NCBI GenBank assembly: GCA_965224085.1 | Contig: CBDCYI010000009.1 | Span: 288,001 to 352,000 of the forward strand | From: Candidatus Marinacidobacterales bacterium | GTDB lineage: Bacteria; Acidobacteriota; Vicinamibacteria; Marinacidobacterales; SMYC01 | DNA: 64,000 nt | Direction: 5' to 3' | Program-made: the position numbers and the translations under genes | Notes under the pieces: model-generated | The model's database searches: none | What the model saw: the letters and a program-made list of their open reading frames with translations, nothing else | Told to the model about the DNA's origin: nothing | Shown: piece by piece, positions 1 to 64,000 of the stretch | Position numbering within the stretch: the stretch's first letter is position 1 | How the letters are laid out: each line of letters opens with the position of its first letter

Positions 1-642
1 GTCACGAGCGCGTACGCCTTTCACACGCGAGCCGACGCGCATGAGCTCTGTCGCCTCGACGAAATTCGCGACCACGGTTCCTTCCTTCGCTGCCGAGAGC
101 ACGAAGGACAACGTGAGGCGGTCAGAGTTGTACATCTGTGCGTCGTACCAGAGCACCCCGCCCGTCAAACCGTCGCGATCGATCCCGGGTGCCATCTCGA
201 GACAAGCGTCGCGCGTCAGTGCCTTGCCGGCTGGAAGATGTTTCTGGCGATCCGCGAGTTCGTTGCGATCCCAGCTCACGAGATCGTTGAGAAAGAGCGC
301 CGCCCGCATCGCGGTGCGGCTCTTTAGAAAGCTCCCGCGATAAGTCGGGACAAGAAACGGCAACGGGTGCACGAGGTGCGGCGCGATGCGCATGAGGTTC
401 CTGCGCTCGCGCACCGATTCGCGCATCCGGGTGAAATCCGCGTGTTGCAGATAGCGGAGGCCGCCATGGATGGTCTTGAGATTGTTGAAAGAGGTACCGC
501 TTCCGAAATCACCTTTGTCGATGAGCGCGACCGAAAGCCCGCGCAGCGAAGCATCCCAGGCCGTCGCGGCACCATAAACACCGGCGCCGACAACGACGAG
601 GTCGAACTCGCGATCGGCAAGCGCAGCGATATCTCTTTTCAT
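1..642 (-). CDS. FAD-dependent glycerol-3-phosphate dehydrogenase/oxidase family protein (runs off the window edge)
   Basis: Not in the ORF track. Manual reverse-strand translation from ATG 642 gives MKRDIAALADREFDLVVVGAGVYGAATAWDASLRGLSVALIDKGDFGSGTSFNNLKTIHGGLRYLQ..., with the GxGxxG FAD motif and the GlpD-type DFxSGTS...HGGLRYL motif. The frame is open to position 1. Confidence 0.85.
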   Translation of the reverse strand, partial: MKRDIAALADREFDLVVVGAGVYGAATAWDASLRGLSVALIDKGDFGSGTSFNNLKTIHGGLRYLQHADFTRMRESVRERRNLMRIAPHLVHPLPFLVPTYRGSFLKSRTAMRAALFLNDLVSWDRNELADRQKHLPAGKALTRDACLEMAPGIDRDGLTGGVLWYDAQMYNSDRLTLSFVLSAAKEGTVVANFVEATELMRVGSRVKGVRARD

Positions 643-648
643 CGACGT

Positions 649-656
649 ACTATAAT
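649..656. promoter_or_regulatory. Overlapping divergent -10 elements
   Basis: TATAAT on + (651-656) and TATAGT on - (654-649, 6 nt before ATG 642) lie in a 32-bp gap between divergent genes. Confidence 0.5.
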
Positions 657-674
657 ACTCGGCCTGCCGAGACC

Positions 675-1457
675 ATGATGCCGAACCCCGCCCCCACGGA
701 AACTGTCCTCGATCGCGTAAGACACTATTGGAACGCACGCATCCACGACTTGGAGATGACGGAGCACGATCCGGGAACGCCGGAATTTTTCTCGGACCTC
801 GATGAATATCGCTTCGACAAGCTTCGCTACTTGCCGGAAGTCGTCGATTTCAACGGCTATGCCGGCAGGGAGCTTCTCGAAGTCGGCTGCGGCATCGGGA
901 CGGATCTCGTGCGGTTCGCGCGGGGCGGCGCGAAGGTGACCGGCGTCGACTTGTCGGAATCCGCGCTCGCGCTCGCCAAGCGAAACGCTGACCAGGCCGG
1001 CGTGACCATGCGCCTCGAGCTTGCGAACGGTGAGGACCTACCTTTCAACGACACCTCGTTCGACATCGTCTACGGGCACGGCGTGCTGCAATACACCGCC
1101 AACGCCAACCACATGATGGCCGAGTGCCGCCGGGTGCTGCGTCCGGGAGGGACCGCGATCTTCATGGTCTATAACCGCATTTCCTGGCTCAACGGGCTCT
1201 CGAAGCTGATGCATGTCGAGCTCGAGCACGAGGACGCCCCTGTCTTGAAGAAATATTCCATCGCGGAGTTCAAGAGCTTGCTTTCGATATTCAGCGAGGC
1301 GCGGATCGTCCCGGAGCGCTTCCCGGTGAAGTCGCGACTTCACCGCGGGTGGAAGGGGTACGCATTCAACAGCTTATTCGTCGTCACGTTCAATTCGCTG
1401 CCGCGAGCTTGGGTCCGCCCTCTCGGCTGGCATCTCATGGCGTTTTGTAAAAGATGA
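675..1457 (+). CDS. Class I SAM-dependent methyltransferase
   Basis: Motif I LLEVGCGIG, GVDLS, LPFxDxSFD and RVLRPGG. Confidence 0.85.
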   Translation: MMPNPAPTETVLDRVRHYWNARIHDLEMTEHDPGTPEFFSDLDEYRFDKLRYLPEVVDFNGYAGRELLEVGCGIGTDLVRFARGGAKVTGVDLSESALALAKRNADQAGVTMRLELANGEDLPFNDTSFDIVYGHGVLQYTANANHMMAECRRVLRPGGTAIFMVYNRISWLNGLSKLMHVELEHEDAPVLKKYSIAEFKSLLSIFSEARIVPERFPVKSRLHRGWKGYAFNSLFVVTFNSLPRAWVRPLGWHLMAFCKR

Positions 1458-1771
1458 CAGACACGTTCTCGCTCTACGATCTGCGGGTCACGGTCGTCGA
1501 GATCCGGGGACGCTCGGTCTGCGGCATGAAGGTAGGCGACAGCTTCGAGCTACGCAACAGCAGCCAGCTCGTGCTTCCGCACGGCCAGCATTTCTGTATC
1601 TACGCGCTCGCGGCCGTTGTGCCACTCCTCCCCGCCAAGCAGCGCGATCTTTCTGACAACGACTGGCTCGCTTCGGACAACCTCGTCGTGTGTCCGGATC
1701 CCGACGAGGGGCTCGTGATGAAGATCGAGCGACTCGAGAAAGTCGAGCTATCGAAGAGCGAGCTCACCTGA
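1454..1771 (+). CDS. TIGR04076-family small Cys-containing protein
   Basis: 105 aa with the C-x-M-K-V-G-D, FCxxAL and CPDP pattern. ATGA overlap with the upstream gene. Confidence 0.65.
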   Translation: MTDTFSLYDLRVTVVEIRGRSVCGMKVGDSFELRNSSQLVLPHGQHFCIYALAAVVPLLPAKQRDLSDNDWLASDNLVVCPDPDEGLVMKIERLEKVELSKSELT

Positions 1772-1774
1772 GCC

Positions 1775-2767
1775 ATGGCGCGTTTCGCGATCTCGTTTCA
1801 AAGCGATAAATCGATCGCCGAGTATCGCGAGCTCGCGGACGTCGTGGATCGATACGACTTTCAAGCAGTGAGCGTGTATCAGGACCTCTTCTTTCAGCCT
1901 CCGTGGCCCGCACTCTTCGAGCTAGCGGAGCACACCACACAACCCTTGCTCGGCCCCGCGGTCGTCAACCCCTACTTATCGCACCCAGTTCTCGTCGCCG
2001 GCCATCTCGCGATGCTCGATGAGGTGAGCCGTGGACGCGCTTATCTCGGCGTCGGCCGCGGCGCTTTTTTCGAAGCCATCGGCGTCCCGCAGCCGAGACC
2101 GCTTCAGGCGATCCGGGAAACGGTGGAGCTCGTGCAACGCTTCTTGCGTGGTGATCGCGAGCCATATCGGGGCGAGATCTTCGAGGCCTCTGAGCAAGCC
2201 TATTTGCGCTTCCCGATTCCGAGCCGTGAGCTTCCCGTGCTCGTAGGCGGCTGGGGGCCGAAGACCATAGCCCTCGCCGGCGAGATCGCCGACATGATCA
2301 AAGTGGGTGGCTGCGCCAATCCAGAGAGCGCTCCGGTCTTTCGCGGTTACTTGAAGGCCGGAGCGGAAGCCGCCGGCCGCGATCCGAAGAGCATCGAGCT
2401 CATCTATGGCGCGGTGACGGTCATCGATCACGACCCGCGTGTCGCTGAGTCGGTCGCACGTCGGAACGTCGCGATGTATGTCGGTGTCACGGGGCGGCTC
2501 GACCCCACCTACTCGCCGCCGGAAATGAATGTGGTGGAGGGTGCTCTAGCCGCAGGGGATAAAGAAGCCGCGGCCGAAGCACTCACAAAAGACACGCTCC
2601 GACGTTTCTGCGCTTATGGCACCCCTCGCGACATCATTGCGCATATGGAGACACTCTTCGATGCCGGGGTCGACGTTTTCGAGCTCGGCACTCCGCACGG
2701 CGTGCGCGAAGCCGACGCCATTCGCATGATCGGCGAAGAGGTGCTCCCCTATTTCGAGGAACGCTAG
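1775..2767 (+). CDS. LLM-class (luciferase-like) flavin/F420-dependent oxidoreductase
   Basis: LGPAVVNPY..HP, LDEVSRGRAYLGVGRG and GPKTIALAGEIAD are Mer-like motifs. Confidence 0.85.
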   Translation: MARFAISFQSDKSIAEYRELADVVDRYDFQAVSVYQDLFFQPPWPALFELAEHTTQPLLGPAVVNPYLSHPVLVAGHLAMLDEVSRGRAYLGVGRGAFFEAIGVPQPRPLQAIRETVELVQRFLRGDREPYRGEIFEASEQAYLRFPIPSRELPVLVGGWGPKTIALAGEIADMIKVGGCANPESAPVFRGYLKAGAEAAGRDPKSIELIYGAVTVIDHDPRVAESVARRNVAMYVGVTGRLDPTYSPPEMNVVEGALAAGDKEAAAEALTKDTLRRFCAYGTPRDIIAHMETLFDAGVDVFELGTPHGVREADAIRMIGEEVLPYFEER

Positions 2768-3486
2768 CGCGTGACGCGTCCTTTGGACGTGACGCGAAAC
2801 GGCTCTGGAAGCGCGCTTTCGACTTTCTTGCGATACCCCTTCACCTCCCACTCGAGCTTCACGAACGCTTCGCCAATCCGAATCTTGACGCGCATCGAGT
2901 CCTCATCGGGGTTCACGAGCGTCTCCAAGAGGGGTTCGCGCGCACTCTCGTCAGCATAGGATTCGAGGCATTCCACCGAGGCGAAGCGCACCGTGTCGTC
3001 CGGGCTCTTGAGACAAGGGATCATACCGGCGACGATCTCTGGTCGGTCCAAGCTCTCGAGCGCGCTTACGATCTGCGTCGCCTTCTCGCCGCGGATGTGT
3101 ACTGGATCGCCTTCACTCAGCACTTCCAAAAGAAAAGGGATGAGCTTGTCTTTCGGAACTAGCCGCTTCAAGGCGTCGATCGCCCACGTGATTTTGTCGT
3201 AGTTGCGGATGTAGCGCACGAGAGGCTCGACGCCGTCGTCACCGAAACCGACAAGAACTTCCTGGATCGTTTTCTTCTCTTCTTGATCGGTGCCTAGATT
3301 CTCCGACGTTGCGGAGAACCGTCGCGCGAGACCGTAAATCGCTTCGGGAGTTCCAATGTCTCGAAGCTTATCTGCCGCTTCCATGCGCGCCTCGTGCTGC
3401 GCGTAGCGCTCGAGGAGTGTTTTCGTACTGCGCTGTATGCGAAACTTGAGTCGTCCTTCGGCAGTCAGAAGATCTTTGATGCCCAT
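2764..3486 (-). CDS. HEAT-repeat protein
   Basis: Repeated helical units (RMEAADKL, DDTVRFASVECL, MRVKIRIGEAF). Start placed at the ATG overlapping the upstream TAA. Confidence 0.65.
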   Translation of the reverse strand: MGIKDLLTAEGRLKFRIQRSTKTLLERYAQHEARMEAADKLRDIGTPEAIYGLARRFSATSENLGTDQEEKKTIQEVLVGFGDDGVEPLVRYIRNYDKITWAIDALKRLVPKDKLIPFLLEVLSEGDPVHIRGEKATQIVSALESLDRPEIVAGMIPCLKSPDDTVRFASVECLESYADESAREPLLETLVNPDEDSMRVKIRIGEAFVKLEWEVKGYRKKVESALPEPFRVTSKGRVTR

Positions 3487-4718
3487 TACGAAGATAGCTC
3501 CCATTCGGGAGGAGGCCCACCCAATGCGAGGTCGAAGAAATCCATGATGCGGTTCCAGAAAATTCCCTCAGGCGGATAGTTGTCGAAGCCATGCTCTCCA
3601 CCTGGAAGAACCCATAGCGTACTTTCTAACCCCGCGCGTTTACGCGCGTCGTGCATCAACTCCGAATGCGCGATCGGAACTTGCCGATCTGCATCTCCAT
3701 GCACGAAAAGCACGGGCGCCTCGATCTCGTTGATGAATTCCGCGGGACGGACGCTTCGCAAATCAACGCCCGCACGCAATCGCACGGCAAGAAACAACGG
3801 ATAGCGAAGCGCCGTATATCCACCGCGAGACGAGAGCATCGCGCCGGCCGCGTCCCAGAAATCGCCGAAAGGCGCATCGAGTGCAAGGGCTGGAAGCTCC
3901 CGATCCCCTGCAGCTGCATAGATTGCGGACGCAGCGCCGTTGGACGTTCCGAAGAGCACGACGCGCTTCGGGTCGATACCCGGGTGGTGACGCGCCCAGC
4001 GAAGGATGGCTTTGACATCGTGGCGCTCGTTCACGGTATAGGTAATGTACTCCCCTTCGCTCGCCCCCCGGCCGCTCAGATCCATCGTGATCAGCCCGTA
4101 CCCGCGATGATGCCAATATTTGGCGCCGTTTTCGAGCGCTTGAAAACGCGAGGCGTTCGCGCCATGCACGAAAATGCCAACGCGTCCGTCGCTGCGCTGA
4201 GGCGGTGGGATATACCACCCACGCAACAGATACCCGTTATCGGAGGCGATCTCGATCTCTTCGTAAGGCAGGTCCAAATCGCCGGGGTGCCGCACGAAAG
4301 CGCGAAGCGTCATCGTCAGTGTCCGCTCGGGCTCTCCTTGCGAGACGGCGGTCAGCCGCACCGTCTCGCCGGCTTCGAAATTCCTGACGAGGTGGCTCAT
4401 CAACTCCCGCGACGACGAAAACGTCTCACCTTCGACAGAGGTGACGACGTCACCGCGCTCGAGGCCGATCTCGCGCGCCATTTCCCACGGGCGCATGATA
4501 CGCAGGCCGGGCGGTTCCTCCGACGCCCGGGTGAATCCGAGAAACGCGTAGCCGGGTACCGGGCCGTCCTTCGCGATCCCCTCGCCCCAACACTCTTCGC
4601 CCGCGACCCGACGCTGCCCCGTGATGTAATTGACCGCCATTCGATCGACGAAAAGCGCTCCGAAGACAAAGCCGGCCCCCAGGGCGAGGACCAAGAACGC
4701 AACGACGATCTTTTTCAT
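3486..4718 (-). CDS. Membrane-anchored PDZ domain + alpha/beta hydrolase
   Basis: N-terminal TM helix, PDZ-like GLERGDVVTSVEG, oxyanion FVHG, nucleophile GTSNG, HGDADRQV and GGEH. Confidence 0.8.
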   Translation of the reverse strand: MKKIVVAFLVLALGAGFVFGALFVDRMAVNYITGQRRVAGEECWGEGIAKDGPVPGYAFLGFTRASEEPPGLRIMRPWEMAREIGLERGDVVTSVEGETFSSSRELMSHLVRNFEAGETVRLTAVSQGEPERTLTMTLRAFVRHPGDLDLPYEEIEIASDNGYLLRGWYIPPPQRSDGRVGIFVHGANASRFQALENGAKYWHHRGYGLITMDLSGRGASEGEYITYTVNERHDVKAILRWARHHPGIDPKRVVLFGTSNGAASAIYAAAGDRELPALALDAPFGDFWDAAGAMLSSRGGYTALRYPLFLAVRLRAGVDLRSVRPAEFINEIEAPVLFVHGDADRQVPIAHSELMHDARKRAGLESTLWVLPGGEHGFDNYPPEGIFWNRIMDFFDLALGGPPPEWELSS

Positions 4719-4767
4719 GGTGGGTGCATGATATCGCAGCATGCACCGCTAACGGGTGGCGGCCGCG

Positions 4768-5142
4768 TCAGTCTCCGGGTTCATCGGCGGACGCGGTTCC
4801 CTTCTTGCACCACAGGTCGATGAGCCGAAGGACCTCATCGCGTGTGGTGTTGACGAACTCGATGAACTCCACGCCGACCATGTAACGTTTGGAGTCCTTT
4901 TGTTTGCGCCGATAAACGATGCGCCCTTCGATCAGCGCCGTAGCCGGCAGGTCGCCGAGCCGGCCCATGATGATTTTGGATTGAGCCGAGAGCGGGAGCT
5001 TACTCCGCGTCTCGAAGCACAACCCGCCTCCCGAGATATCGCGGCTTTCGATCGAGACCGCTTTTTCGTAAAGCCGGCCGCCGCCCACCGTGATGAACAG
5101 CGGAACCCTCAGACTGGTACGCTCGAAACGTCGTTCAGTCAA
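4768..5142 (-). CDS. Stand-alone PilZ domain protein
   Basis: c-di-GMP-binding motifs ERRFER (RxxxR) and DISGGG (DxSxxG); GVEF near the C-terminus. Confidence 0.8.
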   Translation of the reverse strand: MTERRFERTSLRVPLFITVGGGRLYEKAVSIESRDISGGGLCFETRSKLPLSAQSKIIMGRLGDLPATALIEGRIVYRRKQKDSKRYMVGVEFIEFVNTTRDEVLRLIDLWCKKGTASADEPGD

Positions 5143-5345
5143 TGAATATTCCTGTCGCGAGGCTCAGACGCCATCCCGACGCTGTCGAGGTCGCGAAGGC
5201 GTTTTTCGAGGAGATCCCGCACGAGCTCCGCGCATTCGACGAGGCCCCGATCGCTCATCTGCGTCCACTCAATATGTTTGTATTCCCTTCCCGTTGCACT
5301 CGAGATACAGCCTTCCAAAACCCGAATAAAGGAGTCGCGATCCAT
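5139..5345 (-). CDS. Small hypothetical protein
   Basis: GGGGAG RBS before ATG 5345; its stop overlaps the PilZ start. Confidence 0.5.
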   Translation of the reverse strand: MDRDSFIRVLEGCISSATGREYKHIEWTQMSDRGLVECAELVRDLLEKRLRDLDSVGMASEPRDRNIH

Positions 5346-5587
5346 GATGGTCTCCCCACAAGTAGCCATTAAATAAGACTCATTCCTATAAGCCATACCG
5401 TCCGGAGGACGGCGCATCATGGTGGGGACCTTACGAGTACCGCAATCCCGGCCACCATGTCAAGCGCCGCCCCTTCCCCTTTTCCGTTTAACGCGCGAAT
5501 TCCTGCACCTTTGCGTTATCTTTTCGAGCACACTGCCTGTCAGCAGAGATTAGCTGTAATAATTCCTCGACCGGAGCGTATTAAGAA

Positions 5588-6142
5588 GTGGAAATGTCCA
5601 GCCGCGATGAGCTCGAGAGCTTGGCGGAACAAGCTCGACAAGGAAGCTCGGAGGCCTGGGCCGAACTCTATGAAGCCAATGCACCCGCGATATTCCGACT
5701 TTGCCGCCGAGCTCTCAACAACCGGCAAGACGCTGAAGACGCCACCGCCGCCGTCTTTCTCAAGGCAAGGATGCGCCTCAAACAATTTGACACTTCGCGA
5801 CCCTTCGCACCTTGGATCTATCGCGTCGCGGCGAACCACTGCTGGGACGAGCTGCGCAAGCGAAGAACCCACGGCGAGTGGGACGAGGCCGAATCGGAGC
5901 TCCAAAAACTGCAAGACGATGCCCCAACGCCTCAGCAGGCGGTTTTGCTCAACGAGACCAAACGGAACGTCCGGAACGCCATCGCCGAGCTCGACGAACG
6001 AGCTCGGCTCGCCGTCATCCTGCGGTACTTCGCCGACATGAGCTACGAAGAGATCGGCGATGTGCTCGGCATTTCGAGCAATTTCACAGGGGTTTTGTTG
6101 CTGCGAGCGCGGCGTCAAATGAGGACGAGGCTCAAACAGTGA
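5588..6142 (+). CDS. ECF sigma-70 factor
   Basis: Region 2 (DAEDA...F..WIYRVAAN) and region 4 (MSYEEIGDVLG...LLRAR). Confidence 0.9.
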   Translation: MEMSSRDELESLAEQARQGSSEAWAELYEANAPAIFRLCRRALNNRQDAEDATAAVFLKARMRLKQFDTSRPFAPWIYRVAANHCWDELRKRRTHGEWDEAESELQKLQDDAPTPQQAVLLNETKRNVRNAIAELDERARLAVILRYFADMSYEEIGDVLGISSNFTGVLLLRARRQMRTRLKQ

Positions 6143-7767
6143 GCGAGAGCACGAAGCACGTCGAGGAGCTGACCGTCATGAGGTTTTTGGACGGCGAGCT
6201 CTCGCAGGAGCGCGAACAGAAAACGCGCGAGCATCTAATCTGCTGCGCCAGCTGTCGCTCGGCCCACGAAGCCTTGAAGGCGGAGACCGAGCTCTTGCGC
6301 GCCGCCGTGCTCGAGCGTGAAGAAGCGTTACCCGGCCATCTGAGGCCGCGTCACGCCGACGTGTCGTGGGTACTGGTGGCGATGATCGCGTTCGGCACGC
6401 TCGCCGTCTCGAGCCTTTGGACGCGCTATGTCCAGCCCATCATCGAAAGCATGGAGAGCATCGGGCTCGACGGGACGAGCGTCGCGACATCCCTTGTCGT
6501 TCAAGGAGTTCTCTGGGAAGGTTGGTCCGATATGTTGACGAGTTTCGTCGAGGGCGTGTCCCTCTTACTAGTGGCGGTCGCCGCGGGCTACGTGCTGCAT
6601 TGGGGCTGGCGACGCTTTCTTTCGTCGGCGGTGACACTCTCGCTGCTGCTGGTCGCCCTCCCGGGCCTACTCGCAGCGCCTGCGAGTGTTTCGGCTGCGA
6701 TCATCAAGCACGACGTGGAAACCTACACGCTGCGAGAAGGAGAGGTTATCGATAACGATCTCATCGTCTTCGGCAAGAGAGTTGTGATCGAGGGGACCGT
6801 CGTTGGCGACCTCATTGTCGGCGCGGGCTCCGTCGAAGTTTTGGGCGAAGTGCAGGGGGACGTTCTCGGCTTTGCTGAGCGCATCGAGGTAAATGGCCGG
6901 GTTGGCGGCAATGTGCGCACCTGCGCTCGCACGCTCGTTGTCAACGGAGAGGTGGGGCGCAACATCACCGCGGGCGGCGAGGTCATTCGCTTAGGCCCGG
7001 GAGCGACACTCGGAGGAAGCTTCACTGCCGGGTCGAAAGAAGTGAGTTTACGCGCACCGGTCACGCGCGATCTCGTAATGGCGGCCGAAACGTCCGAGAT
7101 CCACGCGCGTATCGGCGGCTCGGCACTCGTCTTCGGCGAACGGCTCACGGTGGGCCCGACCGGGGCCATCGGCGGCGAGGCGAGATTTTTCGGCTCCCAA
7201 GAGCCGGAAGTCTCGGCTGATGCCGAGCTCACTTCGCCATTCGAGTTCGAAAGGGTCGACGACGACGACGAGTCGCTGACGTCCAGAGTTTGGGCCTTCT
7301 TCGGATACTGGGCCGCCGCGTTCATATTGGGTGCCGCGATCATGCTCGTGACCCCCGAAGCGACGGAAGGCGTCGTGACCCGCCACGTCCCCGACTATGG
7401 CAAGAGCTTCGTCGTCGGCGTCGTCGCGTCCGTCGTGCTCTTCGCGTTCACCTTCCTTGTGTCGGTCACCGTCGTCGGTCTTCCTCTCGGGTTGACGACG
7501 GCTTTCTTCCTGACTATCGGGCTGTACTTCGCGCAAGCGTATATCGGGGCCTATATCGGCCGCGAGATTCTCGGTACACCAACCAGTGCCGGGCAAGCGC
7601 TCGGCCGCGTGGCACTCGGACTGTTTTTGATTTACATTGCCAAGTCGATTCCCGTCGTCAATGTTGTCGTTACGATCATTGTAGCTATCTGGGGTTTTGG
7701 GGCGCTGTCGCTTTACCTCATCGACCAACTCAAACACGCAAAGAAGGCCGACCCGGCGGAGGCTTGA
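6139..7767 (+). CDS. zf-HC2 anti-sigma factor fused to a bactofilin-like beta-helix repeat domain and a polytopic membrane domain
   Basis: GTG 6139 overlaps the sigma stop (GTGA). HLICCASC fits HxxxCxxC. TM helices are followed by repeats like VIEGTVVGDL/VEVLGEVQGDV/IEVNGRVGGNV and about 5 C-terminal TM segments. Confidence 0.7.
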   Translation: MSESTKHVEELTVMRFLDGELSQEREQKTREHLICCASCRSAHEALKAETELLRAAVLEREEALPGHLRPRHADVSWVLVAMIAFGTLAVSSLWTRYVQPIIESMESIGLDGTSVATSLVVQGVLWEGWSDMLTSFVEGVSLLLVAVAAGYVLHWGWRRFLSSAVTLSLLLVALPGLLAAPASVSAAIIKHDVETYTLREGEVIDNDLIVFGKRVVIEGTVVGDLIVGAGSVEVLGEVQGDVLGFAERIEVNGRVGGNVRTCARTLVVNGEVGRNITAGGEVIRLGPGATLGGSFTAGSKEVSLRAPVTRDLVMAAETSEIHARIGGSALVFGERLTVGPTGAIGGEARFFGSQEPEVSADAELTSPFEFERVDDDDESLTSRVWAFFGYWAAAFILGAAIMLVTPEATEGVVTRHVPDYGKSFVVGVVASVVLFAFTFLVSVTVVGLPLGLTTAFFLTIGLYFAQAYIGAYIGREILGTPTSAGQALGRVALGLFLIYIAKSIPVVNVVVTIIVAIWGFGALSLYLIDQLKHAKKADPAEA

Positions 7768-8231
7768 TGATTCGCACGATACAGGAATTCTTCCAACAAC
7801 GCATCATCACCGAACAAACGCCGGTGGTGTCGCTCGAGCGCGCGCTACAACTAGCGACAACCGCGCTCCTGATCGAGATTTCGCGTGCGGACTTCGAAGT
7901 CGCGGACGAGGAGCGTATCGCCATCGAAGAAGCTCTCACGCGTAGCTTTGGGCTCACTGAGGATGAAACACGTGAGATCATCGCCCTTGCCGAGGAGGAA
8001 GTCGACGCCTCGGTCTCGCTCTACGAGTTCACCCGCCTCGTCGATGACAGCTTCACCTACGAGCAGAAGAAACACATCATCGGGCTCTTGTGGCAAATCG
8101 CGTATAGCGACGATCGGCTCGAGGAGCACGAAGAACATCTGATCCGCAAGATCGCCAAGCTACTGCATATCGACCACAGCGACTTCATCGCCGAGAAGCT
8201 CAGGGCAAAGGAAGCCCAGGCGAGGACGTAA
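7767..8231 (+). CDS. TerB-family protein
   Basis: ALLIEISRAD..EER, FGL, SLYEFTR and LWQIAYSD..EEHLIRKIA. ATG overlaps the upstream stop. Confidence 0.8.
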   Translation: MIRTIQEFFQQRIITEQTPVVSLERALQLATTALLIEISRADFEVADEERIAIEEALTRSFGLTEDETREIIALAEEEVDASVSLYEFTRLVDDSFTYEQKKHIIGLLWQIAYSDDRLEEHEEHLIRKIAKLLHIDHSDFIAEKLRAKEAQART

Positions 8232-8264
8232 CGAGCTTTTGAAAACTTGCACAGGAGCTGCTAG

Positions 8265-8427
8265 TAGTCCCCTGGAACAGAGGTTCGTGGCCTAAAGCTC
8301 GAGGTCATTTTGTGGGCTGGAAAGGCGTGACGACGAAGTCATATTGGGATATTTCGAGGAGAAACAACGCAGCCAGCGCGCAAAAGGGCCCGAGATTTAG
8401 GTTACGAATCTCTGTTCCAGGGGACTA
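8265..8427. mobile_element. MITE-like palindromic element (163 bp) with long imperfect terminal inverted repeats
   Basis: TAGTCCCCTGGAACAGAG... at the left end is the perfect reverse complement of ...CTCTGTTCCAGGGGACTA at the right end over 18 bp and stays complementary for about 55 bp. TA dinucleotides at both ends are a possible target duplication. No coding capacity. Confidence 0.7.
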
Positions 8428-9495
8428 GGCGTTGTGCACGTAGTTCGCGATGTGGTCGCCTACCTCTTCGGTCGAGCGACCTTTGCCTTGAAGCGCTAAA
8501 TCGGACGTCATGTAGCCTTTCCCGAGGGCGGACGCGATGCCGCGCTCGACGGTGCGTGCCTCTTCCTCTAGCTCGAAGGTATAGCGGAGCATCATGGCTA
8601 GCGACGCAATAGCGCCTATCGGATTCGCGAGGCCTTTTCCCACGATATCCGGCGCTGAACCGTGGACGGGCTCGAACAGGCCAACCGCTCCTCCGAGGCT
8701 CGCGGACGGAAGCATGCCGAGCGAGCCGGCGAGCATAGAGGCCTCATCGCTCAAGATGTCTCCGAAAAGATTCGCCGTGAGCAGCACGTCGATGTTGGCC
8801 GGTTTGGCGACGAGCTCCATCGCGGCGCGATCGACGAGCATGTGCTCGAGCGTGACGCCGGGGTAGTCCTTCGCGACCTCGGTAACGACTTCGCGCCACA
8901 GCTTCGACGTCTCGAGCACGTTCGCTTTATCCACCGAGGTCACATGCCGGCGTCTTCGCTTCGCAGCTTCGAACGCGATGCGCGCGACGCGGACGATCTC
9001 CTTCGTATGGTATGTCAGCGTGTTGACCGCCTGCCGATCCTGCCCCAAGCCCGAGATGCCACGAGGCTCGCCAAAGTACAGCCCTCCGGTGAGCTCACGC
9101 ACGATCAGAAGGTCCACGCCCTCGAGCGTTTCTGGCTTAAAGGGTGACGTCGGCGAGACGAATTGCGAGATGACGGGACGCAGATTCGCAAAGCTCTCGA
9201 TCAATCGGCGCAGCTCGAGTAGTGCGAGCTCCGGTCGCTCGTTCGGAGGTAAGTGGTCGTGCCTCGGGTCGCCGACCGCACCGAGAAAAATCGCGGGGGC
9301 GCTCGTGCACGCCTCGCGCGTCTCGTCCGGAAATCCTTTGCCGGCAGCGTCGTAGCCGGCCGAGCCGAACGGATAAGGCGTCGTGTCGCTCTCGTGGCCA
9401 AACTTGGACGCCACCGCGTCCAAGGTCTTCATCGCCTCCGCGACCACTTCGGGGCCAATGCCGTCGCCAGGCAGAACCGTGATCATCAGTTTCAT
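8425..9495 (-). CDS. leuB: 3-isopropylmalate dehydrogenase
   Basis: LPGDGIGPEV, RELTGGLYFG, SVDKANVL, NLFGDILSDEAS and EPVHGSAPDI. Confidence 0.95.
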   Translation of the reverse strand: MKLMITVLPGDGIGPEVVAEAMKTLDAVASKFGHESDTTPYPFGSAGYDAAGKGFPDETREACTSAPAIFLGAVGDPRHDHLPPNERPELALLELRRLIESFANLRPVISQFVSPTSPFKPETLEGVDLLIVRELTGGLYFGEPRGISGLGQDRQAVNTLTYHTKEIVRVARIAFEAAKRRRRHVTSVDKANVLETSKLWREVVTEVAKDYPGVTLEHMLVDRAAMELVAKPANIDVLLTANLFGDILSDEASMLAGSLGMLPSASLGGAVGLFEPVHGSAPDIVGKGLANPIGAIASLAMMLRYTFELEEEARTVERGIASALGKGYMTSDLALQGKGRSTEEVGDHIANYVHNA

Positions 9496-9565
9496 GTGTG
9501 ATCTTTAACACGAAACGTTCGCGCGATTGACGGTAGATGGGAAAAGCTTCGAAAAACTTCCGCTA

Positions 9566-9822
9566 AATGAAGGCGGGGGGCGCCCGAAGGCGCCCCCCTA
9601 TGATTCCAAAAGAACTGTTGCCAAGGATTATTTATGTGGAGTTGTTTAGGACGAGGTAAATGAAAAAGCAGGATAAAGTTGCGGGTTCGGTCGATGGATG
9701 GATAAGACCCGAGCTATGAGACACAGGCCTTTTGCGGACCCCTAGCGAACTGCTCGTCATGGAATCAACAAAGCGAGATCACTTTTTACTGTCCGATTAA
9801 TACTAATGTCGTGTTTAGGTAC
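9566..9822 (-). ncRNA. Candidate small RNA or long structured leader of leuB (family unrecognised)
   Basis: AT-rich region with no convincing ORF, between a near-consensus sigma70 promoter and a terminator-like hairpin. Long-range inverted repeat TGATTCCA (9601-9608)/TGGAATCA (9760-9767). Confidence 0.4.
9575..9598 (-). terminator. GC-rich hairpin, probable intrinsic terminator
   Basis: On the minus strand GGGGGGCGCC-TTCG-GGCGCCCCCC forms a perfect 10-bp stem with a C(UUCG)G loop. The U tail is weak (GCCTTCATTT). Confidence 0.55.
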
Positions 9823-9828
9823 AGCAAT

Positions 9829-9856
9829 ACTATAGGCGGCTTCCCTTTGGTGTCAA
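9829..9856 (-). promoter_or_regulatory. Sigma70-type promoter
   Basis: Minus strand TTGACA (9856-9851), 16-nt spacer, TATAGT (9834-9829). Confidence 0.65.
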
Positions 9857-10216
9857 GACGAAAAAGAAGAGGCGGGACCAAACCACGCCCAATTGACTAT
9901 CGATGAACGGTTTATCCGACAGGCGTCATTTCATACCGTAGATTTATGTAGGCGCTAGATCTTCCTTCCAATAATCAGAACCCGACTCAAACGGATGGCG
10001 CTTGATCTTCATTCGGCTTTTCGCGTAGTATTAGTGGCAGAGTTCGGGCTAATGCTAGTCCGGGCACCACAACCGGCACATCCACAACTGAAATCACGAT
10101 TCTCATATCGCGATAGCTATCTATCGAGGGGATGAGGCGACTTTGTCGCTTCGTCGCGCTGCCGCCACCCAACATCGCAAGCGGCAGTGGTTCGAAATGT
10201 CGAAAGGAGCGGAATC

Positions 10217-11032
10217 GTGCAGGAGTTTCTAGTAGCGGTCGTGGCCTTTCCCACGATCGTGTTCACGTTCGGTCTCGCGGTCGCCCTCCTCTACTGGCTC
10301 GTCGTGATCTTCGGCGCGCTCGACCTGGACTTTCTCGACAGCGCGCTCGGTCTCGACAGCATGGATGCCGCTCTCGACGGAGCGCTCGAATCGATCGACG
10401 GGATGGCAGACGGGGCCGTCGAAGGTGTGGTGGAATCGATCGATGGTGCGGTCGACGGCGCGGCGGAAGGCGCAGCGGACGCCGCTGATTCGGGAGATAC
10501 GAGCGACGGGGCCCGGCAGGGCGCCCTTTCCGGGCTCTTGAACATGATGGGTGTTCGCGGCGTTCCCATCACGGTCGTTGCGAGCTTCGTGCTGCTCTGG
10601 GCATGGATTATCAGCATGGTCGGCTCCAAATTGCTGGGCGCGGCGGCGGCGACGTTCCTCGTCGGCGGCTTTCTCACAGGATCATCGGTCCTCGGTTCGT
10701 TGGTCCTTGCGGCGGTCACCGCTCGGCCTTTCCGGAAAATCTTCGTGACACCCTCTGCGCCCAGTCGCGTTTCGCTCGTCGGAAAAATCTGTATCGTGAC
10801 TTCCGCGAAAGTCGACGGTGAGTTCGGCCGCGCCGAGATCGATGACGGCGCGACCGGTTTCGTCGCCGAAGTGCGATGCCCGCAGGACAACCAATTGACA
10901 CGAGGCGCCAACGCGCTCGTGTATCGCTACGACCCGGCCGACGGCGTCTTTTTCATTGGACCCGTCGACGATGCCTTGGCTACAGCATCGAATGTGGTCG
11001 ATTCACAGTCTGGCTCGATAGGGGGAGGATAA
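10217..11032 (+). CDS. YqiJ/NfeD-like membrane protein with a C-terminal OB fold (flotillin partner)
   Basis: AAGGAG RBS then GTG 10217. N-terminal TM (FPTIVFT), acidic D/G/A-rich linker, GVPITVV TM pair, SLVGKIC..T...FGRAE OB-fold tail. Directly upstream of an SPFH gene. Confidence 0.75.
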   Translation: MQEFLVAVVAFPTIVFTFGLAVALLYWLVVIFGALDLDFLDSALGLDSMDAALDGALESIDGMADGAVEGVVESIDGAVDGAAEGAADAADSGDTSDGARQGALSGLLNMMGVRGVPITVVASFVLLWAWIISMVGSKLLGAAAATFLVGGFLTGSSVLGSLVLAAVTARPFRKIFVTPSAPSRVSLVGKICIVTSAKVDGEFGRAEIDDGATGFVAEVRCPQDNQLTRGANALVYRYDPADGVFFIGPVDDALATASNVVDSQSGSIGGG

Positions 11033-13081
11033 ATGTATTGGGTAATGGTCATTATCGCCGTCGGCGTGGGCGTGCTCATTCTGGGCATGGGCCTTTTGAT
11101 GCTCATCGCCAAGTTCTATCGCAAGGTAGAACAAGGCAAAGCGCTCGTCGTCAACAAGATGAAGCAAGAGCCTGAAGTCACGTTTACCGGCGCCACGGTG
11201 CTCCCCGTAATCCACAAGGCCGAGGTCATGGATATCTCGGTGAAGACACTCGAGATCGACCGGCGCGCGAAAGACGGACTGATCTGCCGTGACAACATTC
11301 GGGCCGACATCAAAGTCAACTTCTTCGTCCGCGTAAATAAACGCAAGGAAGATGTCATCAGAGTCGCGCAGTCCATCGGCTGCGCCCGCGCCTCATCTCC
11401 CGAAACGCTCGACGAGCTCTTCAGCGCCAAGTTCTCCGAAGCGCTGAAGACGGTCGGCAAGCAGCTCGACTTCGTCGACCTCTACACGAAGCGCGACGAA
11501 TTTCGCGACGCCATCATCCAGATCATCGGGCGCGACTTGAACGGCTACGCGCTCGAGGACGCGGCCATCGACTATCTCGAGCAGACCCCCCTCTCACATC
11601 TCGACCCGCAGAACATCCTCGACGCCCAAGGCATTCGCCGTATTACCGAGCTCACCGCGATCGAGCACATCCAAACGAACGAGTTCGAGAACAACGAGAA
11701 AAAAGCCATCACGAAACAGGACGTCGAGCGCGCAAAAGTCATCCTCGAGCTCGATCGCGAGCATGCGGACGCTGAGTCGAAGCAAAAGCGCGAGATCGAA
11801 TCGGTACGCGCGCGCGAATTGGCCGCGCTCCAGCAAGTCCAGGCGGAAGAGCGGCTCAAGTCCGAAACGGCGCGCATCAAGACGGACGAAGAAGTCCAGG
11901 TCGCCGAGGAGAACAAGAATCGCCAGGTCCAGGTTGCTGCCAAGAACCGCGAGCGCATTATTGGCGTCGAGACCGAGCGGGTCTTGAAAGACCGCCAGCT
12001 CGAACAGGTGGTCCGCGAACGTGAAGTCGAGCTCCAGCGCATCGACAAAGAGAAAGCGCTCGAAGTCGAGCGAAAAGAGATCCAGGACGTTATCCGCGAA
12101 CGCGTCGCTGTCGAGCGCACCGTTGTCGAGGAACAGGAGCGCATCAAAGAGCTCCAGGTCGTCGAGGAGGCCAAGCGCACCAAGCAGGCCACCATCATTA
12201 CGGCCGAGGCCGAAGCGGAAGAAGCCCTCGTCAAGGACATCAAAGCCGCCGAGGCCCAGGAGCAGGCTGCGAAGCACAAAGCCGTCGAGCGCATCACCCT
12301 CGCCGACGCCCAGCTCGAGGCCGCCGACCGCGACGCAAAAGCCAAGATCCGTCTCGCGGAAGGTACCCAGGCGGAAGCCGCAGCCGAAGGGCTCGCGGCC
12401 GCGAGGGTCAAAGAGGCCGACGCCGTCGCCTCCGAGAAGCACGGCCTCGCTGAAGTCCGGGTCCAGGAAGCGCAAGCGGGCGCTATCGAGCAAGTCGGCA
12501 CCGCGGAAGCGACCGTGGTTCGCGAGAAAGGCGTCGCCGAGGCGCACACCATCCAGCAGAAGTTCGGCGCTGAGGCGAAAGGCCTCGCGGAAAAAGCCGA
12601 GGCGATGAAAGCGCTCGACAAAGACAGCCGCCAGCACGAGGAGTACCGCATCCGCCTCGAGAACGAGCGCCTGCTCGGTCTCGAAGCGATCCAAGCGCGC
12701 GAAGCCGTCGCCGCGCACAAAGCCCAGGTCCTCTCCAAAGCGCTCGAGTCGGCGGATATCGACATCGTCGGCGGCGACGGTGTCTTTCTCGACCGCATGG
12801 TGAATTCCATCAGCATGGGCAAGGGCGTCGACGAGCTCGTCGATCAAAGCGACGTCATCTCCGGGCTCGCCAAAGACTATTTCAATGGCGACAAGAACAT
12901 CATCAAAGAGATCCGTCAGATCATGAAGGATTCCGGCATCGACGGAGGCATGCTCAAGGACATCACCATCGGGGCGCTTCTGACGAAGATCGCTACCGAT
13001 ATGGGAGGAGACGATCACGAAAAACTGAAGAAGCTTCAACGGCAAGCCAAAGCCTTGGGCATCGACGACGTTCGGCTATAA
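11033..13081 (+). CDS. Flotillin/SPFH (band 7) family protein, YqiK-like
   Basis: N-terminal TM, SPFH domain (GLICRDNIRADIKVNFFVRVN, NILDAQG) and a long EA-rich coiled coil. Confidence 0.85.
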   Translation: MYWVMVIIAVGVGVLILGMGLLMLIAKFYRKVEQGKALVVNKMKQEPEVTFTGATVLPVIHKAEVMDISVKTLEIDRRAKDGLICRDNIRADIKVNFFVRVNKRKEDVIRVAQSIGCARASSPETLDELFSAKFSEALKTVGKQLDFVDLYTKRDEFRDAIIQIIGRDLNGYALEDAAIDYLEQTPLSHLDPQNILDAQGIRRITELTAIEHIQTNEFENNEKKAITKQDVERAKVILELDREHADAESKQKREIESVRARELAALQQVQAEERLKSETARIKTDEEVQVAEENKNRQVQVAAKNRERIIGVETERVLKDRQLEQVVREREVELQRIDKEKALEVERKEIQDVIRERVAVERTVVEEQERIKELQVVEEAKRTKQATIITAEAEAEEALVKDIKAAEAQEQAAKHKAVERITLADAQLEAADRDAKAKIRLAEGTQAEAAAEGLAAARVKEADAVASEKHGLAEVRVQEAQAGAIEQVGTAEATVVREKGVAEAHTIQQKFGAEAKGLAEKAEAMKALDKDSRQHEEYRIRLENERLLGLEAIQAREAVAAHKAQVLSKALESADIDIVGGDGVFLDRMVNSISMGKGVDELVDQSDVISGLAKDYFNGDKNIIKEIRQIMKDSGIDGGMLKDITIGALLTKIATDMGGDDHEKLKKLQRQAKALGIDDVRL

Positions 13082-13099
13082 CGGAAGGCTCACGTAATC

Positions 13100-16000
13100 A
13101 TGAGCACGGACGTACAACAACAACCCGAGATCGAGCGCGGCACTTACGAGATCATCCGGGACCGCTTGCTCGGCCACGGCAAGACACTCGCCGAGAAAGC
13201 CGATGGACTCAACAGGAAACGCCTCGAGATCTTCGGAGGCACCGAGCTCGCGGTCCTGGGCAACGAGCGCATCCGGACCGAGAACAACTGCATCCCGCGC
13301 GACATCAAGGAGGTGGGTAACCACCTCCTGTTCGGCTATAACGTTTTCATCGGCCTCAAGCGCGAGACTCGCGTTGAGGACGTTTTCAGCCTTCACAGCT
13401 ACGAGAAGACGGAGGACGGCTTCGTTTTTCGCAAAGTCGAAAAAAACTCTCCCGACTACTTTCTCTCGGACGTGAAATTTCTAGAGGAGTTCCACGAGCT
13501 CTATCACTATTACAAGAACACCAAGCTCCTCCAGCTGAGACGGGTCAGCGAGAAGCTTCTCGCGGTATTCCAAATTGGCGAGAAGATCGAGGACGTGCGC
13601 GTGTTCCGCTGGGCCATCTCCACCGACGGCGCGGTTACCTATATCGACAACCGCGGCGAGCGCGACCACGTTTTCCCTCGGACCCATGACTTCGAATGGA
13701 CGCTCACAGCGCGTGAAGAGCACGTGCAGGGCCGTCACCCGCACGTCAACATTCTCGACGAAGTTTTCGTCGAGACCGTCGGCGGCGATCTCACGATCAA
13801 GGTCGAGAACAACACCGAAGACGGCCAGGGTATCTATCGCGAGCCGGTGCTCGACGCCGACCAATCTTTGGACGACGCGGAAGTCCACTACGCAGAAGTG
13901 GGCACGCTCATTCTTCTGAAGATGCTCCCCTACCGCGAAACGGATTACCGATATCTCGTCTTCAACACGCGCACCAATCACGTCGATCGCATCGACGCCA
14001 TCGGCCAATCCTGCGTACAGCTTCCCGAGGACCACGGCGTCATCTTTCCGGGCGGCTACTACCTGAAGAGCGGCCACACAAAGTCCTTCGAGCGCGATTT
14101 CCGCGGGATGGAGTTCCTGAGACGTCTGCGCTCCCCGAACGGCGAAGACGTCCTTTACGCGTTTCACGAGCGTGAATCTGGGCGCACGATCCTACTTCCG
14201 TACAACATGATCCGGAAGGAGGTCGACAACCCGCTCAATTGCCACGGCTTCAGCCTCTATCCCGACGGCACGCTCGTCGTGTTCCGCGCTGGCGACGACG
14301 AGCCCAAACGCGTCCATGGGATGCAAGTCTGGCGCACGCCCTTCTTGAGCGAAGAGGCGGTGCAGTCGCGGCCGCCCACCGGCTCGTTCCTCGAGAAAGT
14401 GGGCAATGCCGAGCTCGTGCGCGGCGTCTCCGACTGCTTGAGCATTCGCCGCATGGTCGACGAGCAGGAGCCGACGCGGCAGAAATACGAGGACCTCGTC
14501 GCGGCGGCGGCACGCGTCATCGACAGCTATTACTGGCTCGACAACCCCGAGATTGGAGACCTGCGCGAGCCGCTCCGGAACGTTCACGAGTCCGCCGAGA
14601 GCATCATCGACGAGTTCGAAAAAGTCGAAGCGCTAAGGGCGCAAGCGAGAAGGACTCTCGACGAGGCCGGCGAGAAGGTCCAGGAGATCTTCCGAACCAT
14701 TTATCCCGATTCCTGGACCTCGATCGACCAATATGTCGCCTGTCTCGCGAGCTTACGCTCGGCGCGCGGGCACCTCATTACGCTCCGCGAAACACGCTAT
14801 GTCGATCTCGCCCGAATCGACACGGTCGAAGCGGAGATTGTCGAGCGCTTCGATAATGTCAGCGAGCGCGCCGTCGAGTTTCTTCTGCAAGACGAAGCAC
14901 TACTTCCCTATCAAGAACGCGCGGGCGCGCTCGAGGACGGTGTTCCCGGCCTCTCGAAAGTTACCGAGGCGAACGCCCATCAAGACGCCCTCCAAGAGTT
15001 CGGCGACAGTCTCGATCTCTTGACCGATGTGGTCAGCTCGCTCGAGATCGACGACGCCACGGTCCGCACGCAGATTCTCGGGAACATCTCGGAGATCTTG
15101 GGAAGCCTCAACCGCGTCCGTGCGCTCATCACCAACCGGCGCAAAGAGCTTCTCGGCAAAGAAGGCATCGCTGAGTTCGGCGTGCAATTCCAGCTTTTGA
15201 GCCAAAGCGTAACGAGCGCTCTATCTCTCTCCGACACGCCCGAGAAATGTGACGAACAGCTCTCGAAGCTCATGCTCCAGCTCGAAGATCTGGAAACCCG
15301 TTTCTCCGAGTACGAAGAGTTCACGGACGAGCTCACGACCAAGCGCGAGGAAATCTACGAGGCGTTCAGCTCGAAGAAGCAGTCCCTTGTCGACCGGCGC
15401 CAGCGCCGCGCGCAAAACTTGATGCAGGCCGCCGAGCGTATTCTAGGAAGTGTGACGCGGCGCGCGGAGACGTTCGAGACCGCCGACGACCTGAACGCCT
15501 ATTTCGCTGCTGACGCGATGGTCGCCAAGCTCCGGAGCACGTCAAACAATTTGCGAGAGCTCGGCGACTCTGTCCATGCCGACGAGATCGACGGCCGACT
15601 CAAAGCCGCCAAAGAAGACGCCGCCCGCGGACTTCGCGACCGCCAGGAGATCTACGAGGACGGCGCCAACGTCATCAAGCTCGGCAGGCACCGCTTCAGC
15701 GTCAACACTCAGCCTCTCGAGCTCACCATGGTGCCTCGCGACGACGCCATGGCCTTTCATCTCACCGGCACCGGCTTCTACGAGCAGGTCGACGATGAGA
15801 CCTTCGGAAAAACGCAGGATTTCTGGTCGCAAGAGCTCGTTTCCGAAACGCGTTCAGTCTATCGGGGCGAATATCTGGCCTATTGCGTGCTCGAAGACGC
15901 AGAGCTCGGAGATTCCGAGTTGTCGCTCAAGAAGCTCCTCCAAGCCACCCGCGGCGAAGGGGCGCTTCTGGGCATCATACGCGACTATGCGGCTCTGAGA

Positions 16001-18472
16001 TATGACGAGGGGTATGAGCGCGGCCTCCACGACGCCGACGCGACGCTGATCTTGCAAAAGATCCTGGGCATGCACGAGACCGCGGATCTGCTTCGCTTCA
16101 CCCCGAACGCGCGCGCACTGGCTACCGTTTTCTGGGCGCTCTACGACGACCGGAAAAAGCGCGCGGCCTGGGAAAGCCAAGCTCGCAGCCTCGTCCGCCT
16201 CCGCACCCAATTCGAGCACACGGAGGCGATGACGGAGCTCGGTGGCGAGCTCAACGAAGCGATCGCGACCCATCTCGCCGAGATCGGGATCGATGTGCCG
16301 ACGCAGGCGTCCCGTCTAGCCGGCGCCTACCTGCTCGAAGAGATCGCGCGCGAGCCGCAGAAATTCGTCCTGAGCGCGGATGCAAACGAGCTCAAGCGCG
16401 CTTTCGAAAAGCACTTGCGTGAGTCCGGCGGCGACCGCGAGCTCGAACAGGACTTGCGCGCGCTCAGCGACACGCCCGTGCGCGCTTACGAGCTCACGGA
16501 GGCGTGGATGGCCGCCTTTCTCTCGAGCTCGGAAAACGGCGATCGCTTGGCTCGCTCTTCCCTCGAGGCCGTCGTCGCGCTTCTTTTCGAAGACAAAGTG
16601 AGCCGAGACACCTCGAGCGCGCAGTCCAAAGTCACGGTCGAGGGGCTCCTTGGCCAGCACCCCCGCATGCCGCAAGGCCGTATGGAGCTCCATCTAGACG
16701 AATTCCTCTCGCGGCTCGGCCATTTTCGACATCGACAAGTCAGAGGCTTCAGAGAGTTCCAAAAAGCCCGCCACGACGTGCTCGAGCACGAGCGTGAGAA
16801 TCTACGTCTCGACGAGTACAAGCCCAAGGTCATGTCGTCTTTCGTGCGCAACCGGCTCATCAACGACGTGTATCTACCGCTCATCGGCGACAACCTCGCG
16901 AAACAGATGGGGGCTCTCGGCGACGCCAAGCGCACCGACCTCATGGGGATGCTTCTCCTCATCTCACCTCCGGGCTACGGCAAGACGACTTTGATGGAGT
17001 ACCTCGCCAACCGGCTCGGCCTCGTCTTCATGAAGATTAACGGCCCCGCCCTCGGCCACTCGGTCACATCGCTAGATCCAGGCGAAGCACCGAACGCCAC
17101 CGCGCGCCAGGAGGTCAACAAGCTCAACCTCGCTTTCGAGATGGGCAACAACGTCCTTCTCTACATCGACGACATCCAGCACACCCATCCCGAATTTCTC
17201 CAGAAATTCATCTCGCTCTGCGACGCACAGCGAAAAGTGGAAGGTGTTTGGAAAGGTCGGACGCGCACTTACGATCTGCGCGGCAAGAAGTTCGTCGTGT
17301 GCATGGCGGGAAACCCTTACACGGAATCCGGCGAAAAATTCCAAATCCCAGACATGCTCGCGAACCGCGCCGATACCTACAATCTAGGCGACATCCTCGA
17401 AGGCAAAGACGACTTCTTCGCGCTTTCCTACATCGAGAACGCGCTCACGTCGAACGCCGTCCTCGCGCCCCTCACGACGCGCGAGCAAAGCGATATCGAG
17501 TTGCTCGTGCGCATGGCGAATGGCGAGGCGATTCAAGCGGATCAGTTGAAGCACGGCTACTCCGCCGTCGAGATCGGCGAGATCCAGTCCGTTTTGAAGA
17601 AGCTTCTCAAAGTCCAGCAGGTGCTCCTCGCGATCAACCAGCAATATATTCGCTCGGCGTCGCAAGAAGACGCCTATCGCACCGAGCCGCCTTTCAAGCT
17701 CCAGGGGAGCTACCGCAACATGAACAAGCTCGCTGAGAAGATCGTGGCCGCGATGAACGACGACGAGCTCGAAAGCCTCATCGACGACCACTATCTCGGC
17801 GAATCGCAGACTTTGACGACGGGCGCCGAAGAGAACCTTCTCAAGCTTGCCGAGATGCGCAGCCGGATGAGCGAGAGCCAGAAGGCACGCTGGGAGGAGA
17901 TCAAAAGCGGTTTCGTTCGAGTGCAACGCATGGGGGGCGGCGACGACGACCCCGCGACGAGGCTCACGGGACAGCTCAGCCTGGTCTCCGAGCATCTCGA
18001 AGACATCGGTCAGAGCATCGAGCGCGCCGCCTCGAGTGCTGCTTCTCGCCCGCAAGCGATCTCGGCGGATCCCGACCTCAGCGCGTTCACCGCGCGGGAC
18101 GTCGAGGTCAAGCTCGACCTCGCTCCCTATATCGACAAGCTCCACGAGCTTCTCGAGGCCTTCCAGAACGGGCAAACACAACTCGCCGCCGCACCGCAGA
18201 TCAAGGGCGAGGCCCAGGCGCCGCCAGCGGATTACGAGCTCATCTCACGCGAGTCCTACCTCATCGAAGGCACCCTCATCCCGTTGATGCGCTTCATGGC
18301 GCATCGCTTCCGGGGCTATCGCGGGGTGGACGACCCGAAAATCAAAGCGCTCATACAGAGACTCGAATATGTCGACGATCTCCAGGAGCTCGTCAACGCG
18401 CTCGAGAAAATCAACGTCTCCGCCCTCTCGAACATAACCGACGAAGAGGAGACGGACGAGGCCTCGACATGA
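13100..18472 (+). CDS. Large coiled-coil AAA+ ATPase (family usually auto-annotated 'DNA repair ATPase', DUF3686-like N-terminus)
   Basis: 1790 aa. Beta-rich N-terminal region, long helical middle, then Walker A SPPGYGKTT, Walker B LLYIDD, sensor AGNP and LANRAD. Confidence 0.75.
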   Translation: MSTDVQQQPEIERGTYEIIRDRLLGHGKTLAEKADGLNRKRLEIFGGTELAVLGNERIRTENNCIPRDIKEVGNHLLFGYNVFIGLKRETRVEDVFSLHSYEKTEDGFVFRKVEKNSPDYFLSDVKFLEEFHELYHYYKNTKLLQLRRVSEKLLAVFQIGEKIEDVRVFRWAISTDGAVTYIDNRGERDHVFPRTHDFEWTLTAREEHVQGRHPHVNILDEVFVETVGGDLTIKVENNTEDGQGIYREPVLDADQSLDDAEVHYAEVGTLILLKMLPYRETDYRYLVFNTRTNHVDRIDAIGQSCVQLPEDHGVIFPGGYYLKSGHTKSFERDFRGMEFLRRLRSPNGEDVLYAFHERESGRTILLPYNMIRKEVDNPLNCHGFSLYPDGTLVVFRAGDDEPKRVHGMQVWRTPFLSEEAVQSRPPTGSFLEKVGNAELVRGVSDCLSIRRMVDEQEPTRQKYEDLVAAAARVIDSYYWLDNPEIGDLREPLRNVHESAESIIDEFEKVEALRAQARRTLDEAGEKVQEIFRTIYPDSWTSIDQYVACLASLRSARGHLITLRETRYVDLARIDTVEAEIVERFDNVSERAVEFLLQDEALLPYQERAGALEDGVPGLSKVTEANAHQDALQEFGDSLDLLTDVVSSLEIDDATVRTQILGNISEILGSLNRVRALITNRRKELLGKEGIAEFGVQFQLLSQSVTSALSLSDTPEKCDEQLSKLMLQLEDLETRFSEYEEFTDELTTKREEIYEAFSSKKQSLVDRRQRRAQNLMQAAERILGSVTRRAETFETADDLNAYFAADAMVAKLRSTSNNLRELGDSVHADEIDGRLKAAKEDAARGLRDRQEIYEDGANVIKLGRHRFSVNTQPLELTMVPRDDAMAFHLTGTGFYEQVDDETFGKTQDFWSQELVSETRSVYRGEYLAYCVLEDAELGDSELSLKKLLQATRGEGALLGIIRDYAALRYDEGYERGLHDADATLILQKILGMHETADLLRFTPNARALATVFWALYDDRKKRAAWESQARSLVRLRTQFEHTEAMTELGGELNEAIATHLAEIGIDVPTQASRLAGAYLLEEIAREPQKFVLSADANELKRAFEKHLRESGGDRELEQDLRALSDTPVRAYELTEAWMAAFLSSSENGDRLARSSLEAVVALLFEDKVSRDTSSAQSKVTVEGLLGQHPRMPQGRMELHLDEFLSRLGHFRHRQVRGFREFQKARHDVLEHERENLRLDEYKPKVMSSFVRNRLINDVYLPLIGDNLAKQMGALGDAKRTDLMGMLLLISPPGYGKTTLMEYLANRLGLVFMKINGPALGHSVTSLDPGEAPNATARQEVNKLNLAFEMGNNVLLYIDDIQHTHPEFLQKFISLCDAQRKVEGVWKGRTRTYDLRGKKFVVCMAGNPYTESGEKFQIPDMLANRADTYNLGDILEGKDDFFALSYIENALTSNAVLAPLTTREQSDIELLVRMANGEAIQADQLKHGYSAVEIGEIQSVLKKLLKVQQVLLAINQQYIRSASQEDAYRTEPPFKLQGSYRNMNKLAEKIVAAMNDDELESLIDDHYLGESQTLTTGAEENLLKLAEMRSRMSESQKARWEEIKSGFVRVQRMGGGDDDPATRLTGQLSLVSEHLEDIGQSIERAASSAASRPQAISADPDLSAFTARDVEVKLDLAPYIDKLHELLEAFQNGQTQLAAAPQIKGEAQAPPADYELISRESYLIEGTLIPLMRFMAHRFRGYRGVDDPKIKALIQRLEYVDDLQELVNALEKINVSALSNITDEEETDEAST

Positions 18473-18536
18473 ACGCGCTAGACCTGCGCGCCATGTTACG
18501 ATTCCCAAAACCGGTTCTCACCGAAGGGAGTTCGTG

Positions 18537-19292
18537 ATGGGGTTATTCGAGCGGATCCGAGCGGTCTGGTACGCCATAATCAACAAATCCGTCACTGAGA
18601 TGGAGGACGCGCACGTGATCGCACTCGCGGAGCACAAGCTCCAGCAGGCCACCGAGCGACTGAAAGAGGCGCGCCAAGGCTTGATCAGCTATCAAGCACT
18701 CGTTTTGAAAGTCGAAGGGCAAGTCGGAAGCGAAAAGTCGCGCATCGCGAGCGTCACCGGGCAGATCAAGAACCACTTGAAGGCCAATCAGGAAGAGATG
18801 GCCGGCCAGCTCGCTCTCGAGCTCGCTCGGGTCAAAGGCGAGCTCGAAAGCAACACCGAGCAGCTCGCACAACATCGCGAGAGCTACGAGAACAACCTTC
18901 TGAAGATGAAAGCGGCGCTCAAGGACATCGAGACGGCCAAGCAGGACCTCGACAAGAAGAAAGCCGCGCTTCAGATGGAGAAGGCTTTGGCCGAAGTCTC
19001 CGAGACCGCCGGCGCGCTCAACACCCAGTTCGATGTTTCTTCCGACATCGGCTCGATCCTGAGCCGCGTCGACGACCAGATCAATAAAGCCAAAGCGCGC
19101 TCGAAGGTCGCCTCCGATCTGAGCGATCAAGGCATCGATCAGCTCAAAGCGAAGCAATCGGCAGACAAGGCCGAAGCTCAGGAGCTTCTCGCGCAGTTCA
19201 AGATCGAGCAGGGGCTCGCCGAGCCGTCTTCAGAAGCAAGTGAGAAAACTGTAGGACCGCAGAGAGAAGCCACGCCAGAGTCCGGTGAATAG
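18537..19292 (+). CDS. PspA/IM30 (Vipp1, ESCRT-III superfamily) protein
   Basis: Amphipathic N-terminal helix MGLFERIRAVWYAIINK, helical hairpin with EEMAGQLA, and C-terminal AQELLAQFK. About 250 aa, all coiled coil. GGGAG RBS. Confidence 0.75.
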   Translation: MGLFERIRAVWYAIINKSVTEMEDAHVIALAEHKLQQATERLKEARQGLISYQALVLKVEGQVGSEKSRIASVTGQIKNHLKANQEEMAGQLALELARVKGELESNTEQLAQHRESYENNLLKMKAALKDIETAKQDLDKKKAALQMEKALAEVSETAGALNTQFDVSSDIGSILSRVDDQINKAKARSKVASDLSDQGIDQLKAKQSADKAEAQELLAQFKIEQGLAEPSSEASEKTVGPQREATPESGE

Positions 19293-21006
19293 CCCTTTGG
19301 GAAGCGGCGCGCCCACTTGGGCGCGGGAGCTTGCCTCGAGCTATGTCAGTGGGGCTGCAAGCGTCTTCCTTCTCTATGGAAACGTCCACGACCTCGTTCC
19401 GGTCACGGACTCGGACGAGTTCATCTCGCTCGACGACTATCTCGCCACGCAGCTCTTCGGCCAACGGGACATCGTTCTCGCCTACGATCGCGGTAGCGGC
19501 ATCCGCTTTCTCGCTCCCGGGGATGCCGACCGTCGGGCGTCCATGCAAGAGGACTTTTACAAGACGCTCAAAGCCGTGGACTCGGTAAGCGGCACAAGCT
19601 TCGCGAGCTCGAGGCCTAAAGATCCCAAAGTCGTGTTCGAGCTCCTCGACCGCTACATCCTCCACAAGCTCGTCGAAACGCCTGCAGACGGCAATCGCAA
19701 GAGCCTCGCGATCGTGATCTGCTATGTCGAGACCATCACGCCGGCCGTCGATGGCTCGTGGCTCACGGGCGAGCTCGGCGCCAACCTCATCAAAGTGCTC
19801 AATTGGGCCAACGACCCTGGGATTCGAAGCGCTGATGTGACGCTTTGTCTCGTCACGGAGAACCTCGGCGACGTAAACCGCCGCCTCGTCGAGAACCCAT
19901 TCATCTCTAAAGTAGACGTCGAGCTCCCGGACGAGACGACGCGTGAGCGCTACGCGAGGCATTTGTTGAAAGACGCAGCAATGGCGAAGACGGTGGCCCG
20001 TGAAGGCAACGGGCTGACGCTCGTCGGTCTCGCACAGGCGGTCAGTGGCTCCGTCGAGCTCGCCAATTTGCAAGCGGCCAAAAAGGAGCTCATCGAGAAA
20101 CAGTGCTTCGGCCTCGTCGAGTTCGTTGCTCCGAGCTACGACCTCGACATGGTTGTCGCGCCCGAGGCAGTCAAAGACCGCCTCGAGCAAGACGTGTCGC
20201 TATTCAAGAAGGGACGGCTCGAAGCGCTCCCGATGGGCTATCTCCTCTGCGGGGTCATCGGCACCGGCAAGACATTTACGGCAACATGCTTTGCAGGAAG
20301 CCTCGGCATCCCAACGATCGTCTTCAAGAACCTCCGCAGCAAGTGGGTCGGAAGCTCCGAAGGCAATCTCCAAAAAGTGCTCTCGGTGATCAAAGCCCTC
20401 GGCCCCGTCGTCGTCGTCGTCGATGAAGCCGATGCCGCGCTGGGAAGCCGCGGGTCGAGCGGGGACAGCGGCACGTCGAGCCGCATGTTCGCGATGATCT
20501 CGTCACTCATGAGCGACACCGGTTACCGGGGGCGCATCCTGTGGATGCTCCTCACTTGCCGTCCTGACATGTTGCCCGTCGATTTGAAGCGGCAAGGTCG
20601 CTGCGAGGTCCACATCCCGCTCTTCCCGCCCGAGACTGAGAAGGCCCGCCACCAAATGTTTCTCGCGATGGCGCGCACAAACGGCGTCGCGATCGCTCCC
20701 AGCGACGTTCCCACCCTGCCGGAAGAGCTCTCGGGCGCGGACATCGAAAGTCTGCTCGTGCAATGCGTCCGCCGCGCCGCGATCGCGGGCGCTGCTTCGC
20801 TCTCCGCCGCGCATATCCGTGACACGCTTGCCCACTTTCGATCACCGGATTATGGTCTCGAGAAGGAGCTGCAGCAGCTCGTCGCCATCCGCGAGAGCAC
20901 CGACCCCAACTTCATCCCAAAGCGACTGCGAACGCGTTACGGAGCGCCGGACAAGGCGATAGCCCTCGAGCACCGCATTCAGGAGATCGCAGCACTTCTC
21001 CAATGA
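19285..21006 (+). CDS. Classical-clade AAA ATPase with a degenerate N-terminal AAA-like domain
   Basis: Walker A GVIGTGKT, pore loop SKWVGSSE, Walker B VVDEAD and SRH TCRPDMLPVDLKRQGR. Start overlaps the PspA-like stop. Confidence 0.85.
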   Translation: MNSPLGSGAPTWARELASSYVSGAASVFLLYGNVHDLVPVTDSDEFISLDDYLATQLFGQRDIVLAYDRGSGIRFLAPGDADRRASMQEDFYKTLKAVDSVSGTSFASSRPKDPKVVFELLDRYILHKLVETPADGNRKSLAIVICYVETITPAVDGSWLTGELGANLIKVLNWANDPGIRSADVTLCLVTENLGDVNRRLVENPFISKVDVELPDETTRERYARHLLKDAAMAKTVAREGNGLTLVGLAQAVSGSVELANLQAAKKELIEKQCFGLVEFVAPSYDLDMVVAPEAVKDRLEQDVSLFKKGRLEALPMGYLLCGVIGTGKTFTATCFAGSLGIPTIVFKNLRSKWVGSSEGNLQKVLSVIKALGPVVVVVDEADAALGSRGSSGDSGTSSRMFAMISSLMSDTGYRGRILWMLLTCRPDMLPVDLKRQGRCEVHIPLFPPETEKARHQMFLAMARTNGVAIAPSDVPTLPEELSGADIESLLVQCVRRAAIAGAASLSAAHIRDTLAHFRSPDYGLEKELQQLVAIRESTDPNFIPKRLRTRYGAPDKAIALEHRIQEIAALLQ

Positions 21007-21512
21007 AAGACGGCCTCGTTCGCAGACAAGTCAAGCGCATCGGCCTCGGCGTCTTCCACGCGCGTCTGTTTCTTCACCGCCTTCAGGCCGACACGCGTTA
21101 CGAGCTCGGCGGCGAGTGCATCCGCTGCGGCAAATGTTGCTTGGAGCCAGGAATTCAAGTCGGCCGCATCGCTTGGTACCTCCCCGGCTGCCGGCGGGTC
21201 TTTCTCTGGTGGCACCGAGTTGTCAACGGCTTCACGCTCAAGGAGGCCCGGCGGGAAGACCGCGTGTTCATTTTTGAGTGCAGCCATTTCGACTGGGCGT
21301 CGCGGAGCTGCGACAGCTACCACTCCCGGCCCGGAATGTGCCGCGACTACCCGCGCCTGTTCCTCGAACAGGCCAACCCCGAGTTTTTCGACGAGTGCGG
21401 TTTCAAAGCGCTCGCTCGAGGCCGGGACAGCCTCATCCAAATTCTCGAGAAAGAATCTCTTACGCCGCAGCAGCTGGCCAAGCTGAAAAAAGGCCTTTAT
21501 CTCGAAGATTGA
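21003..21512 (+). CDS. YkgJ-family CxxCxxCC cysteine-cluster protein
   Basis: CIRCGKCC and C.HF......C..Y..RP.MCRDYP. ATGA overlap with the AAA gene. Confidence 0.8.
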   Translation: MKDGLVRRQVKRIGLGVFHARLFLHRLQADTRYELGGECIRCGKCCLEPGIQVGRIAWYLPGCRRVFLWWHRVVNGFTLKEARREDRVFIFECSHFDWASRSCDSYHSRPGMCRDYPRLFLEQANPEFFDECGFKALARGRDSLIQILEKESLTPQQLAKLKKGLYLED

Positions 21513-21622
21513 GATGAAAGGCTTGCTGCCGCGATTCGACTCGGTTACATTAGAGGTTGAGCCCTCTCCACACACAAGAAAGCCAAAGCTCTGCCGGCCT
21601 TGCTTAGGGGTGTCGGAACCGC

Positions 21623-22255
21623 ATGCGTAGACTGAAGATCCGGAGTTATCTCGCCACCGGTCTACTAGTCTGGATTCCGCTCGCCGTGACCCTCTTCGTC
21701 CTCCGGGTGCTGATAAATTTGATGGATCAGTCCCTCCTGCTGATCCCGCCGTCGTTGCGTCCTGAGAATCTATTGGGGTTCAGCATCCCGGGCCTGGGCG
21801 TCATTCTCACGTTCACGCTCGTCACCGTGACCGGTTTTTTGGCCGCGAACTTTCTCGGCAAACGGCTATTGGCGACCTCGGAAGGGCTTCTCGCACGTAT
21901 CCCGCTTGTGAGCTGGGTCTATTCCGGCGTAAAGAAGGTGGCGGAAACGCTCTTGTCGCCGACGAGCGAGTCGTTTCGCAAAGTGCTCCTGATGGAGTAC
22001 CCTCGCAAAGGCATCTGGAGCGTCTGCTTTCAAACGTCGAGCGAGCTTGGCGAGATACAGATTCGTACGGGGAAGGAAGTGCTCTGCGTGTTCGTCCCCA
22101 CGACCCCGAACCCCACCTCTGGTTTCGTCATTTTCGTTCCCCGCGATGAGGTCATCGAGCTCGATATGACGGTCGACCAAGCATTGAGGATGATCATCTC
22201 GCTCGGCGTCGTGGTTCCCGAGTGGCGCCGCCGCGAGCTCATGCCGGTAGGTTGA
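21623..22255 (+). CDS. DUF502 membrane protein
   Basis: Two TM helices, RIPLV..VY, EYPRKG, FVPTTPNPTSGF and IISLG. Confidence 0.9.
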   Translation: MRRLKIRSYLATGLLVWIPLAVTLFVLRVLINLMDQSLLLIPPSLRPENLLGFSIPGLGVILTFTLVTVTGFLAANFLGKRLLATSEGLLARIPLVSWVYSGVKKVAETLLSPTSESFRKVLLMEYPRKGIWSVCFQTSSELGEIQIRTGKEVLCVFVPTTPNPTSGFVIFVPRDEVIELDMTVDQALRMIISLGVVVPEWRRRELMPVG

Positions 22256-22452
22256 GCGCGATTCAGGGTTCCGCAATTCGGCGCGACGGCGACTAAACGC
22301 CCGGACGCCATAGGTACGCGATCCCAGCGACGGGAATTACCGCTCCCGCACTATCGCGGGACGCGAAGAGACGATCCGTCCTCTAGCCTGGCCGGAACTA
22401 GAAATACACACCGGCGATTTGCTTCCGTAGTGCGACCACGTCGCCCCACCGC

Positions 22453-23964
22453 CTATGGGGACCCGCCGACCAAGCTCAGGAAATCCGTCATCGGAACGAT
22501 GCGTCCGTGGACGGGCACGATCGTCTCAACGTCTAGGTTCAGCCGCTCTATGTTCTCGTAGAAGGTCACGTTGCTGGCATTGGGGCTCGCTGCCGGTGCG
22601 CCACGCGGCGAGTAGACGTCCGCCTCCATCACGATCTTTTCCTTCGGCAGATAGGCGATCAACATCCCCGCGACGTGAGCGAGACCTTGAACATGATGGA
22701 TTTCCATCGTGCGCACCCCGTCGCTCAAGACGTATTTCTCCCGTAACGTTTCGAACGTGTAGCCTTCCGCGGCCTCTTCCGGCGGATAGAGGGAGAGACG
22801 GTCCGGCTCCAAAATCCATGGACGCGCCGTCAAGATCTCTTCGTAATAAGCGCGATTGCCCTCGTGGCCAATGATGGTCGCGCCCTCGTGGACATAGGCG
22901 CGCATGCCGCCCAAGTGGTCCCAGTGGTGATGCGAGTTCACCAAGAAGCCGATCGGCTTTCCCGGAATGAGCTTTTGCACTTCCTCGATGACCGCGAGCG
23001 AGCGGCTTCCGTTTAAAGGGGCCTCGAAGACCACCGAGTAGTCCTGGAACTCGACGACGACGCTGTTGTGCGACGAGCCTCCCAGATACCACACCCCGTC
23101 CGCCAGCTCTCTCGAATCCACCCGGCGCGGTGGAACGGTTGCCCCCCGCACGGCGGCGGGGACGCTCGGAGCGGCGCCACTCACGTTCGCCTGAACGTCG
23201 CTCACGACGAGCCCAAAGGAATGGTCGCCGCCGCTGACGTTCGGTTTGCGCTCATTGTCGTCGTAATCGTGATGCTGGTGGAAACGGGTGGGAAACTTCA
23301 CCCCGTCGAAGTCGCGGTAGTCGGCATACATGGTCTCATAGTACATATCGCCGACGATGGGGTTGGGGATCCAGGTCTGAATTCGGACGACCTGGTTCTC
23401 GCTGTTGAATGTAGCGTTAACCCGGTACTTGCCGAGCGCTTCGAAGGAGACGATGGTCACGCGCTCTCCGTATTCTTCCCGCGAAATAGCGGTCGGGATC
23501 CCCACCATCGCTGCTTTGATGAAGCCGTGCGGGGTGAGCCAGATCTCGAGCTGTCGGACCTCCGCGGCAGCGGGCCTCGGAACCACATTGTCTCCTTGCA
23601 GGTTCCAAGCGAATGCGCCGCTCACGACGAACACCTCCCGCCGTTCCCCGACGATCGGCGTCCTGCCGCCGCCTCGTGAGCTGTAATTCCCCTGAACCCG
23701 GACCGTCTCTTCCTTCGAGCTCTTTGCCTCGAAGTCGATGGTCCGGGTGTAGCTCTTTACTTCGGTCCGCGGCCAATCCAGTTCCGGGCTGTAGTTTTGG
23801 CCCACCGCCCCTTTCCAACCGGTCCCGGAATAGCGAATCGATCTCAGGTTGGCGACACCTAACTCCTCTGCCGCGGCCCGCAAGACGTTGTGGGCATCTT
23901 GGGCGGCGACCGTCGCGGCCATAAAAACCAGCACGGCACCCAAAGCCAAACGCGTGTCTCTCAT
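22453..23964 (-). CDS. Secreted MBL-fold metallo-hydrolase
   Basis: GGAGG RBS, signal peptide, NSHHHWDHLGG (HxHxDH) and IVPVHG. Confidence 0.8.
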   Translation of the reverse strand: MRDTRLALGAVLVFMAATVAAQDAHNVLRAAAEELGVANLRSIRYSGTGWKGAVGQNYSPELDWPRTEVKSYTRTIDFEAKSSKEETVRVQGNYSSRGGGRTPIVGERREVFVVSGAFAWNLQGDNVVPRPAAAEVRQLEIWLTPHGFIKAAMVGIPTAISREEYGERVTIVSFEALGKYRVNATFNSENQVVRIQTWIPNPIVGDMYYETMYADYRDFDGVKFPTRFHQHHDYDDNERKPNVSGGDHSFGLVVSDVQANVSGAAPSVPAAVRGATVPPRRVDSRELADGVWYLGGSSHNSVVVEFQDYSVVFEAPLNGSRSLAVIEEVQKLIPGKPIGFLVNSHHHWDHLGGMRAYVHEGATIIGHEGNRAYYEEILTARPWILEPDRLSLYPPEEAAEGYTFETLREKYVLSDGVRTMEIHHVQGLAHVAGMLIAYLPKEKIVMEADVYSPRGAPAASPNASNVTFYENIERLNLDVETIVPVHGRIVPMTDFLSLVGGSP

Positions 23965-24048
23965 AGCGCCTCCATAATTGACCCAGATCAACATCCCCAC
24001 GCCCTCGACGCCAACGGGCGGGCGTTCCGAGCGACTAACGGGCGACGC

Positions 24049-24140
24049 CTAAAGTTTGTCCATCGCCGCCGCCATGTTGTCCATCGCGAGCTCGATGAGC
24101 TTGCGGGACGTTCCGAGGTTCATGCGCATGTGTAACATTT
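24049..24140 (-). pseudogene. Probable C-terminal remnant of a PatB/MalY-like PLP aminotransferase
   Basis: HMRMNLGTSRKLIELAMDNMAAAMDKL* resembles the RxN-containing C-terminus of this family. The rest of the gene is absent. Confidence 0.35.
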
Positions 24141-24318
24141 TTGTAATCCCTCCTGATCGCAGCCATGGCGACGCCCCAGCCCTGCCAGCGAACTCCTGGC
24201 CGCTCATTATAGCTATCGACTGGATGTTGCGCACTGCTAGACTTAGACTAAACATCGTCTTCGCAGGCCCGTAACCAAGGAAACCGTTGAGCCATCAAAC
24301 GGACGGGGGAAACGCCTT

Positions 24319-25323
24319 ATGAAAGTGACGCATGCGAAACAAGCTGCGGAAGCGATTGGCTTTGCGATGTCTCTGCTGCTTTGCACTTCGATGTCTCTAC
24401 GTGCACAACCCGAGGCATACAGAGCGGAGAACACCAAGCGACTGCTCGATCGTGTTCGTGCGGCGCCCAGATTGACTCTCGACATGGCGCAAATCGTCGT
24501 ACAACCGCCTCGCCAAGGCTGGGCGCTGGGGCGAGTTTCGTCCGTAGCGGCAGGTTCAAACGGTCTGATCTATGTGCTTCACCGGCTCCCGGACGCCGAT
24601 GCCGTCGTCGTCCTCGACCGTACGGGCAATGTGCGGAGAAGTTGGGGGAAGGGGCTCTATTCCATCCCGCACAGTATACGCGTCGATCGGTCCGGAAATG
24701 TTTGGACCGTCGATTCCGGAAACTCACATATCTATAAATTCACCCCGGACGGCGAACAACTTCTTCACATCGACGTAGGTCAGATGCCTGATAGCGACCG
24801 GCCGTTCCGTGGAGCGGCCGACATAGCCTTTGCGTCCGACGGCCACCTCTTTGTTGCCGATGGTTACGGTAACTCACGCGTGCTCGAATACGATGCAGCG
24901 GGCCGACCTATTCGGGAATGGGGCAAGCTCGACATGGGTGAGCCGAACGCCGGCCCCGGCGAGTTCCGGCTCGTCCACGGAATAGCCTTGGATAGCGAAG
25001 ACATCGTCTATGTGGCCGATCGTGAGAACGGCCGCATTCAGCTTTTTTCGCGCGACGGTACGTATCTCGGAATGTGGGATGGGCTCGGCCGCGTCTATTC
25101 GCTTTTTTTCGATGGCGACGTGATGTGGGCAGGGGTTCAACGGCTGGATCAACCAACCGGTTCACAAGGATGGCTGCTCAGGCTAAACATTGATGACGGT
25201 ACGATAGCCGACTTGATAGCCGCTCCCGAAACCCATTCCGTTTCTGTGACCCGTCAAGGAGAGCCGCTGATCGGTGTGCGGCCGAACCGGGTTTTCTGGT
25301 ACCAACATCCTCCGAACCACTGA
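24319..25323 (+). CDS. NHL-repeat beta-propeller, peptidyl-alpha-hydroxyglycine alpha-amidating lyase (PAL)-like, secreted
   Basis: Signal peptide, PHSI, FVADGYGNSRV, FRLVHGI, VADRENGRIQ and THSV. Confidence 0.8.
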   Translation: MKVTHAKQAAEAIGFAMSLLLCTSMSLRAQPEAYRAENTKRLLDRVRAAPRLTLDMAQIVVQPPRQGWALGRVSSVAAGSNGLIYVLHRLPDADAVVVLDRTGNVRRSWGKGLYSIPHSIRVDRSGNVWTVDSGNSHIYKFTPDGEQLLHIDVGQMPDSDRPFRGAADIAFASDGHLFVADGYGNSRVLEYDAAGRPIREWGKLDMGEPNAGPGEFRLVHGIALDSEDIVYVADRENGRIQLFSRDGTYLGMWDGLGRVYSLFFDGDVMWAGVQRLDQPTGSQGWLLRLNIDDGTIADLIAAPETHSVSVTRQGEPLIGVRPNRVFWYQHPPNH

Positions 25324-25459
25324 GTTTCGATCACAAGCAGCCGGGTTTCCACTGTCGAGGTTCGCCGCCTTCGACTTTGGGTCGCCACATCGTTTCCATC
25401 ACCAAGTTCATATCAACGCGTTCGTAGCCCCACTTCGGTTTGCCCTCCAACCTTCGAGC

Positions 25460-25940
25460 CTACAGCGTGTCCCAGGACCAGATGGCGTAGCGGTCGGCTT
25501 GGTTCAGGTTGTGGCCGGCTTCCTTGAGCGTCAACAGAATGCTTCCTCGATGGTGGCTTTCATGCGCAATGAAGTAGCTCAAGGTAGTGAAGATGCCTTT
25601 CTTGAAACCTTTGCGCTTGGGCGCGCCCGCGAGCACGTCTTCCAGAAAGGTCTCGACAGCGCGGCTGGATGCCGTGAACGCCTTTTTCAGCTGGGCTTTG
25701 CTCGGGGTTACCGTGGGCGTTGCTTTGGACTGAAATTTCTTTGAGGCCGGTCGCCAAGTCCTTGGCGCGTTTTTCCATGTGGTAGATGCGGACGTCGTGC
25801 AGGTGCGCGAATTGCCGCGCGACATCACGCCCTCCCCGTGATGACAGCGAGCTCTTCATACCCGCTGCGCTGATTTTGTCGATCAAGAACAAGTTGATGC
25901 GGTTGTTCGTCCGCCACGCTTCCACGAGCTCGTCGCGCAT
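25460..25940 (-). pseudogene. DinB-family protein with a single frameshift
   Basis: The N-terminal frame (AWRTNNRIN...FAHLHDVR) and the C-terminal frame (...IAHESHHRGSI) join at CTC AAA GAA ATT near 25740, which has one extra A. Confidence 0.75.
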
Positions 25941-25972
25941 TCACACCTCCTTCTGACCCGGTATTATGCCCC

Positions 25973-26240
25973 ATGCTCCGCACGTCGTACGAGGACTCGA
26001 ACGTTCTCGCAGGCGTCCTCGACCTTCTCGCGCTCGTATTCCCTTCCTTCCGCGAGCAAGAAAAAGCGGCGCGTAGACTCGGGCTGCGCTGGGAAGAGTG
26101 CAGCACGCCGTTCGCGTTCGAGAGAAAGGCCGTATCGTCGCGCACGTGGGTCTTCTGGAACTTCCGGCGGTTATGAACGGCGAGCTCCGTTCGTCGGCAG
26201 CGTTCACGGAGTAGCGACCCACCCCGAGGCTAGACTCATC
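25973..26240 (+). pseudogene. Degraded GNAT (Eis-like) acetyltransferase fragment
   Basis: Reading across frameshifts gives ...STPFAFE / GRIVAHVGLLELPAVMNGE / VGSVHGVATHPEAR, and similarity ends at GNAT motif A. Confidence 0.55.
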
Positions 26241-26310
26241 AAGCTTCCCGCAACTTCGAGGTGTTGAAACGACGGCGCCTTCGCACTACGATCGCTTAGG
26301 GAGGCTATGC

Positions 26311-27534
26311 ATGCAACGCGTTCCGAGGCTCGCCCTTTCTTTTGCCATCGTGCCCTGCATCACCGCGGGCGCCGAGAGGGACGCGGTCACGTATACGAGC
26401 GATGTGGCGCCGATTTTTGTCAAGTCCTGCATGACGTGTCACCGTCCGGGCGAGATCGCCCCCATGTCGCTTCTCTCCTACGAAGAGACTCGGCCTTGGG
26501 CGCGCTCGATCAAACGCGAAGTGCAGAGCCGCGCGATGCCGCCGTGGCACGCGGATCCGGCCTATGGCGATTTCTCGAATGATCGTCGCCTCACCGATGA
26601 GGAAGTCCAAACGATCGTCGATTGGGTGGACGCGGGCGCGCCGCTCGGAAACGCAGAAGACATGCCCGAGCTTCCCGATTTCGTGGAAGGATGGCAACTC
26701 TCCAATCTGCTCGGGCCTCCTGACGCCATCTTCCCGATGGAGGAAGCGTTCATCGTCCCGGCATCCGGTCCCGACTTGAACCCGAATATCGAAGTCCCTA
26801 TGCCGCTCGATGGCGACAAATGGCTGATCGCCGCCGAAGTCCGCGGGAACCCTCGCGTCGTGCACCACAACGTCGTCTCTGTCTATGGACCCGATGGCGA
26901 GCGCGACAAGACGGGACGGCTTGCGAGCGTCGTGCCCGGCAAGCAATACGACCTCTTCGCGAACGGTTCGGGGAAATATGTCCGCCAGGGCTCCCATCTC
27001 CGCTTCGGTCTTCACTACCACCCTTACGGGAAAGAAGAAAGCGACCGCTCATCGGTCGGTGTGTGGTTCGCGACCGAGCCTCTCCAATATCAACTTTATA
27101 CGGCCGTCGTTGCCGATCACGATCTTGCCATCCCGCCGGGAGACCCGCATTATTTAAGCATCGGTGAATGGGAGTTCCCTTTCGACTCCGAGCTCACGCT
27201 CATGAAGCCCCATATGCACTATCGAGGCAAAGACATGGAGTTCAAAGTCGTCTATCCCGACGGTCGCAGCGAGATCCTCCTGCAGGTCCCGGAATACGAC
27301 ATGAATTGGCAGATGAACTACGAGCTCGAAGAGCCCATCTTCATGTCAAAGGGCACGAAGATGATCGTCACCTCCCACTTCGACAACTCCACAGAGAACC
27401 GATGGAACCCGGACCCGACGATGTGGATCTACTGGGGTGACGATTCCCGCGACGAAATGATGGAAGGCTGGTTCGACTATCGCAAGAAGTTGGAACGAGC
27501 GCTCGATCCGACCGAAGCACCGCCGAAACCCTAG
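26311..27534 (+). CDS. Secreted cytochrome c + copper type II ascorbate-dependent monooxygenase (PHM/DBH-like) protein
   Basis: CMTCH heme motif and MPPW, followed by Cu-ligand-like motifs VVHH, HYH, PHMH.RGK and DEMM. Confidence 0.75.
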   Translation: MQRVPRLALSFAIVPCITAGAERDAVTYTSDVAPIFVKSCMTCHRPGEIAPMSLLSYEETRPWARSIKREVQSRAMPPWHADPAYGDFSNDRRLTDEEVQTIVDWVDAGAPLGNAEDMPELPDFVEGWQLSNLLGPPDAIFPMEEAFIVPASGPDLNPNIEVPMPLDGDKWLIAAEVRGNPRVVHHNVVSVYGPDGERDKTGRLASVVPGKQYDLFANGSGKYVRQGSHLRFGLHYHPYGKEESDRSSVGVWFATEPLQYQLYTAVVADHDLAIPPGDPHYLSIGEWEFPFDSELTLMKPHMHYRGKDMEFKVVYPDGRSEILLQVPEYDMNWQMNYELEEPIFMSKGTKMIVTSHFDNSTENRWNPDPTMWIYWGDDSRDEMMEGWFDYRKKLERALDPTEAPPKP

Positions 27535-27547
27535 GAATCTATCTCGA

Positions 27548-28132
27548 ATGGCCGTTTTATTTACATTCATTACGTCAGCGTCCCTGCTGCTCGCAACCGC
27601 CGTCGAGCAGAACCCTGTGGGCAACTGGAAAATGACGATCGAGGTCGGCCACATCGGGGAAGCCTTGCGCACCGTGATTCTAGAGGTCACCGAAAATGGT
27701 GAGCAGTACAAAGCCGAGCTCACAAGCATGCAGAACCGCATGACCGAGGCCGACGAAGTGACGTTCGAAGACGACCTTTTGACGGTCTATTACGGGTCGT
27801 ACGAGTACAAGCTCGCGATCGAGGGTGACACCGCCACGGGCACGGTGGTCTCCCCGGCCGGCACGCAAGACGTGACGGCCCGTCGTCAGCAAACCCAACT
27901 TTTTGCCGGCGACGCACCGGAGCCTTACCAGAAGATTTGGCGCGGCTCGCTCGAAAAAGACGAGGACGGCTACAAGATCGTAACACGGCGTCACACGTTC
28001 GGTTTCGTGAACGCCGACGCTTTCGAAAAGCAGCTCGAGAGCTTCGTCGGAAAGGGCGTCGCGATCACGGGATTCTGGCGCGTCGACAAAATCGAGATCC
28101 ACACGATCGAGCCCTGGGAGAGACGTCGCTAG
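27548..28132 (+). CDS. Secreted hypothetical protein
   Basis: Signal peptide and a beta-rich body (VGNWKMTI), co-oriented with its neighbours. Confidence 0.65.
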   Translation: MAVLFTFITSASLLLATAVEQNPVGNWKMTIEVGHIGEALRTVILEVTENGEQYKAELTSMQNRMTEADEVTFEDDLLTVYYGSYEYKLAIEGDTATGTVVSPAGTQDVTARRQQTQLFAGDAPEPYQKIWRGSLEKDEDGYKIVTRRHTFGFVNADAFEKQLESFVGKGVAITGFWRVDKIEIHTIEPWERRR

Positions 28133-28143
28133 AAACCTCCTCG

Positions 28144-29790
28144 ATGCGCGTCCTGCTTGTTGTTTTCCTCGCCTTTGTCTCCGCCTGCGAGTCGGAGAGC
28201 GAGCGGGAGCCCGCTGGGATCGCTTTGTTGAACGCCACCATCTGGACCGGAGATCCCGACAACCCGACCGCGGAGGCCGTTCTCATCGAAGGCGATCGCA
28301 TCGTCGCGATTGGCTCGAGCATGGAGATTCGCCCCAAGATCGGCGACGCGCGTGTGATCGACGCCACTGGTCGATTCGTTGTTCCGGGTTTCATCGACAC
28401 GCATGTCCACTTCCTCGACGGCGGCTTCAAGCTCGCCTCGGTACAGCTGCGCGATGCCGACACCCCCGAAGAGTTTGCCCGCCGCATTGGAGATTTCGCG
28501 AAGACCGTCCCCGAAGGGGCGTGGATTACCGGAGGCGATTGGGACCATCAACTTTGGGGCGGCGAGCTTCCCCATCGTGCGATGGTCGACGCGCTCACGC
28601 CCGAACATCCCGTGTGGGTCAATCGGCTCGATGGACACATGGCTCTAGCCAATAGCCTGGCCCTCGAGCTCGCAGGCGTCACGCGGGACACGGCCGACGT
28701 GGCCGGCGGCACTATCGAGCGCGACGGCAATGGAGAACCGACCGGAGTCCTCAAGGACAGCGCGATGGGTCTCGTCTTCGACGTTCTTCCGCCCCCGGAC
28801 GACACGGCTTACGACCGCGCCCTCGAAGCCGCGACGAGCCACGTGGCCGTCCAGGGGGTAACGAGCGTCCACCACATGGGCAGCTGGGACACTCTTGCGG
28901 TGGCCCAACGGGCGCGCGACAACGGCACGCTGAAGACACGTATCTACGCGGCGGTCCCGCTCGTGGATTGGGAGCGACTACGCGACGTGGTGGCCGAACA
29001 CGGCGGCGGGGACGCTTGGCTGCGTTATGGAGTCCTCAAAGGCTTCGTCGATGGCTCACTCGGATCGCACACCGCAGCGTTTCACGCTCCGTTCGACGAC
29101 CAGCCCTCGGATCGAGGCTTTTTCATCAACACGGAAGAAGAACTTCATACGTGGATCTCGGGTGCGGACGCGGCCGGGTTGCACGTCGTCGTCCACGCCA
29201 TCGGGGATCGCGCCAACGAAACACTCCTCGACATCTTCGAGCGTGTTGCCCGAGACAACGGCGCGCGCGACCGGCGTTTTCGCATCGAGCATGCTCAGCA
29301 CTTGAGGCCCGAGGACATCCCCCGCTTCGCGGAGCTCGGCGTCATAGCGAGCATGCAGCCCTACCACGCGATCGATGACGGACGCTGGGCGGAGCGCTAT
29401 ATCGGCCCGGTACGCATCCAGACCACCTACGCGTTTCAAAGCTTGCTGGATGCGGGCGCGACCCTCGCATTCGGTAGTGATTGGACGGTCGCACCGGCGA
29501 CACCGGTCGAAGGGATCTACGCCGCCGTGACGCGGCGCACGCTCGATGACGCGAACCCAGACGGCTGGGTCCCGGAAGAAAAAATCTCAGTGGAAAAAGC
29601 ACTCGTCGCCTATACGAGGAATGGCGCCTACGCATCCTATGAAGAGAACGAGAAAGGGATGCTGAAGCCCGGCTTTCTAGCCGACCTCGCTGTGCTCGAC
29701 CGTGACTTGACGCGCATTTCCTCGGAAGAAATCCGCTACGCCGAAATCGTGATGACTATCGTTGGCGGTGAAATCGTTTACCAACCATAG
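28144..29790 (+). CDS. Amidohydrolase (YtcJ-like, Amidohydro_3), probable lipoprotein
   Basis: Lipobox-like FVSAC, PGFIDTHVH, DGSLGSHTA, HAIGDRA, RIEHAQ and GSDW. Confidence 0.85.
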   Translation: MRVLLVVFLAFVSACESESEREPAGIALLNATIWTGDPDNPTAEAVLIEGDRIVAIGSSMEIRPKIGDARVIDATGRFVVPGFIDTHVHFLDGGFKLASVQLRDADTPEEFARRIGDFAKTVPEGAWITGGDWDHQLWGGELPHRAMVDALTPEHPVWVNRLDGHMALANSLALELAGVTRDTADVAGGTIERDGNGEPTGVLKDSAMGLVFDVLPPPDDTAYDRALEAATSHVAVQGVTSVHHMGSWDTLAVAQRARDNGTLKTRIYAAVPLVDWERLRDVVAEHGGGDAWLRYGVLKGFVDGSLGSHTAAFHAPFDDQPSDRGFFINTEEELHTWISGADAAGLHVVVHAIGDRANETLLDIFERVARDNGARDRRFRIEHAQHLRPEDIPRFAELGVIASMQPYHAIDDGRWAERYIGPVRIQTTYAFQSLLDAGATLAFGSDWTVAPATPVEGIYAAVTRRTLDDANPDGWVPEEKISVEKALVAYTRNGAYASYEENEKGMLKPGFLADLAVLDRDLTRISSEEIRYAEIVMTIVGGEIVYQP

Positions 29791-31167
<1,377 letters not shown>

Positions 31168-31193
31168 CGAGAGCCGTAGCTCCCTAAAGCTCG

Positions 31194-31733
31194 TCAGTGA
31201 ATCAGATAAGCATAAACGTCGACAGAAGCGCTGCGATCGGTCGTGTTGTAGAGAAAGACTCGATATTCGGGAAAGGCGATCGGTAGGCCAGCTCGTGAAC
31301 CGCTGAAATACATCGCGTCTTCCGGCACGGGATTCGCGATGGCCTCGAGCTCGAGATGAACCTCGCCTTCAATGAGCGCGCGGAGGATGTTCTCCTCTTC
31401 CGGAACGAGAACGACCGCGACGGATCCTCCCCCACCCGTACTGCCGCGAAGTTGGCCGTGCAGGCTCAGGACCGCCGATGTAAACCCTTCGGTCGTGATG
31501 CTTCCCACCTCGGTCCAAAGACTCGTCTGGGTGCGCCCGGCGGGTGCGACCACGACGTCGACCATGGCCGCCATATCGCTATGGGGGATCGGCGTGGGGA
31601 CCGCGACGTCCCCCACGATCGGATGCGGGTTCTCGAGATTCACGACGATCGTTCGGGTGAGCTCCTGTACGCCGAACCCGGCCGCGAAAGCCAAGCAGCC
31701 CCCCACGATGGACAACAACATCTGACGCCGCAC
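31194..31733 (-). CDS. Hypothetical exported protein
   Basis: GGGAGG RBS, N-terminal hydrophobic segment, beta-rich remainder. Confidence 0.6.
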   Translation of the reverse strand: MRRQMLLSIVGGCLAFAAGFGVQELTRTIVVNLENPHPIVGDVAVPTPIPHSDMAAMVDVVVAPAGRTQTSLWTEVGSITTEGFTSAVLSLHGQLRGSTGGGGSVAVVLVPEEENILRALIEGEVHLELEAIANPVPEDAMYFSGSRAGLPIAFPEYRVFLYNTTDRSASVDVYAYLIH

Positions 31734-31891
31734 CGCCGTATTCCTCCCGTAGCCACCGCGATTGTAACGTCAGCCGCTGCCGAAAGAGAAATCCTGCGAG
31801 ATAGCTTCCACTGTCAGATTCCCCCCCAGGTGTTTCCCTGCGCGTCCACATCGTATTCGAAATCTACGACGAAGAGGTCGATAATGAGCGC

Positions 31892-32638
31892 ATGGCCCAA
31901 GACAAAGGTTTGCCTCCGTGGGCGTGGGTAGGGTGCGGCTGTGTCGGAGCGATCATAGCGCTCGTCGCCGTCGCCGTGGGGCTCGGCTTCTGGGGCGTCA
32001 ATAAGGCGCGCGAGTTCGGCGAGTCGATGAAAAACCCCGAAGAGCGTACGGAACGGGCCCTCTCCGCATTGGGCGCGAGCGAGCTGCCGGACGGCTACTA
32101 CGCTGTCGTCGCCTTTTCGGTTCCGTTCGTTTTCGACTTCGCCATGCTCTCGGACGAGCCGCCAAAAGAAGACGGCGAGCCTTCGACGGGCGAACACGGG
32201 TTCATTTTCGTTTCCTTTCCAGCAATTGGAGAAGGCGACGAAGAGCTCTATGACTTCTTCGAGGGCCGGAGCGAAGACGTCACCTCTCTGCGCCGCGAGA
32301 ATCTGGACCTGGACCTAGACGAGCGGCTCGACCTAGGACGCCTCGAGCGCGACACGGACGACATCCTTTGGGTAACCCATCGCGGACGCGTCAGTACCGA
32401 TCAGGTCGGCACAGGCACCGATCAAGTCGACGACTCTCACGAAGGCCTCGTGACGCTGACGCTATTCGAGTGCGACGACGACCGGCGTCGTCTCGGCATC
32501 TGGTTCGGTCCCGACTCGTCCCCCGAGACCCGCGCCGAAGATCTCGACTTGCGTGGTACCGTCGGTGACCCGGCTGAGATCGGCGCTTTCATGGCGACGA
32601 TGGAGCCCTGCTCCAAGAAACGCGCCGCAAAGATGTAG
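31892..32638 (+). CDS. Hypothetical single-pass membrane protein
   Basis: WAWVGCGC-TM N-terminus and an acidic extracytoplasmic domain. GATAAT lies 6 nt upstream of the ATG. Confidence 0.65.
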   Translation: MAQDKGLPPWAWVGCGCVGAIIALVAVAVGLGFWGVNKAREFGESMKNPEERTERALSALGASELPDGYYAVVAFSVPFVFDFAMLSDEPPKEDGEPSTGEHGFIFVSFPAIGEGDEELYDFFEGRSEDVTSLRRENLDLDLDERLDLGRLERDTDDILWVTHRGRVSTDQVGTGTDQVDDSHEGLVTLTLFECDDDRRRLGIWFGPDSSPETRAEDLDLRGTVGDPAEIGAFMATMEPCSKKRAAKM

Positions 32639-32662
32639 GGCGCTGAGGATGACGCTTCCGCC

Positions 32663-35626
32663 GTGACGAAAATCGAGTTCCCGATCGAGGGCCAGCCGTC
32701 GGTAGAGCGCTTCCACGGGTTCCAGCGCCTCATCCAGAAGCGCGTTCAAGATGTCCTTCTCGTCTCAACTCTCTACGACTACTACATCCTCTCCCAAGAC
32801 GGACGTCTCAACGAGCAGTTCCTCGGGGAGTTCCTCGAGCTCAATCTACGCCACACACCGAACATCACGCACGTCTTCTCCGGACAAGAGGCGCTAGACC
32901 ACGCGTCCGAACAGCAGCGGTACAACCTCATCATCACCTCGATCGAGCTCGGGGACATGAACGTGCTCCGGCTAATCGAAGAGCTCCGCGCGCGCGGCAT
33001 CAAGACGCCGGTGATTCTTCTCGCTTATGACCGCCGTGAGCTCTCACAGTTCATCGAGAAGAACGACATCTCGACGATCGAGCGCGTCTTCCTATGGCAA
33101 GGCGACGTCCGCATCCTTCTCGCCATCGTGAAGTACATGGAAGACCGGATGAACGTCGCCGACGACACCGGCGTCGCGGGCGTCCCAGCGATCGTTCTCG
33201 TCGAGGACAACATCCGCTACTACTCTTCCTTTCTGCCGGTCATCTACACCGAGCTGGTCAAACATTCTCAGAGCCTCATGCCGGAGAGCTTGAACCTTTC
33301 CGACAGGCTCATGCGCATCCGCGCGCGGCCCAAGATCCTCTTGAGCGACCACTACGAAGAAGCCTGGGAACATTTCAGCCGCTACTCAGACGAGATCCTG
33401 GGGATCATTTCCGACATCCAGTTCCCAAAGGACGGCCAGCGCTGTCGGGATGCCGGAGTTCGGCTCGCCAAGGCGGTGCGCGCTATCCGGCCCGACGTGC
33501 CCATCATGCTGCAATCGAGCCACCAGGAGAACGCGGCGAAGGCCGAGGGTGTCGGCGCCTCGTTTCTGCTAAAGGGCTCGCCGCAGCTCCTACGGCAAGT
33601 TCGCCGCTTCATGGTAGAGAGCCTCCGTATCGGGGATTTCGTTTTCCGGCTTCCCAATGGCACGGAACTCGGCCGCGCCTCGGACTTGAAGACGCTCGCG
33701 CATATGCTCGAAACAGTGCCAGCCGAAAGCCTCGCCTATCACGGCGAACGCAACGACTTTTCCACTTGGCTCAAGGCCCGCACCGAATTCGACCTTGCAA
33801 AAAAGCTGCGGCCTCGTAAAGTGTCGGATTTCGCGACGCTCGAGCAGCTCCGCGGCACCGTGGTCCGCGCCATCGCCGAGCACCGTAAAGAGCGCAACCG
33901 AGGCCTTGTCGTCGATTTCGACCGCAGTACGTTCGACGCCTCTGCAAGCTTTTATCGCATCGGCGGTGGATCCCTCGGCGGCAAAGCGCGCGGTATCGCC
34001 TTCGTGAACAATCTACTCAACCAGAACCACATCGACCGCCATTTCCCGGGCGTCGCCATCCACGTCCCCACCACCGTGGTCATTGGAACGGAAGTCTTCG
34101 ACCGGTTCATCGAGGATAACGATTTCTGGGCCTTCGCGAGTGAGAGCGATGACGACCCCGAGATCGAGCGTCGCTTCCAGAAAGCGTCGTTTCCGCGCGA
34201 GCTTCGGAAGGATCTCAAAGTGTTTCTCGACCGTGCCCACTATCCCCTCGCGGTACGCTCGTCGAGTCTTCTGGAGGATTCGCCCTACGACCCTTTCGCC
34301 GGCGTTTACGAAACATACATGGTTCCCAACAACCATCCGTCGCTCGATGTGCGCCTCGAGCAATTGATGACCGCGGTGAAGCGCGTCTACGCCTCGACCT
34401 TTTCCTCACGCGCCAAGACGTTTCTGGACGCGACGCAACATCGGCTCGAAGAGGAGAAGATGGCCGTGATCATTCAAAAGGTCATCGGCACCGCGCACGG
34501 TAATCGCTTTTATCCGGATATCTCGGGTGCGGCACGATCGCACAACTTCTACCCGACACCTCCCGCGAAAGGAGAAGACGGGATCGCCGCCGTCGCGCTC
34601 GGGCTCGGGAAGACCGTCGAGGAAGGCGGTTCCTGTGTGCGATTCAGCCCCAAATATCCACGCCACGTGCCAATGAGCCTCCCCGACGACATCGAGACGT
34701 CGCAGCATAGCTTTTACGCGGTCGAGCTAACGCGAGACGGTCGAGGCGACGTCGTTGCGGACCTCGTGCAGTGGGGTCTCGACGCTGCGGAAGAGGACGG
34801 GACGCTCGCCCAAGTCGCGTCGACCTATTCGGCGGAGAACGATGTTCTCTATGACGGCGTATCCCGCGATGGCGTAAGAGTCGTGACCTTCGCGCCGGTC
34901 TTGAAACACGACTTGTTCCCCCTCGCCGAGATTCTCGACGCGCTCCTCGAGATAGGTGAGGTAGGCACGCGCGGCTCGGTGGAGCTCGAGTTCGCCGTCA
35001 ACCTCACGCCGACACGAGACGGGGAGCGCGAGTTCGGTTTCCTTCAGCTGCGCCCGCTCGCGCTAGCGCAGGAGCTCGAGGACATCGATCTCGGAAGCAC
35101 CACCGAATCCACGCTCATCTGCCACAGCAAGAGCGTCCTCGGTCACGGGCACCTCGAAGAGCTGAAGGATATCGTCGTCGTGGACTACCACCGCTTCGAG
35201 CGCAAAGACAGCCGCCACGCGGCTGAGATCGTCGCCCAGCTGAACGCAGCCCTCCAAGCCGAGGGCCGGCCTTATATTCTCATCGGCGTGGGCCGCTGGG
35301 GATCGCGCGAGCCTTATCTCGGCATCCCGGTGACGTGGAGCCAAGTGGCGGGCGCAAGGGTCATCGTCGAGGCGGGGTTCCGCGACTTCCGGGTCACGCC
35401 TTCCCAGGGGACTCACTTTTTTCAGAATCTCATTTCAAACAGCGTGGGTTATTTCACCGTGAACCCGGAGGAAACAGGCGGGCTCCTCGACTGGGATTGG
35501 CTAGCGCAACTTCCCGCGAGCTACGAGGACGGATCGGTCCGCCACCTCCGCCTGGATGCGCCAGCGGTTGTGAAGATGAACGGCAAACGACACGAAGGGA
35601 TCATCCTCAAGCCGGAAAGGACGTGA
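32663..35626 (+). CDS. Receiver-like domains + PEP/pyruvate-binding (PPDK_N, PEP synthase-like) protein
   Basis: Two REC-like segments, GGSLGGKARG, LAVRSSSLLED..FAGVY, EKMAVIIQ and SQGTHFFQN. Confidence 0.8.
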   Translation: MTKIEFPIEGQPSVERFHGFQRLIQKRVQDVLLVSTLYDYYILSQDGRLNEQFLGEFLELNLRHTPNITHVFSGQEALDHASEQQRYNLIITSIELGDMNVLRLIEELRARGIKTPVILLAYDRRELSQFIEKNDISTIERVFLWQGDVRILLAIVKYMEDRMNVADDTGVAGVPAIVLVEDNIRYYSSFLPVIYTELVKHSQSLMPESLNLSDRLMRIRARPKILLSDHYEEAWEHFSRYSDEILGIISDIQFPKDGQRCRDAGVRLAKAVRAIRPDVPIMLQSSHQENAAKAEGVGASFLLKGSPQLLRQVRRFMVESLRIGDFVFRLPNGTELGRASDLKTLAHMLETVPAESLAYHGERNDFSTWLKARTEFDLAKKLRPRKVSDFATLEQLRGTVVRAIAEHRKERNRGLVVDFDRSTFDASASFYRIGGGSLGGKARGIAFVNNLLNQNHIDRHFPGVAIHVPTTVVIGTEVFDRFIEDNDFWAFASESDDDPEIERRFQKASFPRELRKDLKVFLDRAHYPLAVRSSSLLEDSPYDPFAGVYETYMVPNNHPSLDVRLEQLMTAVKRVYASTFSSRAKTFLDATQHRLEEEKMAVIIQKVIGTAHGNRFYPDISGAARSHNFYPTPPAKGEDGIAAVALGLGKTVEEGGSCVRFSPKYPRHVPMSLPDDIETSQHSFYAVELTRDGRGDVVADLVQWGLDAAEEDGTLAQVASTYSAENDVLYDGVSRDGVRVVTFAPVLKHDLFPLAEILDALLEIGEVGTRGSVELEFAVNLTPTRDGEREFGFLQLRPLALAQELEDIDLGSTTESTLICHSKSVLGHGHLEELKDIVVVDYHRFERKDSRHAAEIVAQLNAALQAEGRPYILIGVGRWGSREPYLGIPVTWSQVAGARVIVEAGFRDFRVTPSQGTHFFQNLISNSVGYFTVNPEETGGLLDWDWLAQLPASYEDGSVRHLRLDAPAVVKMNGKRHEGIILKPERT

Positions 35627-35675
35627 CGCGCTCTCAGGAGTCCGGCTCGTCCCGGTGATATAGTATCCGTCGCAC

Positions 35676-37961
35676 ATGAAGATCGCTTGCATTGGAGGCG
35701 GACCTGGCGGTCTCTACTTCGCGATTTCGGCCAAGCGCCGGAATCCCGCCCATGAAATCCACGTCTACGAGCGCAACCGCCCGGACGATACCTTCGGTTG
35801 GGGGGTCGTCTTCTCCGACCAAACCCTAGAAAATCTCCGCGACAACGACACGATCTCCGCGGAACGCATTTTCTCTGCGTTCCACCACTGGGACAACATC
35901 GACATTCACTTCAAAGGCGAGCGCATCCGCTCTGGCGGCCATGGTTTTGCGGGCTTGTCCCGCAAGAAGATGCTTCTCATCTTGCAGGAGCGCGCGCGAG
36001 AGCTCGGTGTCCACCTCCACTTCCAGATGGAGGTGAATTCTCTAGCCGATGTCGGCGAGCACGACTTGTTCATCGCTTGCGATGGGCTCAACAGCAAAAT
36101 CCGCGAGGAATATGCTGAGCATTTCGAGCCAGATATCGAACTGCGCAAGAACAAGTTTATCTGGCTCGGGACGCACAAGACCCTCGATGCGTTCACGTTC
36201 ATCTTCGAGAAAACGGAGCACGGCTGGGTTCAAGTGCACGGCTATCGCTTCGACGACGACACGAGTACCTTCATCATCGAGTGCACGGAGGAAACGTGGC
36301 GTGCTCTCGGGATCGACAAGATGTCGAAACCCGAGAGCAACCGCTTCTGCGAGAAGCTCTTCGCGGACTACCTCGACGGTCACGAGCTCATGGACAACGC
36401 GGCTCATTTGCCAGGCACTGCGTGGCTCACCTTTCCCCGCGTGAGCAACCGCAAGTGGTACCACGAGAACATCGTCCTTCTTGGGGATTCGGCTCATACA
36501 GCGCATTTTTCAATTGGCTCGGGCACGAAGCTCGCTCTCGAGGACGCGATCGAGCTCGCTGACCAGGTCGAGAGGCACGACGTGCTTCAGGACGCGCTCG
36601 AGGGCTACCAGAAAGCGCGCGAGCTCGACGTGCTCCGGCTCCAGAGTGCAGCGCGCAACAGCACCGAGTGGTTCGAGAACGTCGACCGTTACGCGCAGCT
36701 AGAGCCGCAACAGTTCGCCTACGCCCTTCTCACGCGAAGCCAGCGCGTGAGCCACGACAGCCTTCGCGCCCGCGACGCTCGGTGGATGGATCGTTTCGAG
36801 AGTTGGTTTGCGGAGAAAAGCGGCATCTCGACGGACGGACGCCTTATCCCGCCCATGTTCACTCCCTTCCGTTTGCGCGAGCTCACCATCGAGAACCGGG
36901 TCGTCGTTTCTCCTATGTGTATGTACAGCGCCGAAGACGGAGCGCCGTCCGATTTCCATCTCGTGCATCTGGGCGCGCGCGCCTTAGGCGGCGCCGGCCT
37001 CATCTATACAGAGATGACGAATGTCACTCGGGACGCGCGAATCAGCCCCGGCTGCACCGGTATGTATAAACTGGAGCACCTCGCTCAGTGGAAGCGCATC
37101 GTCGACATGGTGCATGACCATTCGAACGCCAAGATCGCGATGCAGCTCGGCCATGCCGGCCCCAAAGGCTCCACGAAGCTGATGTGGGACGGGATGGACG
37201 AGCCGCTCGACGAGGGAAACTGGCCGATCCTAGGTCCGTCGGCCACGCCGTATTCGAAAATCAATCAAGTCCCGAAAGCGATGACTCGCGACGATATGGA
37301 CCGCGTGATTTCGGAGTTCGAGAGCGCGACCCGGATGGCCGAAGAGGCCGGGTTCGACCTTCTGGAGATCCACGCGGCTCATGGCTATCTTTTGTCCGCG
37401 TTCATCACGCCGCTGTCGAACCGCCGCACGGACGCCTATGGCGGTGAGCTCACGAAGCGGCTGCGCTTCCCTCTCGAAGTGATCGCGGCGTGCCGCAAGG
37501 CGTGGCCAGCGAGAAAGCCGCTCTCGGTGCGCATCTCGGCGACCGATTGGGTGGATGGCGGTATCACGGCCGACGATGGTGTCGAGATCGCACGCGCCTT
37601 GAAAGCGGAGGCCGTCGACATCGTCAATGTTTCGGCTGGTCAGACGAGCCGGGACGCTCAGCCGGTATACGGGCGTATGTCCCAGACGCCGTTCAGCGAC
37701 AGAATACGCAACGAAGCCCACATTCCTACTCTCGCGGTTGGTAATATCTTCGAGCCGGACCACGTGAACAGCATCATCGGCGCCGGCCGCGCCGACCTTT
37801 GCTGCCTCGCCCGTCCGCATCTGGCCGACCCCTACTGGACGCTCCGCGCCGCGGCGCAACAAAAGGTGGACTGGGTCAAATGGCCAAAACAGTATACAGC
37901 CGGAAAAGAACAGCTCGAGCGTAACCTTGAGAAAACGCTCGGCATGGTCATCGACATATGA
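35676..37961 (+). CDS. Bifunctional 2-aminobenzoyl-CoA monooxygenase/reductase (salicylyl-CoA 5-hydroxylase family)
   Basis: N-terminal flavin monooxygenase ([38 protein letters not shown]) fused to an OYE barrel ([17 protein letters not shown]). Confidence 0.9.
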
Positions 37962-37977
37962 GCGGAGCGACGACACC

Positions 37978-38787
37978 ATGAAGCTTTCCGAGCACAAGCC
38001 GAAGCATTTTCTTTGGAGCATGGACGGCGCCGTCGCTACGCTTATGCTCAACCGCCCCGAGCGCAAGAACCCATTGACTTTCGACGCCTATATCGAGATT
38101 AGGGATATCTTCCGAAACCTCGTCGACGCGGAAGACGTGGACGCGGTGGTCATCACCGGAGCCGGAGACAACTTCTGTTCCGGAGGAGACGTGCACGAGA
38201 TCATCGGCCCGCTCACGAAGATGGACATGAAGGGTCTCTTGCGTTTCACCCGACTGACCGGCGATCTCGTCAAAGCGATACGCGGCTGCCCTCAGCCTGT
38301 TATCTCCGCAATACAAGGCATCTGCGTGGGAGCTGGCGCCATCATTGCGATGGCCTCCGACATGCGACTCGCGACGCCGGAAAGCAAGACGGCCTTCTTG
38401 TTCACGAAAGTCGGCCTTGCGGGATGCGATATGGGGGCGTGCGCGATCCTTCCGCGGATCATCGGACAAGGCCGCGCGTCGGAGCTTCTCTTAACCGGCC
38501 GAAACATGAGCGCCGACGAAGGTGAGCGCTGGGGCTTCTACAACCGCCTCGCTGCACCGGGCGAGCTTTTGAGCGAAGCCCAGGCGCTGGCGGCAAAGCT
38601 CGCCGCGGGGCCGAACTTCGCTCACATGATGACGAAGACCCAGCTCGACAAAGAATGGGCGATGACCCTCGACGCTGCTATCGAGGCGGAAGCCCAAGCA
38701 CAGGCGATTTGCATGCAGACGCGGGATTTCGAGCGCGCCTACGAGGCTTTTGCGGCTAGACAGAAACCGGTTTTCGAAGGGGACTGA
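37978..38787 (+). CDS. Enoyl-CoA hydratase/isomerase family protein
   Basis: [28 protein letters not shown] and GLAGCDMG. Confidence 0.9.
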
Positions 38788-38789
38788 AG

Positions 38790-39135
38790 TTGCGGCCCGA
38801 TTTCCTGGCTTGGCCGTTTTTCGAGGACCGGCACCGATATGCTCACCGCGATCGACGCGGCCGCACTTCTCGTCTATCGCGCCGCATGGACGAAGGACCA
38901 AGGCGCTGAGCGCGTCACCAAGGAATCTGCGATGGCCAAGATGTACGGAACTGAAGCGGCGCAGCGAGTCGTCGATGACGCCGTGCAGCTCTTCGGCGCC
39001 GAGGGCGTCGTCAAAGGAAGCGTCGTCGAACGCCTCTACCGCGAAGTCCGCGCACTCCGGATATACGAAGGCACGACCGAGATTCAAAAGCTCATCCTTG
39101 CACGACATATCCGCCAGGAATACGAGAATGCGTGA
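38790..39135 (+). pseudogene. Acyl-CoA dehydrogenase with a large internal deletion
   Basis: About 16 N-terminal codons ([16 protein letters not shown]) are joined out of frame to the C-terminal ~100 aa ([34 protein letters not shown]). Confidence 0.8.
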
Positions 39136-40762
39136 GGCACCTACTGGCAAGACGGCGCATGTCGATACGTTTGTTCGCGATCGTTTACCCAAGCCGGAGC
39201 ACTGGCCGACGCTTCTCTACGATTTGTCCGTGCTCGACTACGCCCCCCAGACGAACGTCGTCACCGAGCTTCTCGACAGCCAAGTCGCTGCGGGCCGCGG
39301 GGGCCGACCCGTGCTGCGGATGGAGTCCGGGGATTGGACCTATGCGGAGCTCAGAGACAAAGCAAATCGCCTCGCGCGGGTGTTGACGGAAGATTTCGGC
39401 CTCGTTCCGGGCGGACGGGTTCTGCTGCGGGCGCCCAACAACCCGATGATGGTCGCCTGCTGGATGGCCGTGGCGAAAGCGGGCGGCGTCGTCGTCGCCA
39501 CCATGCCTCTTTTGAGGAGCCGCGAGCTCAGCGTCATTGCCAACAAAGCCAATGTAGAGCTTGCTCTTTGCGACGAGCGCCTAATGGAGGAGATGGAGTC
39601 CGCTTACGAAAGCGACTGCCCTTTGGAAATGCTACTCACGTTCGAAGATGCCGAGCGCCTCGCGGACGCGAAGCCTGCTGAGTTCGAAAACGTCGCGACG
39701 GCCATCGACGATCCCGTGCTCATCGCCTTTACGTCGGGCACGACCGGCGTCCCGAAAGGCTGCGTCCACTTTCACCGGGACCTCTTGGCCTCCGCGGACA
39801 CTTTTTTCAAGGGGACGCTCCCTTGCGACGCCACCGACGTTTTCACTGGCTCACCGCCGGTGGCGTTCACATTCGGGCTCGGGATGCACGCCGTCTTTCC
39901 GATGCGCGCGGGCGCGAGCACCGCGCTCGTTGAGAAACCGACCCCCGAAGCCATTCTCGAAGCTTGCCAGCGGCACGGCATCACGGTGCTCTCGACCGCG
40001 CCCACGGCCTATCGCGCCATGACGCCGCTCGTCGAACGCTACGACGTCTCGTCCCTCCGGCACTGCATCTCCGCCGGCGAGACCCTTCCCCTGCCCACGG
40101 CCGAAGCGTGGCGCGAAGCGACGGGGCTTCGCATCATCGACGGCATCGGCGCCACCGAAATGTTCCACATCTTCATCAGCGCAGCGGGAGAAGACATCCG
40201 CCCCGGCGCCACTGGAAAGCCCGTCTGCGGCTACGAGGCGAAAGTCTTCGACGACGAGATGAATGAAGTGCCGCCGGACACCGTGGGACGGCTTGCCGTG
40301 CGCGGTCCCACAGGCTGCCGCTACTTGGACGACGAGCGCCAAACGAGCTATGTCCGGAATGGCTGGAATTTTAGTGGCGACGCCTACCTCGTCGACGAAG
40401 ACGGCTATTTCTGGTTTCAGGCGCGCGCGGACGACATGATCATCTCCGCCGGCTACAACATCTCCAGACCCGAGGTCGAGGAAGCTCTTCTCGCGCACGA
40501 GACCGTCGCCGATTGTGCCTGCGTCGCATCCCCTGATGACGAGCGCGGAAGTATCGTGAAAGCTTTCGTCGTCCTGAACCCATCGCGAAAGGGCGATGCC
40601 GCGCTGGCCGCGACGCTTCAAAGCTTCGTCAAAGAGCGCATCGCACCCTACAAGTATCCGCGCGCGATTACGTTCGTCGACGCGCTCCCGCGAACGGAGA
40701 CAGGAAAAGTGCAACGTTTCAAGCTCCGCCAAGCGGAGCTAAAACAAAAGAAGGAGTCATGA
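39128..40762 (+). CDS. 2-aminobenzoate/benzoate-CoA ligase (AMP-binding)
   Basis: TAHVDTF start, [18 protein letters not shown] and PYKYPR...LPRTETGK. Confidence 0.85.
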
Positions 40763-41160
40763 CCGAGCACCGGTCCTTGACGCCTCCCGGATGGTCGCGT
40801 GGCAAAGGCTACTCCCACGGCGTCGTCGCCGAAGGTCGGATGGTGCTCGTCTCCGGCCAAGTGGGCTGGGACGAGAACGAGAGCTTAGCCAGCTCGGACT
40901 TTACGGCTCAGTTGCGACAGGCGCTCTTGAACACGAAGGCGATCCTTGCCGAAGCCGGCGCCGGCCCAGAGCACGTTGTCCGCATGACGTGGTTCATCGT
41001 GGACAAGCAGGAATATCTCTCGAGCCTCAAAGAAGTCGGCGCGGCCTACCGTGAGGTGATGGGCAAGAACTATCCCGCCATGGCGGTCGTCGAGGTCAAA
41101 GGCTTGGTCGAGGACGGTGCGCGCCTGGAGATCGAAACGACCGCGGTCATCACGAAATAG
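40759..41160 (+). CDS. RidA/YjgF family protein
   Basis: GYSHG, SGQVG, YPAM and EIETTA. Confidence 0.9.
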   Translation: MTEHRSLTPPGWSRGKGYSHGVVAEGRMVLVSGQVGWDENESLASSDFTAQLRQALLNTKAILAEAGAGPEHVVRMTWFIVDKQEYLSSLKEVGAAYREVMGKNYPAMAVVEVKGLVEDGARLEIETTAVITK

Positions 41161-41177
41161 CGGCGTCCGTTTAGGCG

Positions 41178-42534
41178 TCAGCGCTTCCAATCCGGAGCGA
41201 TCAGTCGGCGCTTGCCGCGCGCCTCGCGGTCCCAAAGCTTGCACGTAACCCGCTTGTGTTTCTGGTCGAGAGCCTCGCAGTAGTTGGTGAACTTACAGCG
41301 GCGGACCGTCTCCCCCCGCCCCATGAGCACCTTTAGAAACCAATCCGGATCCGCGAGGGATTGGCGCGCAGCGGCCACGATGTCGGCTTCTCTCTGCTCC
41401 AGAATCCGCTCGGCGAGCTCGAAGGTCCCGATGCCTCCCGAAGTCACGATGGGCGTCGTTAGGCCGGCCTCCGTGAGTGCTGCTTTGATCGTCGCGGCGA
41501 GAGATACATTGCGTCCGAACGGACCTGTCGCGTCGGAGTACACCGTCGGCATGCATTCGTAGCCGCTGCGACCTGTGTACGGATAGACGGCCCAACCGAC
41601 CGCAGGCTGCTTCGCGTCCTCGAACTTCCCTCCTTTGGAGACCGAGATGTAATCCATCCCGGCGCGTCCGAGCTCGAGAGCAAAATACGTCGCGTCATCG
41701 AGCTCACTCCCTCCTTCGATAACTTCGTCGCCGAGGATGCGGCATCCGACGACGTATGCGTCACCGACGCGCTGACGCACGGCCTCATAGGCTTCAACCG
41801 GAAGGCGGATGCGATGCTCACGCGATCCGCCGTATCCGTCGTCGCGGCGATTTTGCTTCGAGAGGAACGACGCCATCGTGTAAGCATGGGCGTAGTGCAG
41901 CTCGACACCGTCGAACCCCGCTTCGCGGGCTCGCGCCGCGGCGCAAGTCGTCAAGCTCGCGCGGGGTCAGGGTTTTGTCGAGCTCGTCGTCCGTACAACG
42001 CAAAAGTCGATCGCGCAGATCCGACTCCGAGGCGTCTTTCCAGCTTGGGTCTTCGAGGACTTCGGACAATTTCTCGCGATGCTCTGCGCGAATCTCTAGA
42101 AAACGCCGAAAAAACTTCTCCGCCGGTGGCCTTCTTTTGACCGAAAGAAAGTCGATGATCTGGATGAAGAGCCGAGTCTGGCCTTCACTCGCGGCCCGGA
42201 CGGTCTCGACAAGCTCGCGCAATCCAGGAACAAAGCGATCGTGTCCGATCCGGAGGAGCGGCCCGCTTCGGATATCGCGGATACCCGTCGCCTCGACAAC
42301 GATCGCACCCGGTTGGCCGCGCGCAAACCGCTCGTACCAGTCGAGGACCTCTCGAGTAACGAAGCCTTCCTCGGTCGCCCGCCAGGGCACCATGGCGGGC
42401 ACCCATGTCCGATGACGGAGTTCGTTCGGTCCGATACGGATGGAGCTGAATAGCGCCGCACCACGGGCTTCGTCCGCGCTCGGCCACGTCGTCTCGGGTA
42501 GTGGATGGCGGATGCGCTCGGGCGGTGTCCACAT
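41178..42534 (-). pseudogene. NADH:flavin oxidoreductase (OYE family), disrupted
   Basis: The N-terminal frame (WVPAMVPWRA, VVEATG) and the C-terminal frame (AGFDGVELHYAHAY, ARQSLADPDW, C.FTNYC) switch near 41940-41955. Confidence 0.75.
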
Positions 42535-42589
42535 GGTGTGTGCCCAAAGTGTACTATGTCGCGGGCCCAGTTCACGGGTTCGTCGACAT

Positions 42590-42800
42590 CGCGAGCCAGT
42601 TGCAGTCGCTGAAGTACATTCTGGATATCGGCGTCGACCGGATCCAAGCACACGCTACTCCTATGGTGGAGCGGCTGCGGCTCGAGATGCCAGCGCTCGG
42701 GTACCCGACGATCACACCACCGGCGATGGGCACCCCGCTCGTCGCCTTCCAGGCCCCGAACCCCGAAGCGCTTCTGGCCAAGCTTCAATCCAAAGTAGAT
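42590..42800 (+). pseudogene. Orphan C-terminal fragment of a class V aminotransferase
   Basis: SLKYILDIGVDRIQAHA...LRLEMPALGYPTITP matches the C-terminal part of this fold. There is no N-terminus. Confidence 0.45.
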
Positions 42801-42977
42801 ATTCTCCACAGACGAATCTTATCAGCCGCTTTTCGGATGCCCAAGCTTTCGTCATCGCTCGACTGTTGAACCGCTACCCTATCGCCGCCGCGAAAAAGGA
42901 GCACGTGTTGAGCCATCGGCTGTCCGTGCTCGTCAACATTGGCATTATCGCGGCGATTTCGCTAAATTGCGCCAGCC

Positions 42978-44435
42978 ATGTCGACCGGTCTCGTTCTCTT
43001 CGGTCTCTATCTCGCGATCATGGTGGGGGTCGGAATCGTCTCGGCGCGCCATCAGAAGACGTCCGCCGATTTCTGGGTCGCGAACCGGAGCATCGGCCTC
43101 TCCGTTCTCGTCATGGCCAATATGGCGGCCATCATGCACGGCGGGTCCGTTTTGAGCGGCGTAGCTTTGATGGGCAATATTGGTGGCGTTGCCGGACTCC
43201 CCTACCTCGCTTTCGTGGGCGGCATCGCCGTAATCTTCTTCTTTTTCGCGAAGAAGCTCCGAGGCTCACGAGGCTTCACGCTCCCCGACTACATGGGGGA
43301 TCGCTTCGGCAGTAACTTCCTTCGCGGCTTCTGCGCCGTGATGGTCGCGGTCTCGAGCATCATCTATCTCATCGGCCAAATCCGGGTCATGGGTTTCATC
43401 CTGGAGCGCCTCCTCGACATCACTTTTTTCTGGGGCATGCTCGTCGGGACCGTCATCTTCGTCTTCTACGTTGCGGTTGGAGGCCTTCTTGCAGTTGTGT
43501 GGACGAACATCGTGCAATTCGTTTTCATGTGGCTCGGCCTCTTGCTGATGGGGCCCTACGTCTTCGCGAAAGTCGGCGGGTGGTACGCCGTCATCGACAA
43601 AGTCGAAGCGCTTGCGCCGGGATGGACATCACCACAAGGGACCACCTGGAGCTTCAGCTTTCTCGTCTCGTGGTACATCATCTGGTTCGTCGCCTATTGC
43701 ACACGGCTCGAGCTCATCACGAAGATGTACGCCGCACGGGACGACAAGGTTGCTCGGCGCTCGCTGCCGTGGACGATTCTCCTCGTGATGATTTTTCTGC
43801 TCTACGGCAACTTCTATATCGGTGGTGCGGCACGCATTCTCGTGTGGGACTCGATCTCGACGCCCGACCAAGCTTTTCCCGCACTCGTTGCCGCTATTCT
43901 ACCGCCCGTTCTCGCCGCCTTCGCCCTCACGGGCATCGCGAGCGCTGCAATGTCCACGACAGATTCGCTTCTTCTGATGTCGGGCGCCGCCGTCGCTCAT
44001 GATCTGCTGCGCAAGTGCATCCACGAGCCCCGAGGTGTTACGAGAGACGAACGCTATTACCTGCGTGTCTCTCGGGGGACGATTGTCATCGTCGGCGTCG
44101 CATCGTTTCTCGGCGCGCTTCCCGACGTCGATTTGATTTTGCAGATCGTCTCCTACGCCGTCGCGATCCTTGGCGCAACGTTCTTCTTCCCGCTCATCGT
44201 CGGCCTGACGACGAAGCGCGTCAGCCAAGAAGCCGCGATCGCGTCTTCCGTCGGCGGCTCGGCGATCACGATCTTCTGGACGTGGGCCCGGCTCGCTGGC
44301 GTGGAGTGGGCACAAGAGGTCCACCCTGGCGTGATCGGCATCGCGAGTGCCGGTGTTTTGATTTTCGTCGTGTCGATGGTCACGAAGCCCGTCCGAAGCT
44401 CGTCTCTTCAGAAGTTTTTTCCGGAGAATGCGTGA
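42978..44435 (+). CDS. Sodium:solute symporter (SSS) family protein
   Basis: About 13 TM helices, DFWVANRS, TLPDY..RF, GGLLAVVWT and AAMSTTDSLL. Confidence 0.9.
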   Translation: MSTGLVLFGLYLAIMVGVGIVSARHQKTSADFWVANRSIGLSVLVMANMAAIMHGGSVLSGVALMGNIGGVAGLPYLAFVGGIAVIFFFFAKKLRGSRGFTLPDYMGDRFGSNFLRGFCAVMVAVSSIIYLIGQIRVMGFILERLLDITFFWGMLVGTVIFVFYVAVGGLLAVVWTNIVQFVFMWLGLLLMGPYVFAKVGGWYAVIDKVEALAPGWTSPQGTTWSFSFLVSWYIIWFVAYCTRLELITKMYAARDDKVARRSLPWTILLVMIFLLYGNFYIGGAARILVWDSISTPDQAFPALVAAILPPVLAAFALTGIASAAMSTTDSLLLMSGAAVAHDLLRKCIHEPRGVTRDERYYLRVSRGTIVIVGVASFLGALPDVDLILQIVSYAVAILGATFFFPLIVGLTTKRVSQEAAIASSVGGSAITIFWTWARLAGVEWAQEVHPGVIGIASAGVLIFVVSMVTKPVRSSSLQKFFPENA

Positions 44436-44545
44436 TGCTGGGACTACCTCTCGGTAGCTTCGTGCTGCTCTTCGTGCTGCCTGGCCTCGTCTTGTTGCCG
44501 ATGTTCTACTATTCGTGGCTCATCAAGACCGGCAAGCGCGACTGA
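44435..44545 (+). CDS. 36-aa single-TM small protein
   Basis: ATG overlaps the symporter stop (TGATG). Sequence MLGLPLGSFVLLFVLPGLVLLPMFYYSWLIKTGKRD. Confidence 0.55.
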   Translation: MLGLPLGSFVLLFVLPGLVLLPMFYYSWLIKTGKRD

Positions 44546-44568
44546 GGCTCGATCCCGAAGCACTCTCG

Positions 44569-45540
44569 CTAGAAAGAATCCCACACGTCATCATCAGGAC
44601 CGATATCGATCTCGGAAGCGCCGACGAAATCGTCGATTTGATTCGCACGTCGTGCGCCGACGATGGCGCCGCTAACGGCCGGATGCCGAAGCGTCCAAGC
44701 AACCGCGAGCTCGGCCACGGTCGTTCCGTTGCGCGCGGCCAGTGCCGTCAAGCGATCGGCGAGCGCAAGATTCTCGCTCAGGCGGGGCTCTTGAAACTCG
44801 AGGCTCTTCGTCTTACGCCAATCATCGCTCGGTAGCGAAGCGATACGCTCGCGGCTCATCTTTCCGGTCAAAAGCCCCGACGCCATCGGCGAGTACACGA
44901 TCACGCCAATCTCTTGCTCGAGGCAGTACGGCAGGAGCTCCTTCTCGATGTCTCGTCGCAAGAGCGAGTAAACGGATTGCAACGAGCCCACCTGAGCGAT
45001 GGGACGGAGCCGTTCGAGCTGCTCGACGTTGAAGTTGGACACCCCGATATGTCGCACCTTCCCTTCGTCCCGCAAGCGGAGGAGTGTTTCCCAGCCTTCT
45101 TCGATCTCTGGCGCCGGCCCATCTGCCGGATAGCACGGCGAATGGATTTGATAGAGGTCGATGCTCGAAACATCAAGGCGACGCAGGCTGTCTTCGATCT
45201 CTCGCCGAACAGAGTCCGCTTTGAGGCTGTGGCGGATCTTCCCACGCGGCGTCCAAACCCGGCTGCACTTCGTGAACACGAGCGGACGCTCGGAACCGCT
45301 CAGATCGCGGAGCGCCCGCGCGACGACGACTTCCGAGTGGCCGAGCCCATAGACCGCGGCCGTGTCGATCCAGTTGATCCCAAGCTCGACCGCGCGATGG
45401 ATCGCTGCGACCGAATCGGTATCGTCCTGCTGCCCCCACCCGAACGTCCAGTCGGCGCCCCCGATGGCCCAGGCGCCGAGCCCCACTCGTGAGATCTCGA
45501 GCTCCGTGCAGCCGAGCTTCGTCATCTTCAAGACGGACAT
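44569..45540 (-). CDS. Aldo/keto reductase
   Basis: GLGAW, IDTAAVYG, SLRRL..IDLYQIH, GKVRHIGVSNF and YSPMASGLL. The start may be at 45525 instead. Confidence 0.9.
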   Translation of the reverse strand: MSVLKMTKLGCTELEISRVGLGAWAIGGADWTFGWGQQDDTDSVAAIHRAVELGINWIDTAAVYGLGHSEVVVARALRDLSGSERPLVFTKCSRVWTPRGKIRHSLKADSVRREIEDSLRRLDVSSIDLYQIHSPCYPADGPAPEIEEGWETLLRLRDEGKVRHIGVSNFNVEQLERLRPIAQVGSLQSVYSLLRRDIEKELLPYCLEQEIGVIVYSPMASGLLTGKMSRERIASLPSDDWRKTKSLEFQEPRLSENLALADRLTALAARNGTTVAELAVAWTLRHPAVSGAIVGARRANQIDDFVGASEIDIGPDDDVWDSF

Positions 45541-45548
45541 TATAAGAT
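45539..45548. promoter_or_regulatory. Overlapping divergent -10 elements
   Basis: TAAGAT on + (45543-45548, 7 nt before ATG 45556) and TATAAT on - (45544-45539). Confidence 0.45.
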
Positions 45549-45555
45549 CGAAACG

Positions 45556-46044
45556 ATGACGACTCCGGAAGAGCTCCTCGAGTTCATCGACTCGCTCGGT
45601 ATCCAAACGAAGACCTATCAGCATGCGCCTGTTTTTACCGTCGACGAGAGCAAGCGCCTGCGGGGTGATCTCCCTGGTGGTCACTGTAAGAGCCTCTTTC
45701 TCCGCGACAAAAAGCGCCACCTATTTCTCGTAGTTGCACTCGAGCACCGTAAGATCGACCTCAAAAACATCGCGCGGATCCTGGGCGCTCACAAGAATCT
45801 GTCTTTCGGAAGTGCTGCGCTCATGATGGAAGCGCTCGGCGTCCCTCCGGGCGCGGTCACACCCTTCGCCGTCGTCAATGACCCCGATCGGCGCGTCCAA
45901 GTCGTTCTGGACCGGGCGATGCTCGACGTCAATCCCTTGAATTACCACCCGCTCAAAAACAACCGGACGACCGCGATTGCCCCCGCAGATTTACTCCGAT
46001 TTCTGGAGGCGTCCGACCACGCGCCCCGGTTGCTGGATTTTTGA
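45556..46044 (+). CDS. YbaK/ProX-family aminoacyl-tRNA deacylase
   Basis: H..VFTV.ES, CKSLFLRDKK, LGV.PGAVTPF and HPL.N..T. Confidence 0.9.
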   Translation: MTTPEELLEFIDSLGIQTKTYQHAPVFTVDESKRLRGDLPGGHCKSLFLRDKKRHLFLVVALEHRKIDLKNIARILGAHKNLSFGSAALMMEALGVPPGAVTPFAVVNDPDRRVQVVLDRAMLDVNPLNYHPLKNNRTTAIAPADLLRFLEASDHAPRLLDF

Positions 46045-46097
46045 CAGTTTTACCGTCCAACCTTAATATAGAAGAAACACCCACAATCGGACCGTTC

Positions 46098-46310
46098 ATG
46101 AAATCGTTGAGCCAGGCCAGTGCCCGCTATCTTATTCTGATGGTGGCCGGAGGCTATATCGTTCTCCTCGGACTCGTCGAGGGCGCGCGCAGCGTCGGAG
46201 CCTTCGATACACTGATGGCGGGAGAGGTCCTGCAGCAGATCACGACGGTCGCCAGCTTGAGCGTGGGCGCCGTGCTTGGATTCTACATAGCCTCCCGCTC
46301 TCAAATCTGA
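46098..46310 (+). CDS. Small two-TM hypothetical protein
   Basis: Two hydrophobic segments ending in GAVLGFY. Confidence 0.4.
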   Translation: MKSLSQASARYLILMVAGGYIVLLGLVEGARSVGAFDTLMAGEVLQQITTVASLSVGAVLGFYIASRSQI

Positions 46311-46325
46311 CGCCTTTCGCTGCTC

Positions 46326-46442
46326 CCCTCCACAATGTGCAAAACTGTGTTGAAAAGCTGTTTGCCAGCCTGCGGATCTCCTGCAAATAACAGAAAGCGC
46401 TAGCGTTGTCGCGAAGAGCGTCGTTTCATTTTATGTGGAAAA
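46326..46442. promoter_or_regulatory. Cluster of DnaA-box-like 9-mers
   Basis: Reverse-strand TTTTGCACA (46336-46344), TTTTCAACA (46348-46356) and TTTTCCACA (46434-46442), plus a degenerate forward CCCTCCACA (46326-46334), in an AT-richer gap. Confidence 0.45.
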
Positions 46443-46482
46443 CTGAGTGTAGGTAGCCGTATTCTTTGTGACGTAGTGTGCA

Positions 46483-46885
46483 TCAAGGCCCGCTTTTTTC
46501 GGACAGCGAGCGCACCGGCAACGAGACCCTCGCCGTAGTGCCAACCTCGGCCTGGCTCTCGACGTCCAAATGTCCGCCGTGCTCATTGACGATGGTCCGG
46601 CAAACGAAGAGTCCCCAATTCTTGGTCGCGACGCGCGTCCCTTCGACATGAAACGTTGGCTCGAAGAGCCGGTCCAGCTGCTTTTTGGGTATGCCGCGCC
46701 CATCGTCGCGGACCTCGATCACAACCTCGTCGGCACGATCGTGGGTGACGATGGTAATCCGTCCTGTCCCCTCGATGGCCGCTCTGTCATTGCGTAGCAA
46801 GTTCGAGAGCACCGCGCCGATTTGCTGAGGCCGGCAACGCACGCGTTGCAAGTTTTCGAGATCGAACACGAGCTCGGCCTTGGAC
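46483..46885 (-). pseudogene. Orphan histidine-kinase ATPase (HATPase_c) fragment
   Basis: N box (VLSNLLRN), G1 (DDGRGIP), F box (LFEPTF) and G2 (WGLFVC) are present. No sensor or HisKA domain lies upstream, because the space is occupied by the TraB-like gene. Confidence 0.65.
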
Positions 46886-46942
46886 TCGAGATCACCACCG
46901 CTAGGAACGCGCCAAACGCGACGAAGTCGACGTAGGAGAGGT

Positions 46943-48229
46943 TCACCCGAACAAGTTTCGAAAAATCTCGACGCCACCGACGACGGAGCCGAGCATGCTG
47001 CCAAGTCCTGGGAGGATAAACGCGAGAAAGACGCGCAACAGCTTGTTCCCCCACCATCGCTTCAAGACGCCGATATCCTCGCCTACAGTCTGGAACTCGT
47101 TGACGACCGGCGGTCGAAGATAGGCTTGGACGAAAGCCGTCACATAGGCTGCGCCGATCACCGGCGTCAGGCTCGTGATCGGCGCCGAGACGAAGGCGGC
47201 GGCGACCGTGAGGGGGTGCGCGAGCGCTACGATCGCGCCGATGGAGCAAGGGACACCATTCGCGAGAATCCAGTAGAGGACGTTGTCTCCCGCCGCTTCG
47301 GGTCCCTTCGACCAGCCGATAAAAGCAATCGAAGCGATGATGGCCGCGGGAACCCCCCACCCGACCCACTTCCAAACGGGAGAGACCGGCGGGATAAGGT
47401 TGATCTCTTCGAGGTCAGCCTCCTGCCGAGTATCGAGCGCCTTGATGATCCCCTCGAGATGGCCCGCGCCGACGACGGCGACGATACGCTTTCCATCCGC
47501 TTCACGCATCTTCTGCGTCAGGAACGTATCGCGCTCGTCGATGAGTACCCTTTTGAGAGACGGCATCGCTTCGCCGAGCTCTTTCATCAGCTCGGAGAGT
47601 ACGTCGCCTTTGAGCATCTCCCCTATCTGCTCTTCCGTCACTTCCTTCTCGTCGAAAATACTCGCGAGTATGGCCGAGAGTAGCAACGCTTTTTTCCAAA
47701 ATGGCGTCGAACGCCACGCACGACGAAGCGTGACCCGCACGTCGCGGTCGCAAAGCGAGATCGGAATCCCGTGCTCTTCGGCCGCTTTCGTCGCCTCGAG
47801 AAGCTCTGTTCCAGGCATCACGCCAAGCTTGAGCCCGAGTTTTTTCTGATAGGCGCTCAAAAGCAGGTTGACCATGAGGGTGCTCAGCTGCTTTTTTCGG
47901 ATGACTTGCTTGATGTCGAGAGATTCCCAGCGCGTCTTTTGCGTCAGCGCCTGGTGCCGCTGATGGTCGAGCTCGACGCAGACGCGGTCCGGTTTCTCTT
48001 GCTCGATGACTCGCCGGGCGAGCTCCGCTGACTCTCGGGAAACGTGGGCCGTGCCGACGAGGATGAACTCCCGCCCGTCGACCTTCAAAACGTGGACTTG
48101 ATCGCGCGGGTAATCGCGCTCCCGACTCGCTGTATCAGGCGTTGAAATAGACACCTCCGTGGTGCTCGCGCAAAACATGCGACGGTAGCACAATCCGCGG
48201 CGCAGCACCAAGAAGGCGCGGTCGACCAC
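46943..48229 (-). CDS. TraB/GumN-family (pheromone-shutdown TraB-like) membrane protein
   Basis: LVGTAHVS, VCVELD, G.E, LIDERD and VVGAGH, with C-terminal TM helices. True start uncertain, possibly 50-75 nt downstream. Confidence 0.85.
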   Translation of the reverse strand: MVDRAFLVLRRGLCYRRMFCASTTEVSISTPDTASRERDYPRDQVHVLKVDGREFILVGTAHVSRESAELARRVIEQEKPDRVCVELDHQRHQALTQKTRWESLDIKQVIRKKQLSTLMVNLLLSAYQKKLGLKLGVMPGTELLEATKAAEEHGIPISLCDRDVRVTLRRAWRSTPFWKKALLLSAILASIFDEKEVTEEQIGEMLKGDVLSELMKELGEAMPSLKRVLIDERDTFLTQKMREADGKRIVAVVGAGHLEGIIKALDTRQEADLEEINLIPPVSPVWKWVGWGVPAAIIASIAFIGWSKGPEAAGDNVLYWILANGVPCSIGAIVALAHPLTVAAAFVSAPITSLTPVIGAAYVTAFVQAYLRPPVVNEFQTVGEDIGVLKRWWGNKLLRVFLAFILPGLGSMLGSVVGGVEIFRNLFG

Positions 48230-48304
48230 TAGCGCCTGGACGAATCGAGGCGTATTCTAAAGGTAGTCCTTTCAACTCAACCCGATCACTTCAGAGGGGG
48301 ATCG

Positions 48305-49159
48305 ATGGCCAATCCCGCCCATGAGACCCTATTGCGCCAAGGCGTCTCCGAATGGAACGACTGGCGTGCCCAAAACACGAGCGTTGCGCCGGACTTGACG
48401 GGTGTGCAAATGTCAGCAGCCAAGCTGGACGGCGTAGATCTCAGCCATGCGCTCTTGCGGGCATCCACGCTGATACGCTCGTCTCTCACCAGCGCCGACT
48501 TGAGTCATGCCGACCTGCGGGAGGCCAAGCTCCACGAGGTCGACTTGAGTGACGCCAACCTGCATCGTGCCGATCTGAGAGACGCATCTCTCGCCGGCGC
48601 CACGCTGCGCCGCGCCCGACTCGATGTGGCGAATCTGAGCCGAGTCAAGATAACGGTGGCGGATTTCCGCGAGGCGGATTTCACATGCGCTAAGCTCATT
48701 GGCGCGGATTTGAGAGAGTCGCTCGGTATCCGAGCTAATCTTGAGGGCGCCGACCTGACGAACAGCTTGCTCGAGCTGTCGAACCTCGAGGGGTGCAACT
48801 TAAAACGCGTGCGGGGTCTAGACTCGCGGCAGATCGAGCTCGCCCGCGTGGACGCCGCAACGACGTTTCCCGCGTTCACGACCGATCGTATCGGCGAGGA
48901 ACCACTCGAGTCGCTTGCCCGGGCGCTCGAATCGCTGCGCGCTCGCGTCGCGGGCAAATCCGTCCCTGCAACCGATGTTTCGAGCTACCACACATTGCTA
49001 GACCTGCTCGATAGCGAGGGTATCGACACCCAGTGTGCGCGTATCGCAACCTCCGAGCTCGTCCGGCCTGTGACCACCCCCACCAGCGAACAATGGGTCG
49101 ACGCGGCACTCTTTCGACGTCGTTTGAGCTCTGTGCTATCCGTCTTGAGGAGACCTTAG
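48305..49159 (+). CDS. Pentapeptide repeat protein
   Basis: MANPAH..LLRQGV.EWN.WR start and many A(D/N)Lxx repeats. Confidence 0.85.
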   Translation: MANPAHETLLRQGVSEWNDWRAQNTSVAPDLTGVQMSAAKLDGVDLSHALLRASTLIRSSLTSADLSHADLREAKLHEVDLSDANLHRADLRDASLAGATLRRARLDVANLSRVKITVADFREADFTCAKLIGADLRESLGIRANLEGADLTNSLLELSNLEGCNLKRVRGLDSRQIELARVDAATTFPAFTTDRIGEEPLESLARALESLRARVAGKSVPATDVSSYHTLLDLLDSEGIDTQCARIATSELVRPVTTPTSEQWVDAALFRRRLSSVLSVLRRP

Positions 49160-49161
49160 CG

Positions 49162-49530
49162 ATGAGATATCTCGTACCGCTCGCTCTGTTTTGTTTCTTC
49201 GGTTGCGCTGACGAACCAGAGCCAACCGTCGACCCGCCGTCGAGCCGGCAAGATGCGGCCACACGTATCTCGGAGACGGCGCTCGCCTTGCATTTTTTGA
49301 GAATTCGCATCGCGTCGGACATACACCGAACGCTGAACGGCGGTTATCCGAGCGAAGTCGGACAGCTCGTGGACGGCGGACACCTCCACGCCGGGCAAGA
49401 GTTGGATCCATGGGATCGGCCCTACGTGCTCGTCGTCGACAACGGCACACTGGTCATCACCTCTCTCGGTCCCGATGGCGCGCTCGGAGGCGGTGATGAT
49501 CGCGTCTCCCTCACGGGCCAATTGCGTTGA
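49162..49530 (+). CDS. Small lipoprotein with a GspG-like C-terminal domain
   Basis: Lipobox-like FFGC, GGYP, DPWDRPY and SLGPDG..GGGDD. Confidence 0.6.
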   Translation: MRYLVPLALFCFFGCADEPEPTVDPPSSRQDAATRISETALALHFLRIRIASDIHRTLNGGYPSEVGQLVDGGHLHAGQELDPWDRPYVLVVDNGTLVITSLGPDGALGGGDDRVSLTGQLR

Positions 49531-49696
49531 CGATGCAATAGATTGCCCGACGTCGACGGCGAAATAGCTCGGGGACGAGCGCGTGACGAAATTCGTTCGC
49601 CGCTCGCGAGCCCGGTTTCGCGTAGGCTCTTGATGAAGATCGACCCCGTAGAAGGGTCCGATGCATGTCGTGTTGCATTGATGGTTCGCGGCACGC

Positions 49697-50024
49697 ATGA
49701 CAAGACACGAACACATCGGGGCATCGGTTACATGTTGCTCGGCATTGCCTCTTTCGCTTCAATGGACGCCATCGGCAAATGGCTCGTGCGTGATGTTTCC
49801 GTCTTTCAGATTCTCGCCGCGCGCAGCATTTCGGGATCACGCGCGCTTTTCAAAGAGCGCCCGTCTCGGTCGTCGCACCTTTCGAGTACAGCGCGCTCGT
49901 TTGGGCCACCCTTTTGGGGTTCGTCGTCTTCGGCGAGTTCCCGGACGCCTACGTATGGCTCGGCGTCGCCATCATCGTGGCTACGGGTCTCTATTCGGTC
50001 CAGCGTGAAGGGCGTAAAGCATGA
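49697..50024 (+). pseudogene. EamA/DMT transporter with an internal deletion
   Basis: The N-terminal GIGYMLLG..SFASMDAIGK...QILAARS is joined to the C-terminal AFQRAPVSVVAPFEYSALVWATLLGFVVFGEFP in another frame. Most of the middle is missing. Confidence 0.7.
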
Positions 50025-50530
50025 AGAACTTATTCGCCCTTGCGGTCGCGTTCGCCGTCGCGACGGTCGCGACGCCACAGGAGCTCGCTCTCGAAAACGT
50101 CGCTCCGGGCACCTACGCCGTGCTCTCGCCGGCTGGGCATCTTGCCGCCGCGAATGCCGGCCTCGTCCTACTCTCGCGTAGTTCAGATCCTTTATTTTGT
50201 GCGCGGCCATACGCGAGGCGATGCGGTCGTCTACCTCCCTCGCGAGCGCGTCGCCTTCGTTGGAGATCTCGTCACAGGCGGACCACCCTTCGCCCGCGAC
50301 GGATACCCAATTGCTTGGATCGAGACGCTTCGCGCCCTCCGTGAGCTCAAAATCGACATTTTGGTGACCGGCCACGGCGGGATCTGGCGCGGCAAACAAG
50401 TCTTGTCCGACCGCATCCGTTTTCTCGAGCACGCCGCCACCGTCCTCCGCGACGGAGCGCGCGAGAACCTGAGCGCCGAGCAATCGCCGCCTCCATCGAC
50501 TTCGAAGCGTTTCGCGACACTTTCGAGCCG
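50021..50530 (+). pseudogene. MBL-fold hydrolase remnant
   Basis: Signal peptide and ANAGLV, then a frame change to GHTRGDAVVYLP..FVGDL..LVTGHG. The HxHxDH region is deleted and the 3' end is truncated. Confidence 0.65.
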
Positions 50531-51119
50531 GAGCTGCGACAACCCGGGTGCGCGCGCTGAGCCCGTCGGTGAAAAGGCGGGCGAGCTCCTCGCGCCCGAA
50601 GGGTTTCGGCGTCGGCGTCGGCGTGGGCGTCGGCGTGGGCGTCGGCGTGGGCGTGTCAATGCGCCGCACGTCGAAGCCCAACCGCTTCGCCTGCAGGTCC
50701 CAAGCGACGTTGTTCGTCGGATGATTCTCGCTCCAGAGCACGACCTCGTCGCCCGCACCGAGATCGAGCCCGGTGATAACGGTGCTGTTGGCCTCACTCG
50801 TGTTACGCTCGAGTGCTATCTCTTCCGGCTGCGCGCGAAGGTGCTCTGCTACTTTCGCGCGCGAGTCCTCGAGCAAGCCCGCGAACTTCGCGCGATTGGT
50901 GTACGAGACGTCGTGGTCGATGTCCTGCGTCAGCGCTTCCACCTGCTCCGAAACGACGCGCGGCGACGGGCAAAGATTACCCGCGTTGAGCGGTACGCGG
51001 CTCTCGGAGAAGGGAAACTGCCGGCGGATCATCTCCCAATAGCGCTCGCCTGGATCGGCCGCCACAGGAAAAGCATTCGCGGCGAGAACAGATTTGAGAA
51101 ATGCGCGCCGGGAGCTCAT
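50530..51119 (-). pseudogene. Tat-exported class V aminotransferase, 3'-truncated
   Basis: SRRAFLK Tat motif, LNAGNLCPSP, EEIALERNTSEAN and ENHPTN. Similarity ends after RTRVVA, before the PLP-lysine region. Confidence 0.7.
50608..50655. repeat. Hexanucleotide tandem repeat (GGCGTS)x8 encoding (Thr-Pro)8
   Basis: GGCGTC GGCGTC GGCGTG GGCGTC GGCGTG GGCGTC GGCGTG GGCGTG. Confidence 0.9.
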
Positions 51120-52066
51120 GGGTCCCATGCGTCTATACTCAGCACGATATTTCCTCGAGCACCGGGCTCCATGACTTTTCGATGCGCTTCGGCGGCGTCG
51201 TCCAAACTGAGTTTGGTACCCACGATCGGTCGCAGCGAGCTGTTCTCGAGCCCTGTATAGATACTTCGATGGGTTGCCTGGAGCTCTTCGGAACTCGCGT
51301 TGAGGAGCACCATCCCAACAATGGAGGCTTCCCGAGCCATGGCGTCCCGCGGGTTAATCTCGACCGTGCCGCGGCTTCCAATGATAACGACCCGCCCGCC
51401 GCGGGAAAGTACTCGAAGATCTTTGCCGAGATTCACGTTGGCGAGCATCTCCAGGATGACGTCGACGCCCTCGCCGCCGGTTTGCTCCATCAGGGCGTCC
51501 AAGTAATCCGAAGCGTTGTGGTCGAGTACGTGATGCGCCCCTTCGCGCGCGACGAGCTCGCGTCCCTCGGGCGTTCCCCCGGTCCCGATGACGGTCATCC
51601 CTGCGCCGCGGGCAAGCTGCACTGCCGCGGTGCCGACGCCGCCGCTCGCACCGTGAACGAGCACCGTCTCTTCCGGCTGAGCGTGCGCGCGCGCAAAAAG
51701 AGCGCGATGCGCTGTGCCATAGGGAACCGCGATCGCGGCACCTTCAGCAAAGGAAACGCTCCCGGGTAGCGGGTAGAGATTCTCGCTATCGCAGACGGCG
51801 AGCTCCGCACAGCTCCCCGTAGCGGTGCCACCGAAGTAAACGCGTTCACCGGTGCCTTCGACGATACCGGCGCCATCGAAGCCCGGCGTATACGGAAGCT
51901 CGGGCTTGAACGCATAGGTCCCAGAGCGGATATACGTGTCGACAGGGTTTATGCCAGCGGCCCGCACACGGACGAGAACTTGCCCGCAGCCTGGCTCGGG
52001 TTCCGCTACGTTCTCGAGCTTCAGGACTTCGGGTCCTCCAAATTCGTGGACTCGGATGGCTTTCAT
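51116..52066 (-). CDS. qor: NADPH:quinone reductase (zeta-crystallin family)
   Basis: GGPEVL, GINPVD, PYTPGFDGAG and VHGASGGVG. Confidence 0.88.
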   Translation of the reverse strand: MKAIRVHEFGGPEVLKLENVAEPEPGCGQVLVRVRAAGINPVDTYIRSGTYAFKPELPYTPGFDGAGIVEGTGERVYFGGTATGSCAELAVCDSENLYPLPGSVSFAEGAAIAVPYGTAHRALFARAHAQPEETVLVHGASGGVGTAAVQLARGAGMTVIGTGGTPEGRELVAREGAHHVLDHNASDYLDALMEQTGGEGVDVILEMLANVNLGKDLRVLSRGGRVVIIGSRGTVEINPRDAMAREASIVGMVLLNASSEELQATHRSIYTGLENSSLRPIVGTKLSLDDAAEAHRKVMEPGARGNIVLSIDAWDP

Positions 52067-52648
52067 ACATCGAAATGTATCACTTTCCGCCGACGCGCGA
52101 CGCGCGCCGCACTAGGCTGCCTTGTAACGCTAACAGAGCCATCGGACAAAACAGATTGCCAAAAAAAGACCACCGCATTGAGGACGACGAGGAACCCCTC
52201 CGTGTGAGGGGGCAGCAGAGCTCGGATAAACAATATTCCTGTCGAAACGAGCCAGCCCCGCGACAACGGACGCGGCCGCGTCTTGCAGCAGCAGCAACCA
52301 GGGTGGCCAAACAAACACAAACAGGATTAGCGTCGCCCCGAAGAATGCTCCGACCTTCTTTGGTCCGCTAATAAGCCCGCCGCCTCTGGCGGCGTGACCC
52401 GAAGAGCTTCGAGCGATCCGGCGCGTGCTAGGTTCCCTCTCCGGGGAGACCCTGTCGGGGCCTCCGAAAGGAGAACCTGCATGCACGAATGGAAAAGCCT
52501 TCGCATGTGCGATGGGAATGCAAGTACAACGTGGTGAGCTGCATGGTGGAAGTATTCGAGTCGCGAGAGCAATAGTCCAGCGACGAGGAAGCTCGCTGCC
52601 CGACCCATGTGGAATGAAACTCTCATCTCGCATTGCTTCGAAATGGTG

Positions 52649-52733
52649 GCTCAACGTCGAGCTCAGCTGCGAGCGGCGTCATAGAGCGTACTAAGAATGT
52701 GTAGCGGGTCGTCGGCTGCACCGGTAGTTATAC
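52649..52733 (+). other. Degenerate integron attC-like recombination site
   Basis: GCTCAAC (RYYYAAC), 5-nt spacer, GCTCAGCTGCGA ... TCGTCGGCTGCACC, spacer, GTTATAC. The arms are imperfectly complementary with unpaired extra bases. Confidence 0.45.
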
Positions 52734-53033
52734 AACTCCCCGTCGCCGTTGTCGCGTTCGTCACAGCGTGAGATATTCGCTGACAAAACGCCAGATCCAT
52801 TGGTAGCGAGCTCCTTCGTCCGAACGCAGGGGATTCTAAGTCCCCGGACTGGGCGGGACTACGACGTCCGATCGTCCCATCTGACATCAGGTCAGCATAT
52901 ACGCATGTTAGACTAACTTTCGGCTACGCCAAGACGTGAGAGAGATTGAAGTTCTCCTTGTGCAGAACCGGGCGGCACGTCTGCCGCGCCAGATCCCGGC
53001 GAATTCGTGTGCAAGGCAATAGCCCGGGCCAGA

Positions 53034-53318
53034 ATGTTTCCACGGATATCGAAACGCCTTCGCGAGCTCGTCCGAACGAAGCAGTACTTGATGACGCTGC
53101 ACGCAGAAGAGGAAATGGACGAAGACGGTTGAGCATATTCGATGTCGAGAATTGCCTGCTGAGCGGCGAGATAATTGAACGCCAAAAAGATCAAGCAACC
53201 ACAGAGTGGAAGTATCTCGTCTGCGGCGGAACATTGGAATGAGAGCAAGCAAATCGTGGTCGTGGCCAAGTTTTCGCCAACCGGCAAGTTGGTTATCATT
53301 ACAGTATATGAAGAATAG
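53034..53318 (+). pseudogene. DUF4258-family toxin with two frameshifts
   Basis: Three frames reconstruct MFPRISKRLRELVRTKQYLMTLHAEEEMDEDG/LSIFDVENCLLSGEIIERQKD...KYLVCG/..IVVVAKFSPTGKLVIITVYEE*. Confidence 0.7.
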
Positions 53319-53571
53319 GAAGAATTCCTCGCCCCTCGCCTGCGATCTGTGCGGCGGGCGCGGAGCCAAAATCCGTTACGTCACTCGAAGCTACGGGAAG
53401 GGTGCCAATTTGCTGGTGATCGAGAATGTTCCAGTCGTCAGCTGCCCCAATTGTGGTGAGAGCTATGTCACCGCGGAAACACTTCATGAGCTCGAACGCA
53501 TCAAGACACATCGACGTTCCCTGGCAAAGAAGAGAAACGTCCCTATCGCAAGTTTCCCAAGATCTGCTTGA
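53308..53571 (+). CDS. YgiT-type zinc-finger (MqsA-like) antitoxin
   Basis: CDLCGG ... LLVIENVP.VSCPNCGESY, overlapping the end of the DUF4258 gene. Confidence 0.75.
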   Translation: MKNRKNSSPLACDLCGGRGAKIRYVTRSYGKGANLLVIENVPVVSCPNCGESYVTAETLHELERIKTHRRSLAKKRNVPIASFPRSA

Positions 53572-53609
53572 TCACTTGATTCTCGTCGCGATCGAGTTTG
53601 TGCACCCCA

Positions 53610-54328
53610 CGGGAAGCGCCGTAGAGAAAGACCGCGATCCAGACAGCGGTCTCACCGACATACATCGCGCGCGGAATCGTGCGTCCCGGGTTCTTGAGCT
53701 CCGCGGCGAGCGGCGTCACGAACTCACAACCGACGAACAAAAAAAAGCGCGAGACCCACGAGCGAAAGCGTCGAGATGAGATCGATGCCCACCTGCGGTG
53801 CACCGAAAGGCCCGCGAGGTCAGCGACAGGCTCGCGCACGACCCCCGCGATGCCGAACAGACAGAGTGTTCCCCATATGAAGGCCGTCATCGCGACCTCG
53901 AATTTCGCGTAGAGATCGATACCGAGCCCGTTCACGACCGCAAAGAACATAACGAGGCCCACGCCAATTTTCCACGAGCCCCCGTCGGCCATTCCTGAGA
54001 AGGCCGCGAAGTTCACGCTGGCAAACACCCCCGCTACCGCGACCTCGGCGGTTCCAGCGAAGATGTGTACGATCAGATAGCCGGAGAGCGTCCCGGTGAT
54101 AGCGGGAAACCGGCCGAGCCCGCAACTGATGTAATCGTACACGGAGGCAGCGGTAGGTATCATCCCAGCTGCTTCGGCGAAGCTCGCCGTCTGTGCCAGC
54201 ATGAGAACGAAAGCGATAGCGACCGCGAGCGCAAGAGTGCCGCCGCGGATCCCGAACCCGGTTGTCGCGGTGAGTAAGACCGAGCCAGCGATGATGAGGC
54301 CGACCGCGGTCGAGCGCAGCTCGGTCAC
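53610..54328 (-). pseudogene. APC-family amino acid permease, frameshifted and 3'-truncated
   Basis: TAVGLII, SFAEAAGMIP and FLFVGCEF..PLAAELKNPGRTIPRAM are present, with only about half the TM helices. Confidence 0.7.
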
Positions 54329-55278
54329 GCGTGCACCCTGGGGAAAGCTGCCCGAACCTCGTCGTAGAGGGGACCGACATCTTTCTCGTAGCGTTTGGAG
54401 AAATGAAACGGCACGAGCGTGCGAACATCCGCCGCGGAAGCGATCTCGCCACAAGCACGCGCCGTAAGGTGCTGCGTCGCCCGCGCAAGATGGGCGTCTT
54501 TCGAATGAAACGTCGCCTCGCAAATAAAAATAGCGGCTTCTCGCGCGAGCGCGGCCAGCCTTTGTCGATTCGACGCGTTGTCGTCGAGATCGGTTGCATA
54601 GCAAAGCTTGCTTCCTGGACACTCGAGCACGAGCTCGCGCGCGAGCGACTCCACGCACCGTGAGCTCCCATCCGCAAGCTCGACCTGGGCGTCGCGCTCG
54701 CCGCGATGAAGATGCGTCTTGAGCTTGCCCAGCCACGCGCCCGGGTCGTAGCCGCCCCTTACGAGAGCGTCCTTTCTCACTTGAAACACGCGCGCCTCCT
54801 CGAGGGCAAAGGCGAGAACCGGGATCCCGTGATCGAGCGTCGTCACCCGCACACGGAACGCTGCTTCGTCCACTAGGACGCCATGGACGAGCGGCTGCGT
54901 CCCCAAAGGATCGAGCCCATCCACGCCGACTTTGAGACGGTAGCTCACGGTCGCGCTCTCTCCCACTTCCGTGAGCTCGAAGACCGGCCCGCGCTCACCG
55001 ATGCGATCCCAATGGATGCCGGCGAGCATCCCTCGGATATGCCCCACGAGTCCCGGTGGTTCGAAGAGGCGCCGCGGCACGGGCGAGCCGAGACACGAGC
55101 GTAAAAACCAGAGAAATCCGCCGATATGATCGAAGTGCGCGTGCGAGATGAAAACATCCGAGACTTGATGCACGATGCGCGCGGGAAGACGCGCGGAGTC
55201 TCCGAGATCGAAGAGAAGGCTGCGTTTTTGATTGCGCAGTCGAATGTGGAGGAGCGGGTCGCCGAAGACGCCGTTCAC
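54325..55278 (-). CDS. RNase Z-like MBL-fold nuclease domain
   Basis: NGVFGDP, LLFDLG, SHAHFDH, LDHG, YATD, CEATF, HLTA and PFHFSKRY. The frame stays open upstream to 55380 and has no obvious start of its own. Confidence 0.75.
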   Translation of the reverse strand: MNGVFGDPLLHIRLRNQKRSLLFDLGDSARLPARIVHQVSDVFISHAHFDHIGGFLWFLRSCLGSPVPRRLFEPPGLVGHIRGMLAGIHWDRIGERGPVFELTEVGESATVSYRLKVGVDGLDPLGTQPLVHGVLVDEAAFRVRVTTLDHGIPVLAFALEEARVFQVRKDALVRGGYDPGAWLGKLKTHLHRGERDAQVELADGSSRCVESLARELVLECPGSKLCYATDLDDNASNRQRLAALAREAAIFICEATFHSKDAHLARATQHLTARACGEIASAADVRTLVPFHFSKRYEKDVGPLYDEVRAAFPRVHA

Positions 55279-55380
55279 GAGAACCGCCTTGGCCGAGGAC
55301 AGACTCAGGGTCCGCGACGCCGCGATAACGTAGTCCTTTGCCTCTAGATCGGGCTGCGTGTCGCCCGCTGAAATCGGGGC

Positions 55381-56169
55381 TCAGCGATCCGTCGCTAACA
55401 AGCCGTCGGTCGATCGCCGCGCGTCCCGCGTCAGAAGTGCACGCACGTCCTGTTTGTCGAACGACGCGGCTTTCACCAGAAGCTTCTGTCCCTCGATCCC
55501 GAGAGCCTCGCCGAGCACGAGCGTTCTCTGCTGCGCATCCAAGAGAGCAACTTGCCGTCCCGGCCACGCCTCGATCGCTTCGACCGACGGAGGCGCGCCC
55601 AAAAGGCTCACATCGTCCAATGCGACGGCCGACGTCGTGGCGCCATCGAGATAGTCGTCCCAGAGGCCTGTGCGGCCTGTCCGGTTACGCGACGGGTCCT
55701 GCTCACCCGCAACGGCGAGCCACTCGACACCGCCGGTCGCGAGCTCGTGGACGAGCGCCGCCTCTGCCTCCTCCGAGCCCACGAGAACCGCTCCGGCACC
55801 TAGAAGCGTGACAGCGCCCGTGACGAGCTCCGCTGCCGCCATGCCTCGCGTGATCCCCGGCAGCTGAACCAAAGCGCCGCCGGAGACGGCCCGCTTTAGC
55901 GCGATGAGAAGCGGCAGTCGGAACCTTGCGGCGTCGAGCGTGCAGAGAGCCTCTACGCGGATGAGTTGCCACCCTCCACCTTCGTAGCCCCCGGTACCGA
56001 TAGCCCCGGGGGCGCCGAACAGAGGAGCGCCGATATCGGCGGTCACCACGACGCGACCTGAGGCGCGCGCCAGCTCGGCCACGAAAGACCGGGAGACCCC
56101 GAGAAGGAGACCCGGGCCCGACGCGCCCGACGCGGATGCCAAACGCTCCGCGACGGCGTCAGGGGTCAT
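55381..56169 (-). CDS. Degenerate Clp1/Grc3-like polynucleotide-kinase-related domain, in frame with the downstream RNase Z-like domain
   Basis: VTADIGAPLFGAPGAI resembles the Clp1 D.GQ...G.PG.I segment, followed by ...PGITRG..A and GRQVALLD....LVLG. No intact Walker A motif. Ends at a TGA in the same frame as the next ORF. Confidence 0.5.
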   Translation of the reverse strand: MTPDAVAERLASASGASGPGLLLGVSRSFVAELARASGRVVVTADIGAPLFGAPGAIGTGGYEGGGWQLIRVEALCTLDAARFRLPLLIALKRAVSGGALVQLPGITRGMAAAELVTGAVTLLGAGAVLVGSEEAEAALVHELATGGVEWLAVAGEQDPSRNRTGRTGLWDDYLDGATTSAVALDDVSLLGAPPSVEAIEAWPGRQVALLDAQQRTLVLGEALGIEGQKLLVKAASFDKQDVRALLTRDARRSTDGLLATDR

Positions 56170-56170
56170 T

Positions 56171-56330
56171 CTATTGCGACGCGTTCTCGACGAGACGCCT
56201 CGGTAACGGGAAAGGCGCGAACATTGCGTCACCCTCGAGGATCTTCTCTTCGATCAACTCCAACGTGTCCCCATCGTAGATTTTGAGCCGGTCGCCCACG
56301 CCTCCGACGATGAGCTTCGAGCCATCCTCG
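56171..56330 (-). pseudogene. C-terminal fragment of a beta-propeller protein (quinohemoprotein amine dehydrogenase beta-subunit-like)
   Basis: SEDGSKLIVGGVGDRLKIYDGDTLELI...LEGD, fused out of frame to the upstream remnant. Confidence 0.4.
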
Positions 56331-56610
56331 GAACTTGGACGTGTCGATTGTCGCGACGGCTCCGGCCGCATAGAGAGCCGCCGTTGTACCGGTGAACCAT
56401 GTCGGGAACAACATCGCGTTGGAGCGCTGCGCTCAGCGTCCCTTCGGTACGATAGCCGAGCTTCGCGTCACGAAGAACCGCACCGCTTTCGAGCATCAAG
56501 TCACCAATCGCTGCGATTTGTAAAGGCGGCGGCTGTGCGGCGCGCGCGCTCGCGGAGATGATGACCGCCAGCGCTGCTGCAGCTTTAATCCATTTCCCCG
56601 TCACGCTCAT
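56330..56610 (-). pseudogene. N-terminal fragment of a secreted homoserine O-acetyltransferase-like alpha/beta hydrolase
   Basis: Signal peptide, IGDLMLESGAVLRDAKLGYRTEGTL, a frameshift, then NAMLFPTWFTG...IDTSKF, where it is cut. Confidence 0.6.
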
Positions 56611-57164
56611 CGCCTGAGAATCGGATAAAACTGCGTGAACACGTTATCGACCGCGCCGTGCTCCTCGTGGCAGTCGAAGCAGCGCGCCTTCGGAAAAGGC
56701 GACGCGGTCGCGCCCGTGAAGGTGACGTAACCCCATTTTTCCTCGAACCGTTCGCTGTCTTTGATCGCCGCCGAAAGTCCGACGAAGGCGTCTTCGAAAT
56801 AGCCTCCGGTCAACTCGGATTTCGGCTCCCGAGTTCCCGTCTCGTAGGTCTCCATCGCAAGGATGGTCTTTTCCGGAAAGACACCGTTCTCCATGAAATA
56901 GTCATAAGCCTCGGGCTGGATATAGACGTTGTGGAAGCTGCCCGGGCCTTCGTCTTCGGCCTCGCCGTCTTTCGTGTAGCGTAGCCCAAGAGAAGCTCCG
57001 ACGAACACCCAGCGGCGATATCCTTCCGGCCGAAGCATGTCGCCCGCGGCGTCATATTCTGGGGCGGTCATGTCCTCGCGCCCGCTGGCCGCTTTCGAGA
57101 CTTCGATGCCACAGCCAGCACCGGCCAGAATAGCCAGCAGCAGCACAATGGATTGGATTTGCAT
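56607..57164 (-). CDS. Cytochrome P460/c'-beta family lipoprotein
   Basis: Lipobox-like GAGC, RPEGYRRWVFVG, FHNVYI, FPEKTIL, KDS.RF, C-terminal CFDCH and VFTQFYP. Confidence 0.75.
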   Translation of the reverse strand: MQIQSIVLLLAILAGAGCGIEVSKAASGREDMTAPEYDAAGDMLRPEGYRRWVFVGASLGLRYTKDGEAEDEGPGSFHNVYIQPEAYDYFMENGVFPEKTILAMETYETGTREPKSELTGGYFEDAFVGLSAAIKDSERFEEKWGYVTFTGATASPFPKARCFDCHEEHGAVDNVFTQFYPILRR

Positions 57165-57281
57165 GCCTCTATGTAACACGAAGAAGCAGCATCTGACTAC
57201 GTCGTGATGGGCACGCTTGCGTGGCTCCGGGCGCCGCGTTTAAATCGCATCCAAACCGAAGAATCGACCGCGTTAGCGATG

Positions 57282-58157
57282 TCAGTCGGTTTTTGAGGGC
57301 TCGAGCTTCTTCCCGGGACGCGACGCATCTCGGTACATAATGTCGTAGCTCATACCGGGCGCGGTTGGGAGCTTTTTGATCATGCGCTCGTACTCGTCTA
57401 GCACCTTCGGCACATAGTCGCGCGTCTCCGCCGACGCCCTATGGCTGCGGGCGCGATAGAAGTCGGCATTGACGGGGCCGCCGTTATATTCCGCAAGCGC
57501 CATCCCGACATCGTTGTAGGTCGTCATGAGCACGTCCAGATAGAGCGCCGCCATCTCGGTATTTCGGCGGGAGTCGAACAGCATATCGTCGGTATAGGTC
57601 CAGCCGAGCATGCCCGCCAGCATCCGACCCGTTGAGGGCCAAATCTGGTAGAGGCCCCGCGCATCGGCATGACTGCGAGCGTCCGTCTGAAACCGGCTCT
57701 CCACGATGCCCACCGAAAGAAGAAGCACCGGATCCACGGAGGGATACTTGTCCGTAGCCGCCATCAGAAGCTCCGCTTAGTTATAGGCTTCGCCGAGACT
57801 GATCTCTTCGTTCACGCGCAAGATCTCGTCGCGAATGCCGAGTAGTAGCTGTTGGCGCGTCGAGTCGAATTGAACGCTGGCCTTGAGCTCCTGCAAACCC
57901 GCTTGCATCTCGCCGACAGTGTCCCGCAGGCGATCTTCGAGAACGATCGCGCGCTGGAAGGCGTAAAAGGCCAGCCCGATCGCCGCAACGAAGAGCACGC
58001 ACAGACTGAACAAGGCCGTCGACTGCCATGCCATGCTTCGTACCGGCGGGCGCCTCGGGAGCGTTTTCGGCCTACGGCGCTCTACCGCGGGTCGCGACTC
58101 TTGCTTTTTTTCAGTTAGCTCGAGCACTTCTCCCCCCGCTTCGTTGAGGTTGAGCAT
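57282..58157 (-). pseudogene. Membrane-anchored lytic transglycosylase (SLT) interrupted by an in-frame TAA
   Basis: The TM/coiled-coil ORF and the SLT ORF (VESRF, ARGLYQI, ALAEYNGG, ET..YV.KV) share a frame and are separated only by TAA at 57777-57779. Confidence 0.7.
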
Positions 58158-58240
58158 TGGGAAAAATCTCCCTTTAATGGACTCGAAAGATCGAATTTTG
58201 CTATCCGATCAGTATGCAGGGCAGGGCCAAAACGCGCAAA

Positions 58241-59560
58241 TCAACCGCGATAGATTCCGTTCGCGACCAGGACGCGATATGCTGGGAACATCATGGAGGT
58301 GTTTCCCAACAGTCGACCGCCGAAAAGCGCCAAAACGGCACCAACAACACCCACCAAGTCCAGCACGCGGATGTTGAGGAACAAGAACCCCACGATGGCG
58401 GTGACCTCGATGAGGGTCGCGACGGTGACAGGGCGCGTATAGCGGCCGAAAACCAGGATGGAACGCTGAAACGCCAGGAGCACCGAGAAGAACGGGATCA
58501 AGCTGAACAATCGCAATGGGCGTATCGACAGTTCGACGAGCTCTTTCGAGAGTCCCGAAACAGTTTGGAACCAGATCCCCGCGAGCGGCGTGAACGCGAT
58601 GACGAAAAGTCCTACCGTCGCCGACACCCCAAGTGCGAACGCGAAGCGCGCGATGAGGCGAAAGTTCTCGCGCGTGCCGTCGAGTAGAGTGATCGCTACC
58701 TCCTGGTACGAAAGCGCCACGCTGCGAAAGATGAACGTGAGGGCGGTGACCACCGGGTAGACGGCGAGAGATTCGAGCGCCAAGCGGCTCTGTCCGAGTG
58801 AAAACGTCACCATCGGATGAACGGCGAGCGAGATCACGGACGTCAAGCCCAAAGGCAAATAGAAGTCGGCGATACGCCGATAGGTCAAGACATCCGGGCT
58901 AGGTTCAATCGCTCGAATGCGATCGGGAATGCGAAGCGCCATGAGCCTCGTCGCCAGCGACTCGAAGACGACACCCGACGAGAGCGACGCTGCGCCCACG
59001 AGCGCTCCGGGAAGCCGGAAATGAACGTAGAGCACGACAGCCGTCGTGGCCATCGTGACGATCCGAACCCCCGTGCCATAGGCGACGCGTCGCGTCATTT
59101 CGTGGCGGATGAGAAGACCTTGGTAAAAGCGCCGATAGCCGATCGCGGCCGGCCAGGGAAGTAGGAGCACCAGGGACTGATGCGTCAAGACAGCGACTTC
59201 AGCCGGGAGGCGAAGGACATCTCCCGCGAGCCAGTCGAACACCGGCTGCCAAATTACGACGGCCATGAGAAGCGTGATCAGAAGATTGAGCGCATAACTG
59301 AAGTTCCGCAGCTTTCGGAACGAGTCCCAGTCCTCGACGAGTGCCGCCGTCGCGCTCAAGATCATTATGATGGGAGCCTCAACGATGATGGCGAGCGCAA
59401 AGGCGACGCCATAGGCGGCGAGATTGAACGTCGGCTCGGGAAGGCGCGCGATCACCGCGGCAAGGAACGGTCCCTCGGCCGATATCATCAGCCAGGTGGC
59501 CGCGAGCGGCACCCAGAGACGAAAAATTCTTTCGTACGTTAGAGCGATGGGCGCTGGCAT
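58241..59560 (-). CDS. MATE/MOP-like polytopic membrane protein
   Basis: About 12 TM helices with an internal duplication (F..PLA..W..., LA.Y.V in both halves). Confidence 0.7.
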   Translation of the reverse strand: MPAPIALTYERIFRLWVPLAATWLMISAEGPFLAAVIARLPEPTFNLAAYGVAFALAIIVEAPIIMILSATAALVEDWDSFRKLRNFSYALNLLITLLMAVVIWQPVFDWLAGDVLRLPAEVAVLTHQSLVLLLPWPAAIGYRRFYQGLLIRHEMTRRVAYGTGVRIVTMATTAVVLYVHFRLPGALVGAASLSSGVVFESLATRLMALRIPDRIRAIEPSPDVLTYRRIADFYLPLGLTSVISLAVHPMVTFSLGQSRLALESLAVYPVVTALTFIFRSVALSYQEVAITLLDGTRENFRLIARFAFALGVSATVGLFVIAFTPLAGIWFQTVSGLSKELVELSIRPLRLFSLIPFFSVLLAFQRSILVFGRYTRPVTVATLIEVTAIVGFLFLNIRVLDLVGVVGAVLALFGGRLLGNTSMMFPAYRVLVANGIYRG

Positions 59561-60696
59561 CGGTCATTGGGGAGCCGGAGCTCGAACGCGCTCGCGAGGC
59601 TGTCTGCGACCGCGAGACCATCGATGGTAGGCGAGAGGCGGCGGCCCTCGAGCTTGACGAGACCTTCGTCGGAAAGCCGGCTCACGAGCTCACGATTCGT
59701 CTCGATTAGATCCACGCCGAACGTTTTCTCGAGGGTCTCGAAATTTACGCCGTCCTGCGTCCGGAAGCGCAGCATGAGCGTTTCGAGGAGGAAGTCTTCG
59801 TCATCGAGCACTTCCCTCCCCTCGACCGGGCTTTCATCTCGCTCGAGACGCTTCTCCCATGCGAAGAACGAGCGCACGTTCCACGAACGGCTCCGCCCGT
59901 CGAACGCGTGCGCCGACGGTCCTACGCCGAGGTAGGGCGTGTGGTTCCAATACTTCTCGTTGTGACGCGAGCGATGCTCGGGGCCGCGCGCGAAGTTCGA
60001 GACTTCGTAGCCATCATAATCCGCAGCGCCGAGCACGCGATGGGATTCGCGAAAGAGCGCCCCTTGCATCGTGTCGTCCAACTCGACGAGGCGGCCCTCT
60101 CTCTTTCGGCGCCCGAACATGGTCTTCGTGTGGACGGTGAGCTGGTAGCAGCTCACATGATCGGGCTCGAGTGCGACCGCGTCTTCGAGCTCGCGCCGCC
60201 AATCGGAGAGCGGCTGCCCGGGCCATCCAAAAATCAAGTCGATCGAGACGGTGTGGAAAGAAGCCGCCTTGGCGACCTCGAGCGCACGGCGCGACGCATC
60301 CGCCGAATGGCGTCGTCCGAGCAGCGCGAGTGCTTTGTCCTGAAAGGATTGGATCCCGAGACTGAGCGTATCCACACCGAGCGCCTTCCATGCTGCAACC
60401 GTCTCCTCGTTCACGTCTTCAGGATTGGCCTCGAGAAACACCCGCGCCCCGGAAGCGAGCTGTGCTGCGCCCAGGATCGCGCCAAGGCCGTCGGGCTCCA
60501 AAAGCGAAGGTGTTCCGCCACCGAAATAAAGCGTGTCAAAGGCGGCGGGCCCTTGCCGGGTCTCGAGCTCCCGCAGAAGGCTCTTCGTGTAGCGCTCGCG
60601 CCGGCTCGCGAGTGTATCCGTCACGACCGCAAAGTCGCAATAGGGGCAAATGGCCGAGCAAAAAGGAACGTGTACGTAGAGCCCCGGCTCACTCAT
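59539..60696 (-). CDS. hemW: Radical SAM heme chaperone
   Basis: LYVHVPFCSAICPYCDF, FGGGTPS, YEVSNFA and HNEKYW, adjacent to lepA. Confidence 0.85.
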   Translation of the reverse strand: MSEPGLYVHVPFCSAICPYCDFAVVTDTLASRRERYTKSLLRELETRQGPAAFDTLYFGGGTPSLLEPDGLGAILGAAQLASGARVFLEANPEDVNEETVAAWKALGVDTLSLGIQSFQDKALALLGRRHSADASRRALEVAKAASFHTVSIDLIFGWPGQPLSDWRRELEDAVALEPDHVSCYQLTVHTKTMFGRRKREGRLVELDDTMQGALFRESHRVLGAADYDGYEVSNFARGPEHRSRHNEKYWNHTPYLGVGPSAHAFDGRSRSWNVRSFFAWEKRLERDESPVEGREVLDDEDFLLETLMLRFRTQDGVNFETLEKTFGVDLIETNRELVSRLSDEGLVKLEGRRLSPTIDGLAVADSLASAFELRLPNDRCQRPSL

Positions 60697-62488
60697 CCGA
60701 CTTGAGCACAGCGACGAAGGCCGATTGGGGGATCTCGACCGCGCCCACCATCTTCATGCGCTTTTTGCCCTCTTTTTGCTTCTCGATCAGCTTTCTCTTT
60801 CGGGTGATGTCGCCGCCATAGCATTTAGCGGTGACGTCTTTGCGATAGGCGTTGATGGTCGTGCGCGCGATGATCTTGGCGCCAATCGCACCCTGGATGG
60901 CGATTTTGAACTGCTGCTTGGGGATCGTGTCGGCAAGGCGCTCGCAATAGCGAAGCGCGCGCGCCCGGGCCTTGTCTTCGTGCACGAGCTGCGACAAAGC
61001 GTCGACCTTCTCGCTGTTGACGAGGATGTCGACTTTCACAATCTTGGTCTCGCGATAGTCGAGCATCTCATAGTCGAACGAGCCGTAACCCTGAGTGACG
61101 GTTTTGAGACGATCGTAGAAATCGAAAAGCACTTCCGCGAGGGGAAGCTCGGACGTGAGCTCGACCCGCCCGACGGATAGATAATTGAACGTCGAGCCCA
61201 AGCCACGCCGATCGCGGCAGAGCTCCATGATGACACCGACATAGCGCTCCGGGATCATGATCGACGCCTTGATGAAAGGCTCTTCGGTCCGGGAAATCTT
61301 CATCGGATCAGGGTATTCGCTCGGGTTGTCGATCATGGCCGTCGCGCCGTCCTCGAGCGCGACGCGATAGCGGACCGACGGCGCCGAGAGCAGAAGCGAC
61401 AGGCCGTATTCTCGCCGCAAGCGCTCCTGGATGACGTCGAGATGCAAGAGACCCAGAAAACCGCAGCGAAAGCCGAAACCGAGGGCCGCCGAGGAGTCTT
61501 TCTCGAAAGTCAAGGCGGGATCGTTCAGCGCGAGCTTGTCGAGCGCCTTCGTCAAGTCTTCGTAGTCGTCCGTCGACATCGGATAGATCGACGAGAATAC
61601 GACAGGCTTCGCTTCCTTGTAGCCGGGTAGCGGCTCCGAAGCCGGGTTTCTGACGTCGGTGATCGTGTCTCCAATCGCGATGTCGCGGATGGTCTTGATG
61701 TTGGCGATCACATAGCCCACCGCGCCCGCTGTGAGCTCCTTCATCTTGACCCGTTTGAGCCGCAACAGGCCAACTTCCTCGACGTCGTACTCCTTTCCCG
61801 TGTGCATCAAGCGGATGGTCTGTCTTGGTGCGAGCATGCCTTCCTTGACGCGGCACACAACGACGACGCCGCGATAAGCGTCATATTGAGCGTCGAAGAT
61901 CAACGCTTGCGTCGGTTTTTCCGAGTCTCCCGAGGGTGCTGGGAGCTTTTCCACGATGGCTTCGAGAAGCTCGTCGATCCCGTGCCCTAGCTTGGCCGAG
62001 ACCGAAACGGCCTCGAAAGGGTCAAGCCCTAAATCCGCCTCGATCTCTTCACGCGCGCGGTCGATATCAGCAGCCGGCAGGTCGATCTTATTGATGACAG
62101 GAAGTATTTCTAGCTCGTACTCCATGGCCAAGTAGAGATTCGCGACCGTTTGCGCTTCCACTCCCTGTGAGGCATCGACGAGCATGAGCGCGCCTTCACA
62201 CGACATGAGAGAGCGCCGGACTTCGTGCGAGAAGTCCACGTGACCGGGGGTATCGATGAGATTGAGCTGGTACTGCTGGCCGTCCTTGGAGTCATAAATG
62301 AGCGTGACGGTGTTGCTCTTGATGGTGATGCCCCGCTCGCGCTCGAGCTCCATCGAGTCGAGGATCTGGTCCCGGAACTCACGTTCCGGGACGCCTCCGC
62401 AGCGTTGAATGAGCCGATCGGCAAGCGTCGATTTCCCGTGGTCGATATGCGCGATGATGCAGAAATTGCGTACTTGTTTGAGTGACAT
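60689..62488 (-). CDS. lepA: Elongation factor 4
   Basis: AHIDHGKSTLAD, RERGITIK, DTPGHVDF, GFRCGFLGLLH and KCYGGD.TRKRKL. Confidence 0.97.
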   Translation of the reverse strand: MSLKQVRNFCIIAHIDHGKSTLADRLIQRCGGVPEREFRDQILDSMELERERGITIKSNTVTLIYDSKDGQQYQLNLIDTPGHVDFSHEVRRSLMSCEGALMLVDASQGVEAQTVANLYLAMEYELEILPVINKIDLPAADIDRAREEIEADLGLDPFEAVSVSAKLGHGIDELLEAIVEKLPAPSGDSEKPTQALIFDAQYDAYRGVVVVCRVKEGMLAPRQTIRLMHTGKEYDVEEVGLLRLKRVKMKELTAGAVGYVIANIKTIRDIAIGDTITDVRNPASEPLPGYKEAKPVVFSSIYPMSTDDYEDLTKALDKLALNDPALTFEKDSSAALGFGFRCGFLGLLHLDVIQERLRREYGLSLLLSAPSVRYRVALEDGATAMIDNPSEYPDPMKISRTEEPFIKASIMIPERYVGVIMELCRDRRGLGSTFNYLSVGRVELTSELPLAEVLFDFYDRLKTVTQGYGSFDYEMLDYRETKIVKVDILVNSEKVDALSQLVHEDKARARALRYCERLADTIPKQQFKIAIQGAIGAKIIARTTINAYRKDVTAKCYGGDITRKRKLIEKQKEGKKRMKMVGAVEIPQSAFVAVLKSDE

Positions 62489-62600
62489 GGTCGGCTAAAC
62501 CCTTGATTTTAGCACGGATAAATCTTTGGCCTTGACGAAAGCAGTCGTCCCGTATTAAACGAAGCCGGGTGGAGCACTAATTTTGAATTGGGAGGCATTG

Positions 62601-63032
62601 ATGGACAGTTTGCTCGCTAGATTCTCAGGGATTATTTACGCCGCACTTCGGATTGTGACCGGGCTTTTGTTCGCTCAGCACGGCGCCCAAAAGCTCTTCG
62701 GGTTTCTCGGTGGCATGGGCGAGGACGGCGGCACGGCGCCTTTCCTTTCCCTAATGTTTTTCGCGGGCGCTATCGAGTTCTTTGGAGGTCTTCTGGTCGC
62801 GGCGGGCTTCAAAACGAGCTGGGTCGCATTCATCGCGAGCGGTGAAATGGCCGTCGCTTATTTCATGGCGCATGCGTCGCGAGGGCTCTTTCCCATACAA
62901 AACCGCGGTGAGCCCGCCGTGCTCTACGCTTTCGTTTTCTTGTATATCGCTGCCCACGGCGCTGGGATGTTCAGCGTCGACTCTGTATTCGGGACTTCGA
63001 AAAAGCCCGAAGGCGCAACCGCCACGGCTTGA
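62601..63032 (+). CDS. DoxX family membrane protein
   Basis: GGAGG RBS, LRI..GLLF.QHG.QKLFG, GEMAVAYF..H and GAG.FSVD. Confidence 0.9.
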   Translation: MDSLLARFSGIIYAALRIVTGLLFAQHGAQKLFGFLGGMGEDGGTAPFLSLMFFAGAIEFFGGLLVAAGFKTSWVAFIASGEMAVAYFMAHASRGLFPIQNRGEPAVLYAFVFLYIAAHGAGMFSVDSVFGTSKKPEGATATA

Positions 63033-63110
63033 GCCTGTGCTGCCGAGGCCGGTGTTTCGGACGCGACAGCGTGATTAAAGGCACTCCCCTTTGGGAATCA
63101 AAGTGGGCGA

Positions 63111-63594
63111 TTACGCGTGGCCGCGAAGCGCTTCGCGCTCTCGATGCGTAATCGTCACACCTTTGTCGGCTAACTCCAAGACGATCGCATCGTAGCGGTC
63201 CCCGAGAAAACTCTCGTCGGGGAACAAGACGCCGCGCGTCGATATCGAGCCCGATGCAATGCGTCGCGCCGCGCAAGCGGCGGTGAACCCCGTCGTGCGT
63301 GCCATCGCCGTGTTTCCTGTAGCGGTATCAAAGAAATCGATGAGCTCGCGCAGCTCCCCATTCTTACTACCCTGAACGAGCACCTTCAAAACGAGAATGT
63401 CGCCAGCTGGCCCGAGCTTCAAACGGTCCTCGAGCACTTTCTGCAAAACCACGACGGGAGGAACGCTCGTGCCAAAAACGTCGACGGGGCGGCTCTCGAA
63501 AAGGCCGCATGCTTGAAGCAGCTGGATAGCCGCGACATGGCCCGGATAGCGAAGGGTCTTCTCGTAGAGATCGCCTTGTACGCGGTCCCCAACC
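63111..63594 (-). pseudogene. C-terminal fragment of a saccharopine dehydrogenase-like oxidoreductase
   Basis: EKTLRYPGH, TAMARTTGF and GVLFP.E-like motifs are present. The NAD-binding N-terminus is absent. Confidence 0.65.
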
Positions 63595-63966
63595 GTGATG
63601 GCCGCGGTTTACGACGATCACGACGCGCTCGTCGACGCTATTTACCAAGGCAAGGAGAACCTCCGACCGATCTACGAGACTGTCGCGAAAACCGCGAAGA
63701 AACTCGGGAAAGACGTCGAGCTCATGGCCCGCAAAGGCTACGTCACCGTGGCGCGAAAGCGGCAATTCGCCGCGATCCAACCGTCGACGAAATCGCGCCT
63801 GGATTTAGGGCTCGTTCTCCCGGGCGTCCGAGCCAAAGGCACGCTCATCGCCAGCAAGAACGTTGGCGGCGGCCGGGTGACGCACCGGATCGCACTCGAG
63901 AAGAAGTCGGACTTCGACGCCGAAGCGAAAAAGTGGTTGAAGGCCGCCTTTGACGGGGACGCCTGA
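63595..63966 (+). CDS. DUF5655-like domain protein, probably 5'-truncated
   Basis: LRPIYE, KGYV...RKRQFA.I.P..K.RLDLGL, THRI and WLK.A. It abuts a divergent gene fragment with no room for a promoter. Confidence 0.6.
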   Translation: MMAAVYDDHDALVDAIYQGKENLRPIYETVAKTAKKLGKDVELMARKGYVTVARKRQFAAIQPSTKSRLDLGLVLPGVRAKGTLIASKNVGGGRVTHRIALEKKSDFDAEAKKWLKAAFDGDA

Positions 63967-64000
63967 ATTTCGCGGAGCTTCCCAAGCTCGCCCGCATCAT

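Follow-up and report, generated by a model that had tools for sequence, protein, structure and literature searches.

Two separately conserved gene modules, joined in one lineage, that probably act together in membrane maintenance

Gene content and layout of the locus

The window, a stretch of DNA of 64,000 nucleotides, contains six co-oriented open reading frames (ORFs), g1 to g6 (Table 1). In its ORF list, g1 and g2 are separated by 0 nt, g2 and g3 by 18 nt, and g3 and g4 by 61-64 nt, and g4/g5 and g5/g6 overlap by 8 and 4 nt, respectively, as the earlier note on this DNA had described. The gene identities proposed in that note also hold for all six genes, through Pfam for g3-g6 and through fold or homologue comparisons for g1 and g2. 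The g1 ORF begins at 10187 or 10217, with the GTG at 10217 preceded by AAAGGAG, and an ATG of g4 at 18537 follows GAAGGGAG. Because of the gap that precedes it, g4 may have its own promoter. The non-coding block upstream of g1 is conserved among genomes with the fused cluster: positions 531-643 of the window's intergenic spacer match locus L094 (genome G309) at 77%, and the entire spacer upstream of g1 matches L091 at 81% (blastn). No sigma-70-type site was found in this candidate promoter or 5' leader.

Table 1. Genes and candidate regulatory block of the cluster (window coordinates)
Feature	Coordinates	Strand	Basis
Candidate promoter/5' leader, non-coding block upstream of g1	10026..10138		blastn conservation
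g1: NfeD/YqiJ-like 3-TM protein, 271 aa	10217..11032	+	AF2 fold, Foldseek, BLASTP to DUF1449
g2: YqiK-type flotillin, 682 aa	11033..13081	+	Homologue names, some with PF01145
g3: giant soluble AAA+ protein, 1,790 aa	13100..18472	+	Pfam DUF3686, DUF7902, AAA
g4: divergent PspA/IM30 (ESCRT-III superfamily), 251-252 aa	18534..19292	+	Pfam PF04012
g5: two-domain AAA+ protein, 573 aa	19285..21006	+	Pfam AAA, alignment, PDB sequence matches
g6: CxxCxxCC (YkgJ-type) Cys-cluster protein, 169 aa	21003..21512	+	PF03692

The NfeD-like protein, the flotillin and the giant ATPase

The g1 product contains hydrophobic segments at about residues 1-41, 113-143 and 146-169 and a long, acidic linker rich in Gly, Asp and Ala. 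Its AF2 model (pLDDT 75.6) predicts three transmembrane (TM) helices and, at the C-terminus, an OB-like beta domain, with pLDDT of about 83-92 over residues 190-250. In Foldseek searches with this model, the C-domain resembles YbbJ (8z5g_AA, E 3.7e-4), YuaF (2k14, TMt 0.68, rmsd 2.4), 3cp0 (TMt 0.84, rmsd 1.1) and 3wwv (TMt 0.74), so that g1 is predicted to carry the C-terminal OB-fold beta domain of the NfeD type. No Pfam or NCBIfam model, those for NfeD and YqiJ/DUF1449 included, matches g1 even at E<=10, and precomputed annotations list no Pfam domain in its 82 homologues; yet BLASTP aligns it over its full length (E 2e-10) to a protein annotated as DUF1449 (YqiJ family). On sequence and predicted fold, g1 is therefore taken as a divergent NfeD/YqiJ-YuaF relative beyond current model coverage. 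It also has a multi-pass membrane N-terminal part and lies directly before an SPFH gene, and g1-type genes are paired with an SPFH gene in 8/8 phylum loci.

The g2 protein is built from an N-terminal membrane anchor (one TM segment, aa 1-30), an SPFH-like region and a long helical region rich in Glu, Ala and Lys. Its homologues (61-94% identity) go by the names 'flotillin family protein' or 'YqiK', and PF01145 is annotated in some of them, at 61-74% identity. Band_7 is matched at 1.4e-9 by a short paralogue (L006:2162-2740), which shares 39% identity with g2 aa 5-193. The g2 protein itself gave no Pfam or NCBIfam match (no Band_7 at E<=10) and no PDB sequence match.

The giant protein g3, encoded by a single copy in the genome, has the architecture of the DUF3686 family, namely an N-terminal PF12458 domain (E 8e-212, 704 bits, aa 30-478, profile 2-448 of 448) and a single distal AAA+ module. 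DUF7902 follows at aa 599-683 (89 bits), the middle of the protein is a long helical stretch, the tail is helical with low confidence, and no TM segment was found. A giant AAA+ family with an N-terminal beta-propeller is described in excerpts of Ravi et al. 2024 (PMC11237479). The AAA+ module, which is MoxR-like and spans about aa 1240-1590, contains the Walker A motif GYGKTT and the Walker B motif LLYIDD, with Pfam AAA matches at aa 1283-1410. When the AF2 model of aa 1200-1790 (pLDDT 70.5) is compared by VIA-align, NorQ/CbbQ fill the ten best rows (Z 15.4-17.1, with 226-253 residues aligned of 231-267), followed by dynein and Rea1 at about Z 14 and ClpA at about 13.7. With moderate confidence, the predicted motor fold is thus nearest to MoxR-type ATPases and not to classical AAA proteins, the margin being 1-3 Z units. 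No VWA partner gene for this MoxR-like protein is present.

Proteins of this family are often named 'DNA repair ATPase', a label that the earlier note suspected to be a misannotation and to which neither domains nor context lend support. That g3 acts in DNA repair, with the cluster serving nucleoid or DNA transactions, is highly improbable. The idea goes back only to the Pfam description of PF12458, to such product names and to a weak P-loop-level likeness to RuvB, which spans some 45 residues surrounding Walker A (20 bits vs a cut-off of 282). Against it, no domain of a nuclease or helicase and none that binds DNA came up in a Pfam scan, the nearest folds to the AAA+ module are NorQ/CbbQ of the MoxR type, and the constant partners of g3 are two membrane proteins, a flotillin gene preceding it in 8/8 phylum loci and in 5/5 annotated plasmid or chromid records inspected.

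PspA and its AAA+ partner

The g4 protein gives a full-length match to PF04012 (PspA_IM30) above the gathering score (44.1 bits, cut-off 33.9; residues 3-226, profile 1-218 of 220). Its C-terminal tail carries the motif F-x4-G-L-x2-P ... K-x-[LV]-G-P, the two parts of which are kept in 52/58 and 57/58 AAA-linked PspAs. A canonical PspA (133 bits) is encoded elsewhere in the same genome.

The g5 protein (Pfam AAA, E 1.5e-20) consists of two domains. Its N-domain (1-300) lacks a P-loop, with 'LYGNVHDLV' in that place, and has no PDB sequence match; no MIT or other Pfam domain was found in aa 1-305. A profile comparison of the N- and C-domains (hhalign) returned a probability of 1.4% and aligned nothing beyond the colinear 'IEIPLPD..R..F' lid junction. 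The C-domain belongs to the classical AAA clade, with Walker A (GTGKT), Walker B (DEAD), an aromatic pore loop 1 (KWVG) and a second region of homology (SRH) with two arginines (RQGR), and GTGKT, DEADA, KWVG and RQGR are invariant in 15/15 aligned homologues. The best PDB sequence matches are the D2 domains of VAT (E 7e-30), AFG2 (9e-27) and Cdc48 (3e-25), in a range to 1e-24. Membership of the Vps4/CdvC (ESCRT-IV) family was rejected, given the missing MIT domain and a CdvC score of 29.4 bits vs a cut-off of 650, although g5 may act like Vps4 while standing outside that family. Membership of the IetAS/IteA family was likewise rejected, the score lying far under the cut-off and the partner gene being missing.

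Eighty g5 loci were compared, spanning Acidobacteriota, Planctomycetota, Gemmatimonadota, Myxococcales, Thermodesulfobacteriota and Acidimicrobiales. PspA lies upstream of g5 on the same strand in 61/80, in several phyla: in 42 at a distance of 20-538 nt, and in 19 at 4.3-4.8 kb with SBP-OmpA and ABC genes in between. Two loci have no PspA although their upstream sequence extends for 5.5 kb or more, and the other 17 are too short upstream to judge. The pair g4-g5, referred to here as module B, is a separately conserved unit.

The Cys-cluster protein g6 (PF03692, 26.5 bits, cut-off 23), which the earlier note had counted as a member of the cluster, is probably a neighbour and not a component. 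Outside close relatives it adjoins g5 in only 1/80 loci, and in G312 it is not beside g5. Among three decayed loci, g6 is full length in two, G315 and G306, in which g5 is lost, and cut off in the third, G304. The DUF502 gene g7 is also a neighbour, not a component.

Distribution and linkage of the two modules

The cluster is composed of two separately conserved modules, A (g1-g3) and B (g4-g5), and is not one six-gene system. DUF3686 occurs in 9/301 genomes of the sample of the window's phylum, the window included, and g1-g2-g3 are colinear in all 8 other DUF3686-positive genomes. In four phyla, a flotillin or SPFH-size gene stands directly upstream of the 'DNA repair ATPase' gene in 5/5 inspected records. 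The order leuB / g1 g2 g3 g4 g5 is shared by three genomes of the same genus (G301, G302 and G303), by G309 and G312, by G310, with one frameshift in g3, and, in fragments, by G308. Since this order persists in relatives with g5 identities to the window between about 90% and 71%, the arrangement is not due to chance. The A-then-B fusion is specific to several genera of one family, in what is probably the phylum Acidobacteriota. At g4-g5, this family lacks the transporter and OmpA genes and has the flotillin triad beside the pair instead; the nearest outgroup, L011, retains the transporter genes.

Outside the family the modules occur apart. None of 8 triad loci from other parts of the phylum shows the fusion, and in the 7 that have downstream sequence no PspA, AAA or Cys gene was found beside the triad (five PspA queries and Pfam, 26 flanking ORFs). 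Conversely, g1-g3 lie within 10 kb of g5 in 0/80 g5 loci, and DUF3686 was found in 0/5 PspA-AAA genomes of other phyla. The single linked six-gene locus envisaged by the earlier note is thus conserved within the family, but its first and last three genes are unlinked beyond it. The earlier note had itself named unlinked halves in related genomes as contrary to its proposal, and outside the family this is what is observed.

Such separation would suit A and B being functionally independent neighbours, the triad having entered between leuB and a PspA-AAA operon already in place, or the synteny being merely inherited. Several further observations point the same way. One genus of the same family (G305, L010) has leuB / PspA-AAA-Cys-DUF502 without DUF3686, that is, module B intact at the same leuB site in the absence of A; g4 is preceded by a spacer of 61-64 nt; and conservation across the family could reflect vertical inheritance over modest divergence. 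This explanation is nevertheless unlikely, if to be taken seriously, because the modules also meet elsewhere. In the planctomycete G434, PspA, a 2xAAA gene, two further genes, a YqiJ-like gene, a flotillin and a giant ATPase follow one another on one strand, an independent second juxtaposition of A and B with the gene order reversed. Adjacency of this kind is seen in only 1/22 Planctomycetota genomes in which the two co-occur. At the genome level, the g5 N-domain (called at E<=1e-10) is present in 22/39 DUF3686 genomes vs 26/262 others among 301 Planctomycetota, and in 5/8 vs 39/292 in the window's phylum; both correspond to odds ratios of about 11, figures uncorrected for relatedness or genome size. 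PspA is detectable alongside the g5-like genes of module-A genomes in only 2/5 checked.

The two modules have also decayed together in two relatives. In G304, g1 and g2 are frameshifted and a deletion extends from g2 aa 617 to g6 aa 95; in G315, g1 aa 1-47 are fused to a multiply frameshifted g3 remnant, PspA is reduced to aa 2-73 and g5 is absent. In addition, other PspA clades have repeatedly and independently joined the same triad, in agreement with excerpts of Ravi et al.; annotated records of a Hymenobacter plasmid and of P. fluorescens pQBR103 show examples. This also argues against mere proximity.

The patchy spread of DUF3686 (9/301 and 39/301 genomes), the repeated decay or loss of the locus within one family and the copies on large plasmids and chromids are features that an anti-phage or abortive-infection system acting through the membrane might show, whether formed by the cluster or by the triad alone, and g5 resembles IetA/IteA-type AAA models (PADLOC E 1.9e-14; NCBIfam 48 bits). 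This resemblance, however, concerns the generic AAA core only (48 bits vs an IteA cut-off of 510), and no IetS-like partner was found among the seven proteins scanned with PADLOC, in which g1-g4 and g6 had no meaningful match. Genes for metabolism, transport and signalling, and not defence islands, surround the window and related loci, and no relative was found in viral contigs. A defensive role, an option raised in the earlier note, is accordingly improbable.

Proposed function

The cluster is best read, by analogy, as a membrane-stress or membrane-remodelling unit whose second ATPase would recycle PspA. It appears to be a fusion, within one lineage, of two membrane-maintenance modules that are conserved separately and probably act together. 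In this scheme, g1 and g2 would assemble on the cytoplasmic membrane into an SPFH scaffold or cage, onto which g3, with its one MoxR-like AAA+ motor, would dock to remodel the scaffold or its clients. The bacterial ESCRT-III protein g4 would polymerise on stressed membrane, and g5 might engage the conserved C-terminal tail of PspA and pull subunits from the polymer, as Vps4 does for ESCRT-III. Putative elements of this scheme are all physical interactions, the co-transcription of the genes, what the tail motif does and what triggers the system physiologically. The union of two catalogued gene sets in one cluster hints at joint work, and the second juxtaposition, the genome-level co-occurrence and the joint decay give the idea of A-B cooperation some support. 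To this extent, the idea of cooperation survives, though not the one six-gene machine suggested by the earlier note.

Comparison with known systems

Known SPFH-NfeD pairs, such as E. coli QmcA-YbbJ (8z5g) and B. subtilis YuaF/FloT, share with the cluster the predicted NfeD OB fold of the g1 C-domain and the position of g1 directly before an SPFH gene. What sets the cluster apart is the long acidic linker of g1, the lack of a match between g1 and the Pfam models for NfeD or YqiJ, and the YqiK-type nature of the 682-aa g2. In B. subtilis PspA-YdjGHI, the SPFH protein YdjI is reported, in excerpts of three papers, to recruit PspA to the membrane (PMC9239133, PMC7619361, PMC10936438). Unlike the cluster, neither of these systems has an ATPase.

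The ESCRT-III/Vps4 (CdvB/CdvC) system, known from archaea and eukaryotes, likewise places an ESCRT-III polymer gene directly upstream of a classical-clade AAA+ protein with an aromatic pore loop, and archaeal ESCRT loci can hold SPFH and substrate-binding proteins, according to excerpts of Makarova et al. 2024 (PMC10936438). In contrast, g5 lacks an MIT domain, has an extra degenerate N-domain and, in sequence, resembles the D2 domain of Cdc48/VAT more closely than it does CdvC. A passage of a 2025 review (PMC7619361) states that a Vps4-like ATPase 'appears absent in bacteria'.

The six-gene PspA operon bacABCDEF of P. aeruginosa is, in the portions of two reports used here (PMC2587700, PMC10948618), co-transcribed, with PspA induced by osmotic shock, and its mutants show biofilm, rhamnolipid and virulence phenotypes. 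It encodes membrane proteins of YqiJ-like (23 kDa) and flotillin-like (76 kDa) size, and a comparison with Ravi et al. drawn by the authors themselves suggests a putative equivalence of BacC-F to the triad. The bac operon differs in having a sigma-54 promoter and in BacA, a DUF2170/YjfI chaperone-like regulator that is missing here: none of the ten ORFs scanned (5.8-24.0 kb) has a DUF2170/YjfI domain, and PspA is preceded by g3.

The closest precedents come from comparative genomics. The available text of Ravi et al. 2024 (PMC11237479) describes an operon of YqiJ/YuaF, band-7/flotillin and a giant AAA+ protein tied to PspA and, as a different set, PspA alongside a two-AAA+ protein whose N-terminal copy is inactive. 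That of Popp et al. 2022 (PMC9239133) reports PspA with band-7/FloT and NfeD in Acidobacteriota. The pairwise PspA-flotillin and PspA-AAA links mentioned in the earlier note are thus on record in PMC11237479, and its claim of an undescribed system falls, as both modules and the PspA-flotillin-AAA+ link appear there. The genes g1-g2-g3 agree with the Ravi operon (CesT/Tir-PspA-YqiJ-flotillin-AAA+(-PLD)) in order and domain content, with PspA linked. The present cluster, however, has no CesT/Tir (DUF2170/YjfI) or PLD gene, carries PspA downstream and not upstream of the triad, and adds a second, Cdc48-like ATPase; moreover, g4 is of the AAA-partnered clade and shares only 25% identity with the PspA of Hymenobacter across 171 aa (E 8e-5). 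The pair g4-g5 fits the PspA and two-AAA+ set, whose ABC, SBP and OmpA genes are present in related loci, whereas the family described here swaps the transporter/OmpA genes for the flotillin triad. Both modules are therefore known already as catalogued gene sets with putative functions, and what is particular to this locus is the A-then-B fusion.

Organization of the locus

The ORF list confirms the six co-oriented genes, with the coordinates and spacing described in the earlier note. They encode, in order, an NfeD/YqiJ-like protein (g1), a YqiK-type flotillin (g2), a giant DUF3686 AAA+ protein (g3), a divergent PspA (g4), a two-domain AAA+ protein (g5), and a CxxCxxCC protein (g6), and are followed by a DUF502 gene (g7). 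These gene identities stand as that note had given them, and its interpretation is borne out in part: the locus is no undescribed six-gene system and represents a family-specific fusion of two modules known from comparative genomics, the flotillin-giant ATPase triad g1-g3 (module A) and the PspA-AAA pair g4-g5 (module B). The g1 and g2 genes abut (0 nt), g2 and g3 are separated by 18 nt, and g3 and g4 by 61-64 nt, depending on which of two start codons g4 uses; g4 and g5 overlap by 8 nt, and g5 and g6 by 4 nt.

GC content is even over the whole window (approximately 0.57-0.64), and the flanking genes are ordinary chromosomal ones, including leuB, glutamate dehydrogenase, lepA, a hemN-like gene, transporters, and oxidoreductases. 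An acidobacterial genome is suggested by the nearest homologues, whose names point to Vicinamibacteria and Acidobacteriota, and by synteny with the Acidobacteriota contig L010. No repeats representing insertion scars around module A were found in 9496-10300. Predicted promoters and terminators occur at chance level (2 promoters where 2.3 were expected; 14 terminators where 14.4 were), the Rfam scan of the window returned zero families, and blastn with the intergenic spacers recovered only the conserved leuB-proximal element and one block preceding g1. The leuB-proximal element is 75-86% conserved in all family genomes compared, regardless of the gene on its other side; a role as leader or regulatory element for leuB is possible.

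Features of the locus, its surroundings, and related loci (window positions unless another locus is named)
Feature	Locus	Position	Strand	Remark
Six-gene cluster (g1-g6)	window	10217-21512	+	Six ORFs
g1 start	window	10217	+	GTG, most likely the start codon, preceded by AAAGGAG
g4 start	window	18534 or 18537	+	GTG or ATG, respectively
leuB	window	9495 to 8425	-
Non-coding element	window	9565-9711		About 140 nt, upstream of leuB
Hairpin within the element	window	9575-9598		Perfect 10-bp GC hairpin, no Rfam match
651-aa protein gene	window	5812-7767		zf-HC2 anti-sigma-like N-terminal motif; upstream of leuB; syntenic in the family genomes examined
987-aa protein gene	window	32663-35626		Response-regulator receiver and PPDK_N (PEP-utilising, ATP-binding) domain, an unusual fusion
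Canonical PspA	G000:C9 (genome of the window)	521089-521772		133 bits; outside the window, about 214 kb from the cluster
Region of the PspA-AAA and triad juxtaposition	L107 (G434:C64, Planctomycetota)	2565-8458		CHASE2-adenylate/guanylate cyclase gene before PspA; 192-aa ORF and alpha/beta hydrolase gene between the AAA and YqiJ-like genes
PF05635 gene	L012 (Phycisphaerae contig)	9531-9914		"23S rRNA intervening sequence protein" family, between PspA and AAA genes
Short Band_7 paralogue	L006 (acidobacterial triad locus)	2162-2740		Extra 192-aa protein between YqiJ-like and flotillin genes

The flotillin-giant ATPase triad

The g1 protein (271 aa) has no Pfam or NCBIfam match even at E<=10, and its 82 database homologues are likewise free of Pfam domains. 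Its AF2 model (pLDDT 75.6, from a 33-sequence alignment) shows three membrane helices and a linker that is acidic and disordered, and it ends in a beta domain whose best PDB matches are NfeD domains, namely YbbJ (from the QmcA-YbbJ complex, 8z5g), YuaF (2k14), 3cp0, and 3wwv. A DUF1449 (YqiJ-family) protein from a Hymenobacter plasmid aligns with g1 end to end (E 2e-10). The g2 protein (682 aa) contains a single N-terminal transmembrane segment; its homologues are labelled flotillin family or YqiK, some of them carrying PF01145, and g2 itself gives no match to the Band_7 model. The soluble g3 protein (1,790 aa) combines DUF3686, DUF7902, and one AAA+ module. In the model of residues 1200-1790 (pLDDT 70.5), the nearest structures are the MoxR-type ATPases NorQ and CbbQ (Z 15.4-17.1), followed by dynein and Rea1 at a Z of about 14. 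None of 21 pattern matches placed a g3 relative in a viral contig. The triad has a wide distribution and goes under the erroneous label "DNA repair ATPase", and the term "DUF3686" was not found in the literature search.

PspA and its partner ATPase

The g4 protein matches PspA at 44 bits. As the same genome encodes the canonical PspA and, on contig C4, a third, weak PspA-like match, g4 is regarded as an additional, specialised paralogue. PspAs of the g4 clade share a conserved C-terminal tail motif, F-x4-G-L-x2-P ... K-x-L-G-P, the two parts of which occur in 52/58 and 57/58 members, respectively, and a similar tail is found in a divergent PspA subfamily of the Planctomycetota genome G434 and of genome G040.

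In the classical AAA domain of g5 (573 aa), GTGKT, DEAD, a KWVG pore loop, and RQGR are invariant in all 15 homologues compared; judged by these motifs, the domain is active and its substrate-threading pore loop intact. Among PDB sequences, it is matched best by the D2 domains of VAT, AFG2, and Cdc48. The preceding 300-aa N-domain, which has "HGNVHD" at the P-loop position, gained no support as an AAA fold from either PDB sequence search or profile comparison; its family comprises 1,012 cluster representatives at E<=1e-3. Three long members of the g5 family (P0329, P0341, and P0349) carry an N-extension of about 250 aa belonging to no recognisable family. These extensions were considered as Rosetta-stone fusions of PspA with g5 and rejected, as none matches PspA_IM30 and the probabilities of P0329 and P0341 against the PspA profile are 0.6% and 0.1%, respectively.

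The two modules outside the family

DUF3686 is present in 9 of the 301 sampled genomes of the phylum, that of the window included, and g1-g2-g3 are colinear in all eight others. A PspA, a second AAA protein, or the Cys protein was found near none of the seven triad loci with downstream sequence, which were searched by tblastn with the proteins of the window and with five PspA clades and by Pfam scans of 26 flanking ORFs (14 downstream, 12 upstream).

For module B, 80 loci of the g5 family in several phyla were compiled. In 61 of these, g5 is preceded by PspA in the same orientation, at a distance of 20-538 nt in 42 and of 4.3-4.8 kb in 19, the latter having genes for an SBP-OmpA protein and an ABC transporter in between; it is absent from two loci with enough upstream sequence, and in the remaining 17 this sequence is too short to tell. 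Members of module A occur within 10 kb of g5 at none of the 80 loci, and g6 at only one, the acidobacterial contig L010. In most phyla (loci L011, L040, L042, L019, L033, and others), the pair is accompanied by genes for a 570-600-aa protein combining a periplasmic binding domain with OmpA and for an ABC transporter, which stand between the PspA and AAA genes or after the AAA gene. These transporter and OmpA-protein genes are missing at the locus in the family of the window.

Fusion and decay within the family

Among the 18 other family genomes, DUF3686 was detected in 9 and the g5 N-domain in 15. The order leuB followed by g1-g2-g3-g4-g5 recurs in three genomes of the same genus as the window (G301, G302, and G303) and in G309, G312, and G310; G312 lacks g6 and g7 after g5, and in G310 g3 is split over two reading frames near residue 1000. 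The fragmented genome G308 retains the end of DUF3686 and g5 on a single contig, with a spacing (4,722 nt) that agrees with the expected 4,752 nt; in G311, g1 and g2 are present and a contig boundary cuts g3 off after its start. In G305 and on the syntenic contig L010, leuB is followed by PspA, AAA, Cys-protein, and DUF502 genes without module A; G305 and three more genomes of its genus contain g5 and give no DUF3686 match. This genus, which has module B only, nests inside the fused-cluster genomes in the g5 and PspA trees (support 91/92 and 86/79), whose root rests on outgroups and whose forks are not strongly supported. Its position makes loss of module A more parsimonious than two insertions, with moderate support.

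Three further loci have decayed. In G304, of the same genus as the window, g1 and g2 are frameshifted and a deletion runs from residue 617 of g2 to residue 95 of g6, leaving a truncated g6 (residues 95-169). In G315, residues 1-47 of g1 are joined to a g3 remnant with at least four frame changes, which is followed by residues 2-73 of PspA; g5 is absent. In G306, only residues 346-459 of g5 are left of the modules. Since G315 and G306 keep complete copies of g6 and g7, which are absent elsewhere, these two genes are probably neighbours rather than parts of the system. Natural variants for comparison are thus available within the family, as loci that are intact, that carry module B only, or that have decayed (three).

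Do the modules cooperate?

A second juxtaposition occurs in G434 in the opposite order, with PspA, the two-domain AAA gene, a 192-aa ORF, an alpha/beta hydrolase gene, a YqiJ-like gene, flotillin, and the giant ATPase all on one strand. The 192-aa ORF belongs to no family. Cooperation is favoured by this juxtaposition, by the genome-level co-occurrence of the modules in two phylum samples (22/39 vs 26/262 and 5/8 vs 39/292; odds ratio about 11, in counts uncorrected for kinship or genome size), by the decay of both modules in G304 and G315, and by other PspA clades being repeatedly linked to the same triad. Counted against it are the rarity of adjacency between the modules, the existence of module B without module A, and the presence of PspA beside only two of five g5-like genes in module-A genomes. 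The fusion of the triad to the PspA-AAA pair is a natural hint at the role of the triad.

Relation to known systems

It is proposed, tentatively and as a possibility that is on balance doubtful, that the tail-marked PspA and its dedicated AAA+ protein are a functional counterpart, in some bacteria, of ESCRT-III and Vps4. A PspA clade with a conserved C-terminal tail would have its own AAA+ unfoldase, derived from Cdc48, to recycle it, and this pair would be coupled, in this family and, as part of the same tentative reading, independently in G434, with a cage of flotillin and NfeD and with a giant, MoxR-like motor. Scaffold, polymer, and two motors would thus form one four-part, ATP-driven machine for membrane repair or vesicle formation. 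According to a 2025 review (PMC7619361), bacteria appear to lack a Vps4-like ATPase, and Makarova et al. 2024 (PMC10936438) place ESCRT systems only in archaea and eukaryotes. The PspA-AAA pair bears on the disassembly of bacterial ESCRT-III-like polymers (PspA, Vipp1), a question made directly testable in vitro by its multi-phylum distribution, intact pore loop, and conserved PspA tail.

Ravi et al. 2024 (PMC11237479) already report both modules and the link of PspA to the triad, and Popp et al. 2022 (PMC9239133) place band-7/FloT beside 11/19 acidobacterial PspAs and name NfeD as a partner. No description that combines the triad with the PspA two-AAA+ pair was found in the literature searched. 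The sole experimental data found on a related PspA operon concern the bac operon of P. aeruginosa, whose BacC-F proteins may correspond to the triad; two reports (PMC2587700, PMC10948618) describe its genes as co-transcribed and inducible by osmotic shock, and its mutants as altered in biofilm formation and virulence. The locus is chiefly of value in pointing to a testable counterpart of ESCRT-III/Vps4 in bacteria and to what the giant ATPase linked to flotillin may do.

Follow-up and report, generated by a model that had tools for sequence, protein, structure and literature searches.

Organization of the locus

The window, a 64,000-nt stretch of DNA from a Candidatus Marinacidobacterales bacterium, carries two overlapping plus-strand genes that encode a PspA-like protein and a tandem AAA+ ATPase. 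The first gene (18537..19292, + strand) specifies a 251-aa divergent PspA/IM30 paralogue of the ESCRT-III superfamily, as judged from its open reading frame (ORF), Pfam and a structural model. This ORF starts with ATG at 18537, an in-frame GTG is also present at 18534, and a Shine-Dalgarno-like GAAGGGA (18523..18529, + strand), 7 nt 5′ of the ATG, is kept in the aligned close relatives. The second gene (19285..21006, + strand) specifies a 573-aa protein that combines a degenerate first AAA domain (D1), a classical second domain (D2) predicted to be active, and conserved C-terminal helices.

The two genes share 8 nt, GTGAATAG (19285..19292, + strand), comprising the GTG start codon of the AAA ORF at 19285 and the TAG stop codon of pspA, exactly as the initial annotation had described. 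The same 8-nt GTG overlap occurs in four relatives (L101-L104). An in-frame TTG at 19297 (residue 5) provides an alternative start, and three relatives (L001, L105 and L106) have an ATG start at the position aligned to it. Since both candidate starts lie within 8 nt of the pspA stop, the tight coupling of pspA and the AAA gene stands.

Upstream of the pair, the cluster is headed by a gene for a small multi-transmembrane (TM) protein of 281 aa (10187..11032, + strand), recognized from its translation and resembling YqiJ/NfeD-type proteins in position only; it has no significant Pfam match and is kept with the cluster in five relatives. The following gene (11033..13081, + strand) encodes a 682-aa flotillin-like protein with a TM segment, an SPFH/Band-7 domain and a long coiled coil. 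Band_7 was matched on residues 1-230 (E 1.2e-11), whereas the whole protein had no Pfam match, the Flot domain was insignificant (E 0.74), and a PDB sequence search gave no match. Next lies the gene for a giant 1790-aa AAA+ protein (13100..18472, + strand) with DUF3686 (E 8e-212), DUF7902 and AAA/AAA_5 at residues 1285-1410; it is present in 10 of 41 relatives and adjoins the PspA/ATPase dyad wherever contigs permit checking.

Downstream, a gene assigned by Pfam to the CxxCxxCC domain (21003..21512, + strand) overlaps the AAA stop with its own ATG (ATGA). Close relatives preserve the gene order AAA-CxxC-DUF502, and among relatives the chromosomal neighbourhood of the locus (leuB ... DUF502) is stable. 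Six genomes, the window's included, place the dyad directly downstream of the small TM/SPFH-flotillin/DUF3686 module.

The PspA-like protein and its C-terminal tail

The PspA-like protein matched Pfam PspA_IM30 (PF04012) with E 2.4e-11 and 44.1 bits, exceeding the gathering score of 33.9, over profile positions 1-218 of 220, and a genome search agreed. Its PDB sequence search hit Vipp1 (E 1e-4). The AF2 model contains helices at residues 3-82 and 86-156, which form a hairpin (pLDDT 79-94), and at residues 199-224; this succession agrees with the N-terminal amphipathic helix, long hairpin and additional C-terminal helix of an ESCRT-III-type fold. Vipp1 structures were the best Foldseek matches of the model, at only E 2.5e-3 and a TM score of about 0.5. 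A second, canonical PspA is encoded elsewhere in the same genome, according to a genome search.

The C-terminal helix (residues 199-224; 19131..19208, + strand; AF2 pLDDT about 67-77) includes AQELLAQFKIEQ; in the alignments it matches the last part of the Pfam PspA model and the ELAALK-type helix of Vipp1. Across 33 AAA-linked PspA sequences, A214, L218 and G226 never vary, and F221 is nearly invariant. Residues 231-251 have pLDDT values under 50 and are predicted to be disordered, in keeping with the short terminal helix and probably disordered tail proposed at the outset.

Conservation analysis revealed a tail motif, K-T-V-G-P, at residues 237-241 (19245..19259, + strand), a candidate docking or engagement site for the ATPase. 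In the 33 sequences, K237 and G240 never change and P241 is nearly invariant. The pattern [KR]x[LMIV]GP occurs within the last 30 residues of 59/73 and 29/31 proteins in two sets, where shuffled tails would yield 0.3 and 0.1, and it does not recur outside the last 30 residues in those proteins; it is absent from both of the two PspA paralogues that lack AAA linkage. A [KR]-x-hydrophobic-G-P motif common to the C-termini of AAA-linked PspAs appears to be new here, and the available part of the study of Ravi et al. 2024 (PMC11237479) contains no mention that we noticed of either this motif or the promoter-like element described below.

A tandem ATPase with a degenerate D1 and a predicted active D2

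Domain analysis of the ATPase detected only PF00004 and AAA_22 in Pfam, with the AAA match on residues 320-445 (E 1.5e-20). D1 (about residues 10-255; 19312..20049, + strand) is a pseudo-ATPase domain recognized from the strand and helix order of the AF2 model and from two-domain alignments. That order fits an AAA alpha/beta domain followed by a helical lid, and the position of the P-loop is taken by GNVHD (residues 32-36; 19378-19392, + strand), in which N33 and D36 are invariant across 12 diverse homologues. No MIT or Vps4_C match was found in Pfam, and the N-terminal 255 residues fold as an AAA-like domain in the model; the degenerate N-terminal AAA-like domain described in place of a MIT domain was confirmed. 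A search of the ESM Atlas with D1 returned unnamed clusters only.

D2 (20152..20844, + strand) is a classical AAA cassette whose predicted activity rests on the Pfam match, PDB sequence matches and invariant motifs. It comprises Walker A GVIGTGKT (residues 323-330; 20251-20274, + strand), pore loop 1 SKWVGSSE (residues 352-359; 20338-20361, + strand), Walker B ending in DE at residues 380-381 (20410-20427, + strand), and a second region of homology (SRH; 20560-20601, + strand) with R426, R436 and R439 that ends in KRQGR (residues 435-439). The aromatic pore loop of the classical clade and the KRQGR ending were therefore read correctly in the initial annotation. Among the 12 homologues, which share 27-44% identity with the ATPase described here, Walker A, Walker B, pore-loop G356, R426, R436 and R439 are all invariant. 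Residues 520-573 form conserved C-terminal helices specific to the family, and neither a transmembrane segment nor a protease domain was found in the translation or by Pfam.

The AF2 model of the ATPase (pLDDT 82.4) aligned with tandem D1-D2 ATPases over 547-618 columns in Foldseek (E about 5e-19) and over 430-470 residues in VIA-align. Two-domain Z scores were 20.9 for p97 (432 aligned, rmsd 8.3), 20.3 for Rix7 (441 aligned, rmsd 5.7), 19.8 for VAT (458 aligned, rmsd 7.4), 19.3 for NVL and 18.7 for Pex1/6. For D2 alone, Z was 20.3 with FtsH, 18.4-19.5 with Vps4, 17.4 with ATAD1 and 15.9 with Msp1, and this fold comparison cannot separate Vps4 from FtsH or spastin, whose Z scores are tied within 1. 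The best PDB sequence matches were to D2 of VAT/Cdc48/AFG2 (E 7e-30 to 1e-24).

Family placement of the ATPase

The ATPase is a Cdc48/p97/Rix7-like tandem AAA protein with a dead D1 and not a member of the Vps4 family. It shares the tandem D1-D2 architecture of Cdc48/p97/VAT, Rix7/NVL, AFG2 and Pex1/6, and in the model its two-domain fold is closer to that of Cdc48/p97/Rix7 than to Vps4. Its best sequence similarity to Cdc48/VAT lies in D2, with a pore loop identical to that of VAT D2 in the PDB alignment. It differs from Cdc48/p97/VAT in lacking a P-loop in D1 and the N-terminal double-psi-barrel domain for substrates and adaptors, for which there is no room because D1 begins at about residue 10; the CDC48 model TIGR01243 gives 58.8 bits against a cut-off of 802.65.

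With Vps4/CdvC, the system shares an AAA+ gene that adjoins an ESCRT-III-superfamily gene, a D2 of classical AAA fold whose pore loop is aromatic (Vps4 Z 18.4-19.5), and a polymer subunit whose flexible C-terminal tail bears a short conserved motif. It differs in having two AAA cassettes instead of one, neither MIT nor Vps4_C, and a PspA tail motif that is not a MIT-interacting helix. The CdvC model NF041006 gives 29.4 bits against a cut-off of 650, and the best 60 PDB sequences include no Vps4 chain. Model-score and PDB-match rankings, used as proxies for phylogeny, both point away from Vps4. Of the "Vps4/Cdc48-type" label applied earlier, the Cdc48-like tandem fold holds and the Vps4 half does not.

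Hsp70 and PspF, which also act on PspA-family proteins, belong to unrelated ATPase families and form no dedicated dyad with a classical AAA unfoldase. The Hsp70B-CDJ2-CGE1 and cpHsc70 systems resemble the present one in the ATP-dependent, partly C-terminal control of PspA-family oligomers; Hsp70/CDJ2 are described, in the part of that work available, as VIPP1 disassembly chaperones (PMC13051332), which contradicts the earlier statement that model PspA/Vipp1 has no known dedicated disassembly ATPase. PspF, likewise, is an ATP-dependent partner that controls the oligomeric state of PspA in Escherichia coli (PMC7619361, in part), and the present ATPase has no Sigma54_activat or HTH match in Pfam of the kind that marks PspF-type bacterial enhancer-binding proteins. 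PspA/Vipp1 polymers can also be controlled without threading, through PspF binding or Hsp70.

Similarity to defence proteins raised the very improbable alternative of an anti-phage or abortive-infection role for the pair, with the ATPase as an IetA/IteA-like sensor or effector. PADLOC IetA was matched with E 1.9e-14 (51.9 bits) and the NCBIfam IteA model NF042959 with 48 bits, but neither score exceeds the generic CDC48 similarity of 58.8 bits, and both fall far under the IteA cut-off of 510. No IetS-type protease partner was found among the neighbours, the leuB ... DUF502 synteny is stable, and the genes that accompany the pair encode membrane-homeostasis proteins. Both scores and genomic context speak against a defence system, and we rejected it.

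Conserved linkage of PspA and ATPase across genomes

To survey the linkage, we counted PspA variants around ATPase homologues. A same-strand PspA variant was present at 67 of 80 genome loci and, where at least 6 kb upstream and at least 3 kb downstream were available, at 37 of 38. Metagenome loci seeded from distant family members contained one in 31 of 80 cases, and in 18 of the 20 with full flanks. Hosts of the pair include Acidobacteriota, Planctomycetota, Gemmatimonadota, Myxococcota and others. Among 41 relatives, which as kin are not independent, the variant accompanied 16 of 17 ATPase-positive genomes and none of the 24 ATPase-negative ones. The pair persists in varied order, either adjacent, 4.2-4.7 kb apart, or with PspA downstream.

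The pairing lies far beyond chance, and AAA homologues without PspA neighbours, which would have weighed against the initial proposal, proved to be rare among loci with full flanks. Cross-phylum synteny, phyletic co-occurrence and the conserved tail motif together argue strongly that the PspA paralogue and the ATPase are functionally linked. Exceptions were seen at three full-flank loci with no detectable PspA (L046, L147 and L190): the upstream ORF of L046 showed no similarity to the PspA profile, and the neighbours of L190 are unrelated (STAND/TPR, ADH, peptidase S66 and RecG). One relative (G016) has the ATPase and no PspA match at E 1e-15. A PspA-ATPase fusion was absent from five longer-protein matches, a search that constitutes weak evidence, and in homologue forms of 818-856 aa the additional segment is another pseudo-AAA domain and not PspA.

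The dyad itself has been described before. Ravi et al. 2024 (mSystems, PMC11237479), as far as the available part of the article extends, reported an "inactive classical AAA + classical AAA" dyad next to PspA, proposed that it performs ATP-dependent membrane remodelling, and compared it with Snf7/Vps4. The present pair belongs to that dyad, with PspA adjoining a two-domain AAA+ protein whose N-terminal copy is inactive; the likeness was drawn from architecture and layout. The published long form, PspA/PBPB-OmpA/permease/ABC ATPase/TM-Snf7/tandem AAA (PMC11237479), is matched gene for gene by loci of the L002 type, and L002 and L052, the outgroups closest to the window clade in our tree, have this long layout. 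The window clade differs in having lost the ABC transporter and TM-Snf7, the recurrent partners other than PspA, while the tail motif was kept.

Similarly, the triad at 10187-18472 corresponds to operons of flotillin, a YqiJ-type TM protein and a giant beta-propeller AAA+ (DUF3686), some with a CesT/Tir-PspA, that are described in the available parts of Ravi et al. 2024 and of work on the Pseudomonas aeruginosa bac cluster (PMC10948618), so that the literature already ties this triad to PspA-family proteins (PMC11237479). The difference is that the PspA associated here is of the tandem-AAA-linked type, and Pfam and NCBIfam scans of the cluster's genes found no CesT/Tir-type chaperone. Its position behind the flotillin triad joins two separately described PspA contexts in one cluster. 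From gene content, the loss of ABC transporter and TM-Snf7, combined with placement of the dyad behind SPFH/flotillin-DUF3686 in this Acidobacteriota lineage, appears to be new.

Possible roles of PspA as substrate or as adaptor

With moderate confidence, we interpret the two genes as a cognate pair, in which a PspA/IM30 polymer is remodelled or disassembled by a dedicated hexameric AAA+ motor that would recognize the tail motif and thread its substrate through D2. A somewhat improbable alternative is that PspA, and in other lineages also the TM-Snf7-like protein, is a membrane adaptor or stress sensor that recruits or gates the ATPase. PspA itself would then not be threaded, and the real substrates of the motor would be other proteins, such as damaged or mislocalized membrane proteins that it extracts as Cdc48, Msp1 or FtsH do. 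The D2 fold is as close to such extractors and proteases as to Vps4 (FtsH Z 20.3, ATAD1 17.4, Msp1 15.9), and the tail motif could signify recruitment only.

Genomic context bears on this alternative in both directions. The operons of most phyla contain additional genes for an OmpA-tethered binding protein, a permease, an ABC ATPase and a coiled-coil protein anchored in the membrane. Most other lineages place the ATPase gene immediately 3′ of this TM + coiled-coil ("divergent Snf7") gene, not of pspA, so in those lineages the true substrate could be the TM + coiled-coil protein or a membrane client. With one sequence (P0121), hhalign against the PspA profile gave a probability of 1.5%, and the "divergent Snf7" nature assigned by Ravi et al. 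was therefore not reproduced. The dyad here also lies behind an SPFH/flotillin module, and SPFH/flotillin scaffolds are of a kind known for corralling membrane proteins. Against an adaptor role, PspA alone is kept across all layouts and no candidate client is; the window clade dropped the transporter and the TM protein yet retained PspA, its tail motif and the ATPase; and the ATPase lacks a transmembrane segment or protease domain.

Co-folding and the proposed remodelling cycle

When the full ATPase was co-folded with residues 190-251 of PspA, the score was 0.60, compared with 0.01 for the best of three controls; the runs share at least 90% of their contacts, and the partner pLDDT is at least 68. 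In the benchmark, whose counts hold only roughly because our own alignments were used, the co-fold mark was passed by 116 of 157 solved complexes versus 2 of 215 mismatched pairs, and scores of 0.60 or under were obtained for 18 of the 157 solved complexes and for both mismatches that passed. The modelling returned no ATPase-tail interface, and its support for a tail-ATPase interaction is weak.

This single-protomer result suggests docking outside the pore, a feature that would suit another reading, which we regard as unlikely: the ATPase may be a holdase or assembly chaperone, or be regulated by PspA as PspF is, with ATP gating soluble versus membrane-bound PspA and no processive unfolding. 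PspA sets a precedent by binding and inhibiting the AAA+ domain of PspF (PMC7619361, in part), and the pseudo-ATPase D1 could form a static binding platform. Arguing against this reading, the ATPase has no sigma-54 activator or DNA-binding domain, and the aromatic pore loop and both arginine fingers are invariant in the family. Such a pore loop and arginine fingers are typical of translocating classical AAA motors.

For the favoured cognate-pair reading, we propose the following cycle. The divergent PspA/IM30, a bacterial ESCRT-III-type protein, would polymerize at the inner face of the membrane, where the dedicated hexameric AAA+ motor would remodel or disassemble the polymer. Its D1 ring, having lost nucleotide binding, probably serves as a scaffold or docking ring, and its D2 ring, predicted to keep Walker A/B, both arginine fingers and the aromatic K-W-V-G pore loop, would be the active one. 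The motor may recognize its own PspA by the [KR]-x-hydrophobic-G-P motif of the flexible C-terminal tail and feed this tail into the D2 pore; ATP-driven extraction of polymer subunits would then lead to PspA recycling or membrane remodelling. Such a cycle would be a functional analogue of Vps4 acting on ESCRT-III, and the dyad probably cooperates with the SPFH/flotillin and DUF3686 module at stressed membrane patches. The bacterial ESCRT-III/Vps4 analogue suggested initially thereby gains a PspA-ATPase link supported by synteny, co-occurrence and the tail motif, whereas its tail-threading disassembly stays conjectural.

A stronger version, which we consider possible but doubtful, is that the pair constitutes a true bacterial ESCRT-III/Vps4 counterpart, with a Cdc48-type AAA of decayed D1 threading PspA via the tail motif within a two-motor flotillin/DUF3686 membrane-repair operon. 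If this were true, "one dead ring, one live ring" would be a present-day parallel to the transition from Cdc48 to Vps4 reportedly inferred by Makarova et al. in 2024, and in this Acidobacteriota lineage the dyad, wired to a flotillin scaffold and to DUF3686 as a second, giant AAA+ motor, would make up a two-motor membrane-repair operon. The compact two-gene PspA/tandem-AAA form, free of transporter genes, lends itself to a test of ATP-driven bacterial ESCRT-III disassembly: its candidate recognition motif is defined, and the effects expected of mutants are clear. Recent reviews, in their available parts, describe a Vps4-like ATPase as seemingly absent from bacteria and the regulation of PspA polymers as unexplained (PMC7619361, PMC10936438), and our literature search found no experiment on any member of the family. 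Because the dyad idea was already published by Ravi et al. 2024, the value of the present analysis lies in sharper, testable detail, not in discovery.

A conserved promoter-like element upstream of pspA

The region between the DUF3686 gene and pspA contains an extended -10-like element, TGTTACGAT (18494..18502, + strand), 22 nt after the DUF3686 stop and 34 nt before the pspA ATG. A generic sigma-70 scan called no plus-strand promoter 5′ of pspA, passing over TGTTACGAT because no -35 match was present, and found no plus-strand terminator between the two genes. A search of sequencing runs found no RNA run that covers the locus. The suggestion that the dyad has its own promoter is supported by conservation of the -10-like element and not by the scan. 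Its TA..AT hexamer is kept at the same place in all eight aligned upstream regions, two of them from relatives without the upstream flotillin module, and is preceded by TG in seven of the eight. This conserved -10-like element upstream of pspA likewise appears to be new here.

Conserved linkage of a PspA-like gene and a tandem AAA+ ATPase gene

The pspA-like gene (18537–19292, plus strand; 251 aa), which starts with ATG and has an in-frame GTG at 18534, is followed by a gene with a GTG start (19285–21006, plus strand) that encodes a tandem AAA+ ATPase of 573 aa. The two ORFs overlap by 8 nt (GTGAATAG), in agreement with the initial annotation, which had described a coupled pair with the ATPase start inside the end of the pspA-like gene. 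Both the GTG start and the overlap are identical in four closer relatives (L101–L104). The TTG at 19297 (residue 5) is a possible alternative start, and at three loci (L001, L105, L106) the ATPase begins with ATG at the aligned position; both candidate starts lie at most 8 nt from the pspA stop codon.

A genome-collection scan with the ATPase family alignment returned 80 loci, 67 of which carry a window-type PspA homologue on the same strand; among the 13 without PspA, 12 are truncated by a contig end. A second scan of metagenomes, seeded with distant ATPase family members, returned 80 loci, mainly on short contigs, with PspA at 31. The claimed pairing survives the contrary prospect of ATPase homologues mostly without PspA neighbours: at genome loci with full flanks (at least 6 kb upstream and at least 3 kb downstream), PspA was present in 37 of 38, directly upstream of the ATPase in 25 and 4.2–4.7 kb upstream in 12, with L046 as the lone exception, and at metagenome loci with complete flanks it was present in 18 of 20. 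The association exceeds chance. Among 41 genomes (the window's own and 40 relatives), 17 have the ATPase and 16 the PspA variant, the latter being found in 16/17 ATPase-positive versus 0/24 ATPase-negative genomes, counts that are no independent test because the genomes are kin. Collectively, the gene pair is real, conserved and functionally linked, and of a kind already published. To that published kind, the present analysis adds the tail motif, a −10 element that is conserved, a minimal form of the dyad and the joining of this dyad to a flotillin module.

The only full-flank loci with a tandem AAA and no PspA detected nearby were L046 (Pirellulales), L147 and L190; at L046, a 308-aa ORF without a family match lies directly upstream of the ATPase. 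Broken copies were also seen: at G018:C14:108794-111240 four TGA codons interrupt the PspA copy in frame and the ATPase reading frame is broken into three, and at G005:C24:187667-188414 PspA is divided between two frames. Such copies (L096, L099, L106) may represent decay or assembly errors.

The AAA-linked PspA and its C-terminal tail

The PspA-like ORF matches nearly the full Pfam PspA_IM30 profile (E 2.4e-11; 44.1 bits, cut-off 33.9), and a PDB sequence search pairs it with Vipp1 (E 1e-4). A second, canonical PspA of 233 aa, encoded outside the window in the same genome (G000:C9:521089-521772), scores 133 bits on PF04012, whereas the AAA-linked protein, at 44 bits, is the divergent copy; in several Planctomycetota genomes the AAA-linked copy is the sole PspA match. 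The structural model has hairpin helices at residues 3–82 and 86–156, a helix at 199–224 and a tail at 231–251 with pLDDT under 50, matching the short helix and disordered tail initially claimed. The 199–224 helix, which is covered by the Pfam model and can be aligned to Vipp1, is the general PspA/Vipp1 C-terminal helix; the special feature of AAA-linked PspA is the tail that follows this helix.

Across 33 AAA-linked PspAs drawn from several phyla, G226, P230, K237 and G240 never vary, and P241 hardly does. The tail motif G-[LIVM]-x2-P ... K-x-[LV]-G was found in 71/73 proteins of the close set and 0/31 of the distant metagenome set. The motif [KR]-x-[LMIV]-G-P occurs within the last 30 residues in 59/73 and 29/31, respectively, against 0.3 and 0.1 expected from shuffled tails and none elsewhere in the same proteins of either set. 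The tail motif is absent from both non-AAA-linked PspA paralogues examined, which stop right after the helix. The canonical PspA of the window's genome (L194) ends just past its C-terminal helix, without the [KR]xhGP tail.

A Cdc48-style ATPase with a degenerate first domain

Pfam AAA matches the ATPase once, at residues 320–445 (E 1.5e-20). Within this C-terminal domain (D2), reading the sequence confirmed the pore loop SKWVGSSE (352–359) and the second region of homology ending KRQGR (435–439) noted by the initial annotation, together with a Walker A motif, GVIGTGKT (323–330), and a Walker B motif ending DE (380–381). An AlphaFold2 model built with 13 homologues (mean pLDDT 82.4, pTM 0.76) places a second AAA-like alpha/beta domain with a helical lid at residues ~10–255; in this domain (D1) the P-loop is absent, with GNVHD in its place, as expected of the degenerate N-terminal domain first proposed. 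N33 and D36 of D1 are invariant across 12 homologues that are 27–44% identical to the window protein. Conserved C-terminal helices occupy residues 520–573.

Foldseek aligned the whole model over 547–618 columns with Cdc48/p97, AFG2/Drg1 and Rix7 (E about 5e-19, TM 0.41–0.55). An independent all-against-representatives structure search gave two-domain matches to p97 (Z 20.9, 432 aligned, rmsd 8.3), Rix7 (Z 20.3, 441 aligned, rmsd 5.7), VAT (Z 19.8, 458 aligned, rmsd 7.4), NVL (Z 19.3) and Pex1/6 (Z 18.7). D2-only matches comprised FtsH (Z 20.3), spastin (19.6) and Vps4 (18.4–19.5), values tied within about 1–2, so that the D2 fold cannot tell these three apart. By sequence, D2 is nearest to the D2 domains of VAT, Cdc48 and AFG2 (E 7e-30 to 1e-24 in a PDB search). 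NCBIfam models scored 58.8 bits for CDC48, 49.6 for PAN, 48 for IteA, 38.8 for FtsH and 29.4 for CdvC, all far under their respective cut-offs. Given a D1 without a P-loop, these scores and the D2 sequence ranking, the ATPase constitutes its own family: a Cdc48-style type II AAA protein whose D1 is dead, with conserved helices at the C-terminus and without an N domain. Of the Vps4/Cdc48-type assignment originally made, the Cdc48-style part stands; Vps4-family membership is rejected, and none of the 60 best-matching distinct PDB sequences for D2 is a Vps4 chain.

This is a large family, with 622 representatives (clusters at 50% identity) reaching E 1e-30 or better. Four members of 818–856 aa (P0127, P0143, P0149, P0157) contain three AAA-like domains, of which the last alone is active; their extra N-terminal part is a further pseudo-ATPase copy with a second GN.HD-type segment, not a fused PspA.

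Possible mechanism

The best-supported reading, about evenly poised in our judgement, takes the two proteins as a polymer and its cognate motor. In this scheme the ATPase would use the conserved motif in the tail of its own PspA as a docking site, the tail would be engaged in the D2 pore, and PspA subunits would be pulled out, allowing the polymer to be recycled or remodelled; the enzyme would act as Vps4 does towards ESCRT-III while standing outside the Vps4 family. The dyad and this hypothesis already appear in the available text of Ravi et al. 2024 (PMC11237479).

Co-folding of the full ATPase with PspA residues 190–251 scored 0.60, against 0.01 for the best of three controls, and was graded as weak support: the mark was reached by 116/157 solved complexes and 2/215 mismatched pairs, and scores up to 0.60 were those of 18/157 solved complexes and of both passing mismatches. 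The runs had at least 90% contact agreement and partner pLDDT of at least 68, with no interface in the output. PspA might alternatively serve as an adaptor or gate while the motor extracts other membrane clients, an account we consider rather unlikely; a holdase or regulatory complex without threading, as in PspF–PspA, is still less probable. A defence module is very improbable, its scores being generic. Full-text searches of the literature turned up no experimental work on the ATPase. In the parts available, a 2025 review holds that a Vps4-like ATPase is apparently absent in bacteria (PMC7619361), and according to Makarova et al. 2024 (PMC10936438) systems that combine Vps4 with ESCRT-III are restricted to archaea and eukaryotes, Vps4 having arisen from Cdc48 when one of the ATPase domains was lost. 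Vipp1 disassembly by an Hsp70-type system is described in the accessible text of PMC13051332.

Gene order and evolutionary history

Outside the window clade, the system usually includes more genes. The L002-type order (Acidobacteriota, Gemmatimonadota) is PspA, an OmpA-domain binding protein, ABC permease, ABC ATPase, a ~280-aa membrane-anchored coiled-coil protein and the tandem AAA, which matches exactly the order printed in the accessible part of Ravi et al. (PMC11237479); in Planctomycetota, PspA adjoins the AAA gene, with the coiled-coil membrane protein encoded some 4–6 kb downstream. The window cluster differs from these ABC-type loci: window-clade loci contain no transporter or TM-coiled-coil genes, and an AAA-linked PspA type here sits beside a flotillin/DUF3686 module in an Acidobacteriota family.

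The TM-coiled-coil protein itself (L002 9038–9877 and about 100 ORFs elsewhere; N-terminal TM segment, coiled coil) almost always joins the pair as a third partner in Planctomycetota, Gemmatimonadota and other Acidobacteriota, encoded immediately before the ATPase gene or 4–6 kb past its end. The available text of Ravi et al. labels it "TM + divergent Snf7" (PMC11237479). As a single sequence it showed no similarity to the PspA profile (hhalign 1.5%), and a search with that one query did not find it in the window's genome.

The window shares with five relatives (G001, G002, G003, G010, G012) the order leuB, a multi-TM protein of 281 aa, a coiled-coil protein with a TM segment and an SPFH/Band-7 domain, a DUF3686 AAA+ protein of 1790 aa, PspA and the tandem AAA; the three-gene module occupies 10187–18472 (plus strand) between leuB and pspA. 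A flotillin/YqiJ-type/giant AAA+ operon is likewise published, according to the available text of Ravi et al. 2024 (PMC11237479). DUF3686 was found in 10 of the 41 genomes, beside the dyad and nowhere else where contigs permit checking; in the rest of these 10, contigs are too short to place it. At G005 and L001 the module is missing from the same place, and the order is leuB, PspA, tandem AAA, CxxCxxCC, DUF502. In the window, as in four of the five relatives, CxxCxxCC and DUF502 genes also come after the tandem AAA; the examined stretch of G012 has neither.

A quick maximum-likelihood tree was built for 83 ATPases, with midpoint rooting and SH-aLRT values as the only support. On it, the eight rows of the window clade group together (support 99), with ABC-type L002 (98) and L052 (95, long branch) as successive sisters. 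The flotillin-module label requires two changes on this tree. The simplest reading, on a root that is not secured, would be a single gain after loss of the transporter genes and one later loss.

In the window (21003–22255), the CxxCxxCC gene, putatively Zn/Fe-binding, shares 4 nt (ATGA) with the end of the AAA gene, stop codon included, and the DUF502 membrane protein gene comes next. This order is kept in close relatives with or without the flotillin module and not in other phyla; the two genes could be operon members or plain vertical synteny.

A conserved −10-like element upstream of the dyad

The extended −10 initially proposed as a separate promoter for the dyad (TGTTACGAT, 18494–18502) lies 22 nt past the DUF3686 stop and 34 nt before the pspA ATG. 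It is present as claimed and also conserved, although a generic two-hexamer scan did not call it as a promoter. A −10-like hexamer stands at the same place in 8/8 aligned upstream regions (TACGAT in six, TAGGAT in G010, TACAAT in G012), with the preceding TG in 7/8, missing solely in G012. Because these eight include both relatives without the upstream flotillin module, the element fits an ancestral dyad promoter that would have survived insertion of the module. The generic scan found no plus-strand terminator in the 61-nt DUF3686–pspA gap, so read-through from the DUF3686 gene is also possible. A search of sequencing runs listed none from RNA that contains this locus.

Upstream of leuB (8425–9495, minus strand), the minus strand of 9575–9856 carries a near-consensus promoter-like site (TTGACA, 16 nt, TATAGT). 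Between this site and the start codon lies a hairpin of 10 bp, all of them G–C pairs, that ends in a T-rich tail; this could be a leader or attenuator of leucine biosynthesis.
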